Part shown: piece by piece, positions 1-64,000 of the stretch
How positions within the stretch are numbered: position 1 is the first letter of the stretch
Layout of the letters: every line of letters begins with the position of its first letter
NCBI GenBank assembly: GCA_963674735.2
Contig: CAXXQS010000002.1
Coordinates: 1,728,001 to 1,792,000, forward strand
Direction of reading: 5' to 3'
Length of the DNA: 64,000 nt
Source of the DNA: Myxococcota bacterium
GTDB taxonomy: Bacteria; Myxococcota_A; SURF-8
Program-made: the position numbers and the translations under genes
The notes under the pieces: model-generated
Told to the model about the DNA's origin: nothing
Databases searched by the model: none
Seen by the model: only the letters and a program-made list of their open reading frames with translations

Positions 1-400
1 TATCGAGGTAATCGCCTTCCTTGAGCGGCTCGGCAGTATCCGAACCGATGGAGATGTCGATCACCTTATCACCCAAGAGTCCCTTGGAACTGACGGTGGC
101 GATGGAATCTTTGCGGATGCGCGGCATCATGGCTTCGCGGATCTGCAGTTCGACATGCAGGTTTTTATCGCCAAGATTCTGGGCGAAATCGATGCCGGTG
201 ACGGTGCCGATGGCAACGCCGGCCAGACGGACCTGCGAGCCGGGCTTCAATCCGGAGACGTTTTCGAAAGCCACGTATAAATTGGTGGTCGATTCGAACA
301 GGCTGCGCTCCTGTCCGAGTAAAATGATCACGATAAATATCAGGATCGACCCCAGGGCGACGAAAGCCCCCACCATCAGGGTGACGCGTTTCTCGTTCAT
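1..400 (-). CDS. mlaD: MlaD/MCE family substrate-binding protein (5' part; runs off window start)
   Basis: Manual translation from ATG 400: MNEKRVTLMVGAFVALGSILIFIVIILLG...FENVSGLKPGSQVRLAGVAIGTV...SSKGLLGDKVIDI (TM anchor + MCE motifs); ATGA overlap with the mlaF stop. Confidence 0.9.
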   Translation of the reverse strand, partial: MNEKRVTLMVGAFVALGSILIFIVIILLGQERSLFESTTNLYVAFENVSGLKPGSQVRLAGVAIGTVTGIDFAQNLGDKNLHVELQIREAMMPRIRKDSIATVSSKGLLGDKVIDISIGSDTAEPLKEGDYLD

Positions 401-1173
401 GTCGCGATTCCATCCTCGTCTTTATAAAGACCTTCAAAGCGGCCCGTGATGAAGTTCTGGACCTCGGGAATATCCGATTTTTTTACGTTTTCGACCGTAT
501 CCGTCAGAATGATTCGTTTATCATAGAGAAAAGCGATGCGATCGGATACGGCGAAAGCGGAGCCCATGTCGTGGGTGACGACGACGCTGGTGCAGTGCAA
601 TACTTCCTGCATGCGCCGAATCAGGCTGTTGATGCGGCTGACGTTGATCGGGTCCAGGCCGGTTGTGGGTTCGTCCCACAAGATGACTTCCGGATTCATG
701 GCGATGGCGCGTGCCAGGCCGACACGCTTGCGCATGCCGCCGGACAGGTCGGCCGGACGCATGTTTTCGATGCCGGGCAAACCCACCAAGCTTAGCTTTT
801 GCGCTACCGTCTCATCGACTTCTTTTTCGGTGATTTCGGGCATATGTACCCGCAACGGATAAGCGATGTTCTCGCGTACGGAGATGGAGTCGAACAGCGC
901 GCCCGATTGAAACAGCATCGATACCCGCCGTCGGACGGGCAACCATTCGTCTTCATTGAAATCATTGACGGATTCACCGAAAATGGCGACGCTGCCGCTG
1001 TCGGGCTTGAGCAGACCGGTCAAGAATTTGAGGGTGACGGATTTCCCCGTGCCGGATCCACCCATGATGGTGATGGTCTCACCTTTGACGATATCCAAGT
1101 TCAGATCGGTGAACACGCTGTTCGACCCGAAGGCTTTGGATATGTTTTTAAGTGAGATCACGACATCCGACAT
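397..1173 (-). CDS. mlaF: MlaF-type ABC transporter ATP-binding protein
   Basis: Walker A GGSGTGKS, LFQSGALFDS, LSGGMRKRVGLARA, DEPTTGLDP; between mlaE and mlaD; alternative GTG start at 1182. Confidence 0.92.
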   Translation of the reverse strand: MSDVVISLKNISKAFGSNSVFTDLNLDIVKGETITIMGGSGTGKSVTLKFLTGLLKPDSGSVAIFGESVNDFNEDEWLPVRRRVSMLFQSGALFDSISVRENIAYPLRVHMPEITEKEVDETVAQKLSLVGLPGIENMRPADLSGGMRKRVGLARAIAMNPEVILWDEPTTGLDPINVSRINSLIRRMQEVLHCTSVVVTHDMGSAFAVSDRIAFLYDKRIILTDTVENVKKSDIPEVQNFITGRFEGLYKDEDGIAT

Positions 1174-1185
1174 TGGTTGCACCCC

Positions 1186-1965
1186 TTATAGTGCCAGTAA
1201 AAGCTTGGTTAAAATCAGATCGGCGATCAAGGTATTGACCGACGCGATGACGACTGTCTGAGTGGTGGACTGGCCCACGCCTTCGGTACCGCCCGCCGTG
1301 ACGAAGCCTTGGCGGCAGGCGATCAAACCGATGAAAAAGCCGAAGAACGTCGCTTTGACGATACCGGAAGTGAAGTCGGCGACGGAGGCGATTTCGACAA
1401 TGGACTGATAATAATACAGCGGTGTGATTCCGAACTCCATCACCGAGATGACCATGCCTCCCACGATTCCGATGACATCGGATAGCGCCGTTAAAAGCGG
1501 CATGATCAGGGTGGCGGCCACCACACGCGGGACGACCAGTTTGGAGATGGGATCGGCACCCAGGACGCGGATGGCGTCGATCTGCTCCGTTACCTTCATC
1601 GAGCCGAGTTCGGCGGTCATGCCTGCGCCGATGCGCCCTCCCACCATCAAAGCGGTGAGTACCGGTCCCAGTTCGCGTAAAATGGCGAGAGCGACCACTT
1701 GGCCCACATATTCGCGTGCGCCGAAGCGGGTCATGCTGGTGCCGAACTGCAAGGCAAGCACCATCCCTGCGAAAATAGCGGTCAGATTGGTAATCGCGAG
1801 AGACTTGATGCCGAGCATCCGGATTTGGTCGATGACTTCTCGCCACTCCAATTTGAAAGGCGATAGGCGGCGCATGACATTGGCGCCCATCAAGGCCAGA
1901 TCGCCGATCAGTTCGAGAAAGGCCTCGAACCGGAATGTCGGATGAAAGTGCTCAGCTTCGGCCAT
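1186..1965 (-). CDS. mlaE: MlaE family ABC permease
   Basis: RELGPVLTALMVGGRIGAGMTAELGSMKVTEQIDA and GGTEGVGQSTTQTVV motifs. Confidence 0.93.
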   Translation of the reverse strand: MAEAEHFHPTFRFEAFLELIGDLALMGANVMRRLSPFKLEWREVIDQIRMLGIKSLAITNLTAIFAGMVLALQFGTSMTRFGAREYVGQVVALAILRELGPVLTALMVGGRIGAGMTAELGSMKVTEQIDAIRVLGADPISKLVVPRVVAATLIMPLLTALSDVIGIVGGMVISVMEFGITPLYYYQSIVEIASVADFTSGIVKATFFGFFIGLIACRQGFVTAGGTEGVGQSTTQTVVIASVNTLIADLILTKLLLAL

Positions 1966-1966
1966 A

Positions 1967-2506
1967 TCACTTTTTCCGTTTGATTACGTGGAATTGTCCA
2001 CTGACCCGATGTAACGCAGCGATGCCCGAATCGAATTGGTCGGGGGGAGCCGTGAAGGACAGATCATAGGTGCAATAGTTTTTAACCAGAGTATAGGCCG
2101 CCACTTTGATCGGGGCGCCGTCGAGCATGCCGGATACTTCGCTGTAGAGGGATTGACGACCGTCGATGGTAACTTCCCGTTCGGTCAAGATTTCTTTTTT
2201 CTCGATTCCGAAGAAAAGGTGTTTGTGGAGAGCGGCGACTGGGGCATCCCGATATTCGTCACAGGTCGAATTGACCATAATGAAGGCGTCTAACTGCTTG
2301 TTCCAGAATATCAAATCGCTTTTATCGGTTTCGATGCGTGTCCAATTCCGACCGGGTGATTGAGCGGTATAGACGGTTTTTTCCGTTTCCACGATTCCTT
2401 TTCGGTAGGTGGCGGTACTGCAGGCTGTCAGTCCCGAAACGAGGAAGACCGCGATCAAACATCCGGTTACAGTCCGCCTCAACCAATGATTTACTAACGC
2501 ATTCAT
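1967..2506 (-). CDS. Hypothetical lipoprotein leading the mla operon
   Basis: Lipobox LTAC; stop 1 bp from the mlaE start. Confidence 0.7.
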   Translation of the reverse strand: MNALVNHWLRRTVTGCLIAVFLVSGLTACSTATYRKGIVETEKTVYTAQSPGRNWTRIETDKSDLIFWNKQLDAFIMVNSTCDEYRDAPVAALHKHLFFGIEKKEILTEREVTIDGRQSLYSEVSGMLDGAPIKVAAYTLVKNYCTYDLSFTAPPDQFDSGIAALHRVSGQFHVIKRKK

Positions 2507-2688
2507 TGACTTATGTCACCCCTTGTTACCCTCCATGAACCCGAACCACTATAACAATGTCATATAAGCGGTGACAAGGAAAAAGATCTTCATTAAAGAA
2601 GATTGTAATCAAGATTGACAGCACAAGTCCGATTCGGTTAAATAGTTACGTCCTACCGTCTGTGTGTCGTACGTGAGAGAGGTTCCCC

Positions 2689-3285
2689 ATGAAACGAAGT
2701 TTGACTTTATTGGTTACTCTGGTTTTGTTTATTGCTTTTGCCGCTCCGGTCGTCCAGGCCGATTCCTCCAATAACTTATTGAAAGGAGTCGGCAAAAAGA
2801 AAAGCCGACGGCCGTCGATGAGCCTGCTTTTGCGGGACGATCTCAAAGCCGAATTCCAGGCGATCTGGGAAGCGTATCTGGCCGAGGATAAGGACGATTA
2901 TCTGAGTCATTTTGCCGATAAGCTGACGATGGATGCCCGGACGCTGGTCGGTAAAAGAGCCGCCTCGACTAAAGCCGATCTTGATAAACGTGTGACCCGC
3001 GAGTTCAAATTGCAGGATTTCACCAAAGTTCAGTTCGAGGAATGCTTCGATTTACGTTCGCCGAATATGGTTTTCGTGATCTCGGAAGAGATGATGCACG
3101 ACCACATTCCGGTCTGGGGCTTTATGATCGAGCCCAAACAAATTCGCAAGTATATGAAACCCGGTGATTATCTGGTCATTGCCAACACGTTGCCCGATGT
3201 GTTCGACAAAGTCTCGATGCCATCGACGGTTTACCTTATTTTCCGCAAAATCGGCGACAAGTACCTCGTGGTGGGGATGGATTGA
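2689..3285 (+). CDS. Secreted hypothetical protein
   Basis: Sec signal peptide (...VVQA|D), GAGG RBS, TTGACA at 2615 upstream, terminator downstream. Confidence 0.7.
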   Translation: MKRSLTLLVTLVLFIAFAAPVVQADSSNNLLKGVGKKKSRRPSMSLLLRDDLKAEFQAIWEAYLAEDKDDYLSHFADKLTMDARTLVGKRAASTKADLDKRVTREFKLQDFTKVQFEECFDLRSPNMVFVISEEMMHDHIPVWGFMIEPKQIRKYMKPGDYLVIANTLPDVFDKVSMPSTVYLIFRKIGDKYLVVGMD

Positions 3286-3307
3286 CGATTGGCTGCTTCC
3301 AGTCTGC

Positions 3308-3332
3308 AACCCCGGCTGAGTCCGGGGTTTTT
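3308..3332 (+). terminator. Rho-independent terminator
   Basis: AACCCCGG-ctgagt-CCGGGGTT followed by a T-run, between convergent genes. Confidence 0.7.
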
Positions 3333-4592
3333 CTATGCTGGGTTCGTCAGCCAGAACCACACGAGCCAACCGGCTGCCAAGGCGGCCAAAGCCCACAACA
3401 ACCAAAGTTGTTGGTGTTGGGGAGATGACGTCGAGGTTTGATCGGCTACGGAAGGCTCTTCAGTCGATTTGTCTGGTGATATTGCCAGCTTGACGTCGGC
3501 GAAATCCCAATCCAATGCCATTTGACCGGCATGATCGAGTGCTGCATAGCGGATCCGGTTGGGTGGGTCGAAGTTTAGGGGATAAAACGCGCTTTCCGGG
3601 GGTGTCATGAGGCTGACGGCTTGTGCCGATTCGACCGAGAGTAGAGCCGCTCGACCCCGAGCGTCGCCCAAAGCGATGAAATGCCCCTCCTCCGAGAAAG
3701 CGACTCGCAGTTCATTCATGGGTTGAGCGGGGGGAAGCTTGGTGAGAATGTCGCGTTCCCAGAACAGCCAACCACCCGGCTTTTCATCTTTTTCTTCCAG
3801 AATCATTCCCTGCATGACGAGGGTCGGATCGAGTGTATCGGTTTCCGCGCCCGACCGCTCGAATCGGATAAGTGCGAGGCGACCGGCGGCCTCGTCTGCG
3901 ACGAGGGCGTGTCGTCCTGTGGGTGCGCCCCAAAGCCGATTCCCTTTGAAAGGGAGATCCAGTGTGGCAAACGGTTCCGTCGATCGTTCCCAATCGAAAA
4001 GGGCGATTTGGCCCTCATTGAGCACGAGTAGACGTTGATCGATAATGGCGAACTCGGATGGTGCGGGTGCTTTATTCCAGAGCAACGAGCGAGTTTGGCC
4101 GTCTTCCCGGATCAATAAGATCCGGGAATCGTTTGCATTCCGCCGCCAGAGCAACACGGCATTTCCGTCCGGTGTTCCGATCAGCCGTTCGGGCTTTCCG
4201 TCGGGTCTCCAGTCGGCTAACGCTTCGATATCGCGAAATAAAACCTCTGTTCGTTGTTGCAGCGTCGCAGGATACAGCCACTCCAGTCTATCCGCTTGGG
4301 GTGGGCAGGCGATGATACTGTTGCCTGCCGAGACCGGGAGCAGGGGAAAAGTCTGTTGCGAGTCGGTTAAAGAACCTTTGGGCCAGACGTTGGAGAGTTC
4401 ACCCAGGTCGTCGTCGATACCGATTAGCGTATGGGGCCAGGCGATGCAATAACGATTTGAAGTGGCCGCAACGACCCGCGCCTGATGCACGCCGACGGAT
4501 GGATCGGGTGATGTGAGCGGGACCGGTTGCAGGAGGCGTCCGCGGACGGTTTGCGTCGGAAAATCGAATTGTCGGCGATCACGGTCCGTCAT
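3333..4592 (-). CDS. Hypothetical protein, possibly beta-propeller-like, with C-terminal membrane anchor
   Basis: 419-aa ORF overlapping the end of the upstream gene; hydrophobic C-terminus LWLLWALAALAAGWLVWFWL. Confidence 0.6.
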   Translation of the reverse strand: MTDRDRRQFDFPTQTVRGRLLQPVPLTSPDPSVGVHQARVVAATSNRYCIAWPHTLIGIDDDLGELSNVWPKGSLTDSQQTFPLLPVSAGNSIIACPPQADRLEWLYPATLQQRTEVLFRDIEALADWRPDGKPERLIGTPDGNAVLLWRRNANDSRILLIREDGQTRSLLWNKAPAPSEFAIIDQRLLVLNEGQIALFDWERSTEPFATLDLPFKGNRLWGAPTGRHALVADEAAGRLALIRFERSGAETDTLDPTLVMQGMILEEKDEKPGGWLFWERDILTKLPPAQPMNELRVAFSEEGHFIALGDARGRAALLSVESAQAVSLMTPPESAFYPLNFDPPNRIRYAALDHAGQMALDWDFADVKLAISPDKSTEEPSVADQTSTSSPQHQQLWLLWALAALAAGWLVWFWLTNPA

Positions 4593-5952
4593 GCATTTCC
4601 CTTGTGTTGCGGGATTTCAGCAGCGTTTGGATCAAGTTGGCGTGGTCTTTGGGAAAGGCGCTGCCGGAATAGGCGACGGTGCCGTCCGGAGCCAGAATCA
4701 CATTTTGGGGAAACGACACCATGCCCAGGTGTTCGGTCAGGGTTTCGTTCAGATCCATTACGATGGGATAGGTCAACTCTTTTTCTGCGGCAAACGCACG
4801 CATCCGATTGGGTGTATCCAGCACATCCACGCTCAAAACGGTGACCTGCGGATTATCTTTGTAAATTTCCACGAATTGCTTGATCGCGGGAATCTCGGCC
4901 ACGCACTCTTTACACCAGATCCCCCAGAAGGGCAGATACACGACCTTCCCGCGTAGCTGGCTCAATTTCTTTAGTGGCAAAGAGGGGCTGTTCGCTGTTT
5001 GGGGTGTTTGCTCGCGATAGCTGAAGTCGGGGAAAAGCGCTCCTTTTTCAAGAGCTTTTACGCCGGAGAGCCCCGACTTATCCACGTGGGTTACCGTCCA
5101 GAGTTCAGTTTTCGTGGAGTTGGCTTGGCTGGAAAGCTCGGTGGAATCGAACCAGCCGCCAAAGGTGGCCGCTTGATAGAGGTAGTAGCCCGCCATTACG
5201 ACGATCACCAGCAAAAACAAGAGTTTGACAAGCTGGCCAAGGCGTCCTTGGCTGCGCAGACGTGAGGCCAGACTGGCCGACATACCGGCTACGACCATGA
5301 GCGTCGCCAGGCCCAAAGCGTAGACGAACATCAGGGCGGAGCCGTAAAACAGCGCACCGGCCTTGGCTACGTGTGTCAGCACCAGCGCAATGACCGGCGC
5401 GGTACAGGGACCGGCCAGCAGTCCGCTGATGAAGCCGAAAGCGAATGTGGCGGCGGCTCCGCCTCCCTGGGTGGTGGAGTACCAACGCACGGCTCGACCC
5501 ATCAATCCGGCCTGATCGCCTTTAGCGAAACTCCGGTTTTGCAGCCAGGCCCCGATATCCACGCGGTCGCCTTTCCAGAGCCACAGTGCCAACAGTATCA
5601 TTACCAGAGCCAGAACCAAGTAGGCGATGGGCGAGGAAGCCAAAGCTCCGAATACCGCTTTTCCGGACAACGCCGCAGCCATGCCGAGGATGACGAACAT
5701 CGAGGCGAGCCCGAGTGCGTAGACCATGCCCATGAGAAACGCTCGTCCGCGATGGGTCACCGTTTCCACCATTTTTCCGTCGAGGAATTCGCGACGGCGG
5801 GCGGTGGCGGTGATGGTGCCGACCGCGACCGGAAAAAGCGGAAGAACGCAAGGGGTGAGGCTGGTCAAAATACCGGCGATATAGACTAGGATAAAAGCCA
5901 AAAACGGCGAATGGGCCAGGGCGTTTTCGAATTGCTGAGTTAAGCTTTCCAT
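4579..5952 (-). CDS. CcdA/DsbD transmembrane domain fused to a TlpA-like thioredoxin (DipZ-like)
   Basis: SLTPCVLP and GPCTAP motifs; C-terminal FWGIWCKECVAEIP redoxin CxxC. Confidence 0.88.
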   Translation of the reverse strand: MESLTQQFENALAHSPFLAFILVYIAGILTSLTPCVLPLFPVAVGTITATARRREFLDGKMVETVTHRGRAFLMGMVYALGLASMFVILGMAAALSGKAVFGALASSPIAYLVLALVMILLALWLWKGDRVDIGAWLQNRSFAKGDQAGLMGRAVRWYSTTQGGGAAATFAFGFISGLLAGPCTAPVIALVLTHVAKAGALFYGSALMFVYALGLATLMVVAGMSASLASRLRSQGRLGQLVKLLFLLVIVVMAGYYLYQAATFGGWFDSTELSSQANSTKTELWTVTHVDKSGLSGVKALEKGALFPDFSYREQTPQTANSPSLPLKKLSQLRGKVVYLPFWGIWCKECVAEIPAIKQFVEIYKDNPQVTVLSVDVLDTPNRMRAFAAEKELTYPIVMDLNETLTEHLGMVSFPQNVILAPDGTVAYSGSAFPKDHANLIQTLLKSRNTREMHDGP

Positions 5953-5998
5953 GTTGCGCCTCGCATCGGTTGACGGGATCTTCTCACAAAATGGCGGT

Positions 5999-6970
5999 TC
6001 AGCCGCCTGGAAGATCGGGCAGGTCGTTATCGGGCCAGACGATCACTTCGCGGTCGAGTGCGAGGTCGAATCGGTCTATGACGGCTTGCCGCATGCGGCG
6101 GGCCAGTTCAAGCACGTCGGCGGCGCTGGCCGTGCCGGTATTGATAATGATATTCGCATGTTTTTCGAAAACCGCCGCTCCTCCGACTTGCATCGATTTC
6201 GCCCCGATCCGGTCGAGGAAGGCTCCGGCGGCCTGGCGGCGGCTGGCCTTGGACGTCGGTTCGATGTTACGGAAAAACGAACCGGCGCAGGGGATGTTGC
6301 GCCAGTCGGGATGTTTAGAGCGTCGTAAATCCATGATTTCGTTCACGCGCTGCTCCGCTTTGTCACGGTCGCCGGGTTTGAGTTTCAGGGTGGCCGATAA
6401 CAGGATTTCGCCGCTTCGTTTCAAGCGACTGGAACGGTAGGCAAAATCGAGTTCGGCTGCGTCGACCGTTCGGATGGAACCATCGCGGTCGAGTAGCTCC
6501 GCCGATTCCAGCACATCGCCGACCTGTTCGCCGAATGCGCCCGCATTACCGAAAATCGCGCCACCCAAAGTGCCCGGAATTCCGGCGGCGAATTCGAAGC
6601 CGGTCAAGCCTGCCGCAACGCTCGCCAGAGCGGTTTCGTGGAAATCCACACCGCCGGGGGCGATCAGGCGGTCATTTTCACAACGGATCGTGCTTTTGGG
6701 GGATCGGAAGACAACCACCAGACCGTCGAATCCGGCGTCGTCGATCAATAGATTCGTTCCACCACCCAGCAGACGCCAAGGGAGATTTATGCTGTCGGCA
6801 TCATGGACCAAAGCGACTATTTCACTGGGAAATTCCAGCTCGATGAGGATCGCCGCCGGTCCGCCGATCCGGAAGGCGGTGTAGCGATCCAAGCCGACGC
6901 CGTGTCTGATTCGGGGGAGCCAGCGATCGGGCAAAGGATGGACTCGGGTTTGGGCAAGGCAATCGGACAT
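5999..6970 (-). CDS. murB: UDP-N-acetylenolpyruvoylglucosamine reductase
   Basis: FRIGGPA, GGGTNLL, GIPGTLGGAIFGNAGAFG, AGSFFRN, KHANIIIN; ATG 6970 with AAGGA RBS (ORF-track start 7195 is over-extended). Confidence 0.93.
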   Translation of the reverse strand: MSDCLAQTRVHPLPDRWLPRIRHGVGLDRYTAFRIGGPAAILIELEFPSEIVALVHDADSINLPWRLLGGGTNLLIDDAGFDGLVVVFRSPKSTIRCENDRLIAPGGVDFHETALASVAAGLTGFEFAAGIPGTLGGAIFGNAGAFGEQVGDVLESAELLDRDGSIRTVDAAELDFAYRSSRLKRSGEILLSATLKLKPGDRDKAEQRVNEIMDLRRSKHPDWRNIPCAGSFFRNIEPTSKASRRQAAGAFLDRIGAKSMQVGGAAVFEKHANIIINTGTASAADVLELARRMRQAVIDRFDLALDREVIVWPDNDLPDLPGG

Positions 6971-7184
6971 GAGGTTTCCTTTACGGTTCAAAGCCTGCCC
7001 AGTGTAATCCAAGGATGCCATGGGCGCAAGCAGGCAATGCAGGCGGATCGTTTCCTTGCTGTGACTTTTTATGGTATGGATAGAATGAGAAATATCGGAA
7101 GCTTTCACCGTATTCGACCATCCTGTTTCTTTATGGCAATGGCGGTCGTTGATGAACGGTGCGATCAGTGTGGGAGGAGGCGTG

Positions 7185-7754
7185 ATGTCCAACATTTATA
7201 CACGATCAGGGGATAAGGGCCAGACTTCCCTGGTCGATGGCAGCCGGGTGGCCAAAGATGCGGAACGGGTCGAGGCCTATGGACATCTCGACGAGATCAA
7301 CTCCTGGGTGGGGGCCGCCCGCGCGTTTGCCACCGATTCGCTGCTCGATCGGACTCTGGAGTTTTTACAGCATCGGCTGTACAACTGTTCGTCCAATCTG
7401 GCCACCCCGCCCGACTCGGGTTTCGAGCCGCCGTTGGTTACCCCGGAGGATGTCATTTTTCTTGAACGGGCTATCGACCGCTTCGAAAGCGCCACCGGGC
7501 CGCTTGCCCAATTCGTGGTACCCGGAGGCAGCCAAGCAGCCGGACTTTTGCACATTTGTCGGACGGTTTGCCGCCGGACCGAACGGCGGCTGGTCGGGTT
7601 AAGCGCCAGCGAACCGGTCGATGCCACGGTTGTGGCTTTCATCAACCGTGCCTCCGATTTTCTCTTTGCCGCTGCGCGCTATGCCAATCAGGTAGTGGGG
7701 GCGGAGGACGTTCATTGGGACAAAAATCTGCCCTTACCCGACCTGGATGTATAG
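7185..7754 (+). CDS. pduO: PduO-type cob(I)alamin adenosyltransferase
   Basis: IYTRSGDKGQTSL, EAYGHLDEINS, CRTVCRRTER, INRASDFLF; GGAGGAGG RBS. Confidence 0.92.
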   Translation: MSNIYTRSGDKGQTSLVDGSRVAKDAERVEAYGHLDEINSWVGAARAFATDSLLDRTLEFLQHRLYNCSSNLATPPDSGFEPPLVTPEDVIFLERAIDRFESATGPLAQFVVPGGSQAAGLLHICRTVCRRTERRLVGLSASEPVDATVVAFINRASDFLFAAARYANQVVGAEDVHWDKNLPLPDLDV

Positions 7755-7776
7755 GTCGGCCTTTTTGTGACGCCTA

Positions 7777-9075
7777 TCAGCCTTTTCCGTTCGAAAGAAT
7801 CGGTTGCCCGTGGGGGTCGGTGTCGGGATGGTCCACCGCCTGCGCCACGTCTTGTAGAAGTTTGTCGTTGATGAAGTGTTCCATACGGTCGGCCGGACTA
7901 TGCAGATGATCGTCGGGCAACGGGGAATGTTTGGCCAGGAAGCTTTCCCATAGACGATGTCCGCGTATCAGCTTTCCGGCTTCTTTGCGGCCCTCATCGG
8001 ACAGGCTGAATCCGTCGGCCGCTCGTTGCATGAGACCGCGCCAGGTCAGCATGTTCAAAGCAAGGGTGTGGCCTGTGCGACCGCTCATGGCCTCGACGAT
8101 GGCGTTGCGCGGCATGGCGCTTCCTGACCCGCGTTCCTGCCAACGATAGACCAACGCCATGATGTCTTCACGCTGAATCCGCAATTTGACCCGCAGTTGG
8201 AACAGGGTACGTGCCACAACGCCGTAATGCGGTCCGAACAGCACCGCCAGGACGAAATGCGCACCGGCCGCGACCGCCATCATGCCGGCAACCGAAGTGT
8301 CCAGCATCAGGGCCGATTCACGCCCCAGAACCGCAGATGAAATACCCACCACAACCGACAGCAGCACCATCCAGTGCATGCGATCGGTGAGCAGATACGC
8401 GGTCGCCGAGGGGACCACCAGCATGGCGACCACCAAAATGGACCCGACCGCTTCGAAAGCCACGACGGTAAAGCCTGCAACCATGGCCATCAGCAGATAG
8501 TGGATCAATGTTGTCGGCAAGCCGAGGGTGGTGGCCAGATTCGGGTCGAAACTGACGATCTTCAGCTCTTTCCAGAACAGTCCCACGAACGCGATGATGA
8601 TGACGGTGGCAATCGCCAGTGTGAGCGTCATGCGCGGGATCTCCAGCCCTGCAAGGCTGATCGTATCCAGCGCGGCCGATTCCAGAATACCGTAGAGCAC
8701 GCAGCCCGGGTCCAGATCGACCTGGCTGGCGACTCGGCTGATCAGGATTACGCCGAGGGCGAACAGCGAGGTGAAGACAACGCCGATGGCGGCGTCTTCG
8801 GCGACGCGGGCGAAACGGCGGATCAGCTCGGTCAGCAGAACGGTCGCGAGACCGGCCAGCGCCGCTCCGATCAGCATGGGGATGGGGTGGCGGCTCTGGG
8901 CGACCACGAAGGCGATGGCCAGGCCCGGCAAGACGGCGTGTGAAATCGCATCCCCCAGCAGGCTCATGCGGCGCAGAACGAGGTAATTGCCCAGCAACGC
9001 TCCCGAAACATTCACCAGAATGCCGGTTGCGATGATCCAAAATCCGATGGCGTCAAATCCGAGTACGGTATCCAT
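7777..9075 (-). CDS. Mn/Zn ABC permease (TroD-like) with C-terminal DtxR-like domain
   Basis: LGDAISHAVLPG, DLDPGCVLYG, AFEAVGSILVVAML; tail IRGHRLWESFL...ADRMEH. Confidence 0.9.
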   Translation of the reverse strand: MDTVLGFDAIGFWIIATGILVNVSGALLGNYLVLRRMSLLGDAISHAVLPGLAIAFVVAQSRHPIPMLIGAALAGLATVLLTELIRRFARVAEDAAIGVVFTSLFALGVILISRVASQVDLDPGCVLYGILESAALDTISLAGLEIPRMTLTLAIATVIIIAFVGLFWKELKIVSFDPNLATTLGLPTTLIHYLLMAMVAGFTVVAFEAVGSILVVAMLVVPSATAYLLTDRMHWMVLLSVVVGISSAVLGRESALMLDTSVAGMMAVAAGAHFVLAVLFGPHYGVVARTLFQLRVKLRIQREDIMALVYRWQERGSGSAMPRNAIVEAMSGRTGHTLALNMLTWRGLMQRAADGFSLSDEGRKEAGKLIRGHRLWESFLAKHSPLPDDHLHSPADRMEHFINDKLLQDVAQAVDHPDTDPHGQPILSNGKG

Positions 9076-9100
9076 GGTGTCATCTCCACGGGGTTGAGTA

Positions 9101-10507
9101 TCAGGCGTGCTCGCCTTCCGTTAACGGGTGTACGGAGCTTGGCGCAGTGGCGGGCCAACGTCCGGCGGCCTGTAGCTTCTGTTCGAGATCTTTGAGGATT
9201 TCGGGCGTCAGCACGTGTTCGATCTCGTCGGCGTCGCGATGGACGTGGTCGGACGCGATGGAAGCCTGTTCCACCAGGTAGACTTCCCATAGTCGATGCG
9301 CCCGCACGATCTGGGCAGCGTGCCGCCGTCCGGCTTCCGTCAAACGCCAACCGGTCGGATGGCTCTCGACTTCGCCGAGCAGCCGTCCCCACCAGCTTAA
9401 CACCTGTAATTGGCGCGGCGACCACGAGCGCAACTTGAGCAGCACCGAGGGTGTAATCGGGATGTCGATGTTTTCATTTTCTTCGGCGGCTTCGAACAAG
9501 GTGCGTAGCAGATTCTGTCGGGCAATGCGCAAACGGGTGGTGAGTTCCAGTAAACTGCGCGCGATCAATCCCCGGCGCGGGGCCACCAGCATGCTGATCA
9601 TGAAGACCGCCGATCCCGACAAGACAATCACGGCTCCGGCGGGCAAGTCCGCGAATTGAGCGCTGGCGTAGGTGCCGACAAAACCGGTCAGCAACCCGAA
9701 GAATCCCGCCAGCGGGACCAGGACGTGCAGTTTATCCGTCCAGAAACGCGCCGAGACTCCCGGAATGATCAGCATGGCGGCGATCAGCACCACACCTACG
9801 GCGGGCAGGCCGATCACGGTGGTGAATACCAGAAGCGCCATCAACAAACCATCGAGAACCAGTACCGGCCAACCGAGCACGGCCGCGAAATCGGGATCGA
9901 AGCCGATCAGTTTGAATTCTTTATAGAGCAGGGCCACCATAACCAGAACGTTGGCCGCAACCAGCGCGATGGTCAGCAGATCCTGGCTGATCATACCGGC
10001 CGTTTTTCCGAGCAAAAAGGCGTCGAGTCCGGCTTGCTGGCCTGTGGGATCGTCCTGGATGATGCGTGAGAGGGCGATACCCAGACCGAACAACACGCTC
10101 AACACGATTCCGATGGCGGCATCGGACTTGATGCGGGTATGGCGTATCAGCCAAGAGATGGCCAGACTACCCAAAATACCGCTGATGGCGGCGCCGGTCA
10201 GCATACCGATGAAGTTGCGTTCGCCGATGAGCATAAAAGCGATGGCCAGGCCGGGTAGGGCGGCATGCGCCACCGCGTCGCCCACCAGGGAGCGCTTTTT
10301 CAAGACGGCGAAAGCCCCGACGACACCCGAGGTCAGGCCCAGCAGACTCGTGCCCAGCCAGATCAGAAACGAGTTGTAATGCAAACCGAAAAGATCGGCC
10401 AGTACGACGATCCCTTGCTGGATCGGTTCGAGGCCGAAAGCTTCGACGGCGGTGATCTCAAGCGCCAGCGCTACCGGGATAAGCCATAGCAATCCAAAGC
10501 GTTGCAT
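9101..10507 (-). CDS. Mn/Zn ABC permease (TroC-like) with C-terminal DtxR-like domain
   Basis: VGDAVAHAALPG, DAAIGIVLS; tail VRAHRLWEVYL...DADEIEH. Confidence 0.9.
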   Translation of the reverse strand: MQRFGLLWLIPVALALEITAVEAFGLEPIQQGIVVLADLFGLHYNSFLIWLGTSLLGLTSGVVGAFAVLKKRSLVGDAVAHAALPGLAIAFMLIGERNFIGMLTGAAISGILGSLAISWLIRHTRIKSDAAIGIVLSVLFGLGIALSRIIQDDPTGQQAGLDAFLLGKTAGMISQDLLTIALVAANVLVMVALLYKEFKLIGFDPDFAAVLGWPVLVLDGLLMALLVFTTVIGLPAVGVVLIAAMLIIPGVSARFWTDKLHVLVPLAGFFGLLTGFVGTYASAQFADLPAGAVIVLSGSAVFMISMLVAPRRGLIARSLLELTTRLRIARQNLLRTLFEAAEENENIDIPITPSVLLKLRSWSPRQLQVLSWWGRLLGEVESHPTGWRLTEAGRRHAAQIVRAHRLWEVYLVEQASIASDHVHRDADEIEHVLTPEILKDLEQKLQAAGRWPATAPSSVHPLTEGEHA

Positions 10508-10510
10508 GGT

Positions 10511-11326
10511 TTACTCCTTCGCCTGACGAACGGCTTCAGCCGCGCGGTCGAGGATGGCCAGCCGTCCACCGTATGTTTTTTGAAGATTGTCGTCGTTGAA
10601 GGTTTCAGCCATGGGGCCGTGGGCCACCACGCGCATATTCAACAGGATCAGGTGGTCGAAATACTCTCGGACGGTCTGTAATGAGTGGTGCACCACGATG
10701 ACGGTCTTCTGTTGTTCTTTCAACTCGCGTAGAAGCGTGAGAATCGCGCGCTCGGTGGCTGCGTCCACGCCAGCGAAGGGTTCGTCCATGAAATACAGGC
10801 GGGCGTCCTGCACCAGCGCACGGGCCAGAAAAACCCGCTGTTGTTGTCCGCCGGAAAGCTGGCTGATCTGGCGTTCGGCGTAATCGGCCATTCCGACCTT
10901 GTCGAGGGCGTCCAAGGAAATCTCGCGGTCGTGTTTGCCCGGTCGCCGAAACAGGCCCAAATGGCCGTAGCGTCCCATCAGGACGACTTCCAGAGCCGAA
11001 ATGGGGAAATCCCAATCCACCGATTCGCGCTGGGGAACATATCCCACCAAACTGCGGTTGGTTTCGTAGGGTTTGCCGAAGATATCCACGCGTCCGCTGG
11101 CTCGTGGAATGAGGCCCAAAACGGCTTTGATGAGGGTGCTTTTTCCCGCTCCGTTGGGGCCCAGAATGGCGATGAGCTGATTTTCCGGAACGGTCAGGTC
11201 CACATCCCACAAGACCGGCTTGTTGTGATAAGCCACGGTCATGTCGTGGATTTCGAATGGAGGCACGCGTTCCGAGCTTGGGGCGGCGGCGGCGGTCGAT
11301 GAGGGATCGGTGTTGGGTGATAGCAT
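10511..11326 (-). CDS. Mn/Zn ABC ATP-binding protein (TroB/MntB-like)
   Basis: GPNGAGKST, YVPQRESVDWDFP, LSGGQQQRVFLARAL, DEPFAGVD. Confidence 0.93.
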   Translation of the reverse strand: MLSPNTDPSSTAAAAPSSERVPPFEIHDMTVAYHNKPVLWDVDLTVPENQLIAILGPNGAGKSTLIKAVLGLIPRASGRVDIFGKPYETNRSLVGYVPQRESVDWDFPISALEVVLMGRYGHLGLFRRPGKHDREISLDALDKVGMADYAERQISQLSGGQQQRVFLARALVQDARLYFMDEPFAGVDAATERAILTLLRELKEQQKTVIVVHHSLQTVREYFDHLILLNMRVVAHGPMAETFNDDNLQKTYGGRLAILDRAAEAVRQAKE

Positions 11327-11341
11327 GATCGGTCTCCTCGC

Positions 11342-12298
11342 TTATTTGAGTGCCTGGACGATGGTTGTGACATTGTGGCGGACCATGCCGATGTAGGTGC
11401 CTTCCGGCGCTCCGGCGGCTCCCATGGCATCGGAGAACAATTCACCCCCGATTCGCAGATCGTGGCCTTTGGCTTTCGATCCTTCGACCAGTGCTTCGAT
11501 GTTCTTTTTCGGGACACTCGATTCAACGAATACGGCCTTGATTCCGCGTGTCGCGATAAAGTCAATCAAGTTGTTGATATCCTTCACTCCTGCTTCGTCT
11601 TCGGTACTGATGCCCTGGATACCGCGAACCTCGATGCCATAGGCGTCGCCGAAATAACCGAAGGCGTCGTGGGCGGTGATGAGCACGCGCCGCTCTTTCG
11701 GAATGGTGTCGATTATCTGCAACACCCACTGATGCAAGTCGCGCAGGTCGGCTAAAAGCTTTTCGGTATTGGCATCGAATTGTGCCTTACGGGACGGGGC
11801 GGCGGCGGAGAGTCCGTCGCGGATACGGTCGGCCGCCAACATCCACAGGCGGACGTCGAACCAGATATGCGGATCGTGAGTCCCGGCGGAGGCCGACGTC
11901 TCGCGCAATTTGGCCGGTTCGATGCGATCGGAAACCGCGATGACGGTCTTCTTTTTCGCGAGCCGATGCAAAACATCGCCCAGTTTCCCTTCAAGGTGCA
12001 GGCCGTTGTAGAAAACCAAGTCCGCTTTGGCCAAAGCACGGATATCCGACTCCCGCGCTTTGTATTGATGCGGGTCGGTGCCGGGCCCCATCAGTCCGGT
12101 GGCAGTTACGCTTTCACCGCCGATAATGCGGACTAGGTCCGTGATCATGCCGACCGTGGAGACCACGTTCAAGGGCCCGCTTTTCTCGACGGCTTTGACG
12201 GCTTGGCCCGGTTCGGGTGTGTCGGATTTCGATTGGCAGCCGAGGGCCAGCAGACTGAGAAACAGTCCCACTGTCATCACGGTTAATCGATAGTTCAT
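11342..12298 (-). CDS. Mn/Zn ABC substrate-binding lipoprotein (TroA/MntA-like)
   Basis: Lipobox ALGC; DPHQY, DPHIWFD, TAHDAFGYF, LFSDAMG metal-ligand motifs. Confidence 0.93.
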   Translation of the reverse strand: MNYRLTVMTVGLFLSLLALGCQSKSDTPEPGQAVKAVEKSGPLNVVSTVGMITDLVRIIGGESVTATGLMGPGTDPHQYKARESDIRALAKADLVFYNGLHLEGKLGDVLHRLAKKKTVIAVSDRIEPAKLRETSASAGTHDPHIWFDVRLWMLAADRIRDGLSAAAPSRKAQFDANTEKLLADLRDLHQWVLQIIDTIPKERRVLITAHDAFGYFGDAYGIEVRGIQGISTEDEAGVKDINNLIDFIATRGIKAVFVESSVPKKNIEALVEGSKAKGHDLRIGGELFSDAMGAAGAPEGTYIGMVRHNVTTIVQALK

Positions 12299-12340
12299 GT
12301 TTATTATCCCTTCTTTTATCTTTGATTCGTTTACAGGAAT

Positions 12341-13021
12341 TCATCTTTCCTGTTGTTCGCGTTCGACTCGTAAGTCATTGGCCACGCGGTCGCCCAGCGC
12401 CACCACTTCTCGGTTTCCTTCCGCAAGCCTGATCCGTCGCACACCCGAAGGCGATTCCGCCTCCAGAACTTCAAGCCGTGTTCCGAGTGTTAAACCCACG
12501 GACGATAGAAAGCGCAGCAAGTCGCTGTCTTCACGTTGCACGGCTCGTAGTGTGGCCCGTTCTCCCGCCTCCAGGTCAGACAGGCAGACCCATGAAATCT
12601 CCGGTAAAACGCCATCGATACCGGGGATGGGATGTCCGTGCGGATCGACTATGGGATGATGTAACACGTCGGACAACCGTTCTAAAAAACGGGGTGAAAC
12701 GGCGTGTTCCAGTTGTTCGGCTTCGTCGTGTACCTCTTCCCAGCCATAACCTAACACATCGACCAGGAATCGTTCCAGCAAACGGTGCCGCCGGGTCATT
12801 TCCAGGGCTATTTGGCGTCCTTCCGATGTCAAAGAAACCCCTCTATGTTGCCGATAATCGACGAGTTTCGGGTTTTCTCCATCAAGCCGCTTCAGCATGG
12901 CGGTGACCGATGAGGGTTTCACGCCCAGTTTGTCGGCCAATGCGCTGGTTCCGGCTTTTTGCTGTTCTTCTTCCAGCTTATAGATGGCCTTGAGGTAATC
13001 TTCGACGGCTTGGCTGCGCAT
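12341..13021 (-). CDS. mntR: DtxR/MntR family metal-dependent repressor with FeoA-like domain
   Basis: EDYLKAIY, RRHRLLERFL, EAEQLEH, DPHGHPIP; AAGGAG RBS before ATG 13021. Confidence 0.9.
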   Translation of the reverse strand: MRSQAVEDYLKAIYKLEEEQQKAGTSALADKLGVKPSSVTAMLKRLDGENPKLVDYRQHRGVSLTSEGRQIALEMTRRHRLLERFLVDVLGYGWEEVHDEAEQLEHAVSPRFLERLSDVLHHPIVDPHGHPIPGIDGVLPEISWVCLSDLEAGERATLRAVQREDSDLLRFLSSVGLTLGTRLEVLEAESPSGVRRIRLAEGNREVVALGDRVANDLRVEREQQER

Positions 13022-13036
13022 GGCATTCTCCTTCAT

Positions 13037-13076
13037 AATTTAGATTGACCTAAAAATTAAATTTGGTATTCCAAAT
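13037..13076. promoter_or_regulatory. Two palindromic DtxR/MntR-type operator boxes
   Basis: AATTTAG-ATTGAC-CTAAAAATT (13037-13058) and ATTTGG-TATT-CCAAAT (13061-13076), directly upstream of mntR; the first resembles the TTAGG-n-CCTAA DtxR consensus. Confidence 0.7.
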
Positions 13077-13218
13077 AAATAAAAATAAGGTCGTCTGCCT
13101 GTTGGTGATTTGGAAAACCGCTTGGCTGTTTGCCTTCATGTCGCGGTCCGAGTAGAATAGGTGCGATCGGAAATGGCGGATGCGCCGGAGTGGCGATGCG
13201 AGAAACGGAGTGGTGAGC

Positions 13219-14835
13219 ATGAACTATCCTGAAATGGCCATAATCACGAAGCTGGTGGTACTGGCTGTTTTGTGCGTGGTCGGCGTTTTTCGACTGGTCG
13301 CTCCAGCCGATCTTTATCGCCGTTTCCGGGTTTTGGTCGTGAGCGTGCTTCTGGTGTCGCTGGTTTTCGGCATTCTGGGTTTCTTTCACTATATGCATTT
13401 TCTGGGAGGGCGCTTCAACAACTACCACGATGTCTACCACTACTACTTCGGCTCCAAGTATTCGGCTGAACTCGGCTATTCCGATTTGTACAAATGCACC
13501 TTGATGGCGGAAATCGACGGCAAGGAAACGCTTTCCAGCTATTTTCTGAAATCGCAAATCCGGTTGATGGATACCTATGAACACGTGCCGGTGGAGCAGG
13601 TGCTGGACGAAGTCCGTGCCTGTAAGACGAATTTCAGCCCCGAGCGTTGGGAGCAGTTCACCACCGATCTGCGCGATTATCGGCGAATCTTCAACCTGCG
13701 TTCGATGAAAAGCCGTTTGAAAGACATGGGTTACAACGCCACTCCGGTGTGGAATATGGTGGGGAATTGGGTGGCGGATGTCGTCCCCGTGACGCGCTGG
13801 GGCTTGATCGGTCTGGGCTTGATCGATGTGGTTCTCTTGACCTTTGCCTTTGTGGTCGTCGGCTTGACCTTCGGCTTGGAGGCGGGGTTGATCACGGCGA
13901 TTTTCTTTTTAACGCTTTACCCGCTGCAGCGGCTGTTCATTCACGGTTCCATGCTGCGTTTCGATTGGATGGTGTGCATCATCCTTTCCATCTGCATGCT
14001 TAAACGTGGCTTCTACAAGCTGTCCGGCGGTTTGATGGCCTATTCGGCCATGGTGCGCGTCTTCCCAGTGCTGTTTCTGTTCGGACCGGGCGTGAAATTC
14101 CTATACATCTTGTGGAAAGAGCGCCGTGTGGACCGACGTCTTTTATCGTTGGGTCTGAGTTTCGCCGTAACGGCGGTGGTACTTGCGGGGCTTAGTATTT
14201 GGCACATGGACGGCCTGGGGCAGTGGGAGAGCTTCATTGGAAAGATTACGGTTCACAATCAAAGCCTGACCACCACACGTATCGGATTGAAATACGTGAT
14301 GATGTACGAGGGGGAGACGAGCCGTAAAGACTTCAAAAAGCTGGCTGGCAGTATGGGGTGGAACGCCTTGTTCGACCACAAGCGGGAGGTGCTGAAAGAG
14401 CGTCGGCCCGTGCAATTTGCCTTGATCGGACTGTTGGTGTTGGCGCTGGCCTTCGTTGTGCGGCGGCTAGACGATTATGAGGCTCTCGCCATCGGTTATC
14501 CCTTGATATTCTTACTACTCGGGCCGACCATCTATTATTCTCAAAGCGTGGCGGCTTTATGCATTTTGTTGGTGACGCGGCCCGGAAACAAGCTATACGC
14601 CTATAATTTCGCTGTGTTGACGGCGGTGATGTGTTTGAGCTTCGTTCTGACTCTGGCCATCCCTTGGGGACACCTGCGCCACTTCTGGGTGAGCCTGATG
14701 TACCTGGTCATGATCGTCGTGCTGCTCGGCACCTTCCTCTATGACGACCCCAAAGCCCGGTCCGTTATCGACCGACTCTTGCGGCGCAAACCCCGAACTC
14801 CGCCGATCGAGTCTCCGCCGGATTCCCTGGCATAA
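13219..14835 (+). CDS. Multi-pass membrane protein, probably a GT-C fold (GT87-like) glycosyltransferase
   Basis: Many TM segments and a large extracytoplasmic loop (YHYYFGSKY...ELGY, DMGYNATP); VRVFPVLF motif; family call tentative. Confidence 0.55.
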   Translation: MNYPEMAIITKLVVLAVLCVVGVFRLVAPADLYRRFRVLVVSVLLVSLVFGILGFFHYMHFLGGRFNNYHDVYHYYFGSKYSAELGYSDLYKCTLMAEIDGKETLSSYFLKSQIRLMDTYEHVPVEQVLDEVRACKTNFSPERWEQFTTDLRDYRRIFNLRSMKSRLKDMGYNATPVWNMVGNWVADVVPVTRWGLIGLGLIDVVLLTFAFVVVGLTFGLEAGLITAIFFLTLYPLQRLFIHGSMLRFDWMVCIILSICMLKRGFYKLSGGLMAYSAMVRVFPVLFLFGPGVKFLYILWKERRVDRRLLSLGLSFAVTAVVLAGLSIWHMDGLGQWESFIGKITVHNQSLTTTRIGLKYVMMYEGETSRKDFKKLAGSMGWNALFDHKREVLKERRPVQFALIGLLVLALAFVVRRLDDYEALAIGYPLIFLLLGPTIYYSQSVAALCILLVTRPGNKLYAYNFAVLTAVMCLSFVLTLAIPWGHLRHFWVSLMYLVMIVVLLGTFLYDDPKARSVIDRLLRRKPRTPPIESPPDSLA

Positions 14836-14947
14836 ACAAGATCGGGACAAGCAGAGTCTGGGCACTATTTGGGCACAACCCAAACAGTCAAACACCGCGA
14901 GTTTGTAGATACCGCCAGAGAATAATTGGCGATATTTCTACGTTATT

Positions 14948-15850
14948 CTACTCCCCATCTCGTGCACAACGGAAGCCGGTTTGTTCTGTTCTTGAATCAG
15001 AAGAAGAGAATGATCGAAATGGAATAGCAACTCCACCATTTGATGTAGCCCAGGATCTGCTTTTTACAATATTCTGTACCTCATTGTAGGGCTGGACATT
15101 TTCGCATTCAGTCAACCAAGCACTACCATCGTCTGGTGCACCTTCAAATGTTAAATGGGAGCAATCCTCAACCCATTCATAAGCATTTCCTAACATATCG
15201 TAGAGGCCAAAATTATTAGGTAATTTTTCTCCAACAGGATGGGAATGATTCTCACTGTTTTCATAAATCCAGGCGATGTCGAGCAGACAGCAATCCTCAA
15301 TTTCCACATCGATGCCGCAGACCTCTTCGCCACAGTAATAGATGCCCTCTGTTCCGGCACGGGCGGCGTATTCCCATTCGGCTTCGCTGGGTAGCCGTCC
15401 TCCTACAACTTCGCAGAAAGCACGGGCGTCGTGCCAGGACACCCGTGCCACCGGGCAATCGACGCATTCATGCATCGTGTCCGCCAGCGGATTGCTTCCT
15501 ATGATCTGTTCGTACTGTGCCTGCGTGACCTCGGTGGCCATCATCTCGAAGGCTGAAACCGTGACTTGGTGAGAAGGACCATGAAAAGGCGGGCAGGTCC
15601 ACCAATTGAAATCATAAGGGTTTTCATACTCGCAACCCATCGTGAAGTTTCCGGCCGGGATCGGTGCCCAGGTAATCGATGATGGATCGTTTTCGCTATC
15701 GGCCTCAGAGTCGACCTCCGAACGATCCGACTCTTCACCTGCGACTTCGCTGTCCAGATCGCCGTCGTCTGTAGTCGACTCTGAATCGCAAGCGATGAGC
15801 GGGAACAGGAAGGCGATCAAAAGACAAGCGATGCTAGCCCTAGGTTTCAT
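14948..15850 (-). CDS. FGE-sulfatase/CLec-fold lipoprotein, paralog A
   Basis: Lipobox LIAC; RLPSEAEWEYAARAG, PNNFGLYDMLGN, GFRCAR. Confidence 0.88.
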   Translation of the reverse strand: MKPRASIACLLIAFLFPLIACDSESTTDDGDLDSEVAGEESDRSEVDSEADSENDPSSITWAPIPAGNFTMGCEYENPYDFNWWTCPPFHGPSHQVTVSAFEMMATEVTQAQYEQIIGSNPLADTMHECVDCPVARVSWHDARAFCEVVGGRLPSEAEWEYAARAGTEGIYYCGEEVCGIDVEIEDCCLLDIAWIYENSENHSHPVGEKLPNNFGLYDMLGNAYEWVEDCSHLTFEGAPDDGSAWLTECENVQPYNEVQNIVKSRSWATSNGGVAIPFRSFSSSDSRTEQTGFRCARDGE

Positions 15851-15853
15851 GAT

Positions 15854-16753
15854 TTACTCCCCATCCCGTGCGCAACGGAAACCAATATGAGGATCACTAT
15901 CATCTAAATCCACACCACTTCGATGAACTACACTACATGAAGTTGCTGATGCCCCCCAAGATCTTCCTTTTATTACGGTGTTGCTTTGAGTATGTTTCTG
16001 GCAGTCTGTTTTCCAGGCACTGCCGTCAGTCGGGGCGCCTTCAAAAGATGGATGCCAGCAGTCCTCCATCCATTCATAGATGTTGCCCAGCGTATCGTAG
16101 AGACCGAAGGCATTGGGTTGCTTCTCTCCCACTGGATGAGTATGGTTATCGCTATTTTCTTCCACCCAGGCGATGTCGAGCAGACAGCAATCCTCAATTT
16201 CCACATCGACGCCGCAGACCTCTTCGCCACAGTAATAAAGACCTTCCGTTTCGGCACGGGCGGCGTATTCCCATTCGGCTTCGCTGGGTAGCCGTCCTCC
16301 TACAGCTTCGCAGAAAGCACGGGCGTCGTGCCAGGACACCCTTGCCACCGGGCAATCGGCACATTCGTGCATCGTGTCCGCCAGCGGATTGCTTCCTATG
16401 ACCTGTTCGTACTGCGTCTGCGTGACCTCGGTGGCCATCATCTCGAAGGCCGGAACGTTCACTTCATGAGGAGGGCTGCTTTGGGGTAAGCAGGTATTAT
16501 CGTAGATACTCCTATATTCACAGCCCATGGTGAAGCTGCCGGTGGGGATCGGTGCCCAGGTAATCGTTGATGGATCGCTTTCGTTATCGGTCTCAGAGTC
16601 AACCTCCGAACGATCCGACTCTTCACCTGCGACTTCGCTGTCCAGATCGCCGTCGTCTGTAGTCGACTCTGAATCGCAGGCGGCAAGGGCCAGCAGCAGC
16701 AGGGGCAATAGCCCACAAGCGCGCAACGGACGCATTCGGCGTATCAAGCGCAT
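15854..16753 (-). CDS. FGE-sulfatase/CLec-fold lipoprotein, paralog B
   Basis: Lipobox LAAC; RLPSEAEWEYAARA, PNAFGLYDTLGN, GFRCAR; shares identical blocks with paralog A. Confidence 0.88.
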   Translation of the reverse strand: MRLIRRMRPLRACGLLPLLLLALAACDSESTTDDGDLDSEVAGEESDRSEVDSETDNESDPSTITWAPIPTGSFTMGCEYRSIYDNTCLPQSSPPHEVNVPAFEMMATEVTQTQYEQVIGSNPLADTMHECADCPVARVSWHDARAFCEAVGGRLPSEAEWEYAARAETEGLYYCGEEVCGVDVEIEDCCLLDIAWVEENSDNHTHPVGEKQPNAFGLYDTLGNIYEWMEDCWHPSFEGAPTDGSAWKTDCQKHTQSNTVIKGRSWGASATSCSVVHRSGVDLDDSDPHIGFRCARDGE

Positions 16754-17171
16754 AACAACCCCTTCCCAAGCTGAGAGATGATCGATTCAGTGGCGAGTGA
16801 GATGATTCTAGCATGCAGACTTGAACAGGTCAAGCTCTATGTGGCTCAGGTGTGTGACATGCTTCTGCGCTGGGATAGACCGCATCGTCAGCCGGATTTC
16901 CATAATAAGCCCATCGCCAAGTGGGGCTGGCTGCCGATATTCCTTGTCGTTCCGAAGGAAGCGCCTATAATATCTTCAATTTTGAAATGTTTAACGATCC
17001 GTTGACCATGGCCGCTTGTTCGGGCGGGGAATGGAACGGATATCTGGAAATTACCCTGTGCCGAACTGTTTTACGGTTGTGATTGACCAACGGTCAACAG
17101 GATGCAGCCGCAGAGTTCGGTAACGACCTGCCGGTCGACCGAGTTCGGCTTGAGAAATAAAAGGAAACGCA

Positions 17172-18026
17172 ATGGTCAGGACAAAGAGTGGGATATCGGC
17201 GATCCATACGGTGGGTACGTTCATGAATGGGCGGGCATGCTCGGATACGCTTTTTCATGTGCTCAGCCGTGCATTCGACGATCCACTTGAACGTGAAGAG
17301 AAGGCGACCTCCTTATTCGCGGGTGGTATCCTGCAATATGGCTACCAGTGCGGGATGCTTTGGGGAGCGACGCTTGCCGCAGGAGCACGGACGCATCGAC
17401 GCTTGGGATCGGGACCGCGAGCCGAAGTCGAAGCGGTTGCCGAGGCACAAAGGCTTGTGGAATTATTTCGTGCTCGCAAAAACTGCATCAATTGTTTCGA
17501 AATAACGCATACCGACCGGTCATCGTCAACCTTGGAAATGATCCTGTATTTTCTTGTCAAAGGTGGAACCATCGGCTGTTTTCGTATGGCTGCGGGATAT
17601 GCATCTAAGGCATTTAACGAGCTTACGGATGGCGTGGGCGAGTTACCCGATAAAACGCTTGCTCCGCCGGTCAGTTGTGCGGCGGTCGTGGCTCGGAAGA
17701 TGGGGGCATCTGAGTTGCATCAAGGCATGGTGGCGGGATTGGCGGGGGGTATCGGACTATGCGGGGGTGGCTGTGGCGCGCTGGGAGCTGCGCTATGGAT
17801 CGTCGCGATGGATTCAGCCAAGGAAGGGATCAAGGGTAATCTCTGGAATTCAAAGCTCTTCAAATCGCGGGCCGATGAGCTGATCGATCGTTTCCTGAAG
17901 TGTTCCGGTCATGAATTCGAATGCTCCCAAATCGTTGGGCGGCAGTTTGAGAGCATCGCCGACCATGCCGCTTATCTGCATGATGGCGGTTGTTCGAAAG
18001 TGATCGAAACCTTGTCTGTACGGTGA
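17172..18026 (+). CDS. C-GCAxxG-C-C family putative redox protein (two tandem domains)
   Basis: FAGG...QCGMLWGA...NCFEI and LAGGIGLCGGGCGALGAA...ECSQI. Confidence 0.75.
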   Translation: MVRTKSGISAIHTVGTFMNGRACSDTLFHVLSRAFDDPLEREEKATSLFAGGILQYGYQCGMLWGATLAAGARTHRRLGSGPRAEVEAVAEAQRLVELFRARKNCINCFEITHTDRSSSTLEMILYFLVKGGTIGCFRMAAGYASKAFNELTDGVGELPDKTLAPPVSCAAVVARKMGASELHQGMVAGLAGGIGLCGGGCGALGAALWIVAMDSAKEGIKGNLWNSKLFKSRADELIDRFLKCSGHEFECSQIVGRQFESIADHAAYLHDGGCSKVIETLSVR

Positions 18027-18163
18027 TCAACTTGAAAAACGTGATACGCGCTGGATTGCAAGATCAATACAACGGTTTGATTTCATTTGAGAAAATACGA
18101 TAAATGTGCTAATTTTGATAGAAATCTAAATGACTTCCGCTACATAAACCACAGGATACCGAT

Positions 18164-19996
18164 ATGAAACCTGTTTTTGTAATTGGAGTGCTAGGATTGT
18201 TTCTGTCTTTTGCCATCGGTTGCGATGGAGATGATTCCACAACGGGGATCAATACCGATGGCGATGCGATCGACGGCGACTTGACCGACGGTGACCTGAC
18301 GGACGGTGACCTGACGGACGGTGACCTGACCGATGGCGACCTGGATGACGATCCCGTTGATATCGATGAATGGAACGCGGCAAGCGAGTTTACGGTTGTC
18401 GAGATTGACCCGAATGTCTCGGCTACATTCCAGCTGGCGGTACAAGCCTGTGCCGGTTTGTATAATCGCGAGCTCGGCGGCTCCATTTACGTCAAAATGG
18501 AAACCAAAGATCAGCAATGGCTGGATGAACTCGATCTGGAGCCAAAGAACGTCATCAATGCCCTTGACTTCCTCGATGCATGTGTTGCCAAGTTTCCTTC
18601 CTGCCTGCGCTATTCCTACGACGACCAGAGGCTGGCAATGCCAAGCATCCTGACCATCGCTTCTGTGCTGGGAGCGGTGCCCCTGGATATGGGGATGAAC
18701 ACCTCCTGCGGCGAAGTCACGTTCGATGCCACCACCGAACTGGCGAACAAAGACACCCCCTATCTTGCCACGCAGTATGTCTTCGAGAACTACGCCGAGC
18801 AGACCACCGGCCTGGCCATGCTCAACCCCGGATACGAAATCTGGGAAAACAATACGGACAACCCCGTACTTACACGGGATATGCCCCCTTCTCTGGTTGA
18901 TTTCGTGTTTTCCCAAAAACTGTTCGCCCTATTTCTGACAAACGGCTGCCGAGACGAGAATCCCGAGAAGGAACTTTTGCACGCAATCGTCAACGCCGGT
19001 CACTGGCAGACACCGCTCGGCGTTTACGGTTACAACAATTCATGGATGGTCATGGGTGGCTTTTTCTACGAGGCTCAAACCCAATGCCTGGATTCCCGCA
19101 ACATGGGCGCCATCCCCACCGAAACAAGCAATCTATCATTCTTCTCCACCCGGCGACCGCCGATCCGGGAGGCGAGCGAACTCGAACGAAACGAGACGGA
19201 GGACATCGAATACGATCCGACCAAGACCTATGTTGCCTTCGTGATCGGCGACGGTGACAACGTCGCCTTCATCATGAGCACGCGCAACGTTTGGCTTCGT
19301 CAACGGCTGGCGGATTGCGAGAAAACGGACAATTCCTGTGCGCCTATCACCTGGAGCATTTCGCCGCATCTCTCCTATCTCGCGCCCGACGTGCTTAAAT
19401 GGTACCACAAGAAGACCCGCCAGACCGGCAAGGACTACTTTACCCTCCCGCCTAGCGGACACCTTTACGCCTATCCCACTTCGCTGAACGAAGAAGATCA
19501 GAATCGCTTTGTTACGGCGACGGAAGAAGACGCCCGCCTCCTTGGCATCCACGGAACCGTGCACTGGGACTGGATGGGTACCTGGGAAGACGCAGAAAAC
19601 CTCTTCTTGCCCAAATACGCCAAGACCGACGGCGTCATTCGCGGCGTGTTTCCCGTCAATGTGCCGTATATGTTCGAGGCTTTCCCGTGGTGGTCGGACG
19701 ACCAATTCTTTAAGGTACTCGCCGGTAAAGATGGCGGTGAGGTGGCGGTGTTCCGGCCGCGCGAGTGGCGGGGGATCGACAACGACGACGACCCCTTCTT
19801 TCAGAGCCCACAGAAGATGGCCGAAGAACTGGGTAGCTATCCTCCTGGCACAGTTACGTGGGTGTACATGACCAGCGATGGGGGACTAAGTCTCGAAAAT
19901 TCGTTCATGGAATTAGTCAAGATCCTGCCTTCCCACGTCCAACTCGTGAGTGCGGATACGGCGGCTAGACTGGCGCTGAGCGTGAGTCGCAACTGA
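18164..19996 (+). CDS. Lipoprotein with (xDGDx)6 linker and GxGYxYP-type putative glycoside hydrolase domain
   Basis: Lipobox AIGC; VAFVIGDGDN, ITWSISP, PSGHLYAYP. Confidence 0.75.
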   Translation: MKPVFVIGVLGLFLSFAIGCDGDDSTTGINTDGDAIDGDLTDGDLTDGDLTDGDLTDGDLDDDPVDIDEWNAASEFTVVEIDPNVSATFQLAVQACAGLYNRELGGSIYVKMETKDQQWLDELDLEPKNVINALDFLDACVAKFPSCLRYSYDDQRLAMPSILTIASVLGAVPLDMGMNTSCGEVTFDATTELANKDTPYLATQYVFENYAEQTTGLAMLNPGYEIWENNTDNPVLTRDMPPSLVDFVFSQKLFALFLTNGCRDENPEKELLHAIVNAGHWQTPLGVYGYNNSWMVMGGFFYEAQTQCLDSRNMGAIPTETSNLSFFSTRRPPIREASELERNETEDIEYDPTKTYVAFVIGDGDNVAFIMSTRNVWLRQRLADCEKTDNSCAPITWSISPHLSYLAPDVLKWYHKKTRQTGKDYFTLPPSGHLYAYPTSLNEEDQNRFVTATEEDARLLGIHGTVHWDWMGTWEDAENLFLPKYAKTDGVIRGVFPVNVPYMFEAFPWWSDDQFFKVLAGKDGGEVAVFRPREWRGIDNDDDPFFQSPQKMAEELGSYPPGTVTWVYMTSDGGLSLENSFMELVKILPSHVQLVSADTAARLALSVSRN

Positions 19997-20095
19997 GTTA
20001 GGGTTGTCCGTTGCAAGCGGTAGCGTGATCCAACGTGCTTCGACGATTGGCACGACTTCGTTGATCGGGTACTGGAAATCGTAAATAACTGCCAT

Positions 20096-20130
20096 AAAAA
20101 CAGCCACTTGACCAAAATGCCAAGTGGCTG
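20096..20130 (-). terminator. Terminator downstream of tRNA-His
   Basis: CAGCCACTTG/CAAGTGGCTG 10-bp stem followed by TTTTT on the minus strand. Confidence 0.65.
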
Positions 20131-20137
20131 AAATTAT

Positions 20138-20215
20138 TGGGGTGGGTGATGGGATTTGAACCCACGGCCTCCAGGGCCACAACCTAGCGCTCTAACCAAC
20201 TGAGCTACACCCACC
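20138..20215 (-). tRNA. tRNA-His (GTG)
   Basis: GGTGGGTGTAGCTCAGTTGGTTAGAGCGCTAGGTTGTGGCCCTGGAGGCCGTGGGTTCAAATCCCATCACCCACCCCA; G-1, TTC loop, CCA end. Confidence 0.96.
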
Positions 20216-20487
20216 ATACCAAAGGTCCGCCTCCAAAGCAGGCGAGACGGTATAATGGCGAACCGCGTCGCGTTTGTCAAGATTTCTTGCAGCTAAAAAA
20301 GTCATTCATCCGTTAAACAACCACTTGAGCGAATCCCGACCGCCGGTTTGAGTCACCCGGCGGGCGAACCGAATTTGAACATCGATAATAGGATTCTAAC
20401 TTGAGATCTGGTTGCAACTTTGCACAATGCCCCTAGCGTTGACAATCGGTTTGAAACGCCCAATCAATCAACCTGCGAGGTGGTCGG

Positions 20488-22140
20488 ATGAACAAGCAGA
20501 TCTTCCTGATGTTACTGATGTTGTTGGCGATAGCCATTTCGACGGCTGGATTGAGTGGTTGCAACGAAAGCGACGGCGATACGCCCGACGGCGACTCACC
20601 CGACGGTGACGCACCCGATGGCGATACACCCGATGGCGACGCACCTGACGGCGACGCACCTGACGGCGACGCGCCCGACGGCGATACACCCGATGGCGAC
20701 GCACCTGACGGCGACGCGCCCGACGGCGATGCCCCTCACTGGCCCGATTGCGATTTATCGGCGAGCACGCAGGCGATCACCTTCATTCATATCAACGATC
20801 TGCACTCGGAATACACACCCGATCCGGCCTTCGACAATGAAAGTCCCGTGAGTCGTTTGCGTGGCTATTTCGAACAGGTGAAGGCCGAACAGCCCTTTAC
20901 CCTTTTTACCGATGGGGGAGACGATCACGAGAAAGGGTCGGTGGCCGAGCCGCTTTCAGACGGCTACAGCACCACCGAAATCGTTCACGCCATGGGGTTC
21001 GATGTGCGTGTCATCGGCAACCATGATTTTGCCTGGGGACCGGAAGAGGTGATGGCCTTCTCGCGTGATCCCCATGCTTTGGTCCTGGCCAGCAATACCA
21101 CCTATGATGGTCCGAATCCTGAAGACTGGTGGGCGGTTTCCTACGGAGAACGCAAAGTCGGTTGTGTGACCATTGGCTTTTTTGGAATGGCTCCCAAGCC
21201 CTATAACGCCAACAACCAATCCTACGCAGGTGATTACTACCCCGGCGGCGATTTTCACACTGATCACGACTATCCGGCGGTGGCTGCGGCCATCGTCCAG
21301 GCGCATCGCGCCGATGTGGATTTGATGGTGATGGTCAGCCATTTGGGAAATGGAACCGATGCAGACATCGCTGCTGCCGTTCCCGGAATCGACGTGATTC
21401 TGGGCGGACATTCGCACACGACTCTTTATCAGGAGGATAGGGTCGGTGAGACCGTTATTGTGCAGGCTGGTTCCAACGCCCTGTGGGCGGCGCATCTGGA
21501 TCTGACCGTCGACCTGGAAAATGGCGGGGTGGCCGACTACAACTATTCCCTCAACATGAACATGTCCGGAACCATGCCGGTGGACGAGACCGTACAAACG
21601 GCAGTGGAGACCACTATGCTGGAATATGCGCCGGAGGCCAATGATCCGGTCGCCATGGTGGTTGCAAATCGCAACGAGGCACAAGTCGCCGCGATCACGG
21701 CCCAGGCGGCAGTGGAAACGCTATCGGCGGATGCTGCAGTTGTGATCGTCGATGAAGTGTGGGCGACCTGGTCTTCTGGACCGCTGACTCAGCAAAAAAT
21801 GTTGAATACCTACAAAATAGAGCGTCAACCTGCCGGGTCGCCGGGCTTCAACAGTTTTTACACGGTCAGCTTGAGCGGCGATCAGCTTCAGGCAATCCGC
21901 GATCATCTGGATGACGGCTATGCTTGCGTCGTTCCCGGCGATATCGAGGCGGGAACGACCTATACCTTGGCCATACAAAAAATGCTTGCGTTCAATCCGG
22001 ATCTCTATCTCCCGGTGGGAACCGTGATGTCGGAACCGGTTTTCGCCATGGAAGCTTGGGAGTTGCTGGATACCTATGGCCGAGCCCGCACGCAGGCCGG
22101 TCTGTATATCGATGTGGAAGAAGCGTTGATGGCTTTGTAA
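20488..22140 (+). CDS. Lipoprotein with (PDGDx)11 linker and 5'-nucleotidase-like metallophosphoesterase
   Basis: Lipobox LSGC; HINDLHS, DGGD, GNHDF, SHLG, GGHSH. Confidence 0.85.
   Translation: MNKQIFLMLLMLLAIAISTAGLSGCNESDGDTPDGDSPDGDAPDGDTPDGDAPDGDAPDGDAPDGDTPDGDAPDGDAPDGDAPHWPDCDLSASTQAITFIHINDLHSEYTPDPAFDNESPVSRLRGYFEQVKAEQPFTLFTDGGDDHEKGSVAEPLSDGYSTTEIVHAMGFDVRVIGNHDFAWGPEEVMAFSRDPHALVLASNTTYDGPNPEDWWAVSYGERKVGCVTIGFFGMAPKPYNANNQSYAGDYYPGGDFHTDHDYPAVAAAIVQAHRADVDLMVMVSHLGNGTDADIAAAVPGIDVILGGHSHTTLYQEDRVGETVIVQAGSNALWAAHLDLTVDLENGGVADYNYSLNMNMSGTMPVDETVQTAVETTMLEYAPEANDPVAMVVANRNEAQVAAITAQAAVETLSADAAVVIVDEVWATWSSGPLTQQKMLNTYKIERQPAGSPGFNSFYTVSLSGDQLQAIRDHLDDGYACVVPGDIEAGTTYTLAIQKMLAFNPDLYLPVGTVMSEPVFAMEAWELLDTYGRARTQAGLYIDVEEALMAL
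20569..20733 (+). repeat. 15-bp coding tandem repeat, 11 x (PDGDx)
   Basis: CCxGAyGGyGAyrCx units in frame. Confidence 0.9.
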
Positions 22141-22161
22141 AACGACGCCTTGAAAAAATAA

Positions 22162-22195
22162 ATGGCCGATCCAAGCGGGTCGGCCGTCTTTTTTT
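22162..22195 (+). terminator. Terminator between convergent genes (possibly bidirectional)
   Basis: GGCCGAtCC...GGgTCGGCC stem flanked by A- and T-runs. Confidence 0.65.
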
Positions 22196-22216
22196 CAAAG
22201 AAAAAGCGTGTTCGGC

Positions 22217-23290
22217 TCAGTCGGCGGCTTTCCACCCGAACCAGGTGAGGAACGGCAATCCCGCGCCGGTGGCGGTTTCGATACCTTGACCGGATGACGC
22301 GACTTCGGCGTTCTGAATCAAAGCCCACTCGCCTTCCATGACCGGTTCATCGTCCCAGGTGTAGGTGGCGACGCTGCCGAGACCGTATATCAGGACGTCG
22401 CTACCGGCCGCCAGACCGGTCGTATTCTCGATCCATACATGCACGGCATCGGGGTCGTGCACTTCCACCTCGGGTGCAACGGTGAAGAGTTGTGCGGGTG
22501 GGTCGGCCGGATCGATAAAGCAGGGCCAGCCCCAGGCGTCGGCGTCCCACTCCATCAGGTTGATATCGGCATAGCCGCCCTCCAACGGAGTCAGATCTTC
22601 GGGAATGACGGTCAACATCGAGTCGCCGGAGAGGTGCATCGCGTGTTCCGTTGCCGGATCGTCCAGCGGGTCGCGAAGCGATTCGGGGACGGCAGGCAGT
22701 TTGAAGGCGGTGCTTGTATCGACGTTACCCCCGCTTCCGAGATCGATGGGACAGGACAGCGAAATGCGGCCGGTCAGCTCCACCGGCAGGAAACGAATCG
22801 CCGAATGCTGGAGGCATTGCTGTGCTTCGGGGACCAGCACCTGGTAACGGCCGTTATCGTCGGTGAAAACGGGGCGCAAGCAGGCGCCTTGGTTGTCCGG
22901 TCCGATTATGCAGGCAAAAACGCTGACATCCACCAGCGGGTCGTCGTTTTCGTCCACCACCAAGCCTGATAGCGAGGTGACGCGTACGCCATCGCAACTC
23001 GGGTCGTCGCCATCGGGGGTGTCGCCATCCGGGTCGTCGCCGTCGGGATCGTCACCATCGGGGTCGTCACCATCGGGTTCGTCGCCGTCGGGCTCGTCGC
23101 CGTCGGGGTTGTCGCCATCCGGGTTGTCGCCATCCGGGTTGTCGCCGTCGGGATTGTCGCCGTCGGGGTTGTCGCCATCCGGATTGTCGCCGTCAGTGCT
23201 GTCGTCGCTTCCACAGGCGGTTCCAAGTGCGAGTAAAACGATCAGGAACAGGAAAAACAAGGCAGATTGCAGGGCGTGTCGGTTGTGCAT
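22217..23290 (-). CDS. Lipoprotein with (PDGDx)13 linker and carboxypeptidase-regulatory-like beta domain
   Basis: Lipobox GTAC; LSGLVVDENDDPLVDVSV...TDDNGRY. Confidence 0.75.
   Translation of the reverse strand: MHNRHALQSALFFLFLIVLLALGTACGSDDSTDGDNPDGDNPDGDNPDGDNPDGDNPDGDNPDGDEPDGDEPDGDDPDGDDPDGDDPDGDTPDGDDPSCDGVRVTSLSGLVVDENDDPLVDVSVFACIIGPDNQGACLRPVFTDDNGRYQVLVPEAQQCLQHSAIRFLPVELTGRISLSCPIDLGSGGNVDTSTAFKLPAVPESLRDPLDDPATEHAMHLSGDSMLTVIPEDLTPLEGGYADINLMEWDADAWGWPCFIDPADPPAQLFTVAPEVEVHDPDAVHVWIENTTGLAAGSDVLIYGLGSVATYTWDDEPVMEGEWALIQNAEVASSGQGIETATGAGLPFLTWFGWKAAD
23003..23197 (-). repeat. 15-bp coding tandem repeat, 13 x (PDGDx)
   Basis: In-frame PDGDN/E/D/T units. Confidence 0.9.
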
Positions 23291-23357
23291 GAATGCTTCT
23301 CCAAAATAAAAACCGGCGCACCAAAGAGGCTACGCCGGACCGTTTTTTTATCCGTTT

Positions 23358-25028
23358 TTACAGCTCGCCGTCGGCGGCTTCAGCCTCAACGACTTCCAAC
23401 TCGGTTTCATCTTCGGTCATCTCAGCTTCGGCGATATCGCCATCCGTTTCATCCTCGGTTGATTCGGCTTCCATCTCGTCTTCCGTTCCGTCGCCATCCA
23501 CTTCGGCGTCCGTGTCGCCATCGACAACCGGGTCCATGTTGTCTTCCGCGATTCCGATATAATCGAAGGGCGGTAGAGGATTGTCGCCGAGTTCTTGAAT
23601 CAGCTTCATGTCCGACATGCGGATGGCCGATACCCAAGGGATGCCGCTGAACATTTCGGAGTAGAAGATCACGGGGAAACCGGCCGTGTTGTCGTGGTCG
23701 GAAATGCGGATACCCTTTTCGCAGCCATAGCCATCCATGAGCCCGTCGGCGTATTCGGCGTCGGAATCACGTCCGGCGGCGTCTTGTCCGATCACGTAGA
23801 GAAGCTGGGATTGACGCGCGATCAGTTCCTCTTCCAGTCCGCCATCGTTGCAAACGCGCTGGCGGAACAAGTCGCGACACGCCGGGCACCAGCCGGCGCC
23901 GACGAAGACGAAAAGGGTTTTGATTTCGGGGTGGTCGCAGCGGTACTGAGCCAGATCGAGGCCCACATCCTGGCCTTTGTAATAGGCGCTGGGCCATTCC
24001 ATCGGCGGAACGACTCCCGGCTCCGGATTGCTCTGGCCGGGTGACGGGCCCATGAAATGATAGGGACCATCCGGGTAGTCGCAGGTTGTGTCGGTGGGTT
24101 TTTCCATGTCCACATAGCCCGGCTCGGTGATGGCATCGAGGAACGTTTTATCTCCGAGGCACCATTGCCAGCCGTCTTCGACCGGTGTGGTATAGCCATT
24201 GCTGGTTTTGATCGTGACTTCCTGCAGGTTGAGGTCGGTGAATGAACCGCCGAAGGGTTCCTTGAGCGCTTTCCCCAACTCGGTGAAGCTGACCGTCGCA
24301 CCGGCGATGGGCATGAAGCTGCGTGCGCAGGTCAGGGTGCCGGAACTACCGATGTTGCAGGCCTGTTGCACGGTAATGCAGGTGCTGCAGGTGGCCATGC
24401 TGGTATCGGCTTCCGCGATGGTGAAGGTGGTAGGACTTTGCGGCCCGCCTTTGTCGCCCTTGATCACGACTGTCAGAACATCCACCGGATAGGCGCTTTT
24501 GTTGTAAACGGTATAGGTCCAGGTGGCGAGGTCGGTTTCGTCGTCGACCTCCACTTCCGCCCGTTGGCTGCGGGTGACGAAGCCTTCTTTGTCACAGGGG
24601 TTGTCATCATCGCCGTCGGGATCGTCGCCGTCGGGATCGTCACCGTCTGAGTTGTCACCGTCGGGATCATCGCCATCGGGGTCGTCGCCATCGGAAGCAT
24701 CGCACAGGCAATCGAAGTTGCCGGTAGAGGTCATGCCGCAGCCGACGGCTTGAACACCCAGCGCCATGCAGGCCATGTTGCAGTTTTTGACTTTCCATTC
24801 GCCGAATTCGCAGGCACACAGGTTGCTTCCCATACAATAGCCGCCGGTGGTTGCATCGGCACAAGAGCCTTCACAGGCCGGTTCGTCGCCATCGCCGTCG
24901 GAACTGTCTCCGTCTTCGGTGTCGCCATCCGACGATGATCCGTCGGATTCATTGCAGCCACTTGCCGCGAAGACGATCAGGGAAAGGGCCAGCATGGCGA
25001 TCAGCGTCCAGATCTGTGTGCGTTTCAT
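23358..25028 (-). CDS. Acidic Cys-rich lipoprotein with DGD repeats and a thioredoxin-like CxxC domain
   Basis: Lipobox ASGC; Cys-rich module, six xDGDD/N units, GAGWCPAC, acidic tail. Confidence 0.75.
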   Translation of the reverse strand: MKRTQIWTLIAMLALSLIVFAASGCNESDGSSSDGDTEDGDSSDGDGDEPACEGSCADATTGGYCMGSNLCACEFGEWKVKNCNMACMALGVQAVGCGMTSTGNFDCLCDASDGDDPDGDDPDGDNSDGDDPDGDDPDGDDDNPCDKEGFVTRSQRAEVEVDDETDLATWTYTVYNKSAYPVDVLTVVIKGDKGGPQSPTTFTIAEADTSMATCSTCITVQQACNIGSSGTLTCARSFMPIAGATVSFTELGKALKEPFGGSFTDLNLQEVTIKTSNGYTTPVEDGWQWCLGDKTFLDAITEPGYVDMEKPTDTTCDYPDGPYHFMGPSPGQSNPEPGVVPPMEWPSAYYKGQDVGLDLAQYRCDHPEIKTLFVFVGAGWCPACRDLFRQRVCNDGGLEEELIARQSQLLYVIGQDAAGRDSDAEYADGLMDGYGCEKGIRISDHDNTAGFPVIFYSEMFSGIPWVSAIRMSDMKLIQELGDNPLPPFDYIGIAEDNMDPVVDGDTDAEVDGDGTEDEMEAESTEDETDGDIAEAEMTEDETELEVVEAEAADGEL

Positions 25029-25315
25029 GAAATATCCTTTAGCATCGGTTGTCGTTACATGGGGGTCGATCAGCTTGCGCGGGTACGTATAAGGCGATGG
25101 TGCTCACCTCGGAACCCGGGGCGCTGTTCGTCTTTGTTTGCAATTTTAATTGCGGTCTTTAATGTGAAAGCTCCGTGACAAGCTTGTCGCACCTTGTCCA
25201 CACAAAGCGGCAAAGACTATTTGATAACCCACACGGTGTGATTTGTCAATGCCGATTGCCGGATAAGCGTGCAAGAATCGAGGGTTAAAACCTAGATATC
25301 CGTCGGAATGCTGGG

Positions 25316-25759
25316 TTAGTCGGCGGTTTCATCCGGATTTTCGGGCTCCGTACTTTCGGCTTCCGGCTGTGTTTCTTCTGCCGTTTGTTCAGGTTGCTGC
25401 TCGATTTCCAGTGACTTGACCGACGGTCCCGGAGCGGGCAGGGGCGGTGTGTAGGGTGTCGTGAAGGGCAGATCGGTTTCCGTTACGGCATCCGGGGGAT
25501 CGACTTTGCCCAGACCTTGTTCCGGCGGCGACCATTTTTCCCAGTTATTGGCCACATTATCGGCTCCGCCGGCCATTTCACCCACGGCGATGCTCGAAGC
25601 CGCTTTTCTATCGTGGGGATTGGGCAGGCTCTCGGCCCGTTCCTGCTTGGCCTTGTAGGCGCGGTAGTTCCGCTCGTGGCCGTCGTTGGCGTAGGTGGCA
25701 CAGGCGCTCAAACCGAAAACGACGGAAACGACGATGATCATCCGGCGTAGCATGGCCAC
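25316..25759 (-). CDS. Hypothetical lipoprotein
   Basis: Lipobox LSAC; AAGGAGG RBS. Confidence 0.7.
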   Translation of the reverse strand: MAMLRRMIIVVSVVFGLSACATYANDGHERNYRAYKAKQERAESLPNPHDRKAASSIAVGEMAGGADNVANNWEKWSPPEQGLGKVDPPDAVTETDLPFTTPYTPPLPAPGPSVKSLEIEQQPEQTAEETQPEAESTEPENPDETAD

Positions 25760-26190
25760 CTCCTTGGAATGGCGTTCAACACATTTTTATTATACCGTGC
25801 TACGGAAAGAAAACAAGATCGGGATGCGAAAGAAGGGGGCAACCTCACCCATCCGCCGTTCCGTCGCTGCCGCGAACACGGGAGGAAAATATCTCACCCA
25901 CCCGCTTGGCGGACCTCTTTCATATTGTGGAGGGGCGATTTCGTTCGCCGTTAAACGGCGAACCCTTTCCACCCTGCAATACGGGGAGGGAGCGAAGCTT
26001 CGCCGGGAGGGGTTGTCCAACTCAATTGCCGCCATTTCCTCACACATCGGACATTATTTTAAATATCTCTACCATCATTGCTTTTAAGCTGCCTGATTCG
26101 TGATGATGCGCTTTACCATGGATTTCTTTAATCCATGAACGCCCTTTGCAAACCTGGTCATGGTGTTCGAGTCCAAAGTCTTGCAAAACG

Positions 26191-26216
26191 AAAACACCCC
26201 GGCCGAAACCGGGGTG
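26191..26216 (-). terminator. Rho-independent terminator
   Basis: CACCCCGG-tttcgg-CCGGGGTG-TTTT on the minus strand, after the 26242 gene. Confidence 0.7.
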
Positions 26217-26241
26217 CGAGTTGTTCAATCTGAAATGTACT

Positions 26242-27522
26242 TTACTCGGCGCTTTTTCTTTCGATGGTGATCGCCGGGGTGGTGGCCAGGTAGTCGTCCT
26301 CGAAGTATTTCCAGTAGCGTTCATCCTGGTTGACGAAGATGTTCAGATAGGCGGTCGTGGCGGTGTTGATCAGACCATAGGCGAGATCGGGATCGGTGAA
26401 ACCGGTTCCACACCCGTATTCGGGAAGGTTGAGAATCTCGCACATGTTGGAGAACGTGAAGTGCCCCGCTCCTTCCAGCTCCCAGTAAATCGTGTCGGGG
26501 TGAGTGGCGTGTTCGAAGAAGGGGTAGACTTCCGAGACCGCCGGGATGGTGTCGTCCAATTCGCCTGCCATCAGCAGCATGGGGACGTCGATGGCTTCGA
26601 TTTCGCCTTCTTTAAATACCGCTTGCAGGGCCGGACACATGGGTACCGAGACCAGGATGCGGTCGTCTTTGAAACTACAGGGCGTGCAGTCCTCCGCATA
26701 GGACATGTCGGCGTCTTCCAGCATATCCTCGCAAAAACGCCAGCCGCCGGTCCAGTTTTCTTCGCCCAATTCCTCGCATTTATCAAGGAAATCGTTCATG
26801 TCGAAGGCTGGGCCTAACACGGCGATGACGGAGTAAGCGCCGAAACTGTGGCCGGTAGCGCCGATGCGGGCCGGGTCGATTTTACCTTCGAGCATATGGC
26901 CGGAGGTGGTGTTCCATTCCAAGAGCGTATCGATCATCAGCGATAGATCCTGTGGACGGTCCAAGGCGCTTTTCACCAGGTATTTGTCATCCTGGGTCCC
27001 GGTGGTGTCTTCGATGTGATCGCAGGCGGCAACGATGAAACCGTGGGTGGTCAGGTATTCGGTGAGGAAGTAGCTCTGGGCGTCGAAACTCTGGTGGCCG
27101 TGGGAGAAGACGATCAGTGGAAATGGCCCGGGGGTTTCCGTCAACGGAGCGTCTTCGATGGCGCTGCCGAGTGGGATAACACCCTGATAATACATGATAT
27201 CACCTTCCGATTGATCGGTTGGATACCAAACCGTGCCGGTCAGGTCGCGCCCGCGCGCGGCATCGACGAAGCGAGTGGAAAAGGCGCCGACGTGATAGGG
27301 ACCGGGATCTTCGGCGGGCAGGAATTCCGGTTCGTCGCCGTCCGGGTCATCGCCATCGGGTTCGTCGCCGTCGGGGTCATCACCGTCGGGATCATCACCG
27401 TCGGGGCTGTCGCCATCCGGGTTGTCGCCATCGGTCGGCGCTGTTTCGTCATCGGACCCGCAGGCCGATAGCGCGAATAATAACAAAGCGATCGAGCATC
27501 CGATTATCCACTTTCGCAACAT
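26242..27522 (-). CDS. Lipoprotein with (PDGDx)7 linker and alpha/beta hydrolase (PAF-AH/dienelactone hydrolase-like)
   Basis: Lipobox LSAC; PLIVFSHG, GHSFG nucleophile elbow, GELDD, GAGHFTF. Confidence 0.85.
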   Translation of the reverse strand: MLRKWIIGCSIALLLFALSACGSDDETAPTDGDNPDGDSPDGDDPDGDDPDGDEPDGDDPDGDEPEFLPAEDPGPYHVGAFSTRFVDAARGRDLTGTVWYPTDQSEGDIMYYQGVIPLGSAIEDAPLTETPGPFPLIVFSHGHQSFDAQSYFLTEYLTTHGFIVAACDHIEDTTGTQDDKYLVKSALDRPQDLSLMIDTLLEWNTTSGHMLEGKIDPARIGATGHSFGAYSVIAVLGPAFDMNDFLDKCEELGEENWTGGWRFCEDMLEDADMSYAEDCTPCSFKDDRILVSVPMCPALQAVFKEGEIEAIDVPMLLMAGELDDTIPAVSEVYPFFEHATHPDTIYWELEGAGHFTFSNMCEILNLPEYGCGTGFTDPDLAYGLINTATTAYLNIFVNQDERYWKYFEDDYLATTPAITIERKSAE

Positions 27523-27609
27523 GATACACCTCTGCTTCTTGATTTAATGGTCGGATCGTGCGTGACCGGAACCAGCATAGCGCCATCGGTCGTGGCGGGC
27601 AAGATTTCC

Positions 27610-28788
27610 TTAATCCTTGTTACGTTTCCGGGTTGGACCGAGTACCTCTTTTCCGAAGCGCTCGACGATGGCATCGGAGGCGGCGGCCAGACGGCGCTGG
27701 CGAGCGTCGGCGGGGGCGAACAGGTCGAGTTGTCCGTCTTCCGACCACTCCGAGAGTCCCAGGCCGATCAAACGCACCGGGCGTCCCAGAAATCCGCTGG
27801 ACTCCAGCAGCCTCCAGGCTTCGTGAAAAAGAGCGTTGGCGAGGTCGGTGGGAGTGGCCAGGGTATGGCGGCGGGTGTGGGTTTCGAAGTTTTCGAGGCG
27901 GATCTTGAGTTGGACGCAACGCCCGCGCAGGCCGTGTTTGCGCGCTCGTCGCGCCACGGTGTCGGCCTGTTCGCGCAGAACCGCGCGCAGACGCTCCGGG
28001 TCGCGTTCGTCGTGGCCGAAGGTGTATTCTTTCGAAATGGAGCGGCGTTCCTCGCTGTCGCCGACCCGCGTTGAGCCGATTCCGTGCGATTGGCGGTGCA
28101 AGAGCGTGCCCGCCGTATCGCCGAAACGGTGTCGCAGATCGTCGAGGGCGAAGCGGCGCAGCTGTTCGACACGCCGAATTCCGGCTCGTTCGAGGCGCTC
28201 GACCAGCTTCGGTCCTACGCCGCGCAGCGCCGACACCGGCAGCGGGGCGAGGAAGTCGAGCACGCGCTCGGCCGGGACGATCGTCAGCCCGTCGGGTTTG
28301 TCGAAGTCGGAGGCGATTTTAGCCACCAGCCGGTTGGGGGCGATCCCCACCGAAGCGGTGAGCCCGGTGGCGGTGTGGATCAGATCCTTGGCGCGTCGGC
28401 CGATGGCGTCGGGCGGACCCACCAGCCGTTCCAGGCCTGCGATATCGACATACGCTTCGTCGATGGAGACCGGCTCCACCGTGGGGGAGAGCGCTTCCAG
28501 GGCCGCCATCACCCGCTGCGACTCGGCGGTATAGCGCGACATGTCGGGCTTGAGATAGACGGCGTCGGGGCAGCGTCGATAAGCCTCATTGATGGGCATG
28601 GCCGAATGGACGCCGAAGCGACGCGCCTCATACGAACAGGTAGACACTACGCCCCGGTGACCCGGTTGCGCTCCGATCACCACCGCGCGTCCGGCCAGTT
28701 CCGGGTGGTCGCGTTGCTCGACGGCCGCGAAAAAGGCGTCCATATCGACGTGCATCACGAGCGGTTCGGATTGTGTTGAAACTGGCAT
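27610..28788 (-). CDS. dinB: DNA polymerase IV
   Basis: HVDMDAFFAAVEQ, SYEARRFGVHSAMP, SIDEAY, KIASDFDKPDG; start set downstream of tRNA-Arg. Confidence 0.93.
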   Translation of the reverse strand: MPVSTQSEPLVMHVDMDAFFAAVEQRDHPELAGRAVVIGAQPGHRGVVSTCSYEARRFGVHSAMPINEAYRRCPDAVYLKPDMSRYTAESQRVMAALEALSPTVEPVSIDEAYVDIAGLERLVGPPDAIGRRAKDLIHTATGLTASVGIAPNRLVAKIASDFDKPDGLTIVPAERVLDFLAPLPVSALRGVGPKLVERLERAGIRRVEQLRRFALDDLRHRFGDTAGTLLHRQSHGIGSTRVGDSEERRSISKEYTFGHDERDPERLRAVLREQADTVARRARKHGLRGRCVQLKIRLENFETHTRRHTLATPTDLANALFHEAWRLLESSGFLGRPVRLIGLGLSEWSEDGQLDLFAPADARQRRLAAASDAIVERFGKEVLGPTRKRNKD

Positions 28789-28869
28789 TGGCTTTCCCAG
28801 CGGTTGATTCGCCCCTATCCTGGCCGCGCCGCGCCGGGATGTCAAGCGGGGGAGATGGGGGAGGGAACG

Positions 28870-28895
28870 AAAAAACCCCGCGTGTGCGGGGCTTT
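28870..28895 (-). terminator. Terminator after tRNA-Arg
   Basis: CCCCGC-acac-GCGGGG followed by TTTTTT on the minus strand. Confidence 0.7.
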
Positions 28896-28900
28896 CGATT

Positions 28901-28977
28901 TGGTACGCCATGCAGGACTCGAACCTGCAACCCTCGGCTTAGAAGGCCGATGCTCTGTCCGGTTGAGCTAATGGCGC
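28901..28977 (-). tRNA. tRNA-Arg (TCT)
   Basis: GCGCCATTAGCTCAACCGGACAGAGCATCGGCCTTCTAAGCCGAGGGTTGCAGGTTCGAGTCCTGCATGGCGTACCA. Confidence 0.96.
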
Positions 28978-28992
28978 ATAGGTTCCTCTGTC

Positions 28993-30816
28993 TCAGGCTT
29001 TGGCGGCGGCCGCCTCCTTGGCCTGCGCGGATTTCTTGCCGATCCACCATTGCTGGGCGATCGTCATCACCGTATTGGCCAGAATATACAAGACCAACCC
29101 GGAAGGCAAGACCAGCATGAAGACGAACATCATCACCGGCATCATGTACATCATCATCTTCTGCTGCTGCGAATCGGGGGTGGGTGTGAGTTTTTGCTGT
29201 ACGAACATCAACACACCTAAAAGCGCCGGGAGAATATAGTAAGGATCGGGACGCACGAGGTCGGTCAACCAGCCGGGAATGAAGGGTTCGTTGTAGAGCT
29301 CCACCGCGTTTTGCAGCATTTTGTAAAGCGCAATGTAGACGGGCATCTGCAACAGCATCGGCAAACAGCCGCCCATGGGGTTGACCCCCTCCCGTTTGTA
29401 CAACTCCATCATCTGCTTGTTGAATTCCTGTTTGTCCTCCCCGTGCTTGGCCTTCAACTCGTCCATCTTGGGTTTGAGTTCCTTCATCTTCTGCATCGAC
29501 TGGAAGGATTTGTAGGTCAAGGGGTACAGAATGAGCTTGATCAGGATGGTCAGAATGATGATCGCGATGCCCCAGTTGTACACGAACTTGTAACTGTATT
29601 TCAGCACCCACAACATGGGTTTGGCCAGTGCGCCCAATACCCAGAAATCCACCGATTCGTCCAGGCGGTGCCCCACCTTGGTCAAGGTGGTGTACTCCTT
29701 GGGACCGATGAACATCTGGTAGGAAAGATCCTTGCTTTCACCGGGCATGACACGCTGCTTTTCCAACATGTGTGTTACCGCCAGCCAGTTGTGCGTCCCC
29801 TCCGTGCCCAAGGCGTCGGTAGAGGCCTGCTGGACGTTCTTGATGGTGATCTGGGAGCGCAGGTCGTCGGGCGGCAGCAGCGACAGCAGGAAATAGCGGT
29901 CATCGATGCCGGCCCATAAAATCTGACCTTTGAGGATCTTGGCGGTCTGCAATTCTTCCTTGTCCGTCTCTTCGTACAATTCGCCGTCGATGAAGGCCTT
30001 GGGAATCTGCAGGTTGAGCGGCATGGAGCCGAAGATGCCTTGTTGCACGTTGGCATCGTTCTGGTGGCTGACGAGGCGGATTTTGGGGAAGAAACTGGCC
30101 GGAGCGGCGGCCCGGTTTTCCACCGAAAGTATCAGGCTGAAGACGTAGTCGCCTTTGAAGGCAAAACGCTTGCGTAACACCACGCCCTGGGGCGTTTCGT
30201 ATCGATAGACCACCGACGTGTCGTCGGCGTCTTCGAGTTCGAAGGTGGTGTCGGGGTCGTAACTGAAATTCGCCTGATCGAATAGGAGCGTGCCGGGAAA
30301 GTTTTCAGGTTCCTTGACCGTCACCACGTCCACCTGGCGACGCTCGTCTTCGGAACCCGGCACCGGTTCGGAATATTTGTCGGATTTCAGGATGAACGAC
30401 TTCAAACGAGCGCCACGGTTGGTAAAGGTGGCGAGGAACTCGTTTGTTTCGATAATCGTATTCTGCTCGGCCGGGACCGGAGCTTCAGCCTTGGCCGGGG
30501 GTTCCGCTTCGAGAGTCGGTGCGGTGTCGGCGCTTTTCTCCTCGGAATCGGCGGCGATGGCCGGAGTGTCGGTCTCCGCGACGGCTGGTGCATCGGATTC
30601 CGCATTCAGCGCGGGCAGCATGCTTTCGGGTTTCTCACCGACGGCCGTCGGCTCGTCGAAACTCGGTTTGACGGCGTCGGGAACCGGGGCTTTTTCGGCA
30701 ACCGCCGGCTTTTTAACCGGCGTCGGCGCTTTGGGCGGCGGCGGATTGATGACGACATTCCACAGGAAGAGGATTCCCATCGAAAGTACCAGGGCGAGAA
30801 TCAGGCGACGTTCCAC
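28993..30816 (-). CDS. yidC: Membrane protein insertase YidC
   Basis: NWGIAIIILT, NPMGGCLPMLLQMPVYIALY, PDPYYILP. Confidence 0.96.
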   Translation of the reverse strand: MERRLILALVLSMGILFLWNVVINPPPPKAPTPVKKPAVAEKAPVPDAVKPSFDEPTAVGEKPESMLPALNAESDAPAVAETDTPAIAADSEEKSADTAPTLEAEPPAKAEAPVPAEQNTIIETNEFLATFTNRGARLKSFILKSDKYSEPVPGSEDERRQVDVVTVKEPENFPGTLLFDQANFSYDPDTTFELEDADDTSVVYRYETPQGVVLRKRFAFKGDYVFSLILSVENRAAAPASFFPKIRLVSHQNDANVQQGIFGSMPLNLQIPKAFIDGELYEETDKEELQTAKILKGQILWAGIDDRYFLLSLLPPDDLRSQITIKNVQQASTDALGTEGTHNWLAVTHMLEKQRVMPGESKDLSYQMFIGPKEYTTLTKVGHRLDESVDFWVLGALAKPMLWVLKYSYKFVYNWGIAIIILTILIKLILYPLTYKSFQSMQKMKELKPKMDELKAKHGEDKQEFNKQMMELYKREGVNPMGGCLPMLLQMPVYIALYKMLQNAVELYNEPFIPGWLTDLVRPDPYYILPALLGVLMFVQQKLTPTPDSQQQKMMMYMMPVMMFVFMLVLPSGLVLYILANTVMTIAQQWWIGKKSAQAKEAAAAKA

Positions 30817-30841
30817 AGGCCCTCTCCTTGAGGTTCGGTCG

Positions 30842-31090
30842 TTAACGGTCGCGTTTCACGCGCGGCCAGCCGTTTTCCACCGGATCGTAACCGCCGGGAA
30901 AAAGCGGGTGGCAGCGTAAAAGCCGAGTCATACTCTTAAGTCCTCCGATGATCAGGCCGTAGCGCGTCACCGCCTCGATGGCGTAGTCGGAGCAGGTCGG
31001 ATGGAAGCGGCAGCGAGGTCCGAGCCAGGGAGAAATGATCCGCTGGTAAAGCCGAACCGGTAACACCGCCAGCCATCTCAGCCACATCAT
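30842..31090 (-). CDS. yidD: Membrane protein insertion efficiency factor YidD
   Basis: YQRIISP...[10 protein letters not shown]...LLRCHP..PGGYDPV. Confidence 0.95.
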
Positions 31091-31461
31091 GCCTGCATCT
31101 CCCGTTTGCGGCGCTGGTGGGCAAAGCGGCGGACCATTGTCTCGAACTCCTTGGCCACCAGATGGAACGGCGCGGGACGGGGGAGCTGACGTCGGGGAAT
31201 GACCACGATGTCCATGCCCTCACCTTCGAAGGGTTGCAGCAGCCGGAACGCTTCACGGCAGACACGCTTGATGCGGTTGCGCACCACGGCGCAGCCGACT
31301 TTCTTGCTGACGATCAGCCCCAAGCGGGCGTGCTCCACTTCGTTCGGCCGCAGTAGAAACACAAAGCAATTCGTGACGATCTTGCGGTTATCGGCCTGTA
31401 CTTTAAGAAAGTGACCGCGCCGCAAAATGCGCCTTGATCGAGGGAAACCGTTTGGTTTCAT
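31087..31461 (-). CDS. rnpA: Ribonuclease P protein component
   Basis: [21 protein letters not shown]. Confidence 0.95.
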
Positions 31462-31469
31462 TCACCTAT

Positions 31470-31619
31470 TTATTTGTGTCCGATCTGCACGGTCAGAAGT
31501 TTACGGCCTTTCGAACGACGAGCAGCCAGCACCTTGCGGCCATTGGCCGTCGCCATCCGGGCGCGAAAACCATGGGTGCGCAGCCGACGTTTGTTATGCG
31601 GATTATATGTTGGTTTCAC
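31470..31619 (-). CDS. rpmH: 50S ribosomal protein L34 (below the ORF-track cutoff)
   Basis: Manual translation from GTG 31619: [49 protein letters not shown]; GAGGTG RBS. Confidence 0.95.
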
Positions 31620-31877
31620 GGCTCACCTCTCCGTTTGTTACCTATAAAAACCCTAATCGCTCAGGGGGCAGAAGTGAAGCATTAATACCCCGCGATGTCA
31701 AGTTATTTTGCCTCACGCTCCCTTGTGCGAGTGCTCGGTGTTTCGCAACGAGCGGGACATCGTATCTTCGCAAACCTTATAACGGAAAAGCCTTGCGAAG
31801 TCATGAAAAATCGTTCAGAATTAGACGGTTTTCCAAGCAGTATCATTACCCAAAATCGACTCAGGCGAAGTGGGGCC

Positions 31878-34031
31878 ATGGCAGAAGAAACTCTGAACCG
31901 AAAAATGCGAATCTTGGTTGTGGACGATGATCGGGAGTTGACCTCCGGTTTTATCAAGCTGCTCGAAGGTGAGGAGTTTGAAGTTCACGGTTTTTACAGC
32001 GGGAAATCGGCTCTGGATGCCATCCAGGAGCGTCCCTACGAGTTTGCCTTCATCGATGGTCTGCTTCCGGGGATCGATGGCTTCAAGCTGTGCGAAGAAA
32101 TCCGTTGGATCAAGCATTCGGAGAAGATGCCCATCGTGATGATGTCGGGAGTTTACCGTGCCAGTACCAGTGCGGTGGAGGCGCGTCAGAAGTATAAGCT
32201 TTTGGATTATCTGGAAAAACCGATCGCACCGGCGGTCATCATCAAACTGTTGCGCAAACATTTCGGCAACGAGTATCCCAAGCCGTTGGATATGATGGAA
32301 AGCGATGGCTTTCACTCCATGATCAACACCTATTTTATGTACGATGCAACGAATCTTCCGTTGATCGGTCGTTTGGAAGCCGTGCCGCTTCCGGTGTTGC
32401 TCAACCAGATCTGGGCCCGCAAACTGACCGGGCAAATGCTGATTTCGTGGAAGAAAGCCAAGAAAATCGTCAGCTTCGAAAAAGGACGGCCGGTGTCGGT
32501 TAGCTCCAATATCATCGGCGAATGCTTGGGGCAGCAGCTCCTCAAAGACTCCGTAATCGATCAAAACCAACTGGATGCGTCGCTTGAGATCATGAAACAG
32601 GTCGTCAAACGCCAGGGTGAAGTGTTGCTGCAGATGCATGCCATCAGTTCCCTGCAATTGGCCGAAGCCTTGCGGCGGCAATTCGAGATCAAACTGTTTT
32701 CCGTGTTTCAATGGCAGGACGCTTCGTACAGCTTCAAGGCCTTGGAGGCTTTGCCGTCGGTTCCCAGTAAAATGGATCTGCATCCCTACACCCTGATTCG
32801 TAACGGCGTGATGCAGCATGTGACGGTCGACCGACTTCAGCTCTGGTTGAAACCCTATCAAAGTGCCGAAATTCACGCCACCGAAAACTGCGAAAGCCTG
32901 ATGCGGGAAGGTGGATTCAATCTGAAGGAGACGCGTTTCGCCCAAAATCTGGACGGGCTGGAGACGTTGAAAGAGGTGCTGGAAACGCCGTTCAAACGCA
33001 AAGATGATATGGCGGCCTTCATTTTCACTCTGATCGCCATCCGTGCCGTACAATTGGGCCAGCCGAAAGAAGACGACAGCGAGGTGGATGGCGAGACAAA
33101 GGTGTTCAACGGCGAACGCGAAGAAAGTCTGCTCGTTGCTCATGCTCACCACTTGCGTGATATCAATCAGGTTCCGACCGAACGAAACGATATTTCCGTC
33201 ATGGGCGCATCGGGAAAAACGCGGGCGATGAGCAAAGAAGACATCGAACGCCTTGAACTGATGCAGATCTTGCAACGGCTGACACCGGAGCAAAAAGGCC
33301 AGTACCAGCGGCTGTACGAATTTTACAAGAAGAACCAGGAAAAAAACTATTTCGAGATTTTCGACAGCGATCGACAGACGCCGATCGAGCAGATTAAAAA
33401 GCGGTTTTTGGAATTGGCCAAAACCTACCACCCCGACACGATCGCCCATCAGGATGTGCCCGAGATTCGGCGGTTGGCGGATGAAATATTCACGCTGCTT
33501 TCCAAGGCCCATGAGAATCTGACCAACAAGAAGAAGCGGGCCGAATACATGGAATATCTCAGCGGGGGCGGCAATGAAGACGCCACCGAGGAAGTCGCCA
33601 AAATCCTGGCCTCCGAAGAGCATTTCATGGAGGCCAAAACCGCCATCAAGCGCAAAGATTGGACGGCCGCCAAGCGTTCCCTGCTGGAAGCGCTGAAACT
33701 CAACTCGAACGAAGGCGAGTATTATTGCGAGTTGGGTTGGGCGCACTTCAACCTATCGGCCAACGACATGGTTTCGCGGCAGGAAGCCATCAAGTATCTG
33801 GAAAAAGCCATCGAGGTGACGCCGCGACTCGCCGACCCGCATTTTTATCTGGGGTCGATCTACAAGTCCGTGGGCGATCTGGGTAAGTCGGTGGATGCCT
33901 TCAGAGAATGCCTGCGCATCGATCCCAAGCACCATCGTGCCAAAAGCGAGATGCGGCTATTGAAAATGCGCCGCGAGGAAGAAGTCAGGGCGAAGGCCAA
34001 GGGCGGCCTTTTCTCTCGCTTCAAGAAGTGA
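31878..34031 (+). CDS. Response regulator receiver-DUF4388-DnaJ(J domain)-TPR multidomain protein
   Basis: ILVVDDD...DGLLPGIDG...EKP receiver; KLTGQMLI...VSFEKGRP; KTYHPD J motif; C-terminal TPRs. Confidence 0.85.
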   Translation: MAEETLNRKMRILVVDDDRELTSGFIKLLEGEEFEVHGFYSGKSALDAIQERPYEFAFIDGLLPGIDGFKLCEEIRWIKHSEKMPIVMMSGVYRASTSAVEARQKYKLLDYLEKPIAPAVIIKLLRKHFGNEYPKPLDMMESDGFHSMINTYFMYDATNLPLIGRLEAVPLPVLLNQIWARKLTGQMLISWKKAKKIVSFEKGRPVSVSSNIIGECLGQQLLKDSVIDQNQLDASLEIMKQVVKRQGEVLLQMHAISSLQLAEALRRQFEIKLFSVFQWQDASYSFKALEALPSVPSKMDLHPYTLIRNGVMQHVTVDRLQLWLKPYQSAEIHATENCESLMREGGFNLKETRFAQNLDGLETLKEVLETPFKRKDDMAAFIFTLIAIRAVQLGQPKEDDSEVDGETKVFNGEREESLLVAHAHHLRDINQVPTERNDISVMGASGKTRAMSKEDIERLELMQILQRLTPEQKGQYQRLYEFYKKNQEKNYFEIFDSDRQTPIEQIKKRFLELAKTYHPDTIAHQDVPEIRRLADEIFTLLSKAHENLTNKKKRAEYMEYLSGGGNEDATEEVAKILASEEHFMEAKTAIKRKDWTAAKRSLLEALKLNSNEGEYYCELGWAHFNLSANDMVSRQEAIKYLEKAIEVTPRLADPHFYLGSIYKSVGDLGKSVDAFRECLRIDPKHHRAKSEMRLLKMRREEEVRAKAKGGLFSRFKK

Positions 34032-34146
34032 AAACCAAGAAATTACAAGATATTTCGGCGACGTAAGCGGTTGCCCCGAAGGCGTGGTCGGTGACGGTCC
34101 GGAGACCGCTACCCGCGAGGGGATCGTGTAGTTGCGTGCGGCCGCT

Positions 34147-34797
34147 TTACGGGCAGGCGTGGTCGCTGCAATGCCACAGGCCGGTTTTGCATTCGCAGCG
34201 GTTGCAGCCGGTATCGCGACCGGCAATGGCGCCTTCATCATCGCAGGCGGTCGCCTGGGCGACGGGTTCCACACAGCTTTCGCCGTCATCCGCCGCTTCG
34301 GCTTCCAGACAGGCCATCACGCATGCGTTGCAATACAACGCTTCGTCGGTGGCGCAAAGCCACTCGGCCGAATCATTGGAGCAGGCCTCGCAATCATCGA
34401 AACACTCCGGCGCGGGGATTTCGCAGAGGGATTGGTCCTTTACAATGCCGTCAAGTTCGCTCGGTGGCAAACATGGCGACAGCGTGCATCCATCGTCACG
34501 AAAATGGGCAATCCCGTAATGTTCTTCTTTACATGCAAGTCCCAAGTTCGGCTTGCGACAGTGCATCATCGACGGCGCCGCCGAAACGCTTTCGCAGGCC
34601 ATCTGGCATTCGTTGGCATAGACGTAGCCGTCCTCACCGCAGATACCGGATACCGTGGAGGCGATCCATCGTGTCTCGGAAAGCTGGCAATCGCCGACGC
34701 AAGACGTATAGGCATCGATGTCATTTTCGTCGCCACAGGCAGAAAAAAGAAACAAAGAAATGACAATGAAAACGAAATATTCTTGGATTTTTTTCAT
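34147..34797 (-). CDS. Cys-rich lipoprotein with Kazal-like x2 and pacifastin-like domains (putative serine protease inhibitor), allele 1
   Basis: Lipobox FSAC; ICGEDGYVYANECQMAC; LCATDEALYCNACVMAC; C-x12-CNRCEC-x2-G-x3-CSDHAC. Confidence 0.75.
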   Translation of the reverse strand: MKKIQEYFVFIVISLFLFSACGDENDIDAYTSCVGDCQLSETRWIASTVSGICGEDGYVYANECQMACESVSAAPSMMHCRKPNLGLACKEEHYGIAHFRDDGCTLSPCLPPSELDGIVKDQSLCEIPAPECFDDCEACSNDSAEWLCATDEALYCNACVMACLEAEAADDGESCVEPVAQATACDDEGAIAGRDTGCNRCECKTGLWHCSDHACP

Positions 34798-34812
34798 CTT
34801 TACACCTCCTGA

Positions 34813-36155
34813 CTATTCGTCGCAGCGGACAAAGGGATAGCCGTTATCTGTATGCTCGTCGCAATCCAGCCCCGTCTTTTCACGTATCCAGGAAATTTTG
34901 CGGTCGATTCGGCAAGCGACTTGATCTGCACCCGTTGGGGCAGCGCAATTTGATGGTTCTCCATTTGCACAAACCTGCCTTGCGGCACCTGAATGGATTG
35001 CATCAAAAAGCCACAAGTTACCTGTGTACCTCGCCCAACCCGTTCCAGAGTCACCAAAGCAAGTTCGGTAATTATCGTTAGCATCATCCTTAACCATGTA
35101 ACTATATACAGAATCAAGCGAGAAACTTCCCCATCGCTTAACACCATCTCCAGAGTCAATGCACATGGAATTGTATCCACTTCCCCAAATCGTTTGAGCC
35201 CATCCTTGCGAGGGTGTTCCATTATACAGTCGGGCTTCGCTTATATTGCGATTCCAGCCAGGGGAAAAATATATCAGGCCAATGTCATCGTTTGTATCAA
35301 CCGTTCCTCCACCGCCCGAGTAGTCAATATGCATACGAAACCAAGCTGTCTTTGCATTATCACACTCGGTATGGCCTGCGATTGAATCAGTGATACATTC
35401 CTTCGCGCCGGTATTTTTATTCCACCAGTAAACTTGCAGACAACCGGAACATGTTGCAGCCAAATCTGGATCATCATTCGGAATGGCCATATCAATGCAA
35501 TGCGCTGCTGTTAGAATCCAATGATCGTTAATAATAATTCCATTGCAATAGCTAGGCTCTGGAGCATTTGGAATATTCCAATAGTTAACCCATATCTCCA
35601 CCACACTCTGGCTTGAATTCCAACTGGGAGTATCCCCCTTCCAGATCATCGGAACGATTTCGCCTTCTTCGGTGTCATGGTCGGGTTCTTCGTGCATCGA
35701 CGCTTCCGAGGCGAGAAAGGCCTGTTCCTCCGGGTCCACCGGTTCGATGGCCGGATCGGGCTCGAAGAATTCTTCGCGGGTGTTCAGGTAGTTTTTGGCC
35801 TGGATCGCCAGATTGGCCTCGGCGCAGGTCGCCACCTCGGTCAGGCCAGTCAGTTTCACGGCAAGCGGGTTTTTGCTCAGGAAACGGTTGATGGCGTCGT
35901 AATGGTAGCGGTAATCGACGCCGTTGATGCGGCAGATGCCGAGATGCTCTTGCGAGTAGTCGTCGGGCGGCATCTCGCCTTCCTCGTAGCCGCAATGCCC
36001 GCCGTCGGAAAACGGTTCCACATCGAAACCGGAAATCAGCTCATTCAAGGCGATTTCATCGGGCGGGTCGATGCTTAAGGGGGGGGGTCACCACCGCATC
36101 CGTGGAACAGAAAAACCGCCAAAGCCGCACTTGCAAACACCATTACTCGCCGCAT
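34813..36155 (-). CDS. Trypsin-like S1 serine protease lipoprotein, allele 1; frameshifted at a C9 tract as sequenced
   Basis: WILTAAHC, DDIGLI, CFGDSG triad; signal MRRVMVFASAALAVFLFHGC from ATG 36155 (AGGAG RBS) joins the 34813-36048 ORF only if the tract is C7/C10/C13. Confidence 0.82.
36079..36087 (-). repeat. Poly-C tract (C9) in protease 1, candidate phase-variation switch
   Basis: G9 on + strand; reads GAC CCC CCC CCT TAA. Confidence 0.7.
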
Positions 36156-36200
36156 GAGCATCTCCTATCGATTATACATCCAATATGAGACATGAAAGAA

Positions 36201-36229
36201 ACTTTAGCAGTCGAATGAGGAGGTGTCAA
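36201..36229 (-). promoter_or_regulatory. sigma70 promoter of cassette 1
   Basis: TTGACA-N17-TAAAGT with TG extended -10; additional TATAAT at 36171-36176. Confidence 0.7.
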
Positions 36230-36399
36230 TCGAAAAAAGCGAGCGAAGGCCAAGGGCGGCCTTTTCTCTCGCTTCAAGAAGTGAAAACCAAGAAATTACA
36301 AGATATTTCAGCGACATAAGCGGTTGCCCCGAAGGCGTGGTCGGTGACGGTCCGGAGACCGCCACCCGCGAGGGGATCGTGTAGTTACGTGCGGCCGTT

Positions 36400-37077
36400 T
36401 TATGGGCAGGCGTGGTCGCTGCAGTGCCACAGGCCGCTTTTGCATTCGCAGCGGTTGCAGCCGCTGTCGCGACCGGCAATGGCGCCTTCATCATCGCAGG
36501 CGGTCGCCTGGGCGACGGGTTCCACGCAGCTTTCGCCGTCATCCGCCGCTTCGGCTTCCAGACAGGTCATCACACAGGCATTGCAATACAGCGCCTCGTC
36601 GGTGGCACAAAGCCATTCGCTCGTATCGTCGGAGCAGGCCTCGCAGTCATCGAAACATTCCGGTGCGGGGATTTCGCAGAGGGTGGAGTTCTCGGTAGGC
36701 CCGACATCACTGTCCCCAACGTCCTCACATAACTGAAGCGTACAACTATCAGATTGAAAAATCGCAGTATCGTAGTGCTTACAGCTATGGGACAGTTCCG
36801 GACGGCGGCAGTACATCATCGATAGCGCGGCTTCATCGCCGTAACATTCCATCTGGCATTCATTGGTGTATATGCTTCCATCTTGCCCACAGATACCAGA
36901 TTCATATAGACTCATTAGGCTGTCTTCCAGTTCTCCACAGGTTTCCAGGCAGACGGCCAAAGGATCGTTGTCACCGTCGGCATCGCCATCTCCGAGCGAG
37001 TCGTCATCCCCGCCGCAGGCGGAAAGGAGAAATACTGACAAGATAATGAAAATAAAATTTTCTTGTATTTTTTTCAT
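36400..37077 (-). CDS. Kazal-like x2 and pacifastin-like inhibitor lipoprotein, allele 2
   Basis: Lipobox LSAC; ICGQDGSIYTNECQMEC; C-terminal ~93 aa nearly identical to allele 1. Confidence 0.75.
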   Translation of the reverse strand: MKKIQENFIFIILSVFLLSACGGDDDSLGDGDADGDNDPLAVCLETCGELEDSLMSLYESGICGQDGSIYTNECQMECYGDEAALSMMYCRRPELSHSCKHYDTAIFQSDSCTLQLCEDVGDSDVGPTENSTLCEIPAPECFDDCEACSDDTSEWLCATDEALYCNACVMTCLEAEAADDGESCVEPVAQATACDDEGAIAGRDSGCNRCECKSGLWHCSDHACP

Positions 37078-37092
37078 TTTTCCACCTCCAGG

Positions 37093-38441
37093 CTATTGGT
37101 CGCAACGGACAAAGGGATAGCCGTTGTCTGTATACGACGGACAGGACAATCCTGTTTTGTCCCTTATCCAGGAAATCCTTCGATCAATACGACAACCGAC
37201 TTGAGCCGCACCGGTGGGTGCTGCACAGAAAGTTCTTCCGTTAACATCACCGCCATTACTACAAGTACCTTTTGCAGATGCTGAGTGAATGGCATCGAAA
37301 AGCCACAGATTTCCCGTATACTTTACCCAGCCTCCACCGGAATCGCCGGAACAGACTCGATAATCATCACCAGCGGCCACATAATCAACCACCGTATAAC
37401 TGGTCACGGATTCGAGAAAAAAAGCGCCTACCCTTTTAGTACCCAATCCAAGTGGAGTGCATAAGGAATTGAATCCAGCTCCCCAAATCGTTTGAGCCGA
37501 GTACCAGGGCGGTGTGCCGTTAAAAAGTCGAGCTTCACTGATGTTTTCGTTCCAGCCCGGCGAGTAGTATATAAGAGCGATATCGCTTCCTGAGTCCGGA
37601 TTGCCAGCATAGTCGATATGATAACGAAAAGTGGCGGTTTTTCCTGTTTGGCATTCGGCATGTCCCGGCGTTGAATCGGTAATGCACTCTTTCGTTCCCG
37701 TGTTTTTATCCCACCAGTAAGCCATCAGGCAACCCGAGCAACTATAAGATTTGTCGGGATCGTTGGGGGGAACCGCCTGATCGACACAATGAGCCGCCGT
37801 TAGAATCCAGCGATCATTGATAACAATCCCTGTACAGGTATTTCGATCATTAGGATCATCCCATTTGCCGGAATGAACTAGAACTACACTTTGGCTGGTG
37901 TTCCAATTCGGGAAATTGCCCGTCCAGATCATCGGAACGATTTCGCCTTCTTCGGTGTCATCGTCGGGTTCTTCGTGCATCGACGCTTCCGAGGCGAGAA
38001 AGGCCTGTTCCTCCGGGTTCACCGGTTCGATGGCCGGATCGGGCTCGAAGAATTCTTCGCGGGTGTTCAGGTAGTTTTTGGCCTGGATCGCCAGATTGGC
38101 CTCGGCGCAGGTCGCCACCTCGGTCAGGCCAGTCAGTTTCACGGCAAGCGGGTTTTTGCTCAGGAAACGGTTGATGGCGTCGTAATGGTAGCGGTAATCG
38201 ACGCCGTTGATGCGGCAGATGCCGAGATGCTCCTGCGAGTAGTCGTCGGGCGGCATCTCGCCTTCCTCGTAGCCGCAATGCCCGCCGTCGGAAAACGGTT
38301 CCACATCGAAACCGGAAATCAGCTCATTCAAGGCGATTTCATCGGGCGGGTCGATGCTTAAGGGGGGGGGGGGTCACCACCGCATCCGTGGAACAGAAAA
38401 ACCGCCAAAGCCGCACTTGCAAACACCATTACTCGCCGCAT
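37093..38441 (-). CDS. Trypsin-like S1 serine protease lipoprotein, allele 2; frameshifted at a C12 tract as sequenced
   Basis: WILTAAHC, SDIALI, CSGDSGG; same signal and propeptide as allele 1, from ATG 38441. Confidence 0.82.
38362..38373 (-). repeat. Poly-C tract (C12) in protease 2
   Basis: G12 on + strand; again one C short of frame. Confidence 0.7.
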
Positions 38442-38486
38442 GAGCATCTCCTATCGATTATACATCCAATATGAGACATGAAAGAA

Positions 38487-38515
38487 ACTTTAGCAGTCGA
38501 ATGAGGAGGTGTCAA
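38487..38515 (-). promoter_or_regulatory. sigma70 promoter of cassette 2
   Basis: Identical TTGACA-N17-TAAAGT. Confidence 0.7.
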
Positions 38516-38528
38516 TCGAAAAAAGCGA

Positions 38529-38570
38529 GCGAAGGCCAAGGGCGGCTTGTTTTCTCGTTTCAAGAAATAA
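38529..38570 (+). other. attR-like site: displaced original 3' end of the J-domain gene
   Basis: GCG AAG GCC AAG GGC GGC TTG TTT TCT CGT TTC AAG AAA TAA = AKAKGGLFSRFKK*, synonymous with 33990-34031. Confidence 0.8.
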
Positions 38571-38582
38571 TGTATCCCGGAA

Positions 38583-39185
38583 TCACAGAATACCCCAGCG
38601 CTTTTGAATGATTCGCGATACGGCGAACAACACCAGCGCGGCAGCGGCGACGAGCAGCAGGGCCGCCGGATGGTAGGGGGCGATCTGCCAGCGCATCAGC
38701 AGCGGGCTGTAGGAAGCCAGCGACGCCAGAACGACCGCCAGGGCGAACAGACGCGATCGGGGCGCTTTGTCTCCCAGGTGGGCGAAAGCCAGCGTGGCGG
38801 CAATGGCGGCAAAGGTGATGGCGAAGAGGTTGCCGGGATGCACCCAGGGATCGAAATTGTCGAGGGAGGTCTCGTGCCAGGCGATGAAGGCTTTCAGGGT
38901 GGCAAAACGGTAGGTGACCGCGCTACTCGAAAGCAGCAGCGACAACAGCAGGGTCCAAGGCATCCGCTTGCTGGAGTCGACCAGCGGTTTGCCGCGAAAG
39001 GTGATGTGTTGCGGAAGATTGAAGCTGCGAAAGACGATGGCCAGTGCGGCGAACAGAAACACCGCCAGGGTCACTTCCTGCGCCTGCAGCAGAATCGGCC
39101 AGTAAGGGTCGGGAAGACGCTTGGCCAGTCCGAGCATGGTGAAAGTGAGAGTCAGGCTGGCAAGCATCACGTACAGCATCGGCAT
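38583..39185 (-). CDS. Hypothetical multi-pass membrane protein
   Basis: About six hydrophobic segments; start uncertain (ORF track extends to 39374). Confidence 0.55.
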   Translation of the reverse strand: MPMLYVMLASLTLTFTMLGLAKRLPDPYWPILLQAQEVTLAVFLFAALAIVFRSFNLPQHITFRGKPLVDSSKRMPWTLLLSLLLSSSAVTYRFATLKAFIAWHETSLDNFDPWVHPGNLFAITFAAIAATLAFAHLGDKAPRSRLFALAVVLASLASYSPLLMRWQIAPYHPAALLLVAAAALVLFAVSRIIQKRWGIL

Positions 39186-39467
39186 CCTTGACGTTGCGAT
39201 TTTGTCGAGATTCGATCCTAAACCAAGTTCTTCGTGCAAGCAATAGACGCCCCGATTTTTATCTCCTCGTTTACTACTTACCGTTCCATGGAATTCTTTT
39301 TCTTCTTGTCTCCGTTTAGCGTTGACCCATTCCGGCAAACGCGGTAGAGCATACTCGGGTAGGCCGCCTCGCACGATTCGGGCGGTAATTGGGAAGAAGA
39401 GACCCGCTTGGGCGCTCTTCTTCTTCGAAAGCTAACAGGACGCGCGAAGGCGCGGAAGGAGGACGCG

Positions 39468-41414
39468 GTGGCGGTTGGGCATACACAGGCGGGAGCGGTT
39501 TTGGAAGCAGGCAGTACGGGTGAGGCCTTTCTCGCTTTCTGCCGGGAAAACCTGCAAGAGGCCGATCGGCTGCGCAGCCGTTTGAAAGAGGGTAACGCTT
39601 CCTCCGAGGTCGCGACGCTGGATTTGTACAATCGGATGGAAGAATGCCTGCAGGATGTGCAGGAATTCGCATCCTTGGCTCAAAGCGTGCATCCGGTCAA
39701 GGAGGTGCGCAAGGCCGGTGAAACCGCCGAGCAGGAGGCCGTCGCCTTGTCGTCCGAGATCGGGCTCGACCACGAATTGTATGCTGTTCTGGCGGCGCTC
39801 GATTCGACTGCGGCTGAGCTGGATGCCGATGCGCGCCGGACCCTTGAAAAGTCCTTGCGCGATTTCAAACGTGCCGGGGTCGACCGCGACGAAGCCACGC
39901 GCCGGAAAGTGCGTGAGCTGAACGAACGCATCACCAAGCTGGGCCAGACCTTTTCGCGCAACATCCGCGAGGATTCGCGCACGATCGAGCTTGCCGATGC
40001 CGCCGAACTCGCCGGAATGCCGGACGATTTCATCAGCGCGCACAAGCCCGGCGACGACGGCCGCATCCGTATCAGCACCGACCACGCGGACTTCATTCCC
40101 ATCATGAGTTACGCCGAAAACGACGCGTTACGCGAAGGCCTGTTTCGCGAGCGCAGCAACATCGGTTATCCCGCCAATGGCGAGGTGCTCGAAGCGCTCA
40201 TCGCCGCCCGCAACGAGTTGGCGCAGACCCTCGGTTATCCCAGTTACGCCGCGTATGCCACCGAGGAATTGATGATTCAAGACACGGCAAAGGCTCGAAC
40301 ATTCATCGAACGAGTCGCGGAACTGGCCGCCCCGGCGGGCGGGCGCGATCTGGCGATTCTACTCGACCGCAAACGGGCGGGCGACACGGGGGCCGAGGCG
40401 GTCATGCCTTGGGAAAGCGCCTACCTCACCCGCTTGGAGAAAGCTGAGCGTTTCAACTACAATCCGGCCGAAGCACGCCGCTATTTCGATGTCGAGAAGG
40501 TGACGGCCGGGATTCTGGATCTGAGCGCCGATCTGTTCGGGGTGGCTTTCGAGCTTGAAGCCGAGGCTCCACGCTGGCACGAAGATGTACGGGTTTATGC
40601 CGTTTCCGAAAACGGCGAAGCCATCGGCCGTATTTATCTCGACCTTCATCCGCGCGACAACAAGTTCAAGCACGCCGCCATGTTTTCCATGACCGCCTAC
40701 AACGACCGCTTGCCCGAGGGAGCCATCGTCACCAACTTCCCCGACCCGAAAAAGTCGGAAGGTCCGGCGTTGATGGAGCATAGCGAGGTGACGACCTACT
40801 TCCACGAATTCGGACACTTGCTGCACTTCATTTTCTCGGGACGGCAGAAGTGGGTGCGGCTCGGTATGGTGGCGGAATGGGATTTCGTCGAGGTGCCTTC
40901 ACAGCTTTTCGAGGAATGGGCCTGGGATGCGCAGGTTTTGCAGCGCTTCGCCACCGATCCCGACGGCGCGGTCATTCCGGCCGATCTGGTGGAACGCATG
41001 CGCGACGCCAAAGATTTCGGGCGCGGCATTCATTCACGCCAGCAGATGTACTATGCCATGCTGGCTCTGACCCTCTACACGGACGATCCGGCGACGCTGG
41101 ATCTACGTGCCGTGGTGGACGGTCTGCAGGCGCAATACAGTCCTTTCCCGGTGATCGAAGATACGCATTTCGAATGCGGCTTCGGGCATCTGTATGGCTA
41201 TTCGTCCAATTATTACACCTACATGTGGTCCCTGGTGATCGCCATGGATCTCTTCGCCAACATCCGCGAAAGGGGTATGGCCGACCGCGCGGTGGCGCTC
41301 AATTACCGGCGCAAAGTGCTCGAACCGGGTGGTGCAAAGGACGGCGCGCAACTCGTCCGCGATTTTTTGGGCCGGGACTTCAGTTTCGAGGCGTTTGAGG
41401 AGTGGCTAAGCTGA
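39468..41414 (+). CDS. M3A family (thimet-like) oligopeptidase
   Basis: YLDLHPRDNK, FHEFGH, WDFVEVPSQLFEEW, FGHLYGYSSNYYTYMWS; GTG after AAGGAGG. Confidence 0.92.
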   Translation: MAVGHTQAGAVLEAGSTGEAFLAFCRENLQEADRLRSRLKEGNASSEVATLDLYNRMEECLQDVQEFASLAQSVHPVKEVRKAGETAEQEAVALSSEIGLDHELYAVLAALDSTAAELDADARRTLEKSLRDFKRAGVDRDEATRRKVRELNERITKLGQTFSRNIREDSRTIELADAAELAGMPDDFISAHKPGDDGRIRISTDHADFIPIMSYAENDALREGLFRERSNIGYPANGEVLEALIAARNELAQTLGYPSYAAYATEELMIQDTAKARTFIERVAELAAPAGGRDLAILLDRKRAGDTGAEAVMPWESAYLTRLEKAERFNYNPAEARRYFDVEKVTAGILDLSADLFGVAFELEAEAPRWHEDVRVYAVSENGEAIGRIYLDLHPRDNKFKHAAMFSMTAYNDRLPEGAIVTNFPDPKKSEGPALMEHSEVTTYFHEFGHLLHFIFSGRQKWVRLGMVAEWDFVEVPSQLFEEWAWDAQVLQRFATDPDGAVIPADLVERMRDAKDFGRGIHSRQQMYYAMLALTLYTDDPATLDLRAVVDGLQAQYSPFPVIEDTHFECGFGHLYGYSSNYYTYMWSLVIAMDLFANIRERGMADRAVALNYRRKVLEPGGAKDGAQLVRDFLGRDFSFEAFEEWLS

Positions 41415-41445
41415 AAGAAGGGAGCGCGACTGACGGAAACAGCGG

Positions 41446-42654
41446 TCAGTCGCCTTTCTTTTCTTCCGATCGGTCGGTGGGGCAGGGCTCGATAAGCACC
41501 GGTGGACCGTTCGGGTCGGTTCCAACGCGTAAGGTCAGTTCACCCCGTGCGAAATCCCACAGTTTTTTACCCACCAGACGACCGCGCCAGCCTTTCATCG
41601 ACGGCAGGTCGGGACGCCGGGAGCTTTCGGCTGCGGCTCGGCAGAGCTCTTCCACCTCTTCGGCGCGGGCGACCAGTCCCGGCGCGATGCCGGCTTGCGT
41701 GGCCAGGACTTCCAGAGCCAGCTTGACCACCGGCGCGCGCGAGGAACTGCGTTCGCGATTGCTGTGTCGACGACGAGGGTTCGGGAGGTGGTCGTCGGGC
41801 AGGTTGCGGGCGGCCTGGCAGATGTCCGTGAGGATCGCGCCATAGCGTTTGACGGCTTTGTCCGAGACCAGGCGCAGATTTTTGAGATCGTTGCGGCTTT
41901 GCGGTTGCTGCTCACAGACCGCTATCAAGGCTTCGTCACTCATGACCTGGCGGCGCGGGATATTGCGTTCGACGGCAGTCTCTTCACGCCAGACGATCAA
42001 TTGGCGCAAGGCGGCCCGTTGGCGGGCGGACAGGCGCGGCTTGTCGAGTATTTTTTTAAAGCGTGCATCGATATTGATCGGCTGGGTCCATTGAGTCGAG
42101 CGCAGGACCATTTCCTCTTCGAACACCCGCCATCGCTTGAGCCGGTTCAAGCGTTTGCTGAGCGTTTGAGCCGCCTCTTCAAGGTGAATGACATCTTCGG
42201 CGGCATACTTCAGCTGCTTGTCGTTGAGCGGGCGTTTGAGCCAGTCGGATACCTGCTGCCCTTTACTGAGTCGCTGGCCGGTCAGGCGGCGGATCAAGGT
42301 CGAGAGGCCGACGCTTTCGCCGAGACCGCAAAAAGCGGCCGCCAACTGGGTATCGAAGACATTCGTCAGCGTGATACCGGTGGCGCGTTTGAGAATCTGG
42401 ATGTCGATTCCACCGTCGTGAACGATGATTTTCGAATCGGGATTGGCCAAGGCTTCTCCCAAGCCGTTCAAAGCTTTGACGGCTAGCGGATCGATCAGGT
42501 AGGTTTGTCCATTTACGGCGATCTGAATCAGCGCCAGCGTGGGGAAGTAGCTGTGGTCGCCGACGAACTCGGTATCAAGGGCAATGAAGGTCGCTCTCGA
42601 AAGAGTGTCGCACAAAGATTTCAGGTCGTTGGTATTATCGATATAGATCGCCAT
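41446..42654 (-). CDS. rnd: Ribonuclease D (DEDDy exonuclease + HRDC)
   Basis: ALDTEF, FDTQLAA, SDWLKRPL...YAAEDV, WREETAVERNIPRRQV. Confidence 0.9.
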   Translation of the reverse strand: MAIYIDNTNDLKSLCDTLSRATFIALDTEFVGDHSYFPTLALIQIAVNGQTYLIDPLAVKALNGLGEALANPDSKIIVHDGGIDIQILKRATGITLTNVFDTQLAAAFCGLGESVGLSTLIRRLTGQRLSKGQQVSDWLKRPLNDKQLKYAAEDVIHLEEAAQTLSKRLNRLKRWRVFEEEMVLRSTQWTQPINIDARFKKILDKPRLSARQRAALRQLIVWREETAVERNIPRRQVMSDEALIAVCEQQPQSRNDLKNLRLVSDKAVKRYGAILTDICQAARNLPDDHLPNPRRRHSNRERSSSRAPVVKLALEVLATQAGIAPGLVARAEEVEELCRAAAESSRRPDLPSMKGWRGRLVGKKLWDFARGELTLRVGTDPNGPPVLIEPCPTDRSEEKKGD

Positions 42655-42848
42655 GGGAACTCCAGAAAAAACGCGGGTGCACGACGGATTCGGCACGGGA
42701 ATGGCAGGGACTATATGCCAGTCTCTTGGGAATTGTCAACGGAGAAGATAGGTCTGCGGTTTCTGACGGGTATCCGAAATGAAAACAGGCACAATCTTAT
42801 GTGTGGGAGTAGGATAAAAGTTCCGAGAAACGGATCGAGCCATTTCGA

Positions 42849-43040
42849 TCAATCGTCGAACACTTTGTCTTTATCTTTGACGGTCAATCCAAGCGCTTCG
42901 AGAATGCGGCGTTTGGTGGCGACGCGACAACTGTATCCCTTCTCGATTCGGTCGATGGTGACGGTGGAAACTCCGGCTTTGCGGGCGAGTTCCGACTTCG
43001 AGATCAGTCTATCTTCCCGAATCTGCTTTAATTTGCTCAT
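42849..43040 (-). CDS. Small XRE-family HTH regulator
   Basis: LKQIREDRLISKSELARKAGVSTVTIDRIEKG. Confidence 0.85.
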   Translation of the reverse strand: MSKLKQIREDRLISKSELARKAGVSTVTIDRIEKGYSCRVATKRRILEALGLTVKDKDKVFDD

Positions 43041-43192
43041 GATATGCCTTGTTCATCCTAGAGAAATTTATACAAAATTTATTAAAACTTAGCTCTCTTT
43101 GCTGTATCTGTCAAGCAAAAAGCACTATCAGTAGCTTACAAAGCAACAGTAGGTTGGCTGGCGGATTCCTATTTGCCATGTATGGGGAGTAG

Positions 43193-43369
43193 GGCGTTTC
43201 AATTCTGATTGAGTCTCGAATTATCTTCGATTGGTGATGGGTGGCACGGGCTAAACCGTCAGGTTTGCCCGTGAAAACAGCATGGGCAAGCCAAAGGCTT
43301 GGCCCATGGCACCCCCTAAGCCGAATTATAGTAGGTGGAAAACGGTGAAAAGCTTAGAATTGAAACGCC
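43193..43369 (+). mobile_element. MITE/REPIN-like element, copy 1 (~177 bp)
   Basis: Terminal IR GGCGTTTCAATTCT...AGAATTGAAACGCC; internal paired hairpins; second inverted copy at 63017-63194. Confidence 0.75.
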
Positions 43370-43491
43370 GTGTATGGGGAGCTATGCGCTTGACAAGTTC
43401 GCCAGGATACCCTACCACCATCAGAGAGAATCGAATCATGATCGGTCAAGCGGGAGGCGAGATAATGAGTTGGCGCGAGGCGGCGGGTTGG

Positions 43492-43941
43492 ATGAAAATC
43501 GGGTGGCGGTGGTTGGTTTTGGTGAGTGTGATCGGTTTGACGGCCTGCTCGTACTGTTCGGAGTCTAGGCCTGATCTGGTTCCGGCTGTTGAGGATTTCT
43601 GGCAGATGCAAGTCGATGGCCGTTTCGAGCTGGCTTATACCCGCTTTTTACCCGCGGCGCTGGAGCGGCTCAAGAGCGACAATCCCGAAATGTTTGCGTC
43701 TCCCGAGCGTTACGCCAAGATGCGTGGCCGTTGGGCGATCAAAAATCCGATCTCCAGTTTTCGCGTATTGGAAACGCGCCTGGATTCCGATGGCTTGACC
43801 GGTCGGGTGAAAATCGGGTTGGTGATCCATGGCCGCGACGAGGCGCTGACGTTGATCCAGCATTGGCGTTTGGATAAACCGTCGAATCAATGGCGTATCG
43901 ATCGGCCCGCCGTAAAAACAGCTGGCGTCGTCGCCCCATAA
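43492..43941 (+). CDS. Hypothetical lipoprotein
   Basis: MKIGWRWLVLVSVIGLTAC lipobox; the longer ORF-track start lies inside the MITE. Confidence 0.65.
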   Translation: MKIGWRWLVLVSVIGLTACSYCSESRPDLVPAVEDFWQMQVDGRFELAYTRFLPAALERLKSDNPEMFASPERYAKMRGRWAIKNPISSFRVLETRLDSDGLTGRVKIGLVIHGRDEALTLIQHWRLDKPSNQWRIDRPAVKTAGVVAP

Positions 43942-44005
43942 ACGATCCCGACCATAACCTGTGGGTGCGCTGTCGCCCGGATGGATTCAGCTGAATGAGG
44001 GAGCG

Positions 44006-45127
44006 ATGAAACAGATTTTCACACCTTGGAACTTCGGATCGTTGACCTTGCCCAACCGGTTGATCCGTTCGGCCACCTGGGAAGGCATGGCCGATCGCGA
44101 CGGTCTGGCCGGGGATCGCCTAGTTCATCTTTACCGGCGCTTGGCCGAAGGCGGAGTGGGGTTGATCATCACCGGTTACGCTTATGTGCGTCCCGAAGGC
44201 AAGAGCACACCGGGGCAACTCGGCATCTATTCCGACCGGCACATTCCGGGGCTGGCGCGCATTGCGGAGGCGGTGCATGCCGCGGGTGGACGGGCCATCG
44301 TGCAGATCGTCCACGGTGGCGGGCAGTGCCAACCCGCCGTAAGCGGCGCTTCGGAAACGCTGGCGCCCTCGGCCTTGTCCTATCCGCCCCACGCTACCGT
44401 GGCGCGCGCCATTACGCCGGACGAAATCCCGGTACTGGTGGAGGCTTTCGCCGACGCGGCCCGGCGTGCAATGGCCGCGGGTTTCGACGGAGTACAGATC
44501 CACGGTGCTCACGGCTATCTCATCAGCCGGTTTCTATCGCCGAAAAGTAACCGGCGCGACGACAGGTACGGGGGTGATGCGGTCGCCCGCGCCCGTTTCG
44601 GCCTGGAAATCGTCCAGGCGGTACGGCGCGCCATCGGCGATGCGCCTTTGTCGATGAAACTCAATGGCTCGGACTTCGAGGACGGCGGTCTGGAATTGGA
44701 TGAGGCGCTGGCGGCCGCCAAACTGTATGCGCAGGCTGGACTCGATCATCTGGAGATATCGGGCGGAACCCCTGCGGCGGGCAAACTGGCTGCGGCACGA
44801 CCCGGTATCCGGCAACCCGACCAGGAAGCCTATTTCCGTTCGCAGGCGGCGGCGATCAAGGGTGCGGTAGCGATTCCGACCGGTATCGTCGGAGGCATCC
44901 GCTCGATCAACGTGGCGGAGAACCTGGTGGCCAGCGGCGATGCCGATACGGTGTCGTTGTGTCGTCCCCTGATCTGCGAACCGCATCTGCCCGCTCGCTG
45001 GTTAAGCGGCGACGAACGGCCGTCCATATGTAAAAGCGATAGCGGGTGTGCGCTTGCGGCGCGTAAAGGCGGCGTCACCTGCGTTATCCACGAGTTGGAT
45101 GAACTGTTCGGGGTGCCGGAGGAGTAG
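44006..45127 (+). CDS. NADH:flavin oxidoreductase (old yellow enzyme family)
   Basis: PNRLIRSATWE, AGFDGVQIHGAHGYLISRFLSP, NRRDDRYGG. Confidence 0.92.
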   Translation: MKQIFTPWNFGSLTLPNRLIRSATWEGMADRDGLAGDRLVHLYRRLAEGGVGLIITGYAYVRPEGKSTPGQLGIYSDRHIPGLARIAEAVHAAGGRAIVQIVHGGGQCQPAVSGASETLAPSALSYPPHATVARAITPDEIPVLVEAFADAARRAMAAGFDGVQIHGAHGYLISRFLSPKSNRRDDRYGGDAVARARFGLEIVQAVRRAIGDAPLSMKLNGSDFEDGGLELDEALAAAKLYAQAGLDHLEISGGTPAAGKLAAARPGIRQPDQEAYFRSQAAAIKGAVAIPTGIVGGIRSINVAENLVASGDADTVSLCRPLICEPHLPARWLSGDERPSICKSDSGCALAARKGGVTCVIHELDELFGVPEE

Positions 45128-45161
45128 TCGTTCGGAATACCTGTTTCCAACCCATTCCACT

Positions 45162-46244
45162 TCACGGGATTGGCGGGATCTCGGGGGCTTGATCGGCGAA
45201 CAGCAGCGCCTGTTCGATGATGCCGTCGCGCTCGAAAACCGCCGCGATCTCCTTGGCCAGCGTCAGATGTCCGATCTCCGAGAGTGTCCAGCCGCCGGGG
45301 GTGTACAGCTCGAAGCGGTCGGCCAGTCGTCGGAAACTGGGCAGCAGATCCACCGCCATCAGCCGGTGGCGACGCACCAGCATGTGCAGCGTTCGGTTGG
45401 GGAGAGCGCCGTCGAGGCGGTCGGGACTCAGGCCTTCCGCCAGGGCGCGGCGTTTGAGGCGGTCGGGATCGGTTTGGATCTGGGCGGGGATGACGGCCAG
45501 CACCCAGGGCAGCCGGGCGACGCGGCAGGCGCGGTCGAGTTGCGTGATCCACTCGGGAAGATCCGTGAGACCGTCGCCGGAGTCTGATGTTTGAAGATGC
45601 ACGGTAGCCGGTCCGCCGTCGGGCAGGCCGGGGGCGGGGCTTAGCGCGGTCCAGAGGGCCGAGAGCTTGGCCAGCTTGGCATCCAGGCCTTGGCGCGGTC
45701 TGGCGCCGATGCTTCCGGCGTCCCCACCGGGGTCCAGATCGGTGGCCAGTGACGTGACCACCAACAGCAGGTCGGGTTTGAGTTCCGGGCTCAGAGCCTT
45801 GACGGCGGAAAGATAATTCGGCCAGCCCCAACCGGGAGCGGAGGCGGATTGCAGGTCTATTTTCACGGGCTTGACCGATTCAGCCAGAAGACCCCCCAAC
45901 ATGCCTGCGGCGGTTTCGTGATAGGCATGATCGGATCCCAGCCACATTTCATCACCCACGGCCAGGATGCGGAAGGTGTCGTCCGGTTTGGGTTCGACGG
46001 GTTCGGGGCTGCGCAGGCCGAGTCGGTTGGTGGCGAGTGTGACCGGTCCGTTTACACCGGCCAGGGACAGATTCAATCCGGGTTGCAGGCCGTAACCGAT
46101 GACGGGTCGGGGAGCGCAACCGGGAGGCAGGGATGGTCCGCTCAGGCGCAGGCCGATTTCGGCGCAGATCAAGAGAGTGGCAAGCAGGATTCCGGCGATG
46201 AGGGCGCGCCGCCGGGGTCGGTTGGATCGGCGTTCGCGTGTCAT
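45162..46244 (-). CDS. Membrane-anchored SGNH/GDSL-like protein (catalytic motifs degenerate)
   Basis: TNRLGLR...FRILAVGDE, KPDLLLVV, VDLLPSFR. Confidence 0.65.
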   Translation of the reverse strand: MTRERRSNRPRRRALIAGILLATLLICAEIGLRLSGPSLPPGCAPRPVIGYGLQPGLNLSLAGVNGPVTLATNRLGLRSPEPVEPKPDDTFRILAVGDEMWLGSDHAYHETAAGMLGGLLAESVKPVKIDLQSASAPGWGWPNYLSAVKALSPELKPDLLLVVTSLATDLDPGGDAGSIGARPRQGLDAKLAKLSALWTALSPAPGLPDGGPATVHLQTSDSGDGLTDLPEWITQLDRACRVARLPWVLAVIPAQIQTDPDRLKRRALAEGLSPDRLDGALPNRTLHMLVRRHRLMAVDLLPSFRRLADRFELYTPGGWTLSEIGHLTLAKEIAAVFERDGIIEQALLFADQAPEIPPIP

Positions 46245-46939
46245 GCCTCTTCTCCTTTGCTCCGCCAACGTTGGCTTTGGCGGGTTTCCACCGCCAACCG
46301 GGCCAGTTCGTCGGCGCGTTCGTTTTCCGGCACCCCCGCATGACCCTTCACTTTGATGATCTCGAGGTTCTTGAAACGTGCCAGTTCCTGGCGGATCGTT
46401 GCAACCAGTTCGGGATTCTTTTTGGCTTTCCAGCCTTTGGTGAGAACCCCCAACGCATAGGCGGAATCGGTGAACAGCCTCACCGGTGTGCGCGGATCGG
46501 TGACAGCCTGGAGGCCGAGGCGGATCGCTTCCAATTCGGCGATATTGTTGGTGGCTTTACCGAGATATTCCGAAATTTCCAGGCGGCTGCCGCGATAGCT
46601 GAGCACCGCACCGCTCCCCGCATCGCCGGGATTGCCCGAGCAGGCTCCGTCGGTCCAGATGTCAAGCTGGGTGCCATCGGCTTTCACGGTGGAACGGCTT
46701 GGTGTCTCGGCGGTGGCGGATGCGCGGTTGGGTTTTTTCGCCGGGGTCGCGGTTTTGGGCGGCGTTTTCGGAGGCGGATCGTCGAGCTCGCGGATGTTGG
46801 CGGGCGAGGCCTTGTACACGCGCGGATCGTCGGGCTTGTAACACACCTCCACGCGGCCGTTTTCCATGATCGGGCGGTCTGTATCGTCGACGCGCACATA
46901 GGCTTTGCTCGCTTTGAACCAGACGCGTTTCCAGGGCAT
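46241..46939 (-). CDS. rnhA: Ribonuclease HI with N-terminal extension
   Basis: WTDGACSGNPG, TNNIAELEAI, TDSAY, KVKGHAG..ENERADELA. Confidence 0.93.
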   Translation of the reverse strand: MPWKRVWFKASKAYVRVDDTDRPIMENGRVEVCYKPDDPRVYKASPANIRELDDPPPKTPPKTATPAKKPNRASATAETPSRSTVKADGTQLDIWTDGACSGNPGDAGSGAVLSYRGSRLEISEYLGKATNNIAELEAIRLGLQAVTDPRTPVRLFTDSAYALGVLTKGWKAKKNPELVATIRQELARFKNLEIIKVKGHAGVPENERADELARLAVETRQSQRWRSKGEEA

Positions 46940-47937
46940 CAGGGGGTATCCTCCTCGGCGGACCCCGGGAGATCCGTCGCGTTTTCCAGGGTTCGCAGTC
47001 GTTCGATGCCGGTGGCCGGTGGATAGAATCCGCCTTTCAGGCCTTCCTGCTGCAGCAAGCCTCGAACGAAGCGTTCATCGTAAATCAACAACATGGCCAA
47101 CACCCGCTCCAGGCGTTCGAGCAGCTTCCGCTCGCGTGCGGTGCTCCGATCGATCGCTTCGGCGAAGGTGGCAAGCTGGGCGTCGACGCGTTCCAGGCTG
47201 CCGGGAGTGAGGGTGGCCAGCTCGGTTTGAAGCGCGGCAATGGCGCTGTGTGTACGGCGGATACGGGTTGTCAGCGTATCGAGTCGCTCGGGCCAGGACG
47301 CGGCTGTCGTGAGATCCGTCTTCGTCAGACGGGTGAGTGCGCGCGCCGTTTTTCGCAGGTGGCCGCCGATTCGTCCGAGACCCTCCAATGTCTGGCGACC
47401 CTTTCCGGCGAGTTGCGCCAGACGGTCCGGGTCGTAGTCGCAGGTTTCGATCCAATCGGCCAGCGTGAGCAATTCGCGCAGCAGACCGTCTTGCCCTTGC
47501 AGTAAGTCGGCCGCCTGTGCTCCGATTTCGTCGGGCATCACGGGCGAGGCCAGGGTGGGCAGCTCGCTGTTATCGGGTAGCGGGGCGGCGTTTGCGGGGC
47601 CGGGTTTCAGTTCGATGAAACGACCGCCCAGAAAGGTTTTGGTGCGTAGTCTGGCGCGGGTGCCGTGAGTCAGCGAAACGCTGCGGTCGAGTGCGAGCGT
47701 CAGGCGGGCGCGCCCGTTGTCGGCTCGCATCCCGGCCACATAGCCGATCCCGACGCCGTTGAGGCGGACGGGATTGCCGATGGTGAGACCGGTGACGTTT
47801 TCGAAGACCGCTTCGACGCGGCGGGCGGAAGTCTGCCCGTCGGCTTCGCGCAGGAAAGTGGCGAAAAACAAGACCGCACAAACGCTCAGCATCACCAGTC
47901 CGGTGATCAGCGCTTTGTCCGAAGCGGCGGTTGCCAT
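46939..47937 (-). CDS. MCE/MlaD family protein
   Basis: FENVTGLTIGNPVRLNGVGIGYV, TFLGGRFIELKPG, helical tail. Confidence 0.8.
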   Translation of the reverse strand: MATAASDKALITGLVMLSVCAVLFFATFLREADGQTSARRVEAVFENVTGLTIGNPVRLNGVGIGYVAGMRADNGRARLTLALDRSVSLTHGTRARLRTKTFLGGRFIELKPGPANAAPLPDNSELPTLASPVMPDEIGAQAADLLQGQDGLLRELLTLADWIETCDYDPDRLAQLAGKGRQTLEGLGRIGGHLRKTARALTRLTKTDLTTAASWPERLDTLTTRIRRTHSAIAALQTELATLTPGSLERVDAQLATFAEAIDRSTARERKLLERLERVLAMLLIYDERFVRGLLQQEGLKGGFYPPATGIERLRTLENATDLPGSAEEDTP

Positions 47938-48040
47938 AAGCCGGGATCCTTCCCCTGGTCGTTGGTGAAACAAAAAAACGGGCCGGAGCCTTTATACCCG
48001 CTCCGACCCGTTCGATGCAAGAGACTGCTTTACCAGAGGA

Positions 48041-49201
48041 TTATTTGCCTGCCTCCGGTTTGGTTTTGATCAGGGGTTTGAGCGGCATCTTTTTGACTTT
48101 CAAATTGCCCGGACCTTTTTTACCCGCAGAGACGGAGGCGTTGAAGAAAACCGGCAGTTCGAAGGTCGGCTGGTCTTTCCGGTCGGTGGTGATGACGACG
48201 CGGGTGCTGAAGTTTTTGCCGAGTTTTTTTCCGGCTTCGCTCAGCGCCACCTTGATGGCGTATTCGCGTTTCTTCGTAATCGTTTCCACCGTTACGGTCA
48301 ATTTGCCGTCGGGATCTTCGGCCTTGATCAACTTGAACGGCTGCTTCTGGCTTTTGAGGATCACCGTGCGCGAACTGTCTTTGTTTGAGCTTTTGCGCAG
48401 GGTCAGCCGTTTGGGTTTCAGACCGATATCGCCCTCGATATTGGCCCAGGTGCGCAATTCGATAGTCGGCAGCTTGGGATGGTTGGTCTTGACGCGCACT
48501 TTGCCGTGCAAACTACCTGTTTTCGCCGGTTTGTAAGTGAGTTCGAGATCGAACACCTTTTTGCCGTCGGCATCTTTCGATTCGACGACTTTCCCGTCCA
48601 TGCCGGGCAACGTGGATGTCACTTCGCCAAACGACACTTTTTCGGGGTTTTTGACCGAGATACGTTCCTTGCGCTTGATTGTTTCACCCACTTTGATGGT
48701 GCCCATGCGCAGGAAGCTCTTTTCGAAACCGACATCCACGACAACGTCGGCTTTGAGGGTCAAACGGACAACGGCGTTTGTCGGATCGTTGGTTTTAACG
48801 GTAACGGTTTTCGTGATTTTCCCCTGCCGCCCGGCAGTGGAGAGACTGACATCGATTTTTCCTTCCCCACCCGGGGGAACGTCCGCCTTGGAAGCAATGA
48901 CGGCGGTGCAGCCTCAAGATCCTTTGGCACTCAGAATCTTCAGATTCTCGGTGCCTTCATTCTTGAGTTTGAACGAGTACTCGGCCTTTTGGTCGCGCGG
49001 CACATCGCCGAAATCGTGTTCCAGTTCGGCGAAGACCACCTTGGCAGCCGAACCGCTGGGCGCGGCTTTTTGCGAGTCGGTCCCGATGGCGGCAGTGGTG
49101 TCGGACGGCTGGTCCGTCGACTGACCGCTGTCGCATCCGACCGCGAGCGCCAAAACGGCCATGGCCGCGAGCGCGATCAGCCACAAGAGGGTGCGTTGCA
49201 T
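48041..49201 (-). CDS. DUF1573 Ig-like lipoprotein with an in-frame UGA (probable selenocysteine, S-U-G-C)
   Basis: Lipobox AVGC; HDFGDV...FKLKNEG...KGS-TGA(48914-48916)-GCTA...PPGGEGKI...KTVTVKTNDP continues in frame into the 48041-48763 ORF. Confidence 0.75.
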
Positions 49202-49357
49202 GAAAACTCCTTTCATCCGGGCGAAGCCGTGCCAGCTTCGAGGTTGATTTTCGAAGCTTTTACCTGTAGCACAGTCTATGGCGGCGGGCAAGGAAAGCTT
49301 GCATCTTCCCTTGGGAAACGCTACCTTAACGTGCTTTTGCTCGATGAAGGAGGATTT

Positions 49358-49699
49358 ATGCGAGCTTATATTATCGGACTAATAACAATTCTATCCCTGT
49401 CCCTTGTCGGGTGCCAGAAATGCGAGGAACCCGAGGCCGCGAATAAGGCGATCGACGTACCTAAACAGCTGAAAATCGTCGATTCCGGCAAAACACCGAA
49501 GGGAACTTTTCCTCTGATTCATATCTGGAGGGATCCCAGCCCGCGCAAACGGGCTTGCTCGGTCAAACCGAATACGCCCGCCGAACATTTGGGTCATCGC
49601 AAGGTGAAGGACGATCACTGGATCAAAGTGAAAACCGAGAAGTGCAGCGGCTGGATTCGTTCGAAACACGTGCGGCCGCAAAATTCAAATAATCCGTAA
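49358..49699 (+). CDS. Small lipoprotein, SH3-like C-terminus
   Basis: AAGGAGG RBS; lipobox LVGC; WIKVK...SGWIRSKHV. Confidence 0.7.
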   Translation: MRAYIIGLITILSLSLVGCQKCEEPEAANKAIDVPKQLKIVDSGKTPKGTFPLIHIWRDPSPRKRACSVKPNTPAEHLGHRKVKDDHWIKVKTEKCSGWIRSKHVRPQNSNNP

Positions 49700-49758
49700 C
49701 CGCTACGGCATTTGTGTCCGGACGGGAAGCGGTTTTAAAGAAAAAGATAGGACTTGCC

Positions 49759-50631
49759 ATGTCATGGAAACAGTTGTTGAAACAGGAGCGATTTCCGCTC
49801 TCATCTTCCTATGATCCTGAAATTATTGGACAAAACCACATGGGTCCCAATGCCTTGTGGATCATGGAATGGCTCAGCGAGGCCGTAACACTCAAACCCG
49901 GAATGCGGGTTCTCGATCTGGGCTGCGGGTCGGCGATCAGCTCGATTTTTCTGGCGAAGGAGTTCGGGGTGACGGTTTTCGCCGCCGATTTGTGGATTTC
50001 AGCCGAAGAGAATCTCAAGCGCATCGACGCGGCGGGAGTGGGGGACAAGGTGTTCCCCTTTCAGGCCGAAGCGCACGCCTTGCCCTTCGCGCCGGGCTTT
50101 TTCGATTTGGTGTTGTCGGTGGATTCTTACCAGTATTACGGCACGGACAACCTTTACCTGGGCTACCTCCTGCGTTTTGTCAAACCGGACGGCCGGGTGG
50201 CGGTGGCCATGCCGGGGTTGACTCGGGAATTCGGCGAGGAACCGCCTGCGCATCTTCTGACGCCGCAGAAAAACGGTGCGGTTTTCTGGGAACCCGAGAT
50301 GTGGACCTTCCATAGTCCCGCCTGGTGGCGGCGTCACTGGGAGAAGCTGGGCCAGGTGGATGTGCTGACGGCCGACAACCTGGAGGACGGCTGGCGCTAT
50401 TGGATGATTCACGATCAAGCGATGGAACAGGCAGGTCAGGCGTATTTTCCTTCCGGAGCCGAAAGCCTGGAAGCGGATGGCGGACGCTATATCGGCTTTG
50501 TACGTCTGGTCGCGGCGCCGAAACCTCAGGATGCCGAGAGCGCCGGGATGCCGCATGTGTGGGAGAAGAGCTTCGAGGCCGTGGCCAGCGAAGTGATGAA
50601 TGCCCGCGGCGGTGCACCGGATAAAGATTAA
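49759..50631 (+). CDS. Class I SAM-dependent methyltransferase
   Basis: LKPGMRVLDLGCGSAISS, EAHALPFAPGFFD. Confidence 0.9.
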   Translation: MSWKQLLKQERFPLSSSYDPEIIGQNHMGPNALWIMEWLSEAVTLKPGMRVLDLGCGSAISSIFLAKEFGVTVFAADLWISAEENLKRIDAAGVGDKVFPFQAEAHALPFAPGFFDLVLSVDSYQYYGTDNLYLGYLLRFVKPDGRVAVAMPGLTREFGEEPPAHLLTPQKNGAVFWEPEMWTFHSPAWWRRHWEKLGQVDVLTADNLEDGWRYWMIHDQAMEQAGQAYFPSGAESLEADGGRYIGFVRLVAAPKPQDAESAGMPHVWEKSFEAVASEVMNARGGAPDKD

Positions 50632-53600
50632 ACGCGGTTTTTTCTTCGTCGCCAAGCGACGAGACCTGCAAGTAGCGTCAACCAAGGGGCCCATGCGGCC
50701 CCGGTTGGCGCTGCGCATCCTCCCCCTCCTCCGCCGCTGTTGCCGACGGAATAGCCGTTGCCGGAGTCCGCTTCCGGCAAGTCGGGGTCACCGCCCGGCG
50801 GGGTGATGTCACCATCCGGTTCGTCGTCGTCCCCGTCTTCAGGTGTTAGGTCTCCATCCATTTCACCATCTGCGTCCCCATCGTCGTCTTCGTCGCCATC
50901 GACATTCGCCGTGAGGTCGCGATCGGCGTAGAAACGGACCACCTGTTCGTCGGTCATGCCGCCTGCCCGGATACTTAGACGGACGAAATAATCGCCTACG
51001 CGGTCGGGAACGAGCGTGGCCTGCGGACCGCCGTCGTGTTCGAGTTGCGCCGTGCTGGGCCAGGGCGACTCGATCAGGTCGAAGGTGTAGGCGATGTCGT
51101 CATCACCGCAGGAACGGGAGGCATCGAAGGTGACGCGATCGTTGATTTCGATGGCTTGTCCCTCGACCGGTGCGAGGATGTCGGCCACCGCATGCGGATG
51201 AACGATCGGCGATGAACTGCCGAAAACCACCGAAAAATCGGATTCTTTGCGAATGGTGAAACGATACCCGCTGTCGTCTTCTTCAACCGCGCAAGCCCCC
51301 CGGACTTCAACCGGATGCAGGTCGGAGACGGCAGGCAGCCACAACGCCACTTCACCCGAAGGGGGTGCGTCGATTTTGACGTTGAAGCTCCGTCCATCCG
51401 GTTGCGGCGTCAGCCACAGACGCGCCGGTTGGCTGGCCTTGGCCAAAATGGTTCCATTGGCCGTGGCCAGTTGGGTTCCGCCGATCAGCAGCGCATGTTG
51501 GAGACCGTCCGGAGTGGCGGCAAGGTAGAACAGACGTGCTTGTGCCGTGTAGTCGCCCACGGTTAGGGTTTGCGAGACGGCGGCGGCGGCCACGCCTTCG
51601 CTGAGGTCTGCTGGAAGTTCGGGGGCCGTGTCGTCCAGGTTCCAGGCCGGTTGCGCCTCCGCGCGCGTCGCCGTGACCCGTTGCTCACCGCCTTCGCTGG
51701 GTGCCAGCAGCGACAGAAAAGACGTATCGGTGCCGTTGACGGTGCCGGTCAGGCGGGTATGGGTGGTGGCGTTACGACCGCCTTTGTCGTGGTAGGACTC
51801 GCTCTCTTCCCAGCTAATCGTGCCCTCGGCCGACAGGGTCGAGACGTTTACCGAAGCCCCGGAGAAACTCCAAGTGCCGCCGTCGGCATGAGCGCTGAAG
51901 CTACCGTCCGACTCGCCGCCGCCGTTGCCGTGCCACAGGATGGAAAGATCGTGGGCTTGGCCGTCCTGCGGATGTGCCTCGTCGTAAACCAGGGCGAAAC
52001 GGCCGCGCAGGAACAGCAGGTGGCGGCTGATGGCGGTTTCGGGAACGTGGATGAAATAGCGGGTGTCCATGCGGGCATAGGCCAGCTCCTCGTCATCGAA
52101 CCAATCGCCGAGATAGGCCTCGCCGTCCTCGCCGGGAATATACCCGCCTTCACGGTCGCCGACGATCACGATTTCGCCGTTTTCGTCCGTGCCCAGTTCC
52201 GGGAAAATGAAGGTGTACTTCTGCGGTCCCTGACCGTCCACCAGCAGGATGTTGTGGTCGTCGGGATCGCGGACTTTGTCGTGTTCGCCCCAGCCCAGAT
52301 AACCCGGATCCAGCAGCAGGTGCTGACCGTCGGCGTAAAGATGCAACCCGCCCGGTTCGTTGTGTTCGTGCCCGCCCACGCCGTCGATGGGTTCGCCGTC
52401 GCGGCGCATGGCCCAACTGTTGGCCTTGCCGTGCTCGGCCATCATGATCAGGTAGGTGGCGTCCGGGCTCCAGTCGCTGCGGAAGATCGCCTGTCCGGCG
52501 TCGTAAAGAAACTGATTGCGAGTCCAGCCCAGATCCTCGGGTGTTTGCGGGATGACGGAGTCGTCATAGGCCACGATCGCATCCGCGTCCTGCGCCACGG
52601 AGCCGGAGGCGAAGGCGTAGGTCGGCTGATTTTCCCAGGCCCAGCGGTACAGGCCGCCGTGGGGCAGGTCGGTGACGAGTGCGTAGGTGTACTGGCCGTT
52701 GGGGTCGCAGTCGTCGTGGGGTGGAAAGGTGCCGTTGGGCAGGCGTGCACGCAGCATCCAATCGTGCAGGCGGGCGTTTTCGGGACGTGTGTAGAGGTCG
52801 CCGTACTCGAAGCCGTCCACCGCCCAGCCCTGGGGACCGACGTAGCGATGGAGGGCGCGCATGAAATGCATGTGATTGATGGCGGTGTAGGCATAATACA
52901 CGCCGCCCTCGGCGAAACCGCCCTCGCGTGTGGTGAGGGCGTCGAGGATGACGAAATCGACCTGCGAGACGGCGAAGTCGATCCAGTTTTTCGAATCGCC
53001 GTAGCCTTCCGGGTCTGTTTCGGGCAGGTAACCCTCGTATCCGTTCAACACGATGGCAGCTACTCCCAAAGACGCCGCCGACTTGGAACGGTGGTTGTTG
53101 TTGAGGGCGACGGCCTGCATGTACTTGTCGAGCATCCAGTCCTTGTAGAATTCGCGTGCGTAGGTTTGCAGGTTGGCGGCGACGCGGCCTTCATCCTCGA
53201 AAGGATAGGCGGCCCCGCGCAGCAAATCGTAGGCCACGGCGTAGAGGGTGAGTTCCTGAGCCGAGTGAATGTCGTCGATGTTGCCCTGCAGCGCGGTATT
53301 GAAATGCGGCTCCAGATTCATGTTGTGCAGCAGTTCCTCGGCCTTGCGACCGTAGGCCAGACGGTCGTCCGTCTCGTCGAAGGGTGTGACTTCGAATGCG
53401 TCGCCGACGGCCTGCACGTGGCGGTCCATGGCGTAAACGAAGGCCGCTGCTTTGGCGATATTGGCTTTGATCTGCTCGGGCACGATTTCGTGGTCGTCGA
53501 GATCATAGCCGCTTTGGTTGGCCCGGCTTAAAACGCGCCGATACAATGTGGTGTAAGGATCGCGTGACAAGCGCGCCCGGATGGTGTCTTCGTCGCCCGG

Positions 53601-53726
53601 CCCGTACATCACACGCGGAACGCTCTCCCAGTCCATCGTTCCACGCGACCAGTGCCCGGCCATCGCCGGTGACGCGAACATCGAAAGGATAAATGCGGCG
53701 AAGATGACGAAAGTTATTCGTGGCAT
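50628..53726 (-). CDS. Secreted heparinase II/III (polysaccharide lyase-like) protein with PKD-like domain and MYXO-CTERM-type tail
   Basis: Signal peptide; NNH, EGGVYY, IFRSDW, GHEH..., LLLDPGY, HNILLVDG; GGGGGCAAP-hydrophobic-RRRK tail. Confidence 0.8.
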   Translation of the reverse strand: MPRITFVIFAAFILSMFASPAMAGHWSRGTMDWESVPRVMYGPGDEDTIRARLSRDPYTTLYRRVLSRANQSGYDLDDHEIVPEQIKANIAKAAAFVYAMDRHVQAVGDAFEVTPFDETDDRLAYGRKAEELLHNMNLEPHFNTALQGNIDDIHSAQELTLYAVAYDLLRGAAYPFEDEGRVAANLQTYAREFYKDWMLDKYMQAVALNNNHRSKSAASLGVAAIVLNGYEGYLPETDPEGYGDSKNWIDFAVSQVDFVILDALTTREGGFAEGGVYYAYTAINHMHFMRALHRYVGPQGWAVDGFEYGDLYTRPENARLHDWMLRARLPNGTFPPHDDCDPNGQYTYALVTDLPHGGLYRWAWENQPTYAFASGSVAQDADAIVAYDDSVIPQTPEDLGWTRNQFLYDAGQAIFRSDWSPDATYLIMMAEHGKANSWAMRRDGEPIDGVGGHEHNEPGGLHLYADGQHLLLDPGYLGWGEHDKVRDPDDHNILLVDGQGPQKYTFIFPELGTDENGEIVIVGDREGGYIPGEDGEAYLGDWFDDEELAYARMDTRYFIHVPETAISRHLLFLRGRFALVYDEAHPQDGQAHDLSILWHGNGGGESDGSFSAHADGGTWSFSGASVNVSTLSAEGTISWEESESYHDKGGRNATTHTRLTGTVNGTDTSFLSLLAPSEGGEQRVTATRAEAQPAWNLDDTAPELPADLSEGVAAAAVSQTLTVGDYTAQARLFYLAATPDGLQHALLIGGTQLATANGTILAKASQPARLWLTPQPDGRSFNVKIDAPPSGEVALWLPAVSDLHPVEVRGACAVEEDDSGYRFTIRKESDFSVVFGSSSPIVHPHAVADILAPVEGQAIEINDRVTFDASRSCGDDDIAYTFDLIESPWPSTAQLEHDGGPQATLVPDRVGDYFVRLSIRAGGMTDEQVVRFYADRDLTANVDGDEDDDGDADGEMDGDLTPEDGDDDEPDGDITPPGGDPDLPEADSGNGYSVGNSGGGGGGCAAPTGAAWAPWLTLLAGLVAWRRRKNRV

Positions 53727-53833
53727 GGCAGAACAACCTCTCGATATTTAGCAAAGGTTCCGAACAAAGTGTAGCGTGCCGGGTTCCGCTCCGCAATGGG
53801 AATCCGTTCGTCGCCGGGTCGAATTCCAGCGGT

Positions 53834-56419
53834 TTATGGACCCACTTCGACCAGCGCGTAACGATCGAGCGTGATCAGACGTTTGGCTACGGATAAAACG
53901 TCTTCACGGGTTACCGCCGCGATGGCGTCGGGATAGGTGAGATGGGCGTCGTAGCCTACGTCGTACAGTTCGTTCAGCAGAATCTGCCCCGCCTGAGAGC
54001 CGTTGGTTTGCAGCGAGATGGCGTTGGTGCCGATCAACAGGCGCTTGGCGTGCTGGACCTCTTCGTCGGCCAGATCGCCCTCCAGGATCCGGGCGAGTTC
54101 GCCGAGCATGCCGTCGACCGCCGTCTGGCGTTTGTCGGGGCTGGTGCCGATATAGACGGCGAAATAGCCGGGATCCAGCGATTCGAGATGCAGCGAACTG
54201 ACCGAATAACACAGGCTCTGGCGGTCGCGCAATTGCAAAAACAGGCGTCCCCCCTGACCCGAGAGAATGGCGTTCAGGACGGATAAAGCGTGGCGGTCGT
54301 TATCGCCGAAGGTGAGGCCGGGGAAGCCGAGAATCAGGTGCGTCTGCTGTTTGTCGAGGCTGCGTTTGGCCTCGCGCGGTGCGTCGAGCGGCGGCTCGGC
54401 GGGCGGATCGGCGAAGGCCGTTGCCGTTGATTCCAGTTTGCCGAAGCGCCGTTCGACCAGACGCAGCGCCTCGGTCGGGTCCACGTCGCCAACGAGGGTC
54501 AGCACCAGTCGGTCGGGCTGCAGGCTGCGGGTGAAATTCTCGGCCAGAACGGCAGGCGTCAGGGTGTCGAGGCTGTCCGCCGTGCCCAGCAGATTGAGGC
54601 GGAAGGGATGGGTACGGTAGAGGGTTTCGTGAAACAGGTCGAAGGCCAGGCGCGCGGGCTGTTCGTCCTGGGCGTTGAGTTCTTCCTTGATCAGCATGAT
54701 CTCGCGTTCCACGTCCCGGTCGGGGAAGGTGGGCGTGAGCAGGCAATCGGCGAAAATGGCAAAGCCGCGGTCGAGGTCGCGGGAGATGCAGGAGCCCTTG
54801 ATTCCCAAGGTGTTACGGCCCGAGAAACCCGATAAGCCGCCGCCCATGCCATCCACCGCTTCGGCGATTTCAGCGGCGCTCATGCGCGCATTGCCCAAGG
54901 TGAGCAGACGTGCGGTGAGGTTGAAAAGGCCGTTGGGGGCTTCGTGCTCGTAACGCAGGCCGCCTAAAAGCGCGGCTTGAAAGCTTACCAGCGGCGCGGC
55001 GTGATTGGGTTTGACGATGACGCGGATGCCGTTTGGCAGTTCGGCACGCACGATGCCGAAGGCGTCTGCCTTAGGGATGGGCGTGTACGCGGGTCGGGCG
55101 GTTTGTTCGGCTTGCGCGACGAGCGCGAGCAGGTTTTCGGCGTTGGGTGCGTCGCCTTTTTCGCGGGGCCACAGCAAGGCGAGGTTGGCCGTGGCGGCCT
55201 TGAGATAACGTTGCGCCGCCTTTTCCAGGTCGCCGACGCTCAGGTCGCGCACGCGCGTCATGTAGCGCTCGAAAAAGCGCCAGTCGCCGGTATGGGTCTT
55301 AAAATAACCGAAACGACGTGCCTTGCCCTGGACGGTCTGAGCCTGAAAGATCGCTTCGTTTTCCAAAATCGTTTTCGCTTTGGTCAGCTCCGCCTCGTCG
55401 ATCCCATCGGTGGCGATGCGGAAGGTTTCGACCGCCATCCGCTCCAATGCCGTTTCCAGGTTTTCGGAAACCAGCTCCGCCTCTACCATGAAGAGTCCGG
55501 CCGTTTTGGCGGGGTAGGGGTAGGCGTAGATATCCGTGACCAGTTCGTGCTCGCGTTGCAGGATGCGCGTGAGACGCGAACTGTCGCCTTGACCGAGGAT
55601 CACCGCCAGCGCTTCCAAGGCGGGGATTTCGTCGATATTGATCGATGGAATGGGAAAACACAGCGCCAGGTGCGATTGCTTGACGTCCTCCGGCAGCACC
55701 AGTCCGCGCGGCTTCGTTTGCGGCGGTTCTTCGGCCTGAATCCGTTCGGGCGGATTGCGGACGGCCTGATCGAACAGCCGGGCGGTTTCGCGGCGGACGG
55801 TGGCCTCGTCGGCGTCGCCCACGACCACCAGAGTCATGTTGGGGGGGGTGTACCAGCGGCGGTAAAAGCCGTGCACGGCCTCGCGGGTGAAGGAACGCAC
55901 CGATTCGTCGCTGCCGATGATCGGGTTGCGGTAGGGATGGGTGCTGAAGGCCAGGCGGAACAGTTCTTCGGACAGCCGTCGTTGGGGCGAGTCTTTGCCG
56001 CGCTTGATTTCCTCGCGGATGACTTCCAGTTCGTTGGCCAATTCGTCGGGATCGAAGGCGGAATGCTGAACTGCATCGGCCAGGATATCGAGGCCGCGAT
56101 CGAATTCGGCCGAGGGCATCACCAGGTGGTAAACGGTTTCATCGTGGGAGGTCCAGGCGTTGATGTCACCCCCCGCTCCTTCCACGTCGCGGGCGATTTC
56201 GCCGACGCCGCGGCGGTCGGTGCCTTTGAACAACATATGTTCCAGCACGTGAGCCAACCCCGCTTCTTCGGGACGTTCATCGGCGCTGCCGACGCCCATC
56301 CACATCTGGAACGCCACCACCGGCGCGAAGCGGTCTTCGAGAAAAATGACCGTCAGGCCGTTGTCCGTGGTCCATTCCACCGGCTGGGGGGTGGCTTGCG
56401 GGGTTTGCGTGTCTGTCAC
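53834..56419 (-). CDS. M16 (pitrilysin/insulinase family) zinc protease
   Basis: GLAHVLEHMLFKGT, INAWTSHDET, HPYRNPIIG; duplicated halves; GTG after AGGAGG. Confidence 0.93.
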   Translation of the reverse strand: MTDTQTPQATPQPVEWTTDNGLTVIFLEDRFAPVVAFQMWMGVGSADERPEEAGLAHVLEHMLFKGTDRRGVGEIARDVEGAGGDINAWTSHDETVYHLVMPSAEFDRGLDILADAVQHSAFDPDELANELEVIREEIKRGKDSPQRRLSEELFRLAFSTHPYRNPIIGSDESVRSFTREAVHGFYRRWYTPPNMTLVVVGDADEATVRRETARLFDQAVRNPPERIQAEEPPQTKPRGLVLPEDVKQSHLALCFPIPSINIDEIPALEALAVILGQGDSSRLTRILQREHELVTDIYAYPYPAKTAGLFMVEAELVSENLETALERMAVETFRIATDGIDEAELTKAKTILENEAIFQAQTVQGKARRFGYFKTHTGDWRFFERYMTRVRDLSVGDLEKAAQRYLKAATANLALLWPREKGDAPNAENLLALVAQAEQTARPAYTPIPKADAFGIVRAELPNGIRVIVKPNHAAPLVSFQAALLGGLRYEHEAPNGLFNLTARLLTLGNARMSAAEIAEAVDGMGGGLSGFSGRNTLGIKGSCISRDLDRGFAIFADCLLTPTFPDRDVEREIMLIKEELNAQDEQPARLAFDLFHETLYRTHPFRLNLLGTADSLDTLTPAVLAENFTRSLQPDRLVLTLVGDVDPTEALRLVERRFGKLESTATAFADPPAEPPLDAPREAKRSLDKQQTHLILGFPGLTFGDNDRHALSVLNAILSGQGGRLFLQLRDRQSLCYSVSSLHLESLDPGYFAVYIGTSPDKRQTAVDGMLGELARILEGDLADEEVQHAKRLLIGTNAISLQTNGSQAGQILLNELYDVGYDAHLTYPDAIAAVTREDVLSVAKRLITLDRYALVEVGP

Positions 56420-56595
56420 CGGAACCTCCTGTGATCGAAGCGAGATCATGCGCACGTAGGCGGCGCGGTTTTGTTGATACTTAGAGCGGTTGGGCGGTCC
56501 GTCGATTCCCGGTGAATCATCTGTCGTTGATTCCGGACCCCTCTGTATGGTATAATACATTAACTTTACGAGGCCGCAAGCCAGGGAGTCCGAAA

Positions 56596-57291
56596 ATGAG
56601 TGAACGGCGGCAGCATCCGCGCATTCCGGTGTTGGTTCATGCCACGATCGACCGGCAGCGTGAAAACAATAAACACGAGGAATGGCGCGGGAGTGTGACC
56701 GATGTATCGCTGGGCGGTATGGCGGTGGCGTCGCGGCGGACTCCGAAAATCGGCGATATCCTGACGGTGGTGGTGGTTCATGAGGACGGACCCATTATCC
56801 TGGAGTCGCAGACCCAATGGGTGCGGCGCATGTCCGTGGGCGTGATCGGCGAATTGCGTTATGAATTCGGCGTTCGCATTCTCAAAAAGGACGATCATTA
56901 CGTTCGTTTCGTGAATGCCATGATGCGCAACTTCAGTGATCGGCGGCTGTTTTTCCGTTTCCGCGACAGCTTGTCCGTCTCGTTTCTCACGCGGCGTGAA
57001 CTGGTGCGTGACAAAACCGTCAATCTGAGCAAGGAAGGCCTGTTCGTGTGTTCGACGCATCCGCCGCACAAGGGCGACAAGGTGGATATGAAACTGACCC
57101 TTCCCGATGCGGAAGAAGGCCTGCGGCTATCCGCCCAGGTGCTGCACGTGGTGCCGGTGGAACATTTCAGCTTGCATTTGCAGATCCCCGGTTTCGGGGT
57201 GCGCTTCACGGATTTCACCGATAACGGGCAGGAACGGCTGAACGATTACCTGGCCAATGCGCTCGAGCATTACCCCTTCGCCAAGGGCTGA
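56596..57291 (+). CDS. Tandem PilZ domain protein
   Basis: ERRQHPR/DVSLGG and DRRLFFR/NLSKEG. Confidence 0.85.
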   Translation: MSERRQHPRIPVLVHATIDRQRENNKHEEWRGSVTDVSLGGMAVASRRTPKIGDILTVVVVHEDGPIILESQTQWVRRMSVGVIGELRYEFGVRILKKDDHYVRFVNAMMRNFSDRRLFFRFRDSLSVSFLTRRELVRDKTVNLSKEGLFVCSTHPPHKGDKVDMKLTLPDAEEGLRLSAQVLHVVPVEHFSLHLQIPGFGVRFTDFTDNGQERLNDYLANALEHYPFAKG

Positions 57292-57319
57292 GACCACCAA
57301 ATACGGAGGCGGTAGTCAC

Positions 57320-58006
57320 ATGGATCTGATCAACGAACGTAAGCATAAACGCATACCGGTCCGCTTTAAAACCGAAATTCAGCGAGCTGCGCTGCCCACC
57401 TTGGGTTTTCTGACCAATTTGTCGGAAGGAGGAATGTGTATCCTTGCCAGCGAGGAATTGAAAAGCGGCGACAAACTCGAGCTGGACATTCATTCCGACC
57501 TCTGCGGGGTGGTGAAAGTGGCGGGATCGGTGCTTTGGTCGCGATCCCTTAAAATCGACCTCGTACAGGTGAATCTGTTCGAGTCGGGGGTTAAATTGCT
57601 GGCGCCGCCGCCTGAATATCTGGAGTTGGTCCGCTCGGTGGCTCATGCCTTCGTCGATCGACGGGTCCACCCGCGTTTCCGTTCCGTATTGCAAGTGCGT
57701 GTGGAGGAATTGATCTCCGATGTGGACCTCTTTACGGTCAACATTTCCAAGGGCGGTGTTTTTGTGCAATCGGAAAAACTGCCCAGCCGCGATGAGGTGG
57801 TGGAACTTTTAATTCGTCTGCCCGGGAGCGGGGCGGCGACTTTGCGCCTGGAGGGAGTGGTTCTGGATACCTGCGATGCATCGCGTGCGCGGCGTGAAAT
57901 GCGGGTGCCCGGTTTTTCGTTGCGCTATACACGTTTTCGTGAAGGCGACGACCTCAAACTCTTTTTATATCTCGATCACCTGCAGAAACAGGCTTTGTCG
58001 GCCTGA
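57320..58006 (+). CDS. Tandem PilZ domain protein
   Basis: ERKHKR/NLSEGG and DRRVHPR/NISKGG. Confidence 0.85.
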   Translation: MDLINERKHKRIPVRFKTEIQRAALPTLGFLTNLSEGGMCILASEELKSGDKLELDIHSDLCGVVKVAGSVLWSRSLKIDLVQVNLFESGVKLLAPPPEYLELVRSVAHAFVDRRVHPRFRSVLQVRVEELISDVDLFTVNISKGGVFVQSEKLPSRDEVVELLIRLPGSGAATLRLEGVVLDTCDASRARREMRVPGFSLRYTRFREGDDLKLFLYLDHLQKQALSA

Positions 58007-58169
58007 TTTTCCACCAGACGGATGGTTCTCCGGGAATAATCCGTTCTGGGTGCCTTTCCATAAAAGAAATTATTGCAATTTAGTAAGACTTGCTGTAGGC
58101 AGTTGGACCTGTTTGGTTTGGGATGCTTGATTGAAACATAACTGAAAATGGATGAGGAGGAGGCGGAAC

Positions 58170-58754
58170 ATGAAAAAAATTATGATGGTGGTGGTGTTGG
58201 CGATGGGGTTTGTCCTTTTCGGCCAAGCACCTGAAGCGCGGGCCGATATCGCGCGTGAGATGGACCTGGGTATCGGCGGCCATATGTTCTTGGGCGGTAC
58301 GAACAATTCGCAGTTCACCTTTGGCCTGGTGCCGCAGATTTCCTTCGCACCGATCGACAATCTGCAGATATTCTCCCGCCTGCCTTTCTGGATGGGCAAC
58401 TTCCATGTCGACGACAGCGACTTCCAGCTGCATGTCTTCCCCTTCCTGTTCGGAGCCAAATACAACATCAAATTGATGGACAAGCTTTACTTCTATCCCG
58501 CTTTGGCTATGGGTTTCAGTATTTTGCATAGCAAGACGAATGTTGCCAGCATAGCTGGGTTTAGCGTACCTGGCGTATCTGGCACCAGCACGACGGTACG
58601 CTTCACCATCGACTTCCAGAGCGGTATCCAATACGAGATCATGGATAACCTGGCCTTCGATGGCGGTCTGGACATCATGATCTACAATGTCGAAGGTGGG
58701 GCGACGGTGGCCTTCGGCGTGATGGGCGGCGTTATTTACTATCTGCCGCTCTAA
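58170..58754 (+). CDS. Small outer-membrane beta-barrel protein
   Basis: Signal peptide ...ARA|D; amphipathic strands, aromatic C-terminal strand GVIYYL. Confidence 0.75.
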   Translation: MKKIMMVVVLAMGFVLFGQAPEARADIAREMDLGIGGHMFLGGTNNSQFTFGLVPQISFAPIDNLQIFSRLPFWMGNFHVDDSDFQLHVFPFLFGAKYNIKLMDKLYFYPALAMGFSILHSKTNVASIAGFSVPGVSGTSTTVRFTIDFQSGIQYEIMDNLAFDGGLDIMIYNVEGGATVAFGVMGGVIYYLPL

Positions 58755-58776
58755 CCCATTAAAAACAGTGATGAAT

Positions 58777-58804
58777 AGCGCGGGTAACCCCCGCGCTTTT
58801 TTTT
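58777..58804 (+). terminator. Rho-independent terminator
   Basis: AGCGCGGG-taacc-CCCGCGCT followed by a T-run. Confidence 0.8.
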
Positions 58805-59118
58805 GTGGCTGGCATCCTGCCGGTATTCGTTTTTCGTGGTGGTTTTCGGGTGAACGGATGGTCTTTGAGCATAAAAGGAAGGGAGGGGAGCCGAAGCTCC
58901 CCTCTGCAGAATGGGTAGGATACAGTTTCTAATGCCACGTTAGGTGCCAGGAAGAATGTCGACCCTGACGATTGGTGCAGATCATCAGGATCGAAGTGAA
59001 AAGAGTCGTCGGTGATGTCGTTCCCGTTGTGACTCCCTTCACTTAATTAGACAGATTCCAGATGGGAATTATTCCGGAAGCGACTTTTTTCGGTTTTTTT
59101 TGTCGGAAAAGGGGAGAA

Positions 59119-59922
59119 TTATTTGGAAGGCTTGCTTGTCTCGACCAGCTCGAAAGATCGGGGATCGAAGCGGAAGGTCCGCCCGCCGTTGTAACGGAAT
59201 CCGCCGACATTCACCAGACGCGTGTTTCCCCTTTTGGTTTCAGGTACTTGCGGATTATGGATGTGGCCGAACAAGTGGAGGCGGGGCTGGTAGCGGTCGA
59301 GGTAATCGAGCAGGGCGCGGCTGCCTCCTTCGCTGCGCTTGGCCACCACGTCATAGGTTAAACCATCGATATCGGGAGGGAAATGGGTGCACAGCATGTC
59401 CACTGGTCCCAGGCTGAACAGCTTTTCACGGTAGGTGTCGTCATCGCTTTCCCCCGGCAGGTGCATCGAATACGGGTAGGAGCCGGTTCCCGATAGAAAA
59501 CCCACCCGAACGCCGTCGATTTCTTCCACGCCCACATCCCGGTAGCGTTCGCCCAGCGCTTCTTCCAACAGGTCGGGCCAATCCACGTTTCCATGGATTA
59601 CCCGCGCCGATTCGGGTAGAATTTTGGCCAATTCTCCGTAATCCTTCAGGATTTCAACACGCGCGCGGGCGATTTTCTCCGGATTCCGAAAAAACAGCTT
59701 GTCGGCCAGTTTCAGCGCTTTTTTAGGCCCGCCGGTGGCGATGGCCAATACGATGCGTCCGATGTCGGCTTTGCTCAGCACTCGGGCCGCGACGCCGGAA
59801 AGAGTGTGGAAATCCACTAAGTTGAGGTTATCTCCTAAAAGAAACAAGGGACCGTTATGCGGCCGTTCGGCTGCCAGCAAGTCGTGTGCTCCATGAACGT
59901 CGGCACAGATGGTCCAGGGCAT
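59119..59922 (-). CDS. Calcineurin-like metallophosphoesterase
   Basis: ADVHG, LGD, GNVD, THFPP, FGHIH. Confidence 0.85.
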   Translation of the reverse strand: MPWTICADVHGAHDLLAAERPHNGPLFLLGDNLNLVDFHTLSGVAARVLSKADIGRIVLAIATGGPKKALKLADKLFFRNPEKIARARVEILKDYGELAKILPESARVIHGNVDWPDLLEEALGERYRDVGVEEIDGVRVGFLSGTGSYPYSMHLPGESDDDTYREKLFSLGPVDMLCTHFPPDIDGLTYDVVAKRSEGGSRALLDYLDRYQPRLHLFGHIHNPQVPETKRGNTRLVNVGGFRYNGGRTFRFDPRSFELVETSKPSK

Positions 59923-60083
59923 GCAAGCCTCCCGATTGACGGTTGACGATGCCCCAGCCTAACAGATCGGGCTCGGGTGTCAATGCCTGAGTGCCGGGCT
60001 AATCCGGGCAATTACAGTAAATAGAATTATAATTGTTTCGATTTCAATTGAAGATAAGGAAAAAATATCCGAATATGTAAGGT

Positions 60084-61934
60084 GTGCCGTGTGCGAATAC
60101 AATGGACTGGGTAGTTAAGCCGAAGGATCGGCAGGAGTTGGACGTGGGTCCCAATCGCAACAAGCAAGTCATTTCGTTGGTCGCGTCTCCAACTGAGCCG
60201 TCCGATCCGCGTATCCTTGTCGTGGATGACGAAAAAGTAATTCGTACAGTTTTCAGTCTGGCACTTCGCAAGTGGTCTTACCAGGTCGATATCGCGGCCG
60301 ATGCGGAAACCGCCCTCGAAATGATGCGGGAAATGCATTACCAGTTGGTGCTTTCCGATATCTCGATGCCGGGTCACGACGGTATCTGGTTGCTTTCGCA
60401 GATCAGCGACTGGCCGGACAAACCGTTGTTCATCATCATGACCGGCAACGCCGATCTGGATGTGGCCATTCATTGCCTGACCAGCGGTGCCCATGATTTT
60501 CTGGTGAAGCCGGTAGAGTTGGATTATCTCAAGCGCAAAGTCGAAGACGCCTTGGCCTTGTGGCAACTCGACCATGAGCGTCGCCGCCAACAGGATCTGC
60601 TGGAGGAGGTGGCCATCACCGAGCGCTGGAAGGCGCAGCAGCTCTTCCTCAATGCCATCGATGCGTTGATTCTGGCGCTGGAAGCCAAGGATCCCTATAC
60701 CGAAGGCCATTCGTCGCGCGTGGCGGCGATGGTGGAAGGGATGGCTCGGCAAGCCAACTTCCGTTCCCACGACGTGGTCAATATCGTCAATGCCGCACGC
60801 TGCCATGATGTGGGTAAAATCGGCTGGCCCGATGCGATTCTGCTCAAGGACGGCAAGCTGACGGATGAGGAATACGAGCGGGTCAAAACCCACCCCGAAA
60901 AGGGAGAGCATATTCTGGCTCCGATCTTCAAAGATTATCCCGATATTCTGGACGGCGTTCGTCATCATCACGAGCGTTTCGACGGCAAGGGCTACCCGAG
61001 CGGACTCAAAGGCGAGACGATTCCGTTATTTGCACGCATGATTACGGTTGCCGACTCTTTCGATGCGATGACCTCCACGCGGACGTATCGTAAGGCCCGC
61101 TCCAGCGGGGAGGCGGTTAACGAGATCATCGCGTGTAGCGGCAAACAATTCTGTCCGCAGGTGGTGCGCTATTTTCTGAATTTCTACAATGAATCGCTTG
61201 CCGGAAACGAAGAGAGAAACTGGATCGATCGCCGTCGGCAGCCGCGCTACGAAAAGCGGGCTCAGGTAAAATTGAGGCAGAACGACATCAAATTCGACGG
61301 GCGCTCGCTCGATTTCTCCACCCAGGGGCTGCAAGTGGAAGTCGATGGCCAGTTGCAAGTCCAACACGGGGTGAATGTGCATATTGCGGCCGGCCGCTCG
61401 CTGGACGCCTGGGTGAAATGGTCTGAGGATGACGATAATGGCGGTTGTCTCGCCGGACTTTCCATCCGAGCACAGCAGGATGATTATCTGGAGCTTTTAC
61501 GGAAACATTCGCTGACCCTGACCGAACAACGCGGATCCCATCGCCTCTCGGAGGTGATTACAGCCGAGATTATGACGGATGCGGGTATCGACCGGCACAA
61601 TATCCTCAACCTGAGCTCTGCCGGTGCGTTCATTCAGACACGCCGTGCCTTGCCGATCGATGCGGAACTGGTTGTGCGCTTTCGGCTGGAGGGCGAGGTT
61701 CGGGGGTTGGTTCAAGCGCGGGGAGTGGTGGTGCATCAAGTAAGCATGCAGGAAGCCATCATGACCGAGGGAATCATTCCCGGTATGGGGGTGCAATTTA
61801 TGGAATTCGTCGATGATTCGCAGGCCAGGCTGGCTGCTTACATCCAGTCGAAAATATTGCGCCGCAACGTTTCCAGACTGGATGTGTCCCAAACCGAGAG
61901 TCCGGAGAAAGACAAACGGGAAAACGCCGGGTAA
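60084..61934 (+). CDS. REC-HD-GYP-PilZ-PilZ c-di-GMP phosphodiesterase
   Basis: ILVVDDE/DISMP receiver; KDPYTEGHS, HDVGKIG, HHHERFDGKGYP; two PilZ motif pairs; start uncertain. Confidence 0.9.
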   Translation: MPCANTMDWVVKPKDRQELDVGPNRNKQVISLVASPTEPSDPRILVVDDEKVIRTVFSLALRKWSYQVDIAADAETALEMMREMHYQLVLSDISMPGHDGIWLLSQISDWPDKPLFIIMTGNADLDVAIHCLTSGAHDFLVKPVELDYLKRKVEDALALWQLDHERRRQQDLLEEVAITERWKAQQLFLNAIDALILALEAKDPYTEGHSSRVAAMVEGMARQANFRSHDVVNIVNAARCHDVGKIGWPDAILLKDGKLTDEEYERVKTHPEKGEHILAPIFKDYPDILDGVRHHHERFDGKGYPSGLKGETIPLFARMITVADSFDAMTSTRTYRKARSSGEAVNEIIACSGKQFCPQVVRYFLNFYNESLAGNEERNWIDRRRQPRYEKRAQVKLRQNDIKFDGRSLDFSTQGLQVEVDGQLQVQHGVNVHIAAGRSLDAWVKWSEDDDNGGCLAGLSIRAQQDDYLELLRKHSLTLTEQRGSHRLSEVITAEIMTDAGIDRHNILNLSSAGAFIQTRRALPIDAELVVRFRLEGEVRGLVQARGVVVHQVSMQEAIMTEGIIPGMGVQFMEFVDDSQARLAAYIQSKILRRNVSRLDVSQTESPEKDKRENAG

Positions 61935-62122
61935 ACGGCCTGCCGCTCCGATTCCGAATATTGGAGCCGCTTCCTCTCCTGCCGGTCCCGCGAAAACGGG
62001 ATCCGATTACCTGAAACAACAATAAATTCAAATTATTGTGGGAATGGCGACATGGTGACCTGTGCGTGAGGTTCCGGTCCGGTTCGTCTCATCCCAGCGG
62101 CACGATTCCGCTTGCCGGGTCG

Positions 62123-62908
62123 CTATCCTTTCTCTGAAACGGACTGATTGAGATGGGCCAGGCGCGAGGATAAATTGCGGGCGATATCCATCAGGGCCGT
62201 GGGGTTGGTGGTGGCCAGTTTGTTGAAGTCTTCACCGCCGAAGGACATCGTTTCGCAGTCGGTGGTGGCCACGACGGTGGCGCTGCGGGGGTCGCCGGTC
62301 AGGCGGCTCATTTCACCGAAAATTTCGTTTTCACCGATTTCTCCCACCTTTCGTCCATCCACCACCACATCCGCGCGACCGGACAGCATCGAATACACTT
62401 CCGAATCGGTATTTCCCTGGTGAATGATGGTGGTTCCGGCGGGGAAACTGCGCATCTGGAAGTTGGGACGCACGGTGGCGACGGTGGCGCCCAACAGCAC
62501 TTGGAAGAGGTTCGACTGGACCGCCCAGTACTCGCCGAGCAGTTCGAAACGCTTGGGATCCTTGCGGATTTTCTTCAGCGCGGGAGCCGCTGCGTAAACA
62601 TCGGCCCGGACGGCGAATTCCAATGTGCCGCGAATCTGGCCGGCGCCCAGGCAGTTGTCGAGACCCACCAACTCGCCCTGCTCGTAGTAAAACAACAGTC
62701 GGTCGCCCCAGTAAGCACTGACAAAGCCCTCCGTTAACCGGTAGAAATACGCGTGCCCGATGCGATCGGGACCGGCCAGGGTTTCGGTGTTGGGGATCAG
62801 CACGTTTTCCTCTGCCGGTTTCAAACCGTCGCAGAGCTCGTCGGCCAGGCCTCTCAGGCGTTTCGCCAGGGCGTCCGCCTCATCGGTAGAGGGAATTTGG
62901 ATGATCAT
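62123..62908 (-). CDS. Cyclic nucleotide-binding domain protein
   Basis: IIHQG, FGEMS...PRSATVVA in the C-terminal domain; degenerate N-terminal CNB-like domain. Confidence 0.82.
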   Translation of the reverse strand: MIIQIPSTDEADALAKRLRGLADELCDGLKPAEENVLIPNTETLAGPDRIGHAYFYRLTEGFVSAYWGDRLLFYYEQGELVGLDNCLGAGQIRGTLEFAVRADVYAAAPALKKIRKDPKRFELLGEYWAVQSNLFQVLLGATVATVRPNFQMRSFPAGTTIIHQGNTDSEVYSMLSGRADVVVDGRKVGEIGENEIFGEMSRLTGDPRSATVVATTDCETMSFGGEDFNKLATTNPTALMDIARNLSSRLAHLNQSVSEKG

Positions 62909-63016
62909 GGTATTTCGGGCCTTTCCCCAAAATGACAGGGTTCCAGAACCGCGCGCGAATCCACACCTATTCTATCATACTTTGGCTCCGGTGCAATGCC
63001 CCATTCCCATCGGCAG

Positions 63017-63194
63017 GGCGTTTCACTTCTAAGCTTTTCACCGTTTTCCACCGAACTATAATTTGGCTTACGGGGTGCCATGGGCCAAGCTTTTGGCTTG
63101 CCCATGCTGTTTTCACGGGCAAACCTGACGGTTTAGCCCGTGCCACCCATCATCAATCGAAAATTAGTCGAGACTCAATCAGAATTGCAACGCC
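63017..63194 (-). mobile_element. MITE/REPIN-like element, copy 2 (inverted relative to copy 1)
   Basis: Reverse complement matches 43193-43369 with scattered substitutions; ends GGCGTTTCACTTCT...AGAATTGCAACGCC. Confidence 0.75.
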
Positions 63195-63491
63195 CCATTC
63201 CCATCGGAAACTCCGGTGCAACGTCCCGTTTCCCATCGGATATTTGGAGTGTTTTGAAATTATGAGCGAAATCAATATGTCTATAAAGCTTTATGCATAA
63301 GCGACGACGGGGAATGTGCTTGACAAAGATTCGGCAATGACATACAAATCAGGTACTTACTTGCGGTAACCGAGCGAACTAAATTACTGATTATCAAAAG
63401 AAAATCCAGATCGTGAAGGGATTGTTTCCGCCTGCGGTCCTTTATTGCCGCTGGGCAGGCGATCTCGCTCCACAACCTGTAAGGATGACCC

Positions 63492-63965
63492 ATGGCCCTG
63501 GAATTCTCGGCGGAGTCGGAAGCGCGGATTCAGCGAGCCCTCGAAGAATACTACGATCGCCAGGCGGCCTTGCTCCCCGTTTTGTACGTGGCGCAGGACC
63601 AGTTCGGGCATGTCACGCCCGAGGTGACCGAATTGGTGGCCAAGCGCCTCCAGTTGCCGCGCATGCATGTGGAATCGGTGGCGTCGTTCTACACGATGTA
63701 CTACAAGGCGCCGATCGGCCGCTACCACGTCCAGATTTGCCGTACCTTGAGCTGCGCCATGTCGGGTGCGGGTGCGGTGATTCAGCATGTGAAGAAAAAG
63801 CTGGCCATCGGTCCCGGCGAGGTGACGCCCGACGGGAAATTTTCGATGGAAGAAGTGGAGTGCCTCGCCTTGTGCGGATCCGCTCCGGCCATGATCATCA
63901 ACAAGACGAATTACGAAAATCTCACGATTGAAAAAGTCGACCAGATTCTGAACGCCTGTGACTAA
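63492..63965 (+). CDS. nuoE: NADH-quinone oxidoreductase subunit E
   Basis: LLPVLYVAQ, VASFYTMY, CRTLSC...VECLALC [2Fe-2S] ligands. Confidence 0.9.
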   Translation: MALEFSAESEARIQRALEEYYDRQAALLPVLYVAQDQFGHVTPEVTELVAKRLQLPRMHVESVASFYTMYYKAPIGRYHVQICRTLSCAMSGAGAVIQHVKKKLAIGPGEVTPDGKFSMEEVECLALCGSAPAMIINKTNYENLTIEKVDQILNACD

Positions 63966-63980
63966 CGCGGGGAGTGCTCC

Positions 63981-64000
63981 ATGAGCGAACTGGTTCTCTC
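63981..64000 (+). CDS. Start of the next gene, probably nuoF (truncated by window end)
   Basis: GGAG RBS + ATG (MSELVL) directly after nuoE; identity inferred from context only. Confidence 0.4.

Follow-up and report, generated by a model that had tools for sequence, protein, structure and literature searches.

In integrons, an intI tyrosine recombinase gene and an attI site lie beside the array, each cassette carries an attC hairpin, and the cassettes are promoterless. Tandem accretion of the kind described for cis-mobilizable elements (CIMEs) and for ICE/IME-type elements is reportedly treated in papers on Streptococcus thermophilus ICESt1. Integrase-less, att-flanked elements standing in tandem at the 3' ends of genes are known as CIMEs (PMC5704250). 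In Prochlorococcus tycheposon islands, successive integrations at a single site displace earlier arrivals inward, with incomplete copies of the target gene remaining between elements; tycheposons target tRNA genes, measure several kb or more and, when active, carry integrase and replication modules (10.1101/2020.12.28.424599). Here we analyse a tandem array of two small units in a 64,000-nucleotide stretch of DNA from a Myxococcota bacterium (the window), whose sequence resembles the scar of a mobile element that integrated but lacked an integrase gene.

Results

The array is delimited by three perfect matches to an 18-bp core, GCGAAGGCCAAGGGCGGC, all on the forward strand and starting at 33990, 36243 and 38529, with core-to-core distances of 2253 bp (unit 1) and 2286 bp (unit 2). 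The chance expectation was 0.01 matches, none of 100 shuffles contained at least three, and no further match with up to two mismatches occurs in the window. Across the whole 5.26-Mb genome these three are the only exact copies, and the single site with two mismatches, on the array's own contig, is unrelated. Core copy 1 (33990..34007, +; attL-like) is read in frame as AKAKGG and runs into a 24-nt tail (34008..34031, +) with the same letters as 36261-36284, which is therefore part of the repeated unit. Core copy 2 and its tail (36243..36284, +) form an internal, attP-like junction between units 1 and 2, and core copy 3 (attR-like) is followed by a recoded version of the last 8 codons, tail' (together 38529..38570, +). 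All three tails encode LFSRFKK and a stop; those of copies 1 and 2 are identical, and tail' differs at 6 of 24 positions, every change being synonymous. Of 500,000 trials with six random substitutions in the tail, only 11 left both peptide and stop unchanged. Exact matching thus reproduced the core positions, unit lengths and synonymous tails reported in the first-pass annotation.

Homology sets in exactly with core base 1: upstream of 33990 the gene body does not resemble what precedes 36243 and 38529. Copies 2 and 3 agree without mismatch over the 173 nt to the left of tail', a stretch made up of the constant region X after the poly-G tract and the core. A hand-computed Fisher test on codons changed in the core (0 of 6) and the tail (5 of 8) gave a p of only ~0.03, and the exact identity of the third core could mark the end of a gene-conversion tract rather than a conserved crossover site. 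Core copy 3 and tail' are untranslated, with an in-frame TGA 10 codons upstream and no start codon. The inverted repeat around the internal junction is imperfect and unexceptional (fold z -1.59; 16 of 200 shuffles were equally good).

Based on its ORF and Pfam matches, the target gene (31695..34031, +) encodes a 778-aa protein with response-regulator receiver (REC), DUF4388, DnaJ (J domain) and TPR regions, and its last 14 codons consist of core copy 1 and the element-borne tail; the array had rightly been placed inside the 3' end of a J-domain gene. A second, synonymously recoded copy of these 14 codons lies 4.5 kb from the gene body. The C-terminal G-hydrophobic-...-basic tail is kept in 10 of the 11 orthologous loci examined, so both tail versions are real coding ends. 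Past the array follows a convergent membrane-protein gene (38583..39374, -) without a Pfam family which, judging from gene order in a relative, is the ancestral neighbour of the target gene. In that family-level relative (G003), the orthologous J gene directly adjoins a homologue of the membrane-protein gene (55% identity over 199 aa), and the 4.5 kb is therefore an insertion. The G003 layout is the sole uninterrupted one, at 44-46% protein identity, in a comparison without any same-genus relative. Each of the five other genomes of the family has one full-length match to the J gene. Its tail is repeated downstream in none of six relatives' loci, so the gene end is not a visible integration hotspot. 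Where an attL/attR signature with a replacement 3' end had been proposed, the recoded last 14 codons beyond a 4.5-kb insert and the uninterrupted gene in G003 agree with it; of the relatives suggested as places to look for an empty site, G003 supplied this uninterrupted gene order, and an empty site as such was not seen among them.

Each unit contains a sigma-70-like promoter, a gene for a lipoprotein trypsin-like protease and a gene for a Kazal-like lipoprotein, all on the reverse strand. The promoter of unit 1 (36201..36229; TTGACA-17-TAAAGT with TG), a 10/12 consensus match only, sits in constant region X beside core copy 2, and its second copy (38487..38515) was likewise recognized by consensus match. 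The main ORF of the first protease, Prt1 (34813..36048, 411 aa), was delineated by a Pfam Trypsin match, alignment and dS profile: codons 1 to ~135 are constant and pro-region-like, and the remainder is a variable catalytic domain. Prt2 (37093..38331, 412 aa; Pfam Trypsin E 4.3e-10) is 74% identical to it in amino acids. As expected of S1 (chymotrypsin-fold) serine proteases, the two match PF00089 (23.7 and 40.2 bits; cut-off 20.6) and have a candidate His/Asp/Ser triad: H183 (TAAHC), D255 and S334 (GDSG) are invariant in all four sequences of alignment A1, and we take them to be the catalytic residues, an assignment made from motifs rather than structure. Kaz1 (34147..34797) is a 216-aa lipoprotein with two Kazal-like Cys motifs, recognized by Pfam Kazal_1 (24.7 bits against a cut-off of 21) and by alignments, in which its N-terminal two thirds are variable and its last ~85 aa constant. 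Its paralogue Kaz2 (36400..37077, 225 aa), 63% identical overall, scores under both Kazal cut-offs (20.9 against 22.8, and 16.9 against 21). The Cys pattern is kept in four of four homologues, and the Kazal-like lipoprotein is presumably an inhibitor of its unit's protease. No recombinase domain was found within the units, whose Pfam matches are limited to Trypsin and Kazal; the description of each unit as a promoter and two genes without a recombinase is consistent with these matches.

In both units a poly-C tract just past the signal peptide divides the protease gene in two. The lipoprotein signal-peptide ORF of Prt1 (36075..36155, -; 26 codons) stops at a TAA right after a 9-G homopolymer (read as C on the coding strand; 36079..36087), and the protease ORF goes on in the -1 frame; the 9-G tract sits within a 621-nt short-read contig that aligns with no gaps. 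The signal-peptide ORF of Prt2 (38358..38441, -; 27 codons), with a 12-G homopolymer (38362..38373) that falls outside the listed short-read contigs, stands in the same frame relation to its protease, so that both copies are out of frame. In the intact homologues P0003 and P0004, the signal peptide is fused in frame to the protease.

Units 1 and 2 are 93-100% identical over near-identical ends of 0.4-0.6 kb and 37-73% identical over a divergent centre of 1.2 kb. In the protease, dS is 0-0.06 over codons 1-120, and beyond codon 150 synonymous change is saturated (pS 0.8-1.2) with dN of 0.2-0.47. The ends themselves are unequal, with dS of ~0 on the right and 0.1-0.25 on the left. GC3 is 0.70-0.78 in the constant parts and drops to 0.42-0.58 in the variable ones; long ORFs across the genome have a mean of 0.667 (sd 0.09; 5th percentile 0.50). 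In the protease domain it is 0.42-0.44 in both units, and homologues elsewhere have 0.36 and 0.41. The mosaic fits unequal or homologous recombination with gene conversion as well as it fits accretion, and unequal crossing-over plus gene conversion would suffice to produce it; none of the models gives a clean account of the GC3 contrast.

Short-read contigs also contain the tandem junction; they come from two runs on a single sample, which is probably the one behind the window's assembly. False joining of two strain variants of a single-unit locus might be suspected in a metagenome-type assembly, where 0.4-0.6-kb repeats with 93-100% identity easily cause errors. However, contigs of both runs break at 34019, 36260, 36243 and 38517, exactly as a tandem predicts; with 31-letter words, the 18-bp core alone is too short, and such breaks are thus expected only if the X-core-tail junction exists. 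The shared 621-nt segment also has a depth of 24 against 10.3 and 10.5 (range 10.1-11.3) in unique parts (~2x; run X2, probably from the assembly's own sample), and we regard an artefact as extremely improbable. Excision joints, circles and empty-site contigs were absent from the assembled contigs of three runs of one study, contigs being a form of data that drops rare variants.

In the genome, which is 94% complete, no copy of the core, X or a unit was found beyond those of the array, and no helper element bearing the core was found. Pfam recombinase matches number 11 for PF00589 and 6 for PF00239; none lies inside the window, the closest being a PF00589 match at C2:1803292-1803807, beyond the window and ~37 kb from the array. 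Among 5.8 billion proteins no further constant-end cassette variant turned up: there were four near-full-length matches, two of them the window's own proteins, and none among shorter proteins. Viral contigs and plasmids contained no such variant either, and arrays of other size were not seen. Occurrence of the protease family is patchy: it was present in two of ten genomes from the order, with one locus in a GTDB species scan and one close protease locus among 23 confirmed in a metagenome scan. The loci from those scans have a single protease-Kazal pair without J gene or core. The homologous gene pairs in L028 and L051 lack an integrase, the core and a flanking repeat, and where the pair recurs, at two other loci, its surroundings are unrelated.

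Discussion

The three-junction structure, together with the insertion seen against G003, makes an att-like reading, with attL, internal att and attR in order, a reasonable one. We infer, with a probability of roughly 55%, an insertion at the core, then a second unit gained by core recombination, then evolution as a tandem repeat. The DNA entering the J-gene 3' end would have been a module of two genes under a promoter of its own, encoding an S1 lipoprotein protease (pro-region of ~135 aa) and a Kazal-like lipoprotein with two motifs, and a single reciprocal, Campbell-type exchange at the 18-bp core would have placed it there. Because the incoming DNA would have brought its own core and last 8 codons, the host gene would have stayed intact, and the original gene end would have been left untranslated beside the old neighbour gene. 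Lacking a recombinase, the unit is best regarded as a CIME-like element, either minimal or decayed. A further recombination between cores, by unequal crossing-over or by accretion through a recombinase, would then have produced the second unit. From that point on the array would have behaved mainly as a tandem repeat, its 0.4-0.6-kb ends homogenised by gene conversion or homologous exchange and its central 1.2 kb (mature protease and first Kazal-like motif) probably representing two old, co-varying alleles.

The first-pass annotation had gone further, proposing that cassettes accumulate by means of an integrase acting in trans, and suggesting that the genome be searched for the core and integrases, relatives for variable cassette number or content, and reads for ~2.25-kb circles and empty-site junctions. 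In its full form, the 2.25-kb cassettes would be active and non-autonomous, with a site-specific recombinase from another locus inserting them at the core one by one, and the two units would have been drawn independently from a pool whose members share conserved ends but differ in their middles. The attL, internal attP-like junction and attR have the exact accretion layout, and any of the 11 PF00589 and 6 PF00239 matches could act in trans. Moreover, the middles are synonymously saturated and the protease-domain GC3 (0.42-0.44) lies below the genome's 5th percentile and near the homologues' 0.36 and 0.41, which argues against long divergence inside the genome. We nevertheless consider this origin unlikely. 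No recombinase is linked to the core, the nearest Pfam match being ~37 kb off, and the genome offers no core beyond the three and no helper; no other variant emerged from any collection searched (5.8 billion proteins, the GTDB species and metagenome scans, viral contigs and plasmids), and the short-read contigs of three runs of one study yielded neither circles nor empty-site junctions. Imports should be uniform in composition, but the constant ends have host-like or higher GC3; a dS of ~0 at the right end against 0.1-0.25 at the left fits separate gene-conversion events better, and 600-bp near-identical repeats are enough for copy-number change without an integrase. A trans-acting recombinase that stacks promoter-bearing protease and inhibitor cassettes at the 18-bp site, each regenerating the J-gene C-terminal motif, as an integron-like system without intI or attC and with poly-C-gated protease expression, is in our judgement distinctly unlikely.

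The locus might also have arisen without a mobile element, if two J-gene paralogues had flanked a protease operon, the right one had been deleted down to its last 14 codons, and the unit had been duplicated by unequal crossing-over between the gene ends. Two coding tail versions with only synonymous differences, and no integrase nearby, would then be accounted for. Such a history sits poorly with the single full-length J-gene match in five of five other family genomes, with the G003 J gene adjoining the membrane-protein gene with no operon between, and with the unrelated contexts of the protease pair in two other loci; it also takes more steps, including a deletion ending exactly where the identical 18 bp start, and we think it very unlikely.

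If the units are or were mobile, they would be among the smallest cargo-only integrative modules described, a two-gene operon could be placed inside a conserved gene without damaging it, and the core with its flanks would provide a defined site pair for finding the responsible recombinase. Island finders keyed to integrases miss such events. Mobility aside, the locus is a clean natural tandem array in which concerted ends contrast with old, co-varying protease and first inhibitor-motif alleles, a natural example of strong GC3 contrast over sharp boundaries, and a case in which, in both copies, a homopolymer tract stands between signal peptide and enzyme. Should it amount to no more than an old scar and a duplication, the locus would count as ordinary genome plasticity in an uncultured bacterium.

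The units here resemble tandem paralogue families under concerted evolution, whose copies are homogenised at the ends and divergent in the middle. In contingency loci (phase variation), a simple repeat in the 5' coding region sets the frame by its length, which is polymorphic in the population. The 9- or 12-nt homopolymers would set the frame in a similar position, but tract-length variation was not observed here, where contigs alone were read. Compared with both kinds of system, the variable part of this array covers an enzyme and its presumed inhibitor.

Like integron arrays, the locus stacks small, recombinase-free gene units in tandem at a single recombination site. The proposed comparison with an integron array nevertheless fails on intI, attC and promoterless cassettes: there is no intI beside the array (the nearest PF00589 match is the one ~37 kb away, beyond the window), there is no attC-like structured site (the junction palindrome is weak, z -1.59), and each unit has its own promoter match (TTGACA-17-TAAAGT). 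Unlike in integrons, the site also lies inside a coding gene whose end each unit restores. Tycheposon islands resemble the array in stacked integrations with partial target-gene copies, and degenerate integrase-less remnants occur there; the array differs in its protein-coding target and in having no known integrase-bearing member (10.1101/2020.12.28.424599).

Set against CIMEs (PMC5704250), the array differs in its 2.25-kb units, filled by a promoter and two cargo genes, which bear no trace of decayed integration or transfer genes and which, far from being unrelated elements, are mosaic paralogues of each other; a related element with an integrase and this att site was found neither in the 94% complete genome nor at L028 and L051. 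The likenesses are units between attL/attR direct repeats without integration or transfer genes, and, as in CIME/ICE/IME tandem accretion, a position at the 3' end of a gene with a duplicated end and an internal att site. Here, after every one of the three exact cores, the gene's last 8 codons recur in coding form, with Pfam Trypsin and Kazal matches only inside. To call the locus an undescribed system would therefore be too strong, as CIMEs already cover integrase-less, att-flanked tandems; a tandem integrase-less, att-flanked CIME is the closest known kind.

Three core copies and a recoded gene end

The 18-bp core occurs at 33990, 36243 and 38529, always on the + strand and with 0 mismatches, delimiting two tandem units of 2253 and 2286 bp; these positions and lengths, and the sequences quoted in the first-pass annotation, were all correct on recheck. 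Allowing up to 2 mismatches, the window contains no fourth core (expected by chance, 0.01), and 0 of 100 shuffles contained at least 3 matches. The genome-wide search for the core that had been suggested returned only these three exact copies in the 5.26-Mb, 3-contig genome, with one 2-mismatch site elsewhere on the same contig. The 24-nt tails after copies 1 and 2 are identical, while the tail of copy 3 (tail') differs from them at 6 of 24 positions and leaves the peptide LFSRFKK and its stop unchanged, confirming the synonymous recoding noticed at first pass. Because peptide and stop survived in only 11 of 500,000 random 6-substitution trials on the tail, tail and tail' are both coding versions under selection. 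The 173 nt to the left of tail', comprising the core and the part past the poly-G tract of X (the constant region left of copies 2 and 3), match the left of copy 2's tail at 100%, and the homology of copy 1 to copies 2 and 3 begins exactly at core base 1. A 53-codon ORF (36223-36384, + strand) with a GTG start after GGAGG crosses core copy 2 in another frame, and a shorter version accompanies copy 3. This ORF is unlikely to be a gene.

The short-read evidence comes from the assembled contigs of three public runs of one study (X1, X2 and X3), perhaps made from the window's own source sample. Contigs of X1 and X2 end or start at 34019, 36260, 36243 and 38517. With 31-letter words, such breaks in the contig table would require three paths, namely gene body-core-tail, X-core-tail and X-core-tail', and since 18 shared bp alone cannot break contigs, the tandem junctions are taken to be real. 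In X2 the common 621-nt segment has a depth of 24 against 10.1-11.3 in the unique parts, and no joints, insertions or deletions are listed in the run contigs. The breaks and the approximately twofold depth thus speak against an assembly artefact, the objection raised in the first-pass annotation. The check avoids the assembler but does not rest on separate data, because the runs may be the window's source sample. X3, which holds 0.44 of the sampled words, was considered as a variant locus and dropped: its pieces are short and 100% identical, and every loose end of its contigs on 33700-38800 stops at GATC. We take X3 to be a library that the same study made by restriction and ligation, of the proximity-ligation type, and its word share thus not to be a sign of variation.

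Gene content and mosaic structure of the units

Each unit carries, in order on the minus strand, a promoter, a signal-peptide ORF, a protease ORF and a Kazal-like lipoprotein gene. The promoter matches the sigma-70-like consensus (TTGACA-17-TAAAGT with a TG extension) and lies 15 nt from the core; the signal-peptide ORF is short and of the lipoprotein type. The protease ORF encodes 411 or 412 aa with a Pfam Trypsin match, and 15 nt past its stop starts the gene for the lipoprotein, of 216 or 225 aa with Kazal-type matches. His183 (TAAHC), Asp255 (DIGLI) and Ser334 (GDSG) are invariant in the 4-sequence protease alignment, and the Kazal-like proteins have a common Cys framework with two C-x-x-D-G-x-x-Y-x-N-x-C-like motifs. 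A recombinase domain is absent from both units, in agreement with their initial description as a promoter and two genes without a recombinase. Searches of the unit proteins gave no match in PADLOC and none in NCBIfam except FusH for Prt2 (the unit 2 protease), far under the cut-off, and the N-terminal 136 residues of the protease gave no usable match in the ESM Atlas. Our best guess from sequence is that the pair would comprise a secreted or surface lipoprotein protease and its cognate two-motif inhibitor. A complex prediction for the catalytic domain (residues 137-411) of the unit 1 protease with residues 22-216 of its mature Kazal-like partner (4-row alignment each) scored 0.00 and 0.00 and gave no verdict. 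The literature titles and abstracts listed contained nothing relevant on bacterial Kazal-trypsin lipoprotein operons, from which we make no claim that they are unpublished.

The two units are near-identical at their ends and strongly diverged in between. At the left end, approximately 410 nt (core, tail, spacer and the last ~85 Kazal codons) are 93-100% identical; at the right end, approximately 600 nt (the first ~135 protease codons, signal peptide and promoter) are 87-100% identical, mostly 97-100%; the central ~1.2 kb is only 37-73% identical. Protease codons 1-120 have a dS of 0-0.06, and from codon 150 pS is saturated at 0.8-1.2 in most windows (0.41 and 0.56 in two) with a dN of 0.18-0.47. 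In the Kazal gene, dS is 0.1-0.25 in the last 47 codons and the N-terminal part is saturated. The variable block starts at an IWKG motif common to the homologues, where we assume that the mature enzyme begins, by analogy with IVGG-type mature N-termini. Domain content and the boundaries of the variable block suggest that the mature enzyme and the first inhibitor motif may co-vary as specificity pairs.

The composition boundaries coincide with the divergence boundaries. In the protease, GC3 drops from 0.77-0.78 (constant part) to 0.42-0.44 (catalytic part), and in the Kazal gene it is 0.52-0.58 in the N-terminal and 0.70-0.72 in the C-terminal part; the mean over 558 long ORFs of the genome is 0.667 (sd 0.09, 5th percentile 0.50), and the single-copy homologous proteases of L028 (a metagenome locus) and L051 (a locus from the GTDB species set) stand at 0.36 and 0.41 throughout. 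The steps are sharp and fall within single genes (34410-35620 and 36660-37900 versus 35640-36242 and 37923-38528), and the constant part of the protease lies far above the same region of its homologues (0.24-0.52). These steps may stem from GC-biased gene conversion between the repeats.

A split reading frame at a poly-C tract

The signal-peptide ORF of either unit, MRRVMVFASAALAVFLFHGCGGDPPP (plus one extra P in unit 2), ends at a TAA right after a C run. The protease ORF opens at this run, in the -1 frame, and a TGA stands just before it. The ORF spans 36075-36155 in unit 1 and 38358-38441 in unit 2, with runs of 9 nt (36079-36087) and 12 nt (38362-38373), respectively. In the two intact database homologues and in L051, signal peptide and protease are fused in frame. 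An additional C would bring the two ORFs into one frame, and slippage by -1 on the run, where a C CCC CCU heptamer precedes the stop, would have the same effect. Of 200 shuffles of the 59-nt stretch from the first base past the run, 198 fold less well than the stretch itself (z -2.86), and its predicted stem starts past the initial 4 nt. The tract of 9 G falls within a gapless short-read contig and the 12-G tract outside contig coverage. The genome has only 11 G or C runs of at least 9 nt; five of the other nine lie in long open frames, and a split of this kind occurs at none of them. Phase variation, programmed frameshifting or inactivation are possible explanations of the split. At 1451-1480 of L051, an 8-nt tandem repeat (GCAGGTAT, 3.8 copies) with an ATG in each repeat unit lies at the 5' end of the protease gene, so that the single-copy gene of this family-level relative carries, at the corresponding place, another type of repeat prone to slippage.

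The interrupted gene and the spread of the protease-Kazal pair

The product of the interrupted gene (31695-34031, + strand) has receiver, DUF4388 and J domains and TPR repeats according to Pfam. The motif at its C-terminal tail, a G and two hydrophobic residues before a hydrophobic-basic end, is shared by 10 of the 11 orthologous loci examined, and the core-encoded AKAKGG belongs to a poorly conserved Lys-rich linker. Orthologues are present in all five other genomes of the family (41-46% identity); the 41 genomes searched include no member of the same genus. In one of these relatives, G003, the orthologue is directly followed by a homologue (55% identity, 199 aa) of the convergent membrane-protein gene at 38583-39374 (- strand). 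This layout equals that of the window without everything between cores 1 and 3, and the 4.5 kb is therefore read as an insertion. The comparison with relatives that had been suggested at first pass thus found an uninterrupted layout in G003. None of the six relatives' loci (0.6-12.5 kb of downstream sequence) carries protease or Kazal genes or a repeated gene tail downstream. Near the uninterrupted G003 locus, a short ORF (4202-4819 of L023) resembles a transposase fragment by eye. Upstream of the interrupted gene, ORF translations point to a conserved rnpA-yidD cluster and, after it, a large membrane protein (28993-31461). Farther away, 14948-27522 holds a run of lipoprotein genes with Asp/Gly/Ser-rich acidic stretches directly after the lipobox Cys, including adjacent paralogues with a common N-terminal stretch (14948-15850 and 15854-16753); similar acidic or (GE)n proteins are encoded in L028, L051 and the relatives' loci.

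Members of the protease family are few and scattered. Among 5.8 billion proteins there are four near-full-length members, two of them the window's own, and none of six candidate shorter fragments with the constant N-terminus scored. The metagenome scan confirmed 23 loci, of which only L028 is close (46% identity) and the others are weak trypsin-motif matches; the GTDB species set yielded one locus, L051, and the family occurs in 2 of 10 genomes of the order. Viral contigs gave 147 pattern matches and no relative, and plasmids gave no match. L028 and L051 each have a single protease-Kazal pair, in two different gene contexts, with no J gene, no core and no repeats at the module ends. Because it stands alone in these other contexts, the pair is taken as a conserved two-gene module that changes location.

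Origin of the array and comparison with known elements

Two independently coded tails abut perfect identity, and the right-hand tail' is therefore taken as the original gene end and the left-hand tail as having come with the insert. A recoded tail beside perfect identity is the mark classically left by elements that insert at the 3' end of a gene, and we consider it probable, at about three chances in four, that the first insertion came from an integration-type event. In such an event, a circle (X-core-tail...) would recombine at the core with the gene end (body-core-tail'), giving the three-junction layout. The att-like signature proposed at first pass is thus reasonable, given this layout and the recoded gene end, but its activity found no support. 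The same holds for an integrase acting in trans: the window contains no recombinase, the nearest match lies ~37 kb from the array, and none of the genome's 11 tyrosine-recombinase and 6 resolvase-domain matches is tied to a core copy.

Unit 2 would have arisen by a second recombination at the core or by unequal exchange between the flanking cores. It may be an independent capture, as suggested by variable blocks that are saturated and yet keep a foreign-looking GC3 in both units. It may also be a duplication with concerted evolution, consistent with the host-like or higher GC3 of the constant ends, the different ages of the two unit ends and the finding of no other variant in any database searched, which also leaves the proposed variable cassette pool without support. 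Moreover, with 600-bp direct repeats that are nearly identical, RecA-dependent gain, loss and conversion are bound to occur, and the identity of the third core may reflect a conversion tract running out of homology. Changed codons number 0 of 6 in the core versus 5 of 8 in the tail, for which a Fisher test by hand gives only p = ~0.03.

The internal junction has an imperfect inverted repeat, and its role as a structured recombination site was dropped because the fold is not exceptional (z -1.59, not significant); with no recombinase in the window either, the likeness to an integron did not hold. From the layout and the lack of a recombinase in unit and window, the units are therefore best described as a CIME-type integrative element, either minimal or decayed. 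The closest known kind is this integrase-less, att-flanked element in tandem; the array differs from it in that no integrase-bearing relative was found and that its units are very small, paralogous mosaics.

Follow-up and report, generated by a model that had tools for sequence, protein, structure and literature searches.

A tandem operon pair of S1 serine protease and Kazal/pacifastin-like lipoprotein genes with mosaic divergence and a poly-C frame break in a Myxococcota bacterium

The window, i.e. the whole analyzed stretch of 64,000 nucleotides from a Myxococcota bacterium, contains two copies (A and B) of an operon, which follow each other on the minus strand at distances of 2,286 and 2,253 nt (Table 1). 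They are the only copies in the genome. Each unit comprises a promoter, a lipoprotein signal, a gene for an S1 protease with a propeptide of approximately 135 aa and a gene for a cysteine-rich lipoprotein. According to the ORF list, the stop codon of the protease gene and the start codon of the lipoprotein gene are separated by 15 nt in both copies, so that the cassette anatomy described in the original prediction, a protease directly followed by a Cys-rich lipoprotein, was found in each of them. The promoter-like site of cassette B falls within the 5′ arm that is identical in the two units. A hairpin element core, for which 0.06 matches were expected, occurs exactly three times in the window. 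The cores flank both repeat units, and the one at 33994..34007 lies in the final codons of a convergent plus-strand gene (31695-34031). The operons are surrounded by housekeeping genes, encoding a response-regulator/DnaJ/TPR protein, an M3 peptidase, an RNase D-like protein and a membrane protein without assignment; no secretion or delivery system was found among these neighbors.

Table 1. Features of the two operon copies in the window
Feature	Position	Strand	Remarks
Protease A ORF	34813-36048	-	Open frame from poly-C tract 34813..36087, 424 aa open; TTG at 36048
Inhibitor A, lipoprotein, 216 aa (LFSAC)	34147-34797	-	ORF, Pfam, alignment, tree
Protease B ORF	37093-38331	-	Open frame from poly-C tract 37093..38373, 426 aa open; TTG at 38331
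Inhibitor B, lipoprotein, 225 aa (LLSAC)	36400-37077	-	
Signal short ORF, cassette A	36075..36155	-	ATG 36155; same signal peptide as in B, end ..GCGGDPPP, then TAA
Signal short ORF, cassette B	38358..38441	-	ATG 38441, AGGAG upstream; probable lipoprotein signal MRRVMVFASAALAVFLFHGCGGDPPPP, then TAA
Poly-C tract, cassette A	36079..36087	-	9 C
Poly-C tract, cassette B	38362..38373	-	12 C (poly-G on + strand)
Promoter-like site, cassette A	36201..36229	-	Sequence as in B
Promoter-like site, cassette B	38487..38515	-	TTGACA, 17 nt, TAAAGT; TG before second hexamer
Hairpin element core	33994..34007; 36247-36260; 38533-38546	+ (33994..34007)	
5′ arm of unit B (promoter, signal, tract, propeptide)	37923..38546	-	Pairs with A 35640-36260
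3′ arm of unit B (inhibitor module 2 and 3′ untranslated stretch)	36293..36683	-	Pairs with A 34040-34430

Both proteases exceeded the Pfam cut-off for Trypsin PF00089 (20.6 bits), as had been anticipated, protease A with 23.7 bits in a match spanning residues 167-191 only and protease B with 40.2 bits. The anticipated motifs of the catalytic triad were also present in both proteins. In an alignment of six sequences TAAHC, DI(A/G)LI and GDSG are invariant and follow each other in this order, corresponding to H181, D250 and S331 of protease B, in whose open frame the S1 catalytic domain lies behind the propeptide ending with ..GEIVPMIW. Solved S1 proteases were matched by the family profile with E values of 7e-9 and weaker, while the structure model of the protease was too poor for use (pLDDT 40.9). 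Of 417 aligned positions, 308 are identical in proteases A and B. Between the mature domains of the two, identity is 64%, compared with 47-51% to those of the orthologues. The motif P(M/L/Y)IW(K/T)G, conserved in all four close members, is located approximately 28 residues before position 24 of the Trypsin profile, and the propeptide of the zymogen is probably removed near the junction of ..PM and IW(K/T)G. In the protease family the Arg of ..YR(V/T)C.GDSG aligned with Asp189 of TMPRSS11D and TMPRSS2.

Within the lipoprotein, a module made up of a Kazal and a pacifastin-like domain is duplicated. Inhibitor B shows the order Kazal-1, a pacifastin-like domain without two Cys, Kazal-2 and a pacifastin-like domain. 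By hhalign, the N-terminal half was aligned with the C-terminal half over 77 columns with a probability of 98% (E 3e-13). Inhibitors A and B are identical at 143 of 227 aligned positions. A Kazal assignment by Pfam, as proposed in the original prediction, was obtained for inhibitor A (Kazal_1, 24.7 bits, cut-off 21) but not for inhibitor B, which remained below both Kazal cut-offs (Kazal_2, 20.9 versus 22.8 bits; 16.9 versus 21); a Kazal_2 search of the genome similarly placed the A copy above and the B copy below the cut-off. Across ten family members, the six-Cys pattern and CGxDGxxYxNxC are invariant or nearly so. A profile of seven members matched the solved Kazal inhibitors rhodniin (E 6.1e-5), SPI-1 (E 1.3e-3) and PSTI (E 2.5e-3, profile positions 122-161), the matches to rhodniin, SPI-1, PSTI and infestin covering both Kazal positions of the profile, and an exhaustive profile search with the inhibitor family retrieved multi-Kazal proteins. 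The best small-domain fold match was the Kazal structure 3pis_A (TM 0.73 on target, rmsd 2.3 Å, 33 columns), with a Foldseek probability of 0.99 and an E value of only 0.17.

The pacifastin assignment fared less well, as Pacifastin_I PF05375 gave no direct match in inhibitors A and B at E values up to 1 in Pfam. The seven-member profile matched pacifastin SGPI-1 (2xtt, E 2.8e-3, positions 177-209; 1kj0, E 0.018), and C-x12-CNRCEC-x2-G-x3-CS-x3-C can be read in both inhibitor copies, although the pacifastin-like part of the fold model had a pLDDT below 50. P0015, the orthologue at locus L009, reached 26.2 bits for Pacifastin_I, below the cut-off of 27.9, which was exceeded by the more distant relatives P0030 (60.5 bits), P0098 (60.6 bits) and P0119. 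Kazal (MEROPS I1) and pacifastin (I19) proteins are animal inhibitors. The window proteins agree with them in the Cys pattern CGxDGxxYxNxC and seem to do so in C-x12-CNxCxC-x2-G-x3-C(S/T)-x3-C, and the profile matches to solved members are weak but consistent. They differ in their bacterial origin, their lipid anchor and their repeated module, which unites the two domain types and whose first pacifastin-like copy departs from the animal proteins by its two missing Cys. Pacifastin-like domains are recorded for 24 bacterial accessions (PMC13388995), for which the accessible part of that paper states neither a function nor a protease neighbor.

Since the C2-C3 loop of Kazal-1 comprises 15 residues instead of the usual 5-7, its P1 assignment is uncertain; assuming that P1 is the residue two places past the second Cys (ovomucoid rule), the putative P1 is Glu or Asp in six of nine family members but Leu in inhibitor A, although Arg occupies position 189 in protease A as well. 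In the pacifastin loop, P1 of the window inhibitors would be Asp by the rule Cys5-X-P1-P1′-X-Cys6 (PMC13388995). Kazal-1 of inhibitors A and B is identical at 4 of 15 positions in the C2-C3 loop and at 18 of 28 positions from C3 to C6.

Protease and lipoprotein genes were paired at all four close-subfamily loci found (window A, window B, L005 and L009), the family being very rare in the collections searched. For these four pairs only, the six pairwise distances revealed no clear trend between protease and inhibitor divergence. Full-length inhibitor-family genes without a nearby protease exist at three further loci, L111 in genome G006 as well as L120 and L125 in genome G002, with L120 harboring two inhibitor genes in tandem; a close protease was not found in G006 or in G002, which is 86% complete. 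The protease relative G269, which is more distant, has no inhibitor-family neighbor. Judging from the domain families and this synteny, the lipoprotein is probably an inhibitor of its neighboring protease.

In both copies, a three-frame read disclosed that the signal frame hits a TAA just past the poly-C tract, while the body of the protease lies in the -1 frame. The original prediction, in which signal and propeptide are named in a row, had missed this break in the assembled sequence. In both orthologous proteases the signal is in frame with the body, and the read-through ..GCGGDPPP(P)LSIDPPDEIALNELISGF.. resembles the in-frame ..SCGDAPPAQIDSTQDLIIGF.. of L009. With its 12 C, the tract of cassette B is the genome's longest G/C homopolymer. 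The tracts may represent a switch that works by phase variation or slippage, or they may stem from an error of the assembly, and since the proteases, as assembled, are devoid of an export signal, they could equally be dead or mis-assembled genes. We regard it as a real possibility that both frame breaks arose in the assembly, with 10 and 13 C in the true tracts and intact proteases that are always made as lipoproteins, which would rival the switch only. Both tracts require exactly +1, as a systematic undercall of homopolymers would give, and long G/C homopolymers are the usual place of indel errors; the genome was assembled in three contigs from metagenome-like runs, and the in-frame orthologues also speak for an artefact. 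However, all of the five other G/C tracts of at least 9 (9-11) inside long ORFs are in frame, and frameshift signatures were not enriched at homopolymers of at least 7 (21/1000 versus 109/3000 random sites). Furthermore, an independent, gap-free k-mer contig (Logan, 621 nt) from runs X1 and X2 spans 35640-36260 with 9 C, and run X3, which derives from another sample, gave a contig that stops 3 nt beyond a 9-C tract, though contigs drop variants and these data may be the source of the assembly. Poly-G/C tracts form homopolymer contingency loci in genes for surface proteins of Neisseria, Campylobacter and Helicobacter. As in these, a long G/C homopolymer just past a surface-protein signal peptide sets the frame in the window, and its length is the sole indel difference between otherwise identical arms. 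Unlike in these, both window copies are in the same off frame, their tract lengths being known from contigs alone.

The two units are mosaics of similar and divergent segments. Their 5′ arms are identical save three SNPs and three extra C in B, up to the first dense mismatch at 35639/37922, which is base 2 of the codon following ..PMIW. In the centre, DNA identity drops to about 60-65%; it is back at 34430/36683 (..LCEIPAPEC), from where the 3′ arms are approximately 93% identical (27 mismatches in 391 nt) to about 34040. The variable block is exactly the catalytic domain plus inhibitor module 1 and ends where module 2 begins. Thus, the near-identity of promoter, signal and propeptide up to GEIVPMIW, the strong divergence thereafter and the resumed identity at LCEIPAPEC had been recognized correctly from the start, and so had the AT-richer centre, with a GC3 of 0.41-0.44 in the mature protease versus 0.76 in the propeptide. 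Overall, the arms have a GC3 of 0.72-0.76 and the centre one of 0.41-0.57 (mean of the genome's long ORFs 0.66, sd 0.08, n 1300). The propeptides of the orthologues have a GC3 of 0.35-0.40, and both orthologues are low along the whole gene. A high GC3 in the arms only, together with orthologues that are low throughout, fits gene conversion of the arms, which may have been homogenized in this way between the copies. The dS is 0.011 in the 5′ arm and 0.31 in the 3′ arm. In the centre the synonymous sites are saturated (pS 0.83), with a dN of 0.29; inhibitor module 1 evolves faster than any other part (dN 0.56). A and B are sisters in the tree of the mature proteases (86/95) as well as in that of inhibitor module 1 (94/98), in which inhibitor A has a long branch (3.57 versus 0.30 for B).

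As a rather probable explanation we propose a self-guarding protease-inhibitor operon, which was duplicated in place, diverged in its centre, was converted in its arms and may be gated by the poly-C tract. Each operon would encode the zymogen of an S1 serine protease that is exported, probably as a lipoprotein, and a dedicated lipoprotein inhibitor with two Kazal plus pacifastin-like modules, which would share the compartment of the protease and shield the envelope of the producer. The pair may have been duplicated with its junction at the hairpin element. The catalytic domain and inhibitor module 1 would then have diverged together to give two specificities, while gene conversion between the copies would have kept the promoter-signal-propeptide arm and the module-2 arm alike. 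The domain borders would limit the conversion tracts, since conversion of half a pair would plausibly lead to a mismatch. Inhibition by the neighboring lipoprotein and its cognate specificity are predictions from the sequences, as are the conversion of the arms and the switch.

Bacterial gene pairs of a protease and its dedicated inhibitor are exemplified by staphopain/staphostatin, AprA/AprI and Inh of Serratia and Erwinia. Their genes are adjacent and co-expressed, and the inhibitor, which the producer retains, protects it from damage by its own protease. The window operons resemble them in encoding a secreted protease and a putative proteinaceous inhibitor side by side. They differ by the S1 type and probable lipid anchor of the protease, by an inhibitor that is a lipoprotein of canonical Kazal and pacifastin-like domains, and by the duplication of the whole operon with mosaic divergence. 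It is unlikely, in our view, that the Cys-rich lipoprotein is instead a general guard of the envelope against foreign serine proteases or an adhesive or matrix protein whose synteny with the protease reflects co-regulation only. A model for such a guard is ecotin, the periplasmic, broad-range inhibitor of S1 proteases of E. coli, which has no protease gene of its own as partner. Both would be envelope-located inhibitors of trypsin-fold proteases in Gram-negative bacteria, but the folds are unrelated, and the window inhibitor is paired with a protease gene. A general role would suit the inhibitor-family members standing alone at three loci, the 23 Kazal_2 matches at five loci of this genome, including very large multi-Kazal open frames (no matches in 14 control genomes), and the follistatin-type multi-Kazal proteins, which were the top, albeit weak, fold matches of the whole model. 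It does not suit the partner gene at each of the four close protease loci, closely downstream in the window, the divergent block crossing both genes with shared borders, or the putative acidic P1 residues opposite Arg at position 189.

The original prediction had interpreted the locus as a polymorphic toxin-immunity-like system, in which a surface protease acts as effector against competitors or non-kin, module 1 confers immunity and the catalytic domain plus module 1 are swapped as one cassette by recombination within the conserved arms. An S1 protease accompanied by a lipoprotein with canonical-inhibitor domains and a variable block stood up to the analysis; the exchange of a catalytic plus inhibitor module as in CDI/Rhs loci did not, and we consider this interpretation quite improbable. 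In its favor is the block itself, which extends from the codon after the propeptide to the start of module 2 between nearly identical arms. Module 1 evolves fastest and is also a hotspot between the tandem inhibitor paralogues of G002 (pN 0.161 versus 0.019-0.029 elsewhere), and inhibitor genes standing alone are readable as orphan immunity genes. With CDI/Rhs loci the operons share a conserved 5′ part, a variable 3′ part with a variable downstream partner gene, and a sharp border at a domain junction. They lack, however, delivery machinery: no T5, T6, T7 or other delivery domain or gene was detected by Pfam and among the neighboring genes, only a Sec-type lipoprotein signal amid housekeeping genes, and no mobile-element or plasmid match was found. 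Their variable parts have the same fold and are paralogues that diverged from each other, each copy is a full operon with a promoter of its own, and the partner varies in one half only. A swapped cassette is also disfavored by the sister position of A and B in both trees, the saturated centre, the high GC3 confined to the arms and the inhibitor genes without protease in G002 and G006. The different ages of the arms fit repeated conversion better than a single swap, and with a family this rare, a population of alleles is not visible. Neither tips of separate origin nor orphan tip-immunity cassettes were found: A and B are sisters, promoter and signal are present in each complete unit, and the genome has two copies only. 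Least of all do we believe that both proteases are decaying pseudogenes inactivated through the tract, with only the inhibitors still in use: the out-of-frame signals next to intact inhibitors, which function alone elsewhere, would agree with decay, but besides the tract there are no stops or frameshifts across the 424-426 open codons, the triad is intact in both proteases, dN in the centre is far below the saturated dS, and the propeptide arm has only two non-synonymous changes and one synonymous change.

In the self-guarding operon that we propose, the poly-C tract shifts both proteases out of frame by one base, and the inhibitors stay intact. If the tract lengths are real, an export-competent protease would require a one-base slip in DNA or RNA, and the tract would act as an on/off gate.

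Two tandem minus-strand units, A and B, each encode an S1 protease followed 15 nt downstream (protease stop to inhibitor start) by a Cys-rich lipoprotein. The locus is best read, from domain content and synteny, as a predicted self-guarding operon that pairs a protease with a putative inhibitor, the latter being a bacterial lipoprotein of unusual Kazal/pacifastin-like type. To the extent of this content and synteny, the pairing suggested by the original prediction was upheld, as a Cys-rich lipoprotein resides directly downstream of the protease at all four close loci, A, B, L005 (genome G005) and L009 (a metagenome contig). Between the two units, the proteases share 308 identical residues over 417 aligned and the inhibitors 143 over 227; both genes are present in only two copies in the window's own genome.

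The repeat units are bounded by a hairpin core, of which the window contains exactly three copies against 0.06 expected by chance, and the spacing between the units is 2,253 and 2,286 nt. The first copy makes up the last codons, encoding ..KAKGGLFSRFKK, of the convergent gene for a 778-aa fusion protein. Thus, the duplication junction was placed there, and each unit holds a copy of the 3′-end of that gene. We propose that the operon was duplicated in place. Its neighbors encode the response-regulator/DUF4388/DnaJ/TPR protein, an M3 oligopeptidase, an RNase D-like protein and a membrane protein. Searches of a plasmid collection (near mode) and of Rfam, the latter with positions 33500-39000, did not yield any match.

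Features of the protease-inhibitor locus and related sites elsewhere in the genome (contigs C1 and C2)
Feature	Position	Strand	Remark
Protease B	37093-38331	minus	unit B; from TTG
Inhibitor B	36400-37077	minus	unit B
Protease A	34813-36048	minus	unit A
Inhibitor A	34147-34797	minus	unit A
Promoter-like site	38515-38487 (B), 36229-36201 (A)	minus	TTGACA-17-TAAAGT; identical in both units
Hairpin core	33994-34007, 36247-36260, 38533-38546		bounds repeat units
5′ arm	35640-36260 (A), 37923-38546 (B)		promoter, signal, propeptide
Onset of dense divergence	35639 (A), 37922 (B)		second base of the codon following ..GEIVPMIW
Resumption of identity	34430 (A), 36683 (B)		..LCEIPAPEC, start of second inhibitor module
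GAGGAAGG	35971-35988, 38254-38271	minus	inside propeptide arm
Fusion gene (778 aa)	31695-34031	plus	response-regulator receiver, DUF4388, DnaJ domain, TPR repeats
Region of the window	28993-31461	minus	translations presumably resembling yidC, yidD and rnpA homologues
Very large open frame, 1203 codons	C2:636919-639537		many Kazal_2 repeats
Very large open frame, 1100 codons	C2:1131621-1133219		many Kazal_2 repeats
Very large open frame, 741 codons	C1:2327011-2327244		many Kazal_2 repeats
G11 run	C1:2017169-2017179		in frame, within long open frame
G10 run	C2:2167048-2167057		in frame, within long open frame

Both proteases matched Trypsin (PF00089) above the cut-off, as anticipated, and retained the catalytic His, Asp and Ser. 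The profile of the family matched solved S1 proteases. A search of NCBIfam gave only a FusH esterase match far below cut-off. In the profile alignments, a conserved family Arg within ..YR(V/T)C.GDSG was found opposite Asp189 of TMPRSS11D and TMPRSS2, from which an S1 pocket favoring acidic residues is predicted. An AlphaFold model of protease B (6-row alignment) had a mean pLDDT of 40.9, too low for use. The sequence GAGGAAGG lies 4 bases ahead of an in-frame ATG (MPPDDYS..), at which the gene-caller version of protease A (P0002, 386 aa) starts; a signal-less protease product may begin at this codon.

The inhibitors are lipoproteins with the canonical lipobox L(L/F)SAC. The domains expected in them were recovered in part by direct Pfam searches, Kazal_1 exceeding the cut-off in inhibitor A only and Pacifastin_I matching neither protein. 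When 1.84 billion representatives were searched exhaustively with a profile, 145 matches were obtained at E ≤0.001 (five of them ≤1e-30), comprising a few full-length relatives and otherwise multi-Kazal proteins. With a seven-member profile, solved inhibitors of the Kazal type were matched at both Kazal positions, and the C-terminal domain matched the pacifastin SGPI-1 (E 2.8e-3). Furthermore, three more distant relatives (P0030, P0098 and P0119) exceeded the Pacifastin_I cut-off, the L009 orthologue being slightly below it. As the N-terminal half is also homologous to the C-terminal half (hhalign 98%, E 3e-13), these matches indicate a predicted architecture of Kazal plus pacifastin-like domain twice, the first pacifastin-like copy being devoid of two Cys. 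The fold model of the inhibitor (mean pLDDT 63.5) had no Foldseek match in the PDB at E 0.001 or better and is therefore a weak hint only; for inhibitor B the top score in the ESM Atlas was 0.80, to be taken as a lead only. Bacterial pacifastin-like domains were described no earlier than 2026, from 24 accessions and apparently without an assigned function (PMC13388995). Among the papers listed by our literature search, no other was relevant and none dealt with a lipoprotein of Kazal or pacifastin type as partner of a bacterial S1 protease, which does not prove that such work is absent.

Comparison of the units revealed a mosaic. The 5′ arms differ by three SNPs and three extra C. The divergent block that follows takes in the mature protease and inhibitor module 1, while the conserved 3′ arm corresponds to module 2 and extends beyond the stop codon (27 mismatches in 391 nt). 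Counting by segment after Nei and Gojobori gave a dS of 0.011 and a dN of 0.006 for the propeptide, a saturated pS of 0.83 and a dN of 0.29 for the mature protease, a pS of 0.79 and a dN of 0.56 for the N-terminal part of the inhibitor, and a dS of 0.31 and a dN of 0.037 for its C-terminal part. The alignment and these counts affirmed the sequence as originally described, with nearly identical arms enclosing a diverged catalytic domain and first Kazal region.

The explanation then offered, a CDI/Rhs-like exchange of protease and inhibitor between conserved arms, fails on three defining features of such systems. No delivery system or mobile element was found among the genes neighboring the units, and the centers of A and B are each other's closest relatives: the mature domains share 64% identity versus 47-51% to the orthologues, and A and B are sisters both in the mature-protease tree rooted by distant relatives (86/95) and in the module-1 tree (94/98; branch lengths 3.57 for A and 0.30 for B). 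GC3 is higher in the arms (propeptide 0.76, module 2 0.72) than in the mature protease (0.41-0.44); in both orthologues it is low (0.35-0.42) along the entire protease gene, the average of the long ORFs in the window's own genome being 0.66. The sister centers and the raised GC3 of the arms against the low values of the orthologues show that the arms rather than the centers are the derived part. Derived arms of unequal age are expected if tandem paralogues repeatedly underwent gene conversion with a GC bias, and are contrary to the import of a foreign module. Conversion of the arms would have been bounded by domains, since both ends of the divergent block coincide with domain borders. This coincidence is the best remaining argument that the catalytic domain and module 1 may have to stay matched.

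The close protease subfamily is rare, with four loci across all searches. Ten protease matches, four of them close, were obtained from 5.8 billion proteins; close members occurred in two of 401 genomes of the phylum (the window's own and G005), a metagenome scan found one contig (L009), and a scan of genome contigs returned solely a G005-like MAG. The distant protease relative in genome G269 has no Cys-rich lipoprotein neighbor. Full-length inhibitor-family genes were also identified without a nearby protease, at L111 (genome G006) and, in genome G002, at L120 (two in tandem) and L125. Changes between the tandem paralogues (L120:657-2163) are concentrated in the pacifastin-like domain of module 1 (pN 0.161 versus 0.019-0.029 elsewhere). 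In the window's own genome, Kazal_2 gave 23 matches at five loci including the two inhibitors, 19 of them over the cut-off, versus none in 14 control genomes, suggesting that proteins with Kazal domains have expanded specifically in this lineage.

In the assembly, both proteases exhibit a frame break. An ATG at 38441 (B) and 36155 (A), preceded by AGGAG, opens MRRVMVFASAALAVFLFHGCGGD, which runs into Pro codons formed by a pure C run and then TAA. The C run comprises 12 C in unit B (38362-38373) and 9 C in unit A (36079-36087). The protease body lies in the -1 frame and is open from the C run on for 426 (B) and 424 (A) codons without a further stop. One extra C, giving 13 in B and 10 in A, would bring signal and body into one frame, and the joined reading ..GCGGDPPP(P)LSIDPPDEIALNELISGF.. 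aligns with ..SCGDAPPAQIDSTQDLIIGF.. at the N-terminus of the L009 orthologue, which is in frame; the G005 orthologue is likewise an in-frame lipoprotein. The genome contains only 11 G/C runs of at least nine, the 12-run at this locus being the longest; five others within long ORFs are in frame, including long G runs (see table), and the remaining four reside in short or ambiguous contexts. Frameshift signatures were no commoner at homopolymers of at least seven (21/1000) than at random sites (109/3000). A 621-nt contig from sequencing runs X1 and X2 has the exact extent of the shared arm and shows 9 C without gaps; its depth of about twice the flanks identifies it as a collapsed repeat. The assembly may itself derive from these runs, whose contigs leave 38082-38395 uncovered. 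On balance, we consider the out-of-frame state probably real, with appreciable doubt. If so, the tract would be a possible poly-C gate, at which DNA or RNA slippage controls protease export and the inhibitor genes are left intact. Ribosomal frameshifting of the programmed -1 type was also considered: the heptamer C CCC CCC formally qualifies as slippery and the body lies in the -1 frame, but no stimulator was found, as the 116-nt stretch beginning at the tract folded no better than shuffles (z -0.64).

An extended scenario, which we regard as unlikely, would make the tracts true contingency loci of a deltaproteobacterium-like lineage. They would silence export of two surface proteases of different specificity while the matched inhibitors stay on, and slippage by one base would arm the cell. 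Mismatch between catalytic domain and module 1 would be harmful in such co-adapted pairs; the cost of mismatch would halt gene conversion at the domain borders and could serve self/non-self discrimination or predation.

The predicted self-guarding operon would supply bacterial Kazal and pacifastin-like domains with a concrete partner, the S1 protease encoded immediately upstream. Two diverged pairs in one genome constitute a natural two-by-two test of inhibitor specificity, and the locus would be a clean example of conversion tracts ending where functional domains meet. Provided that the poly-C tracts are real, they would extend a homopolymer gate on protease export beyond the usual host-associated pathogens.
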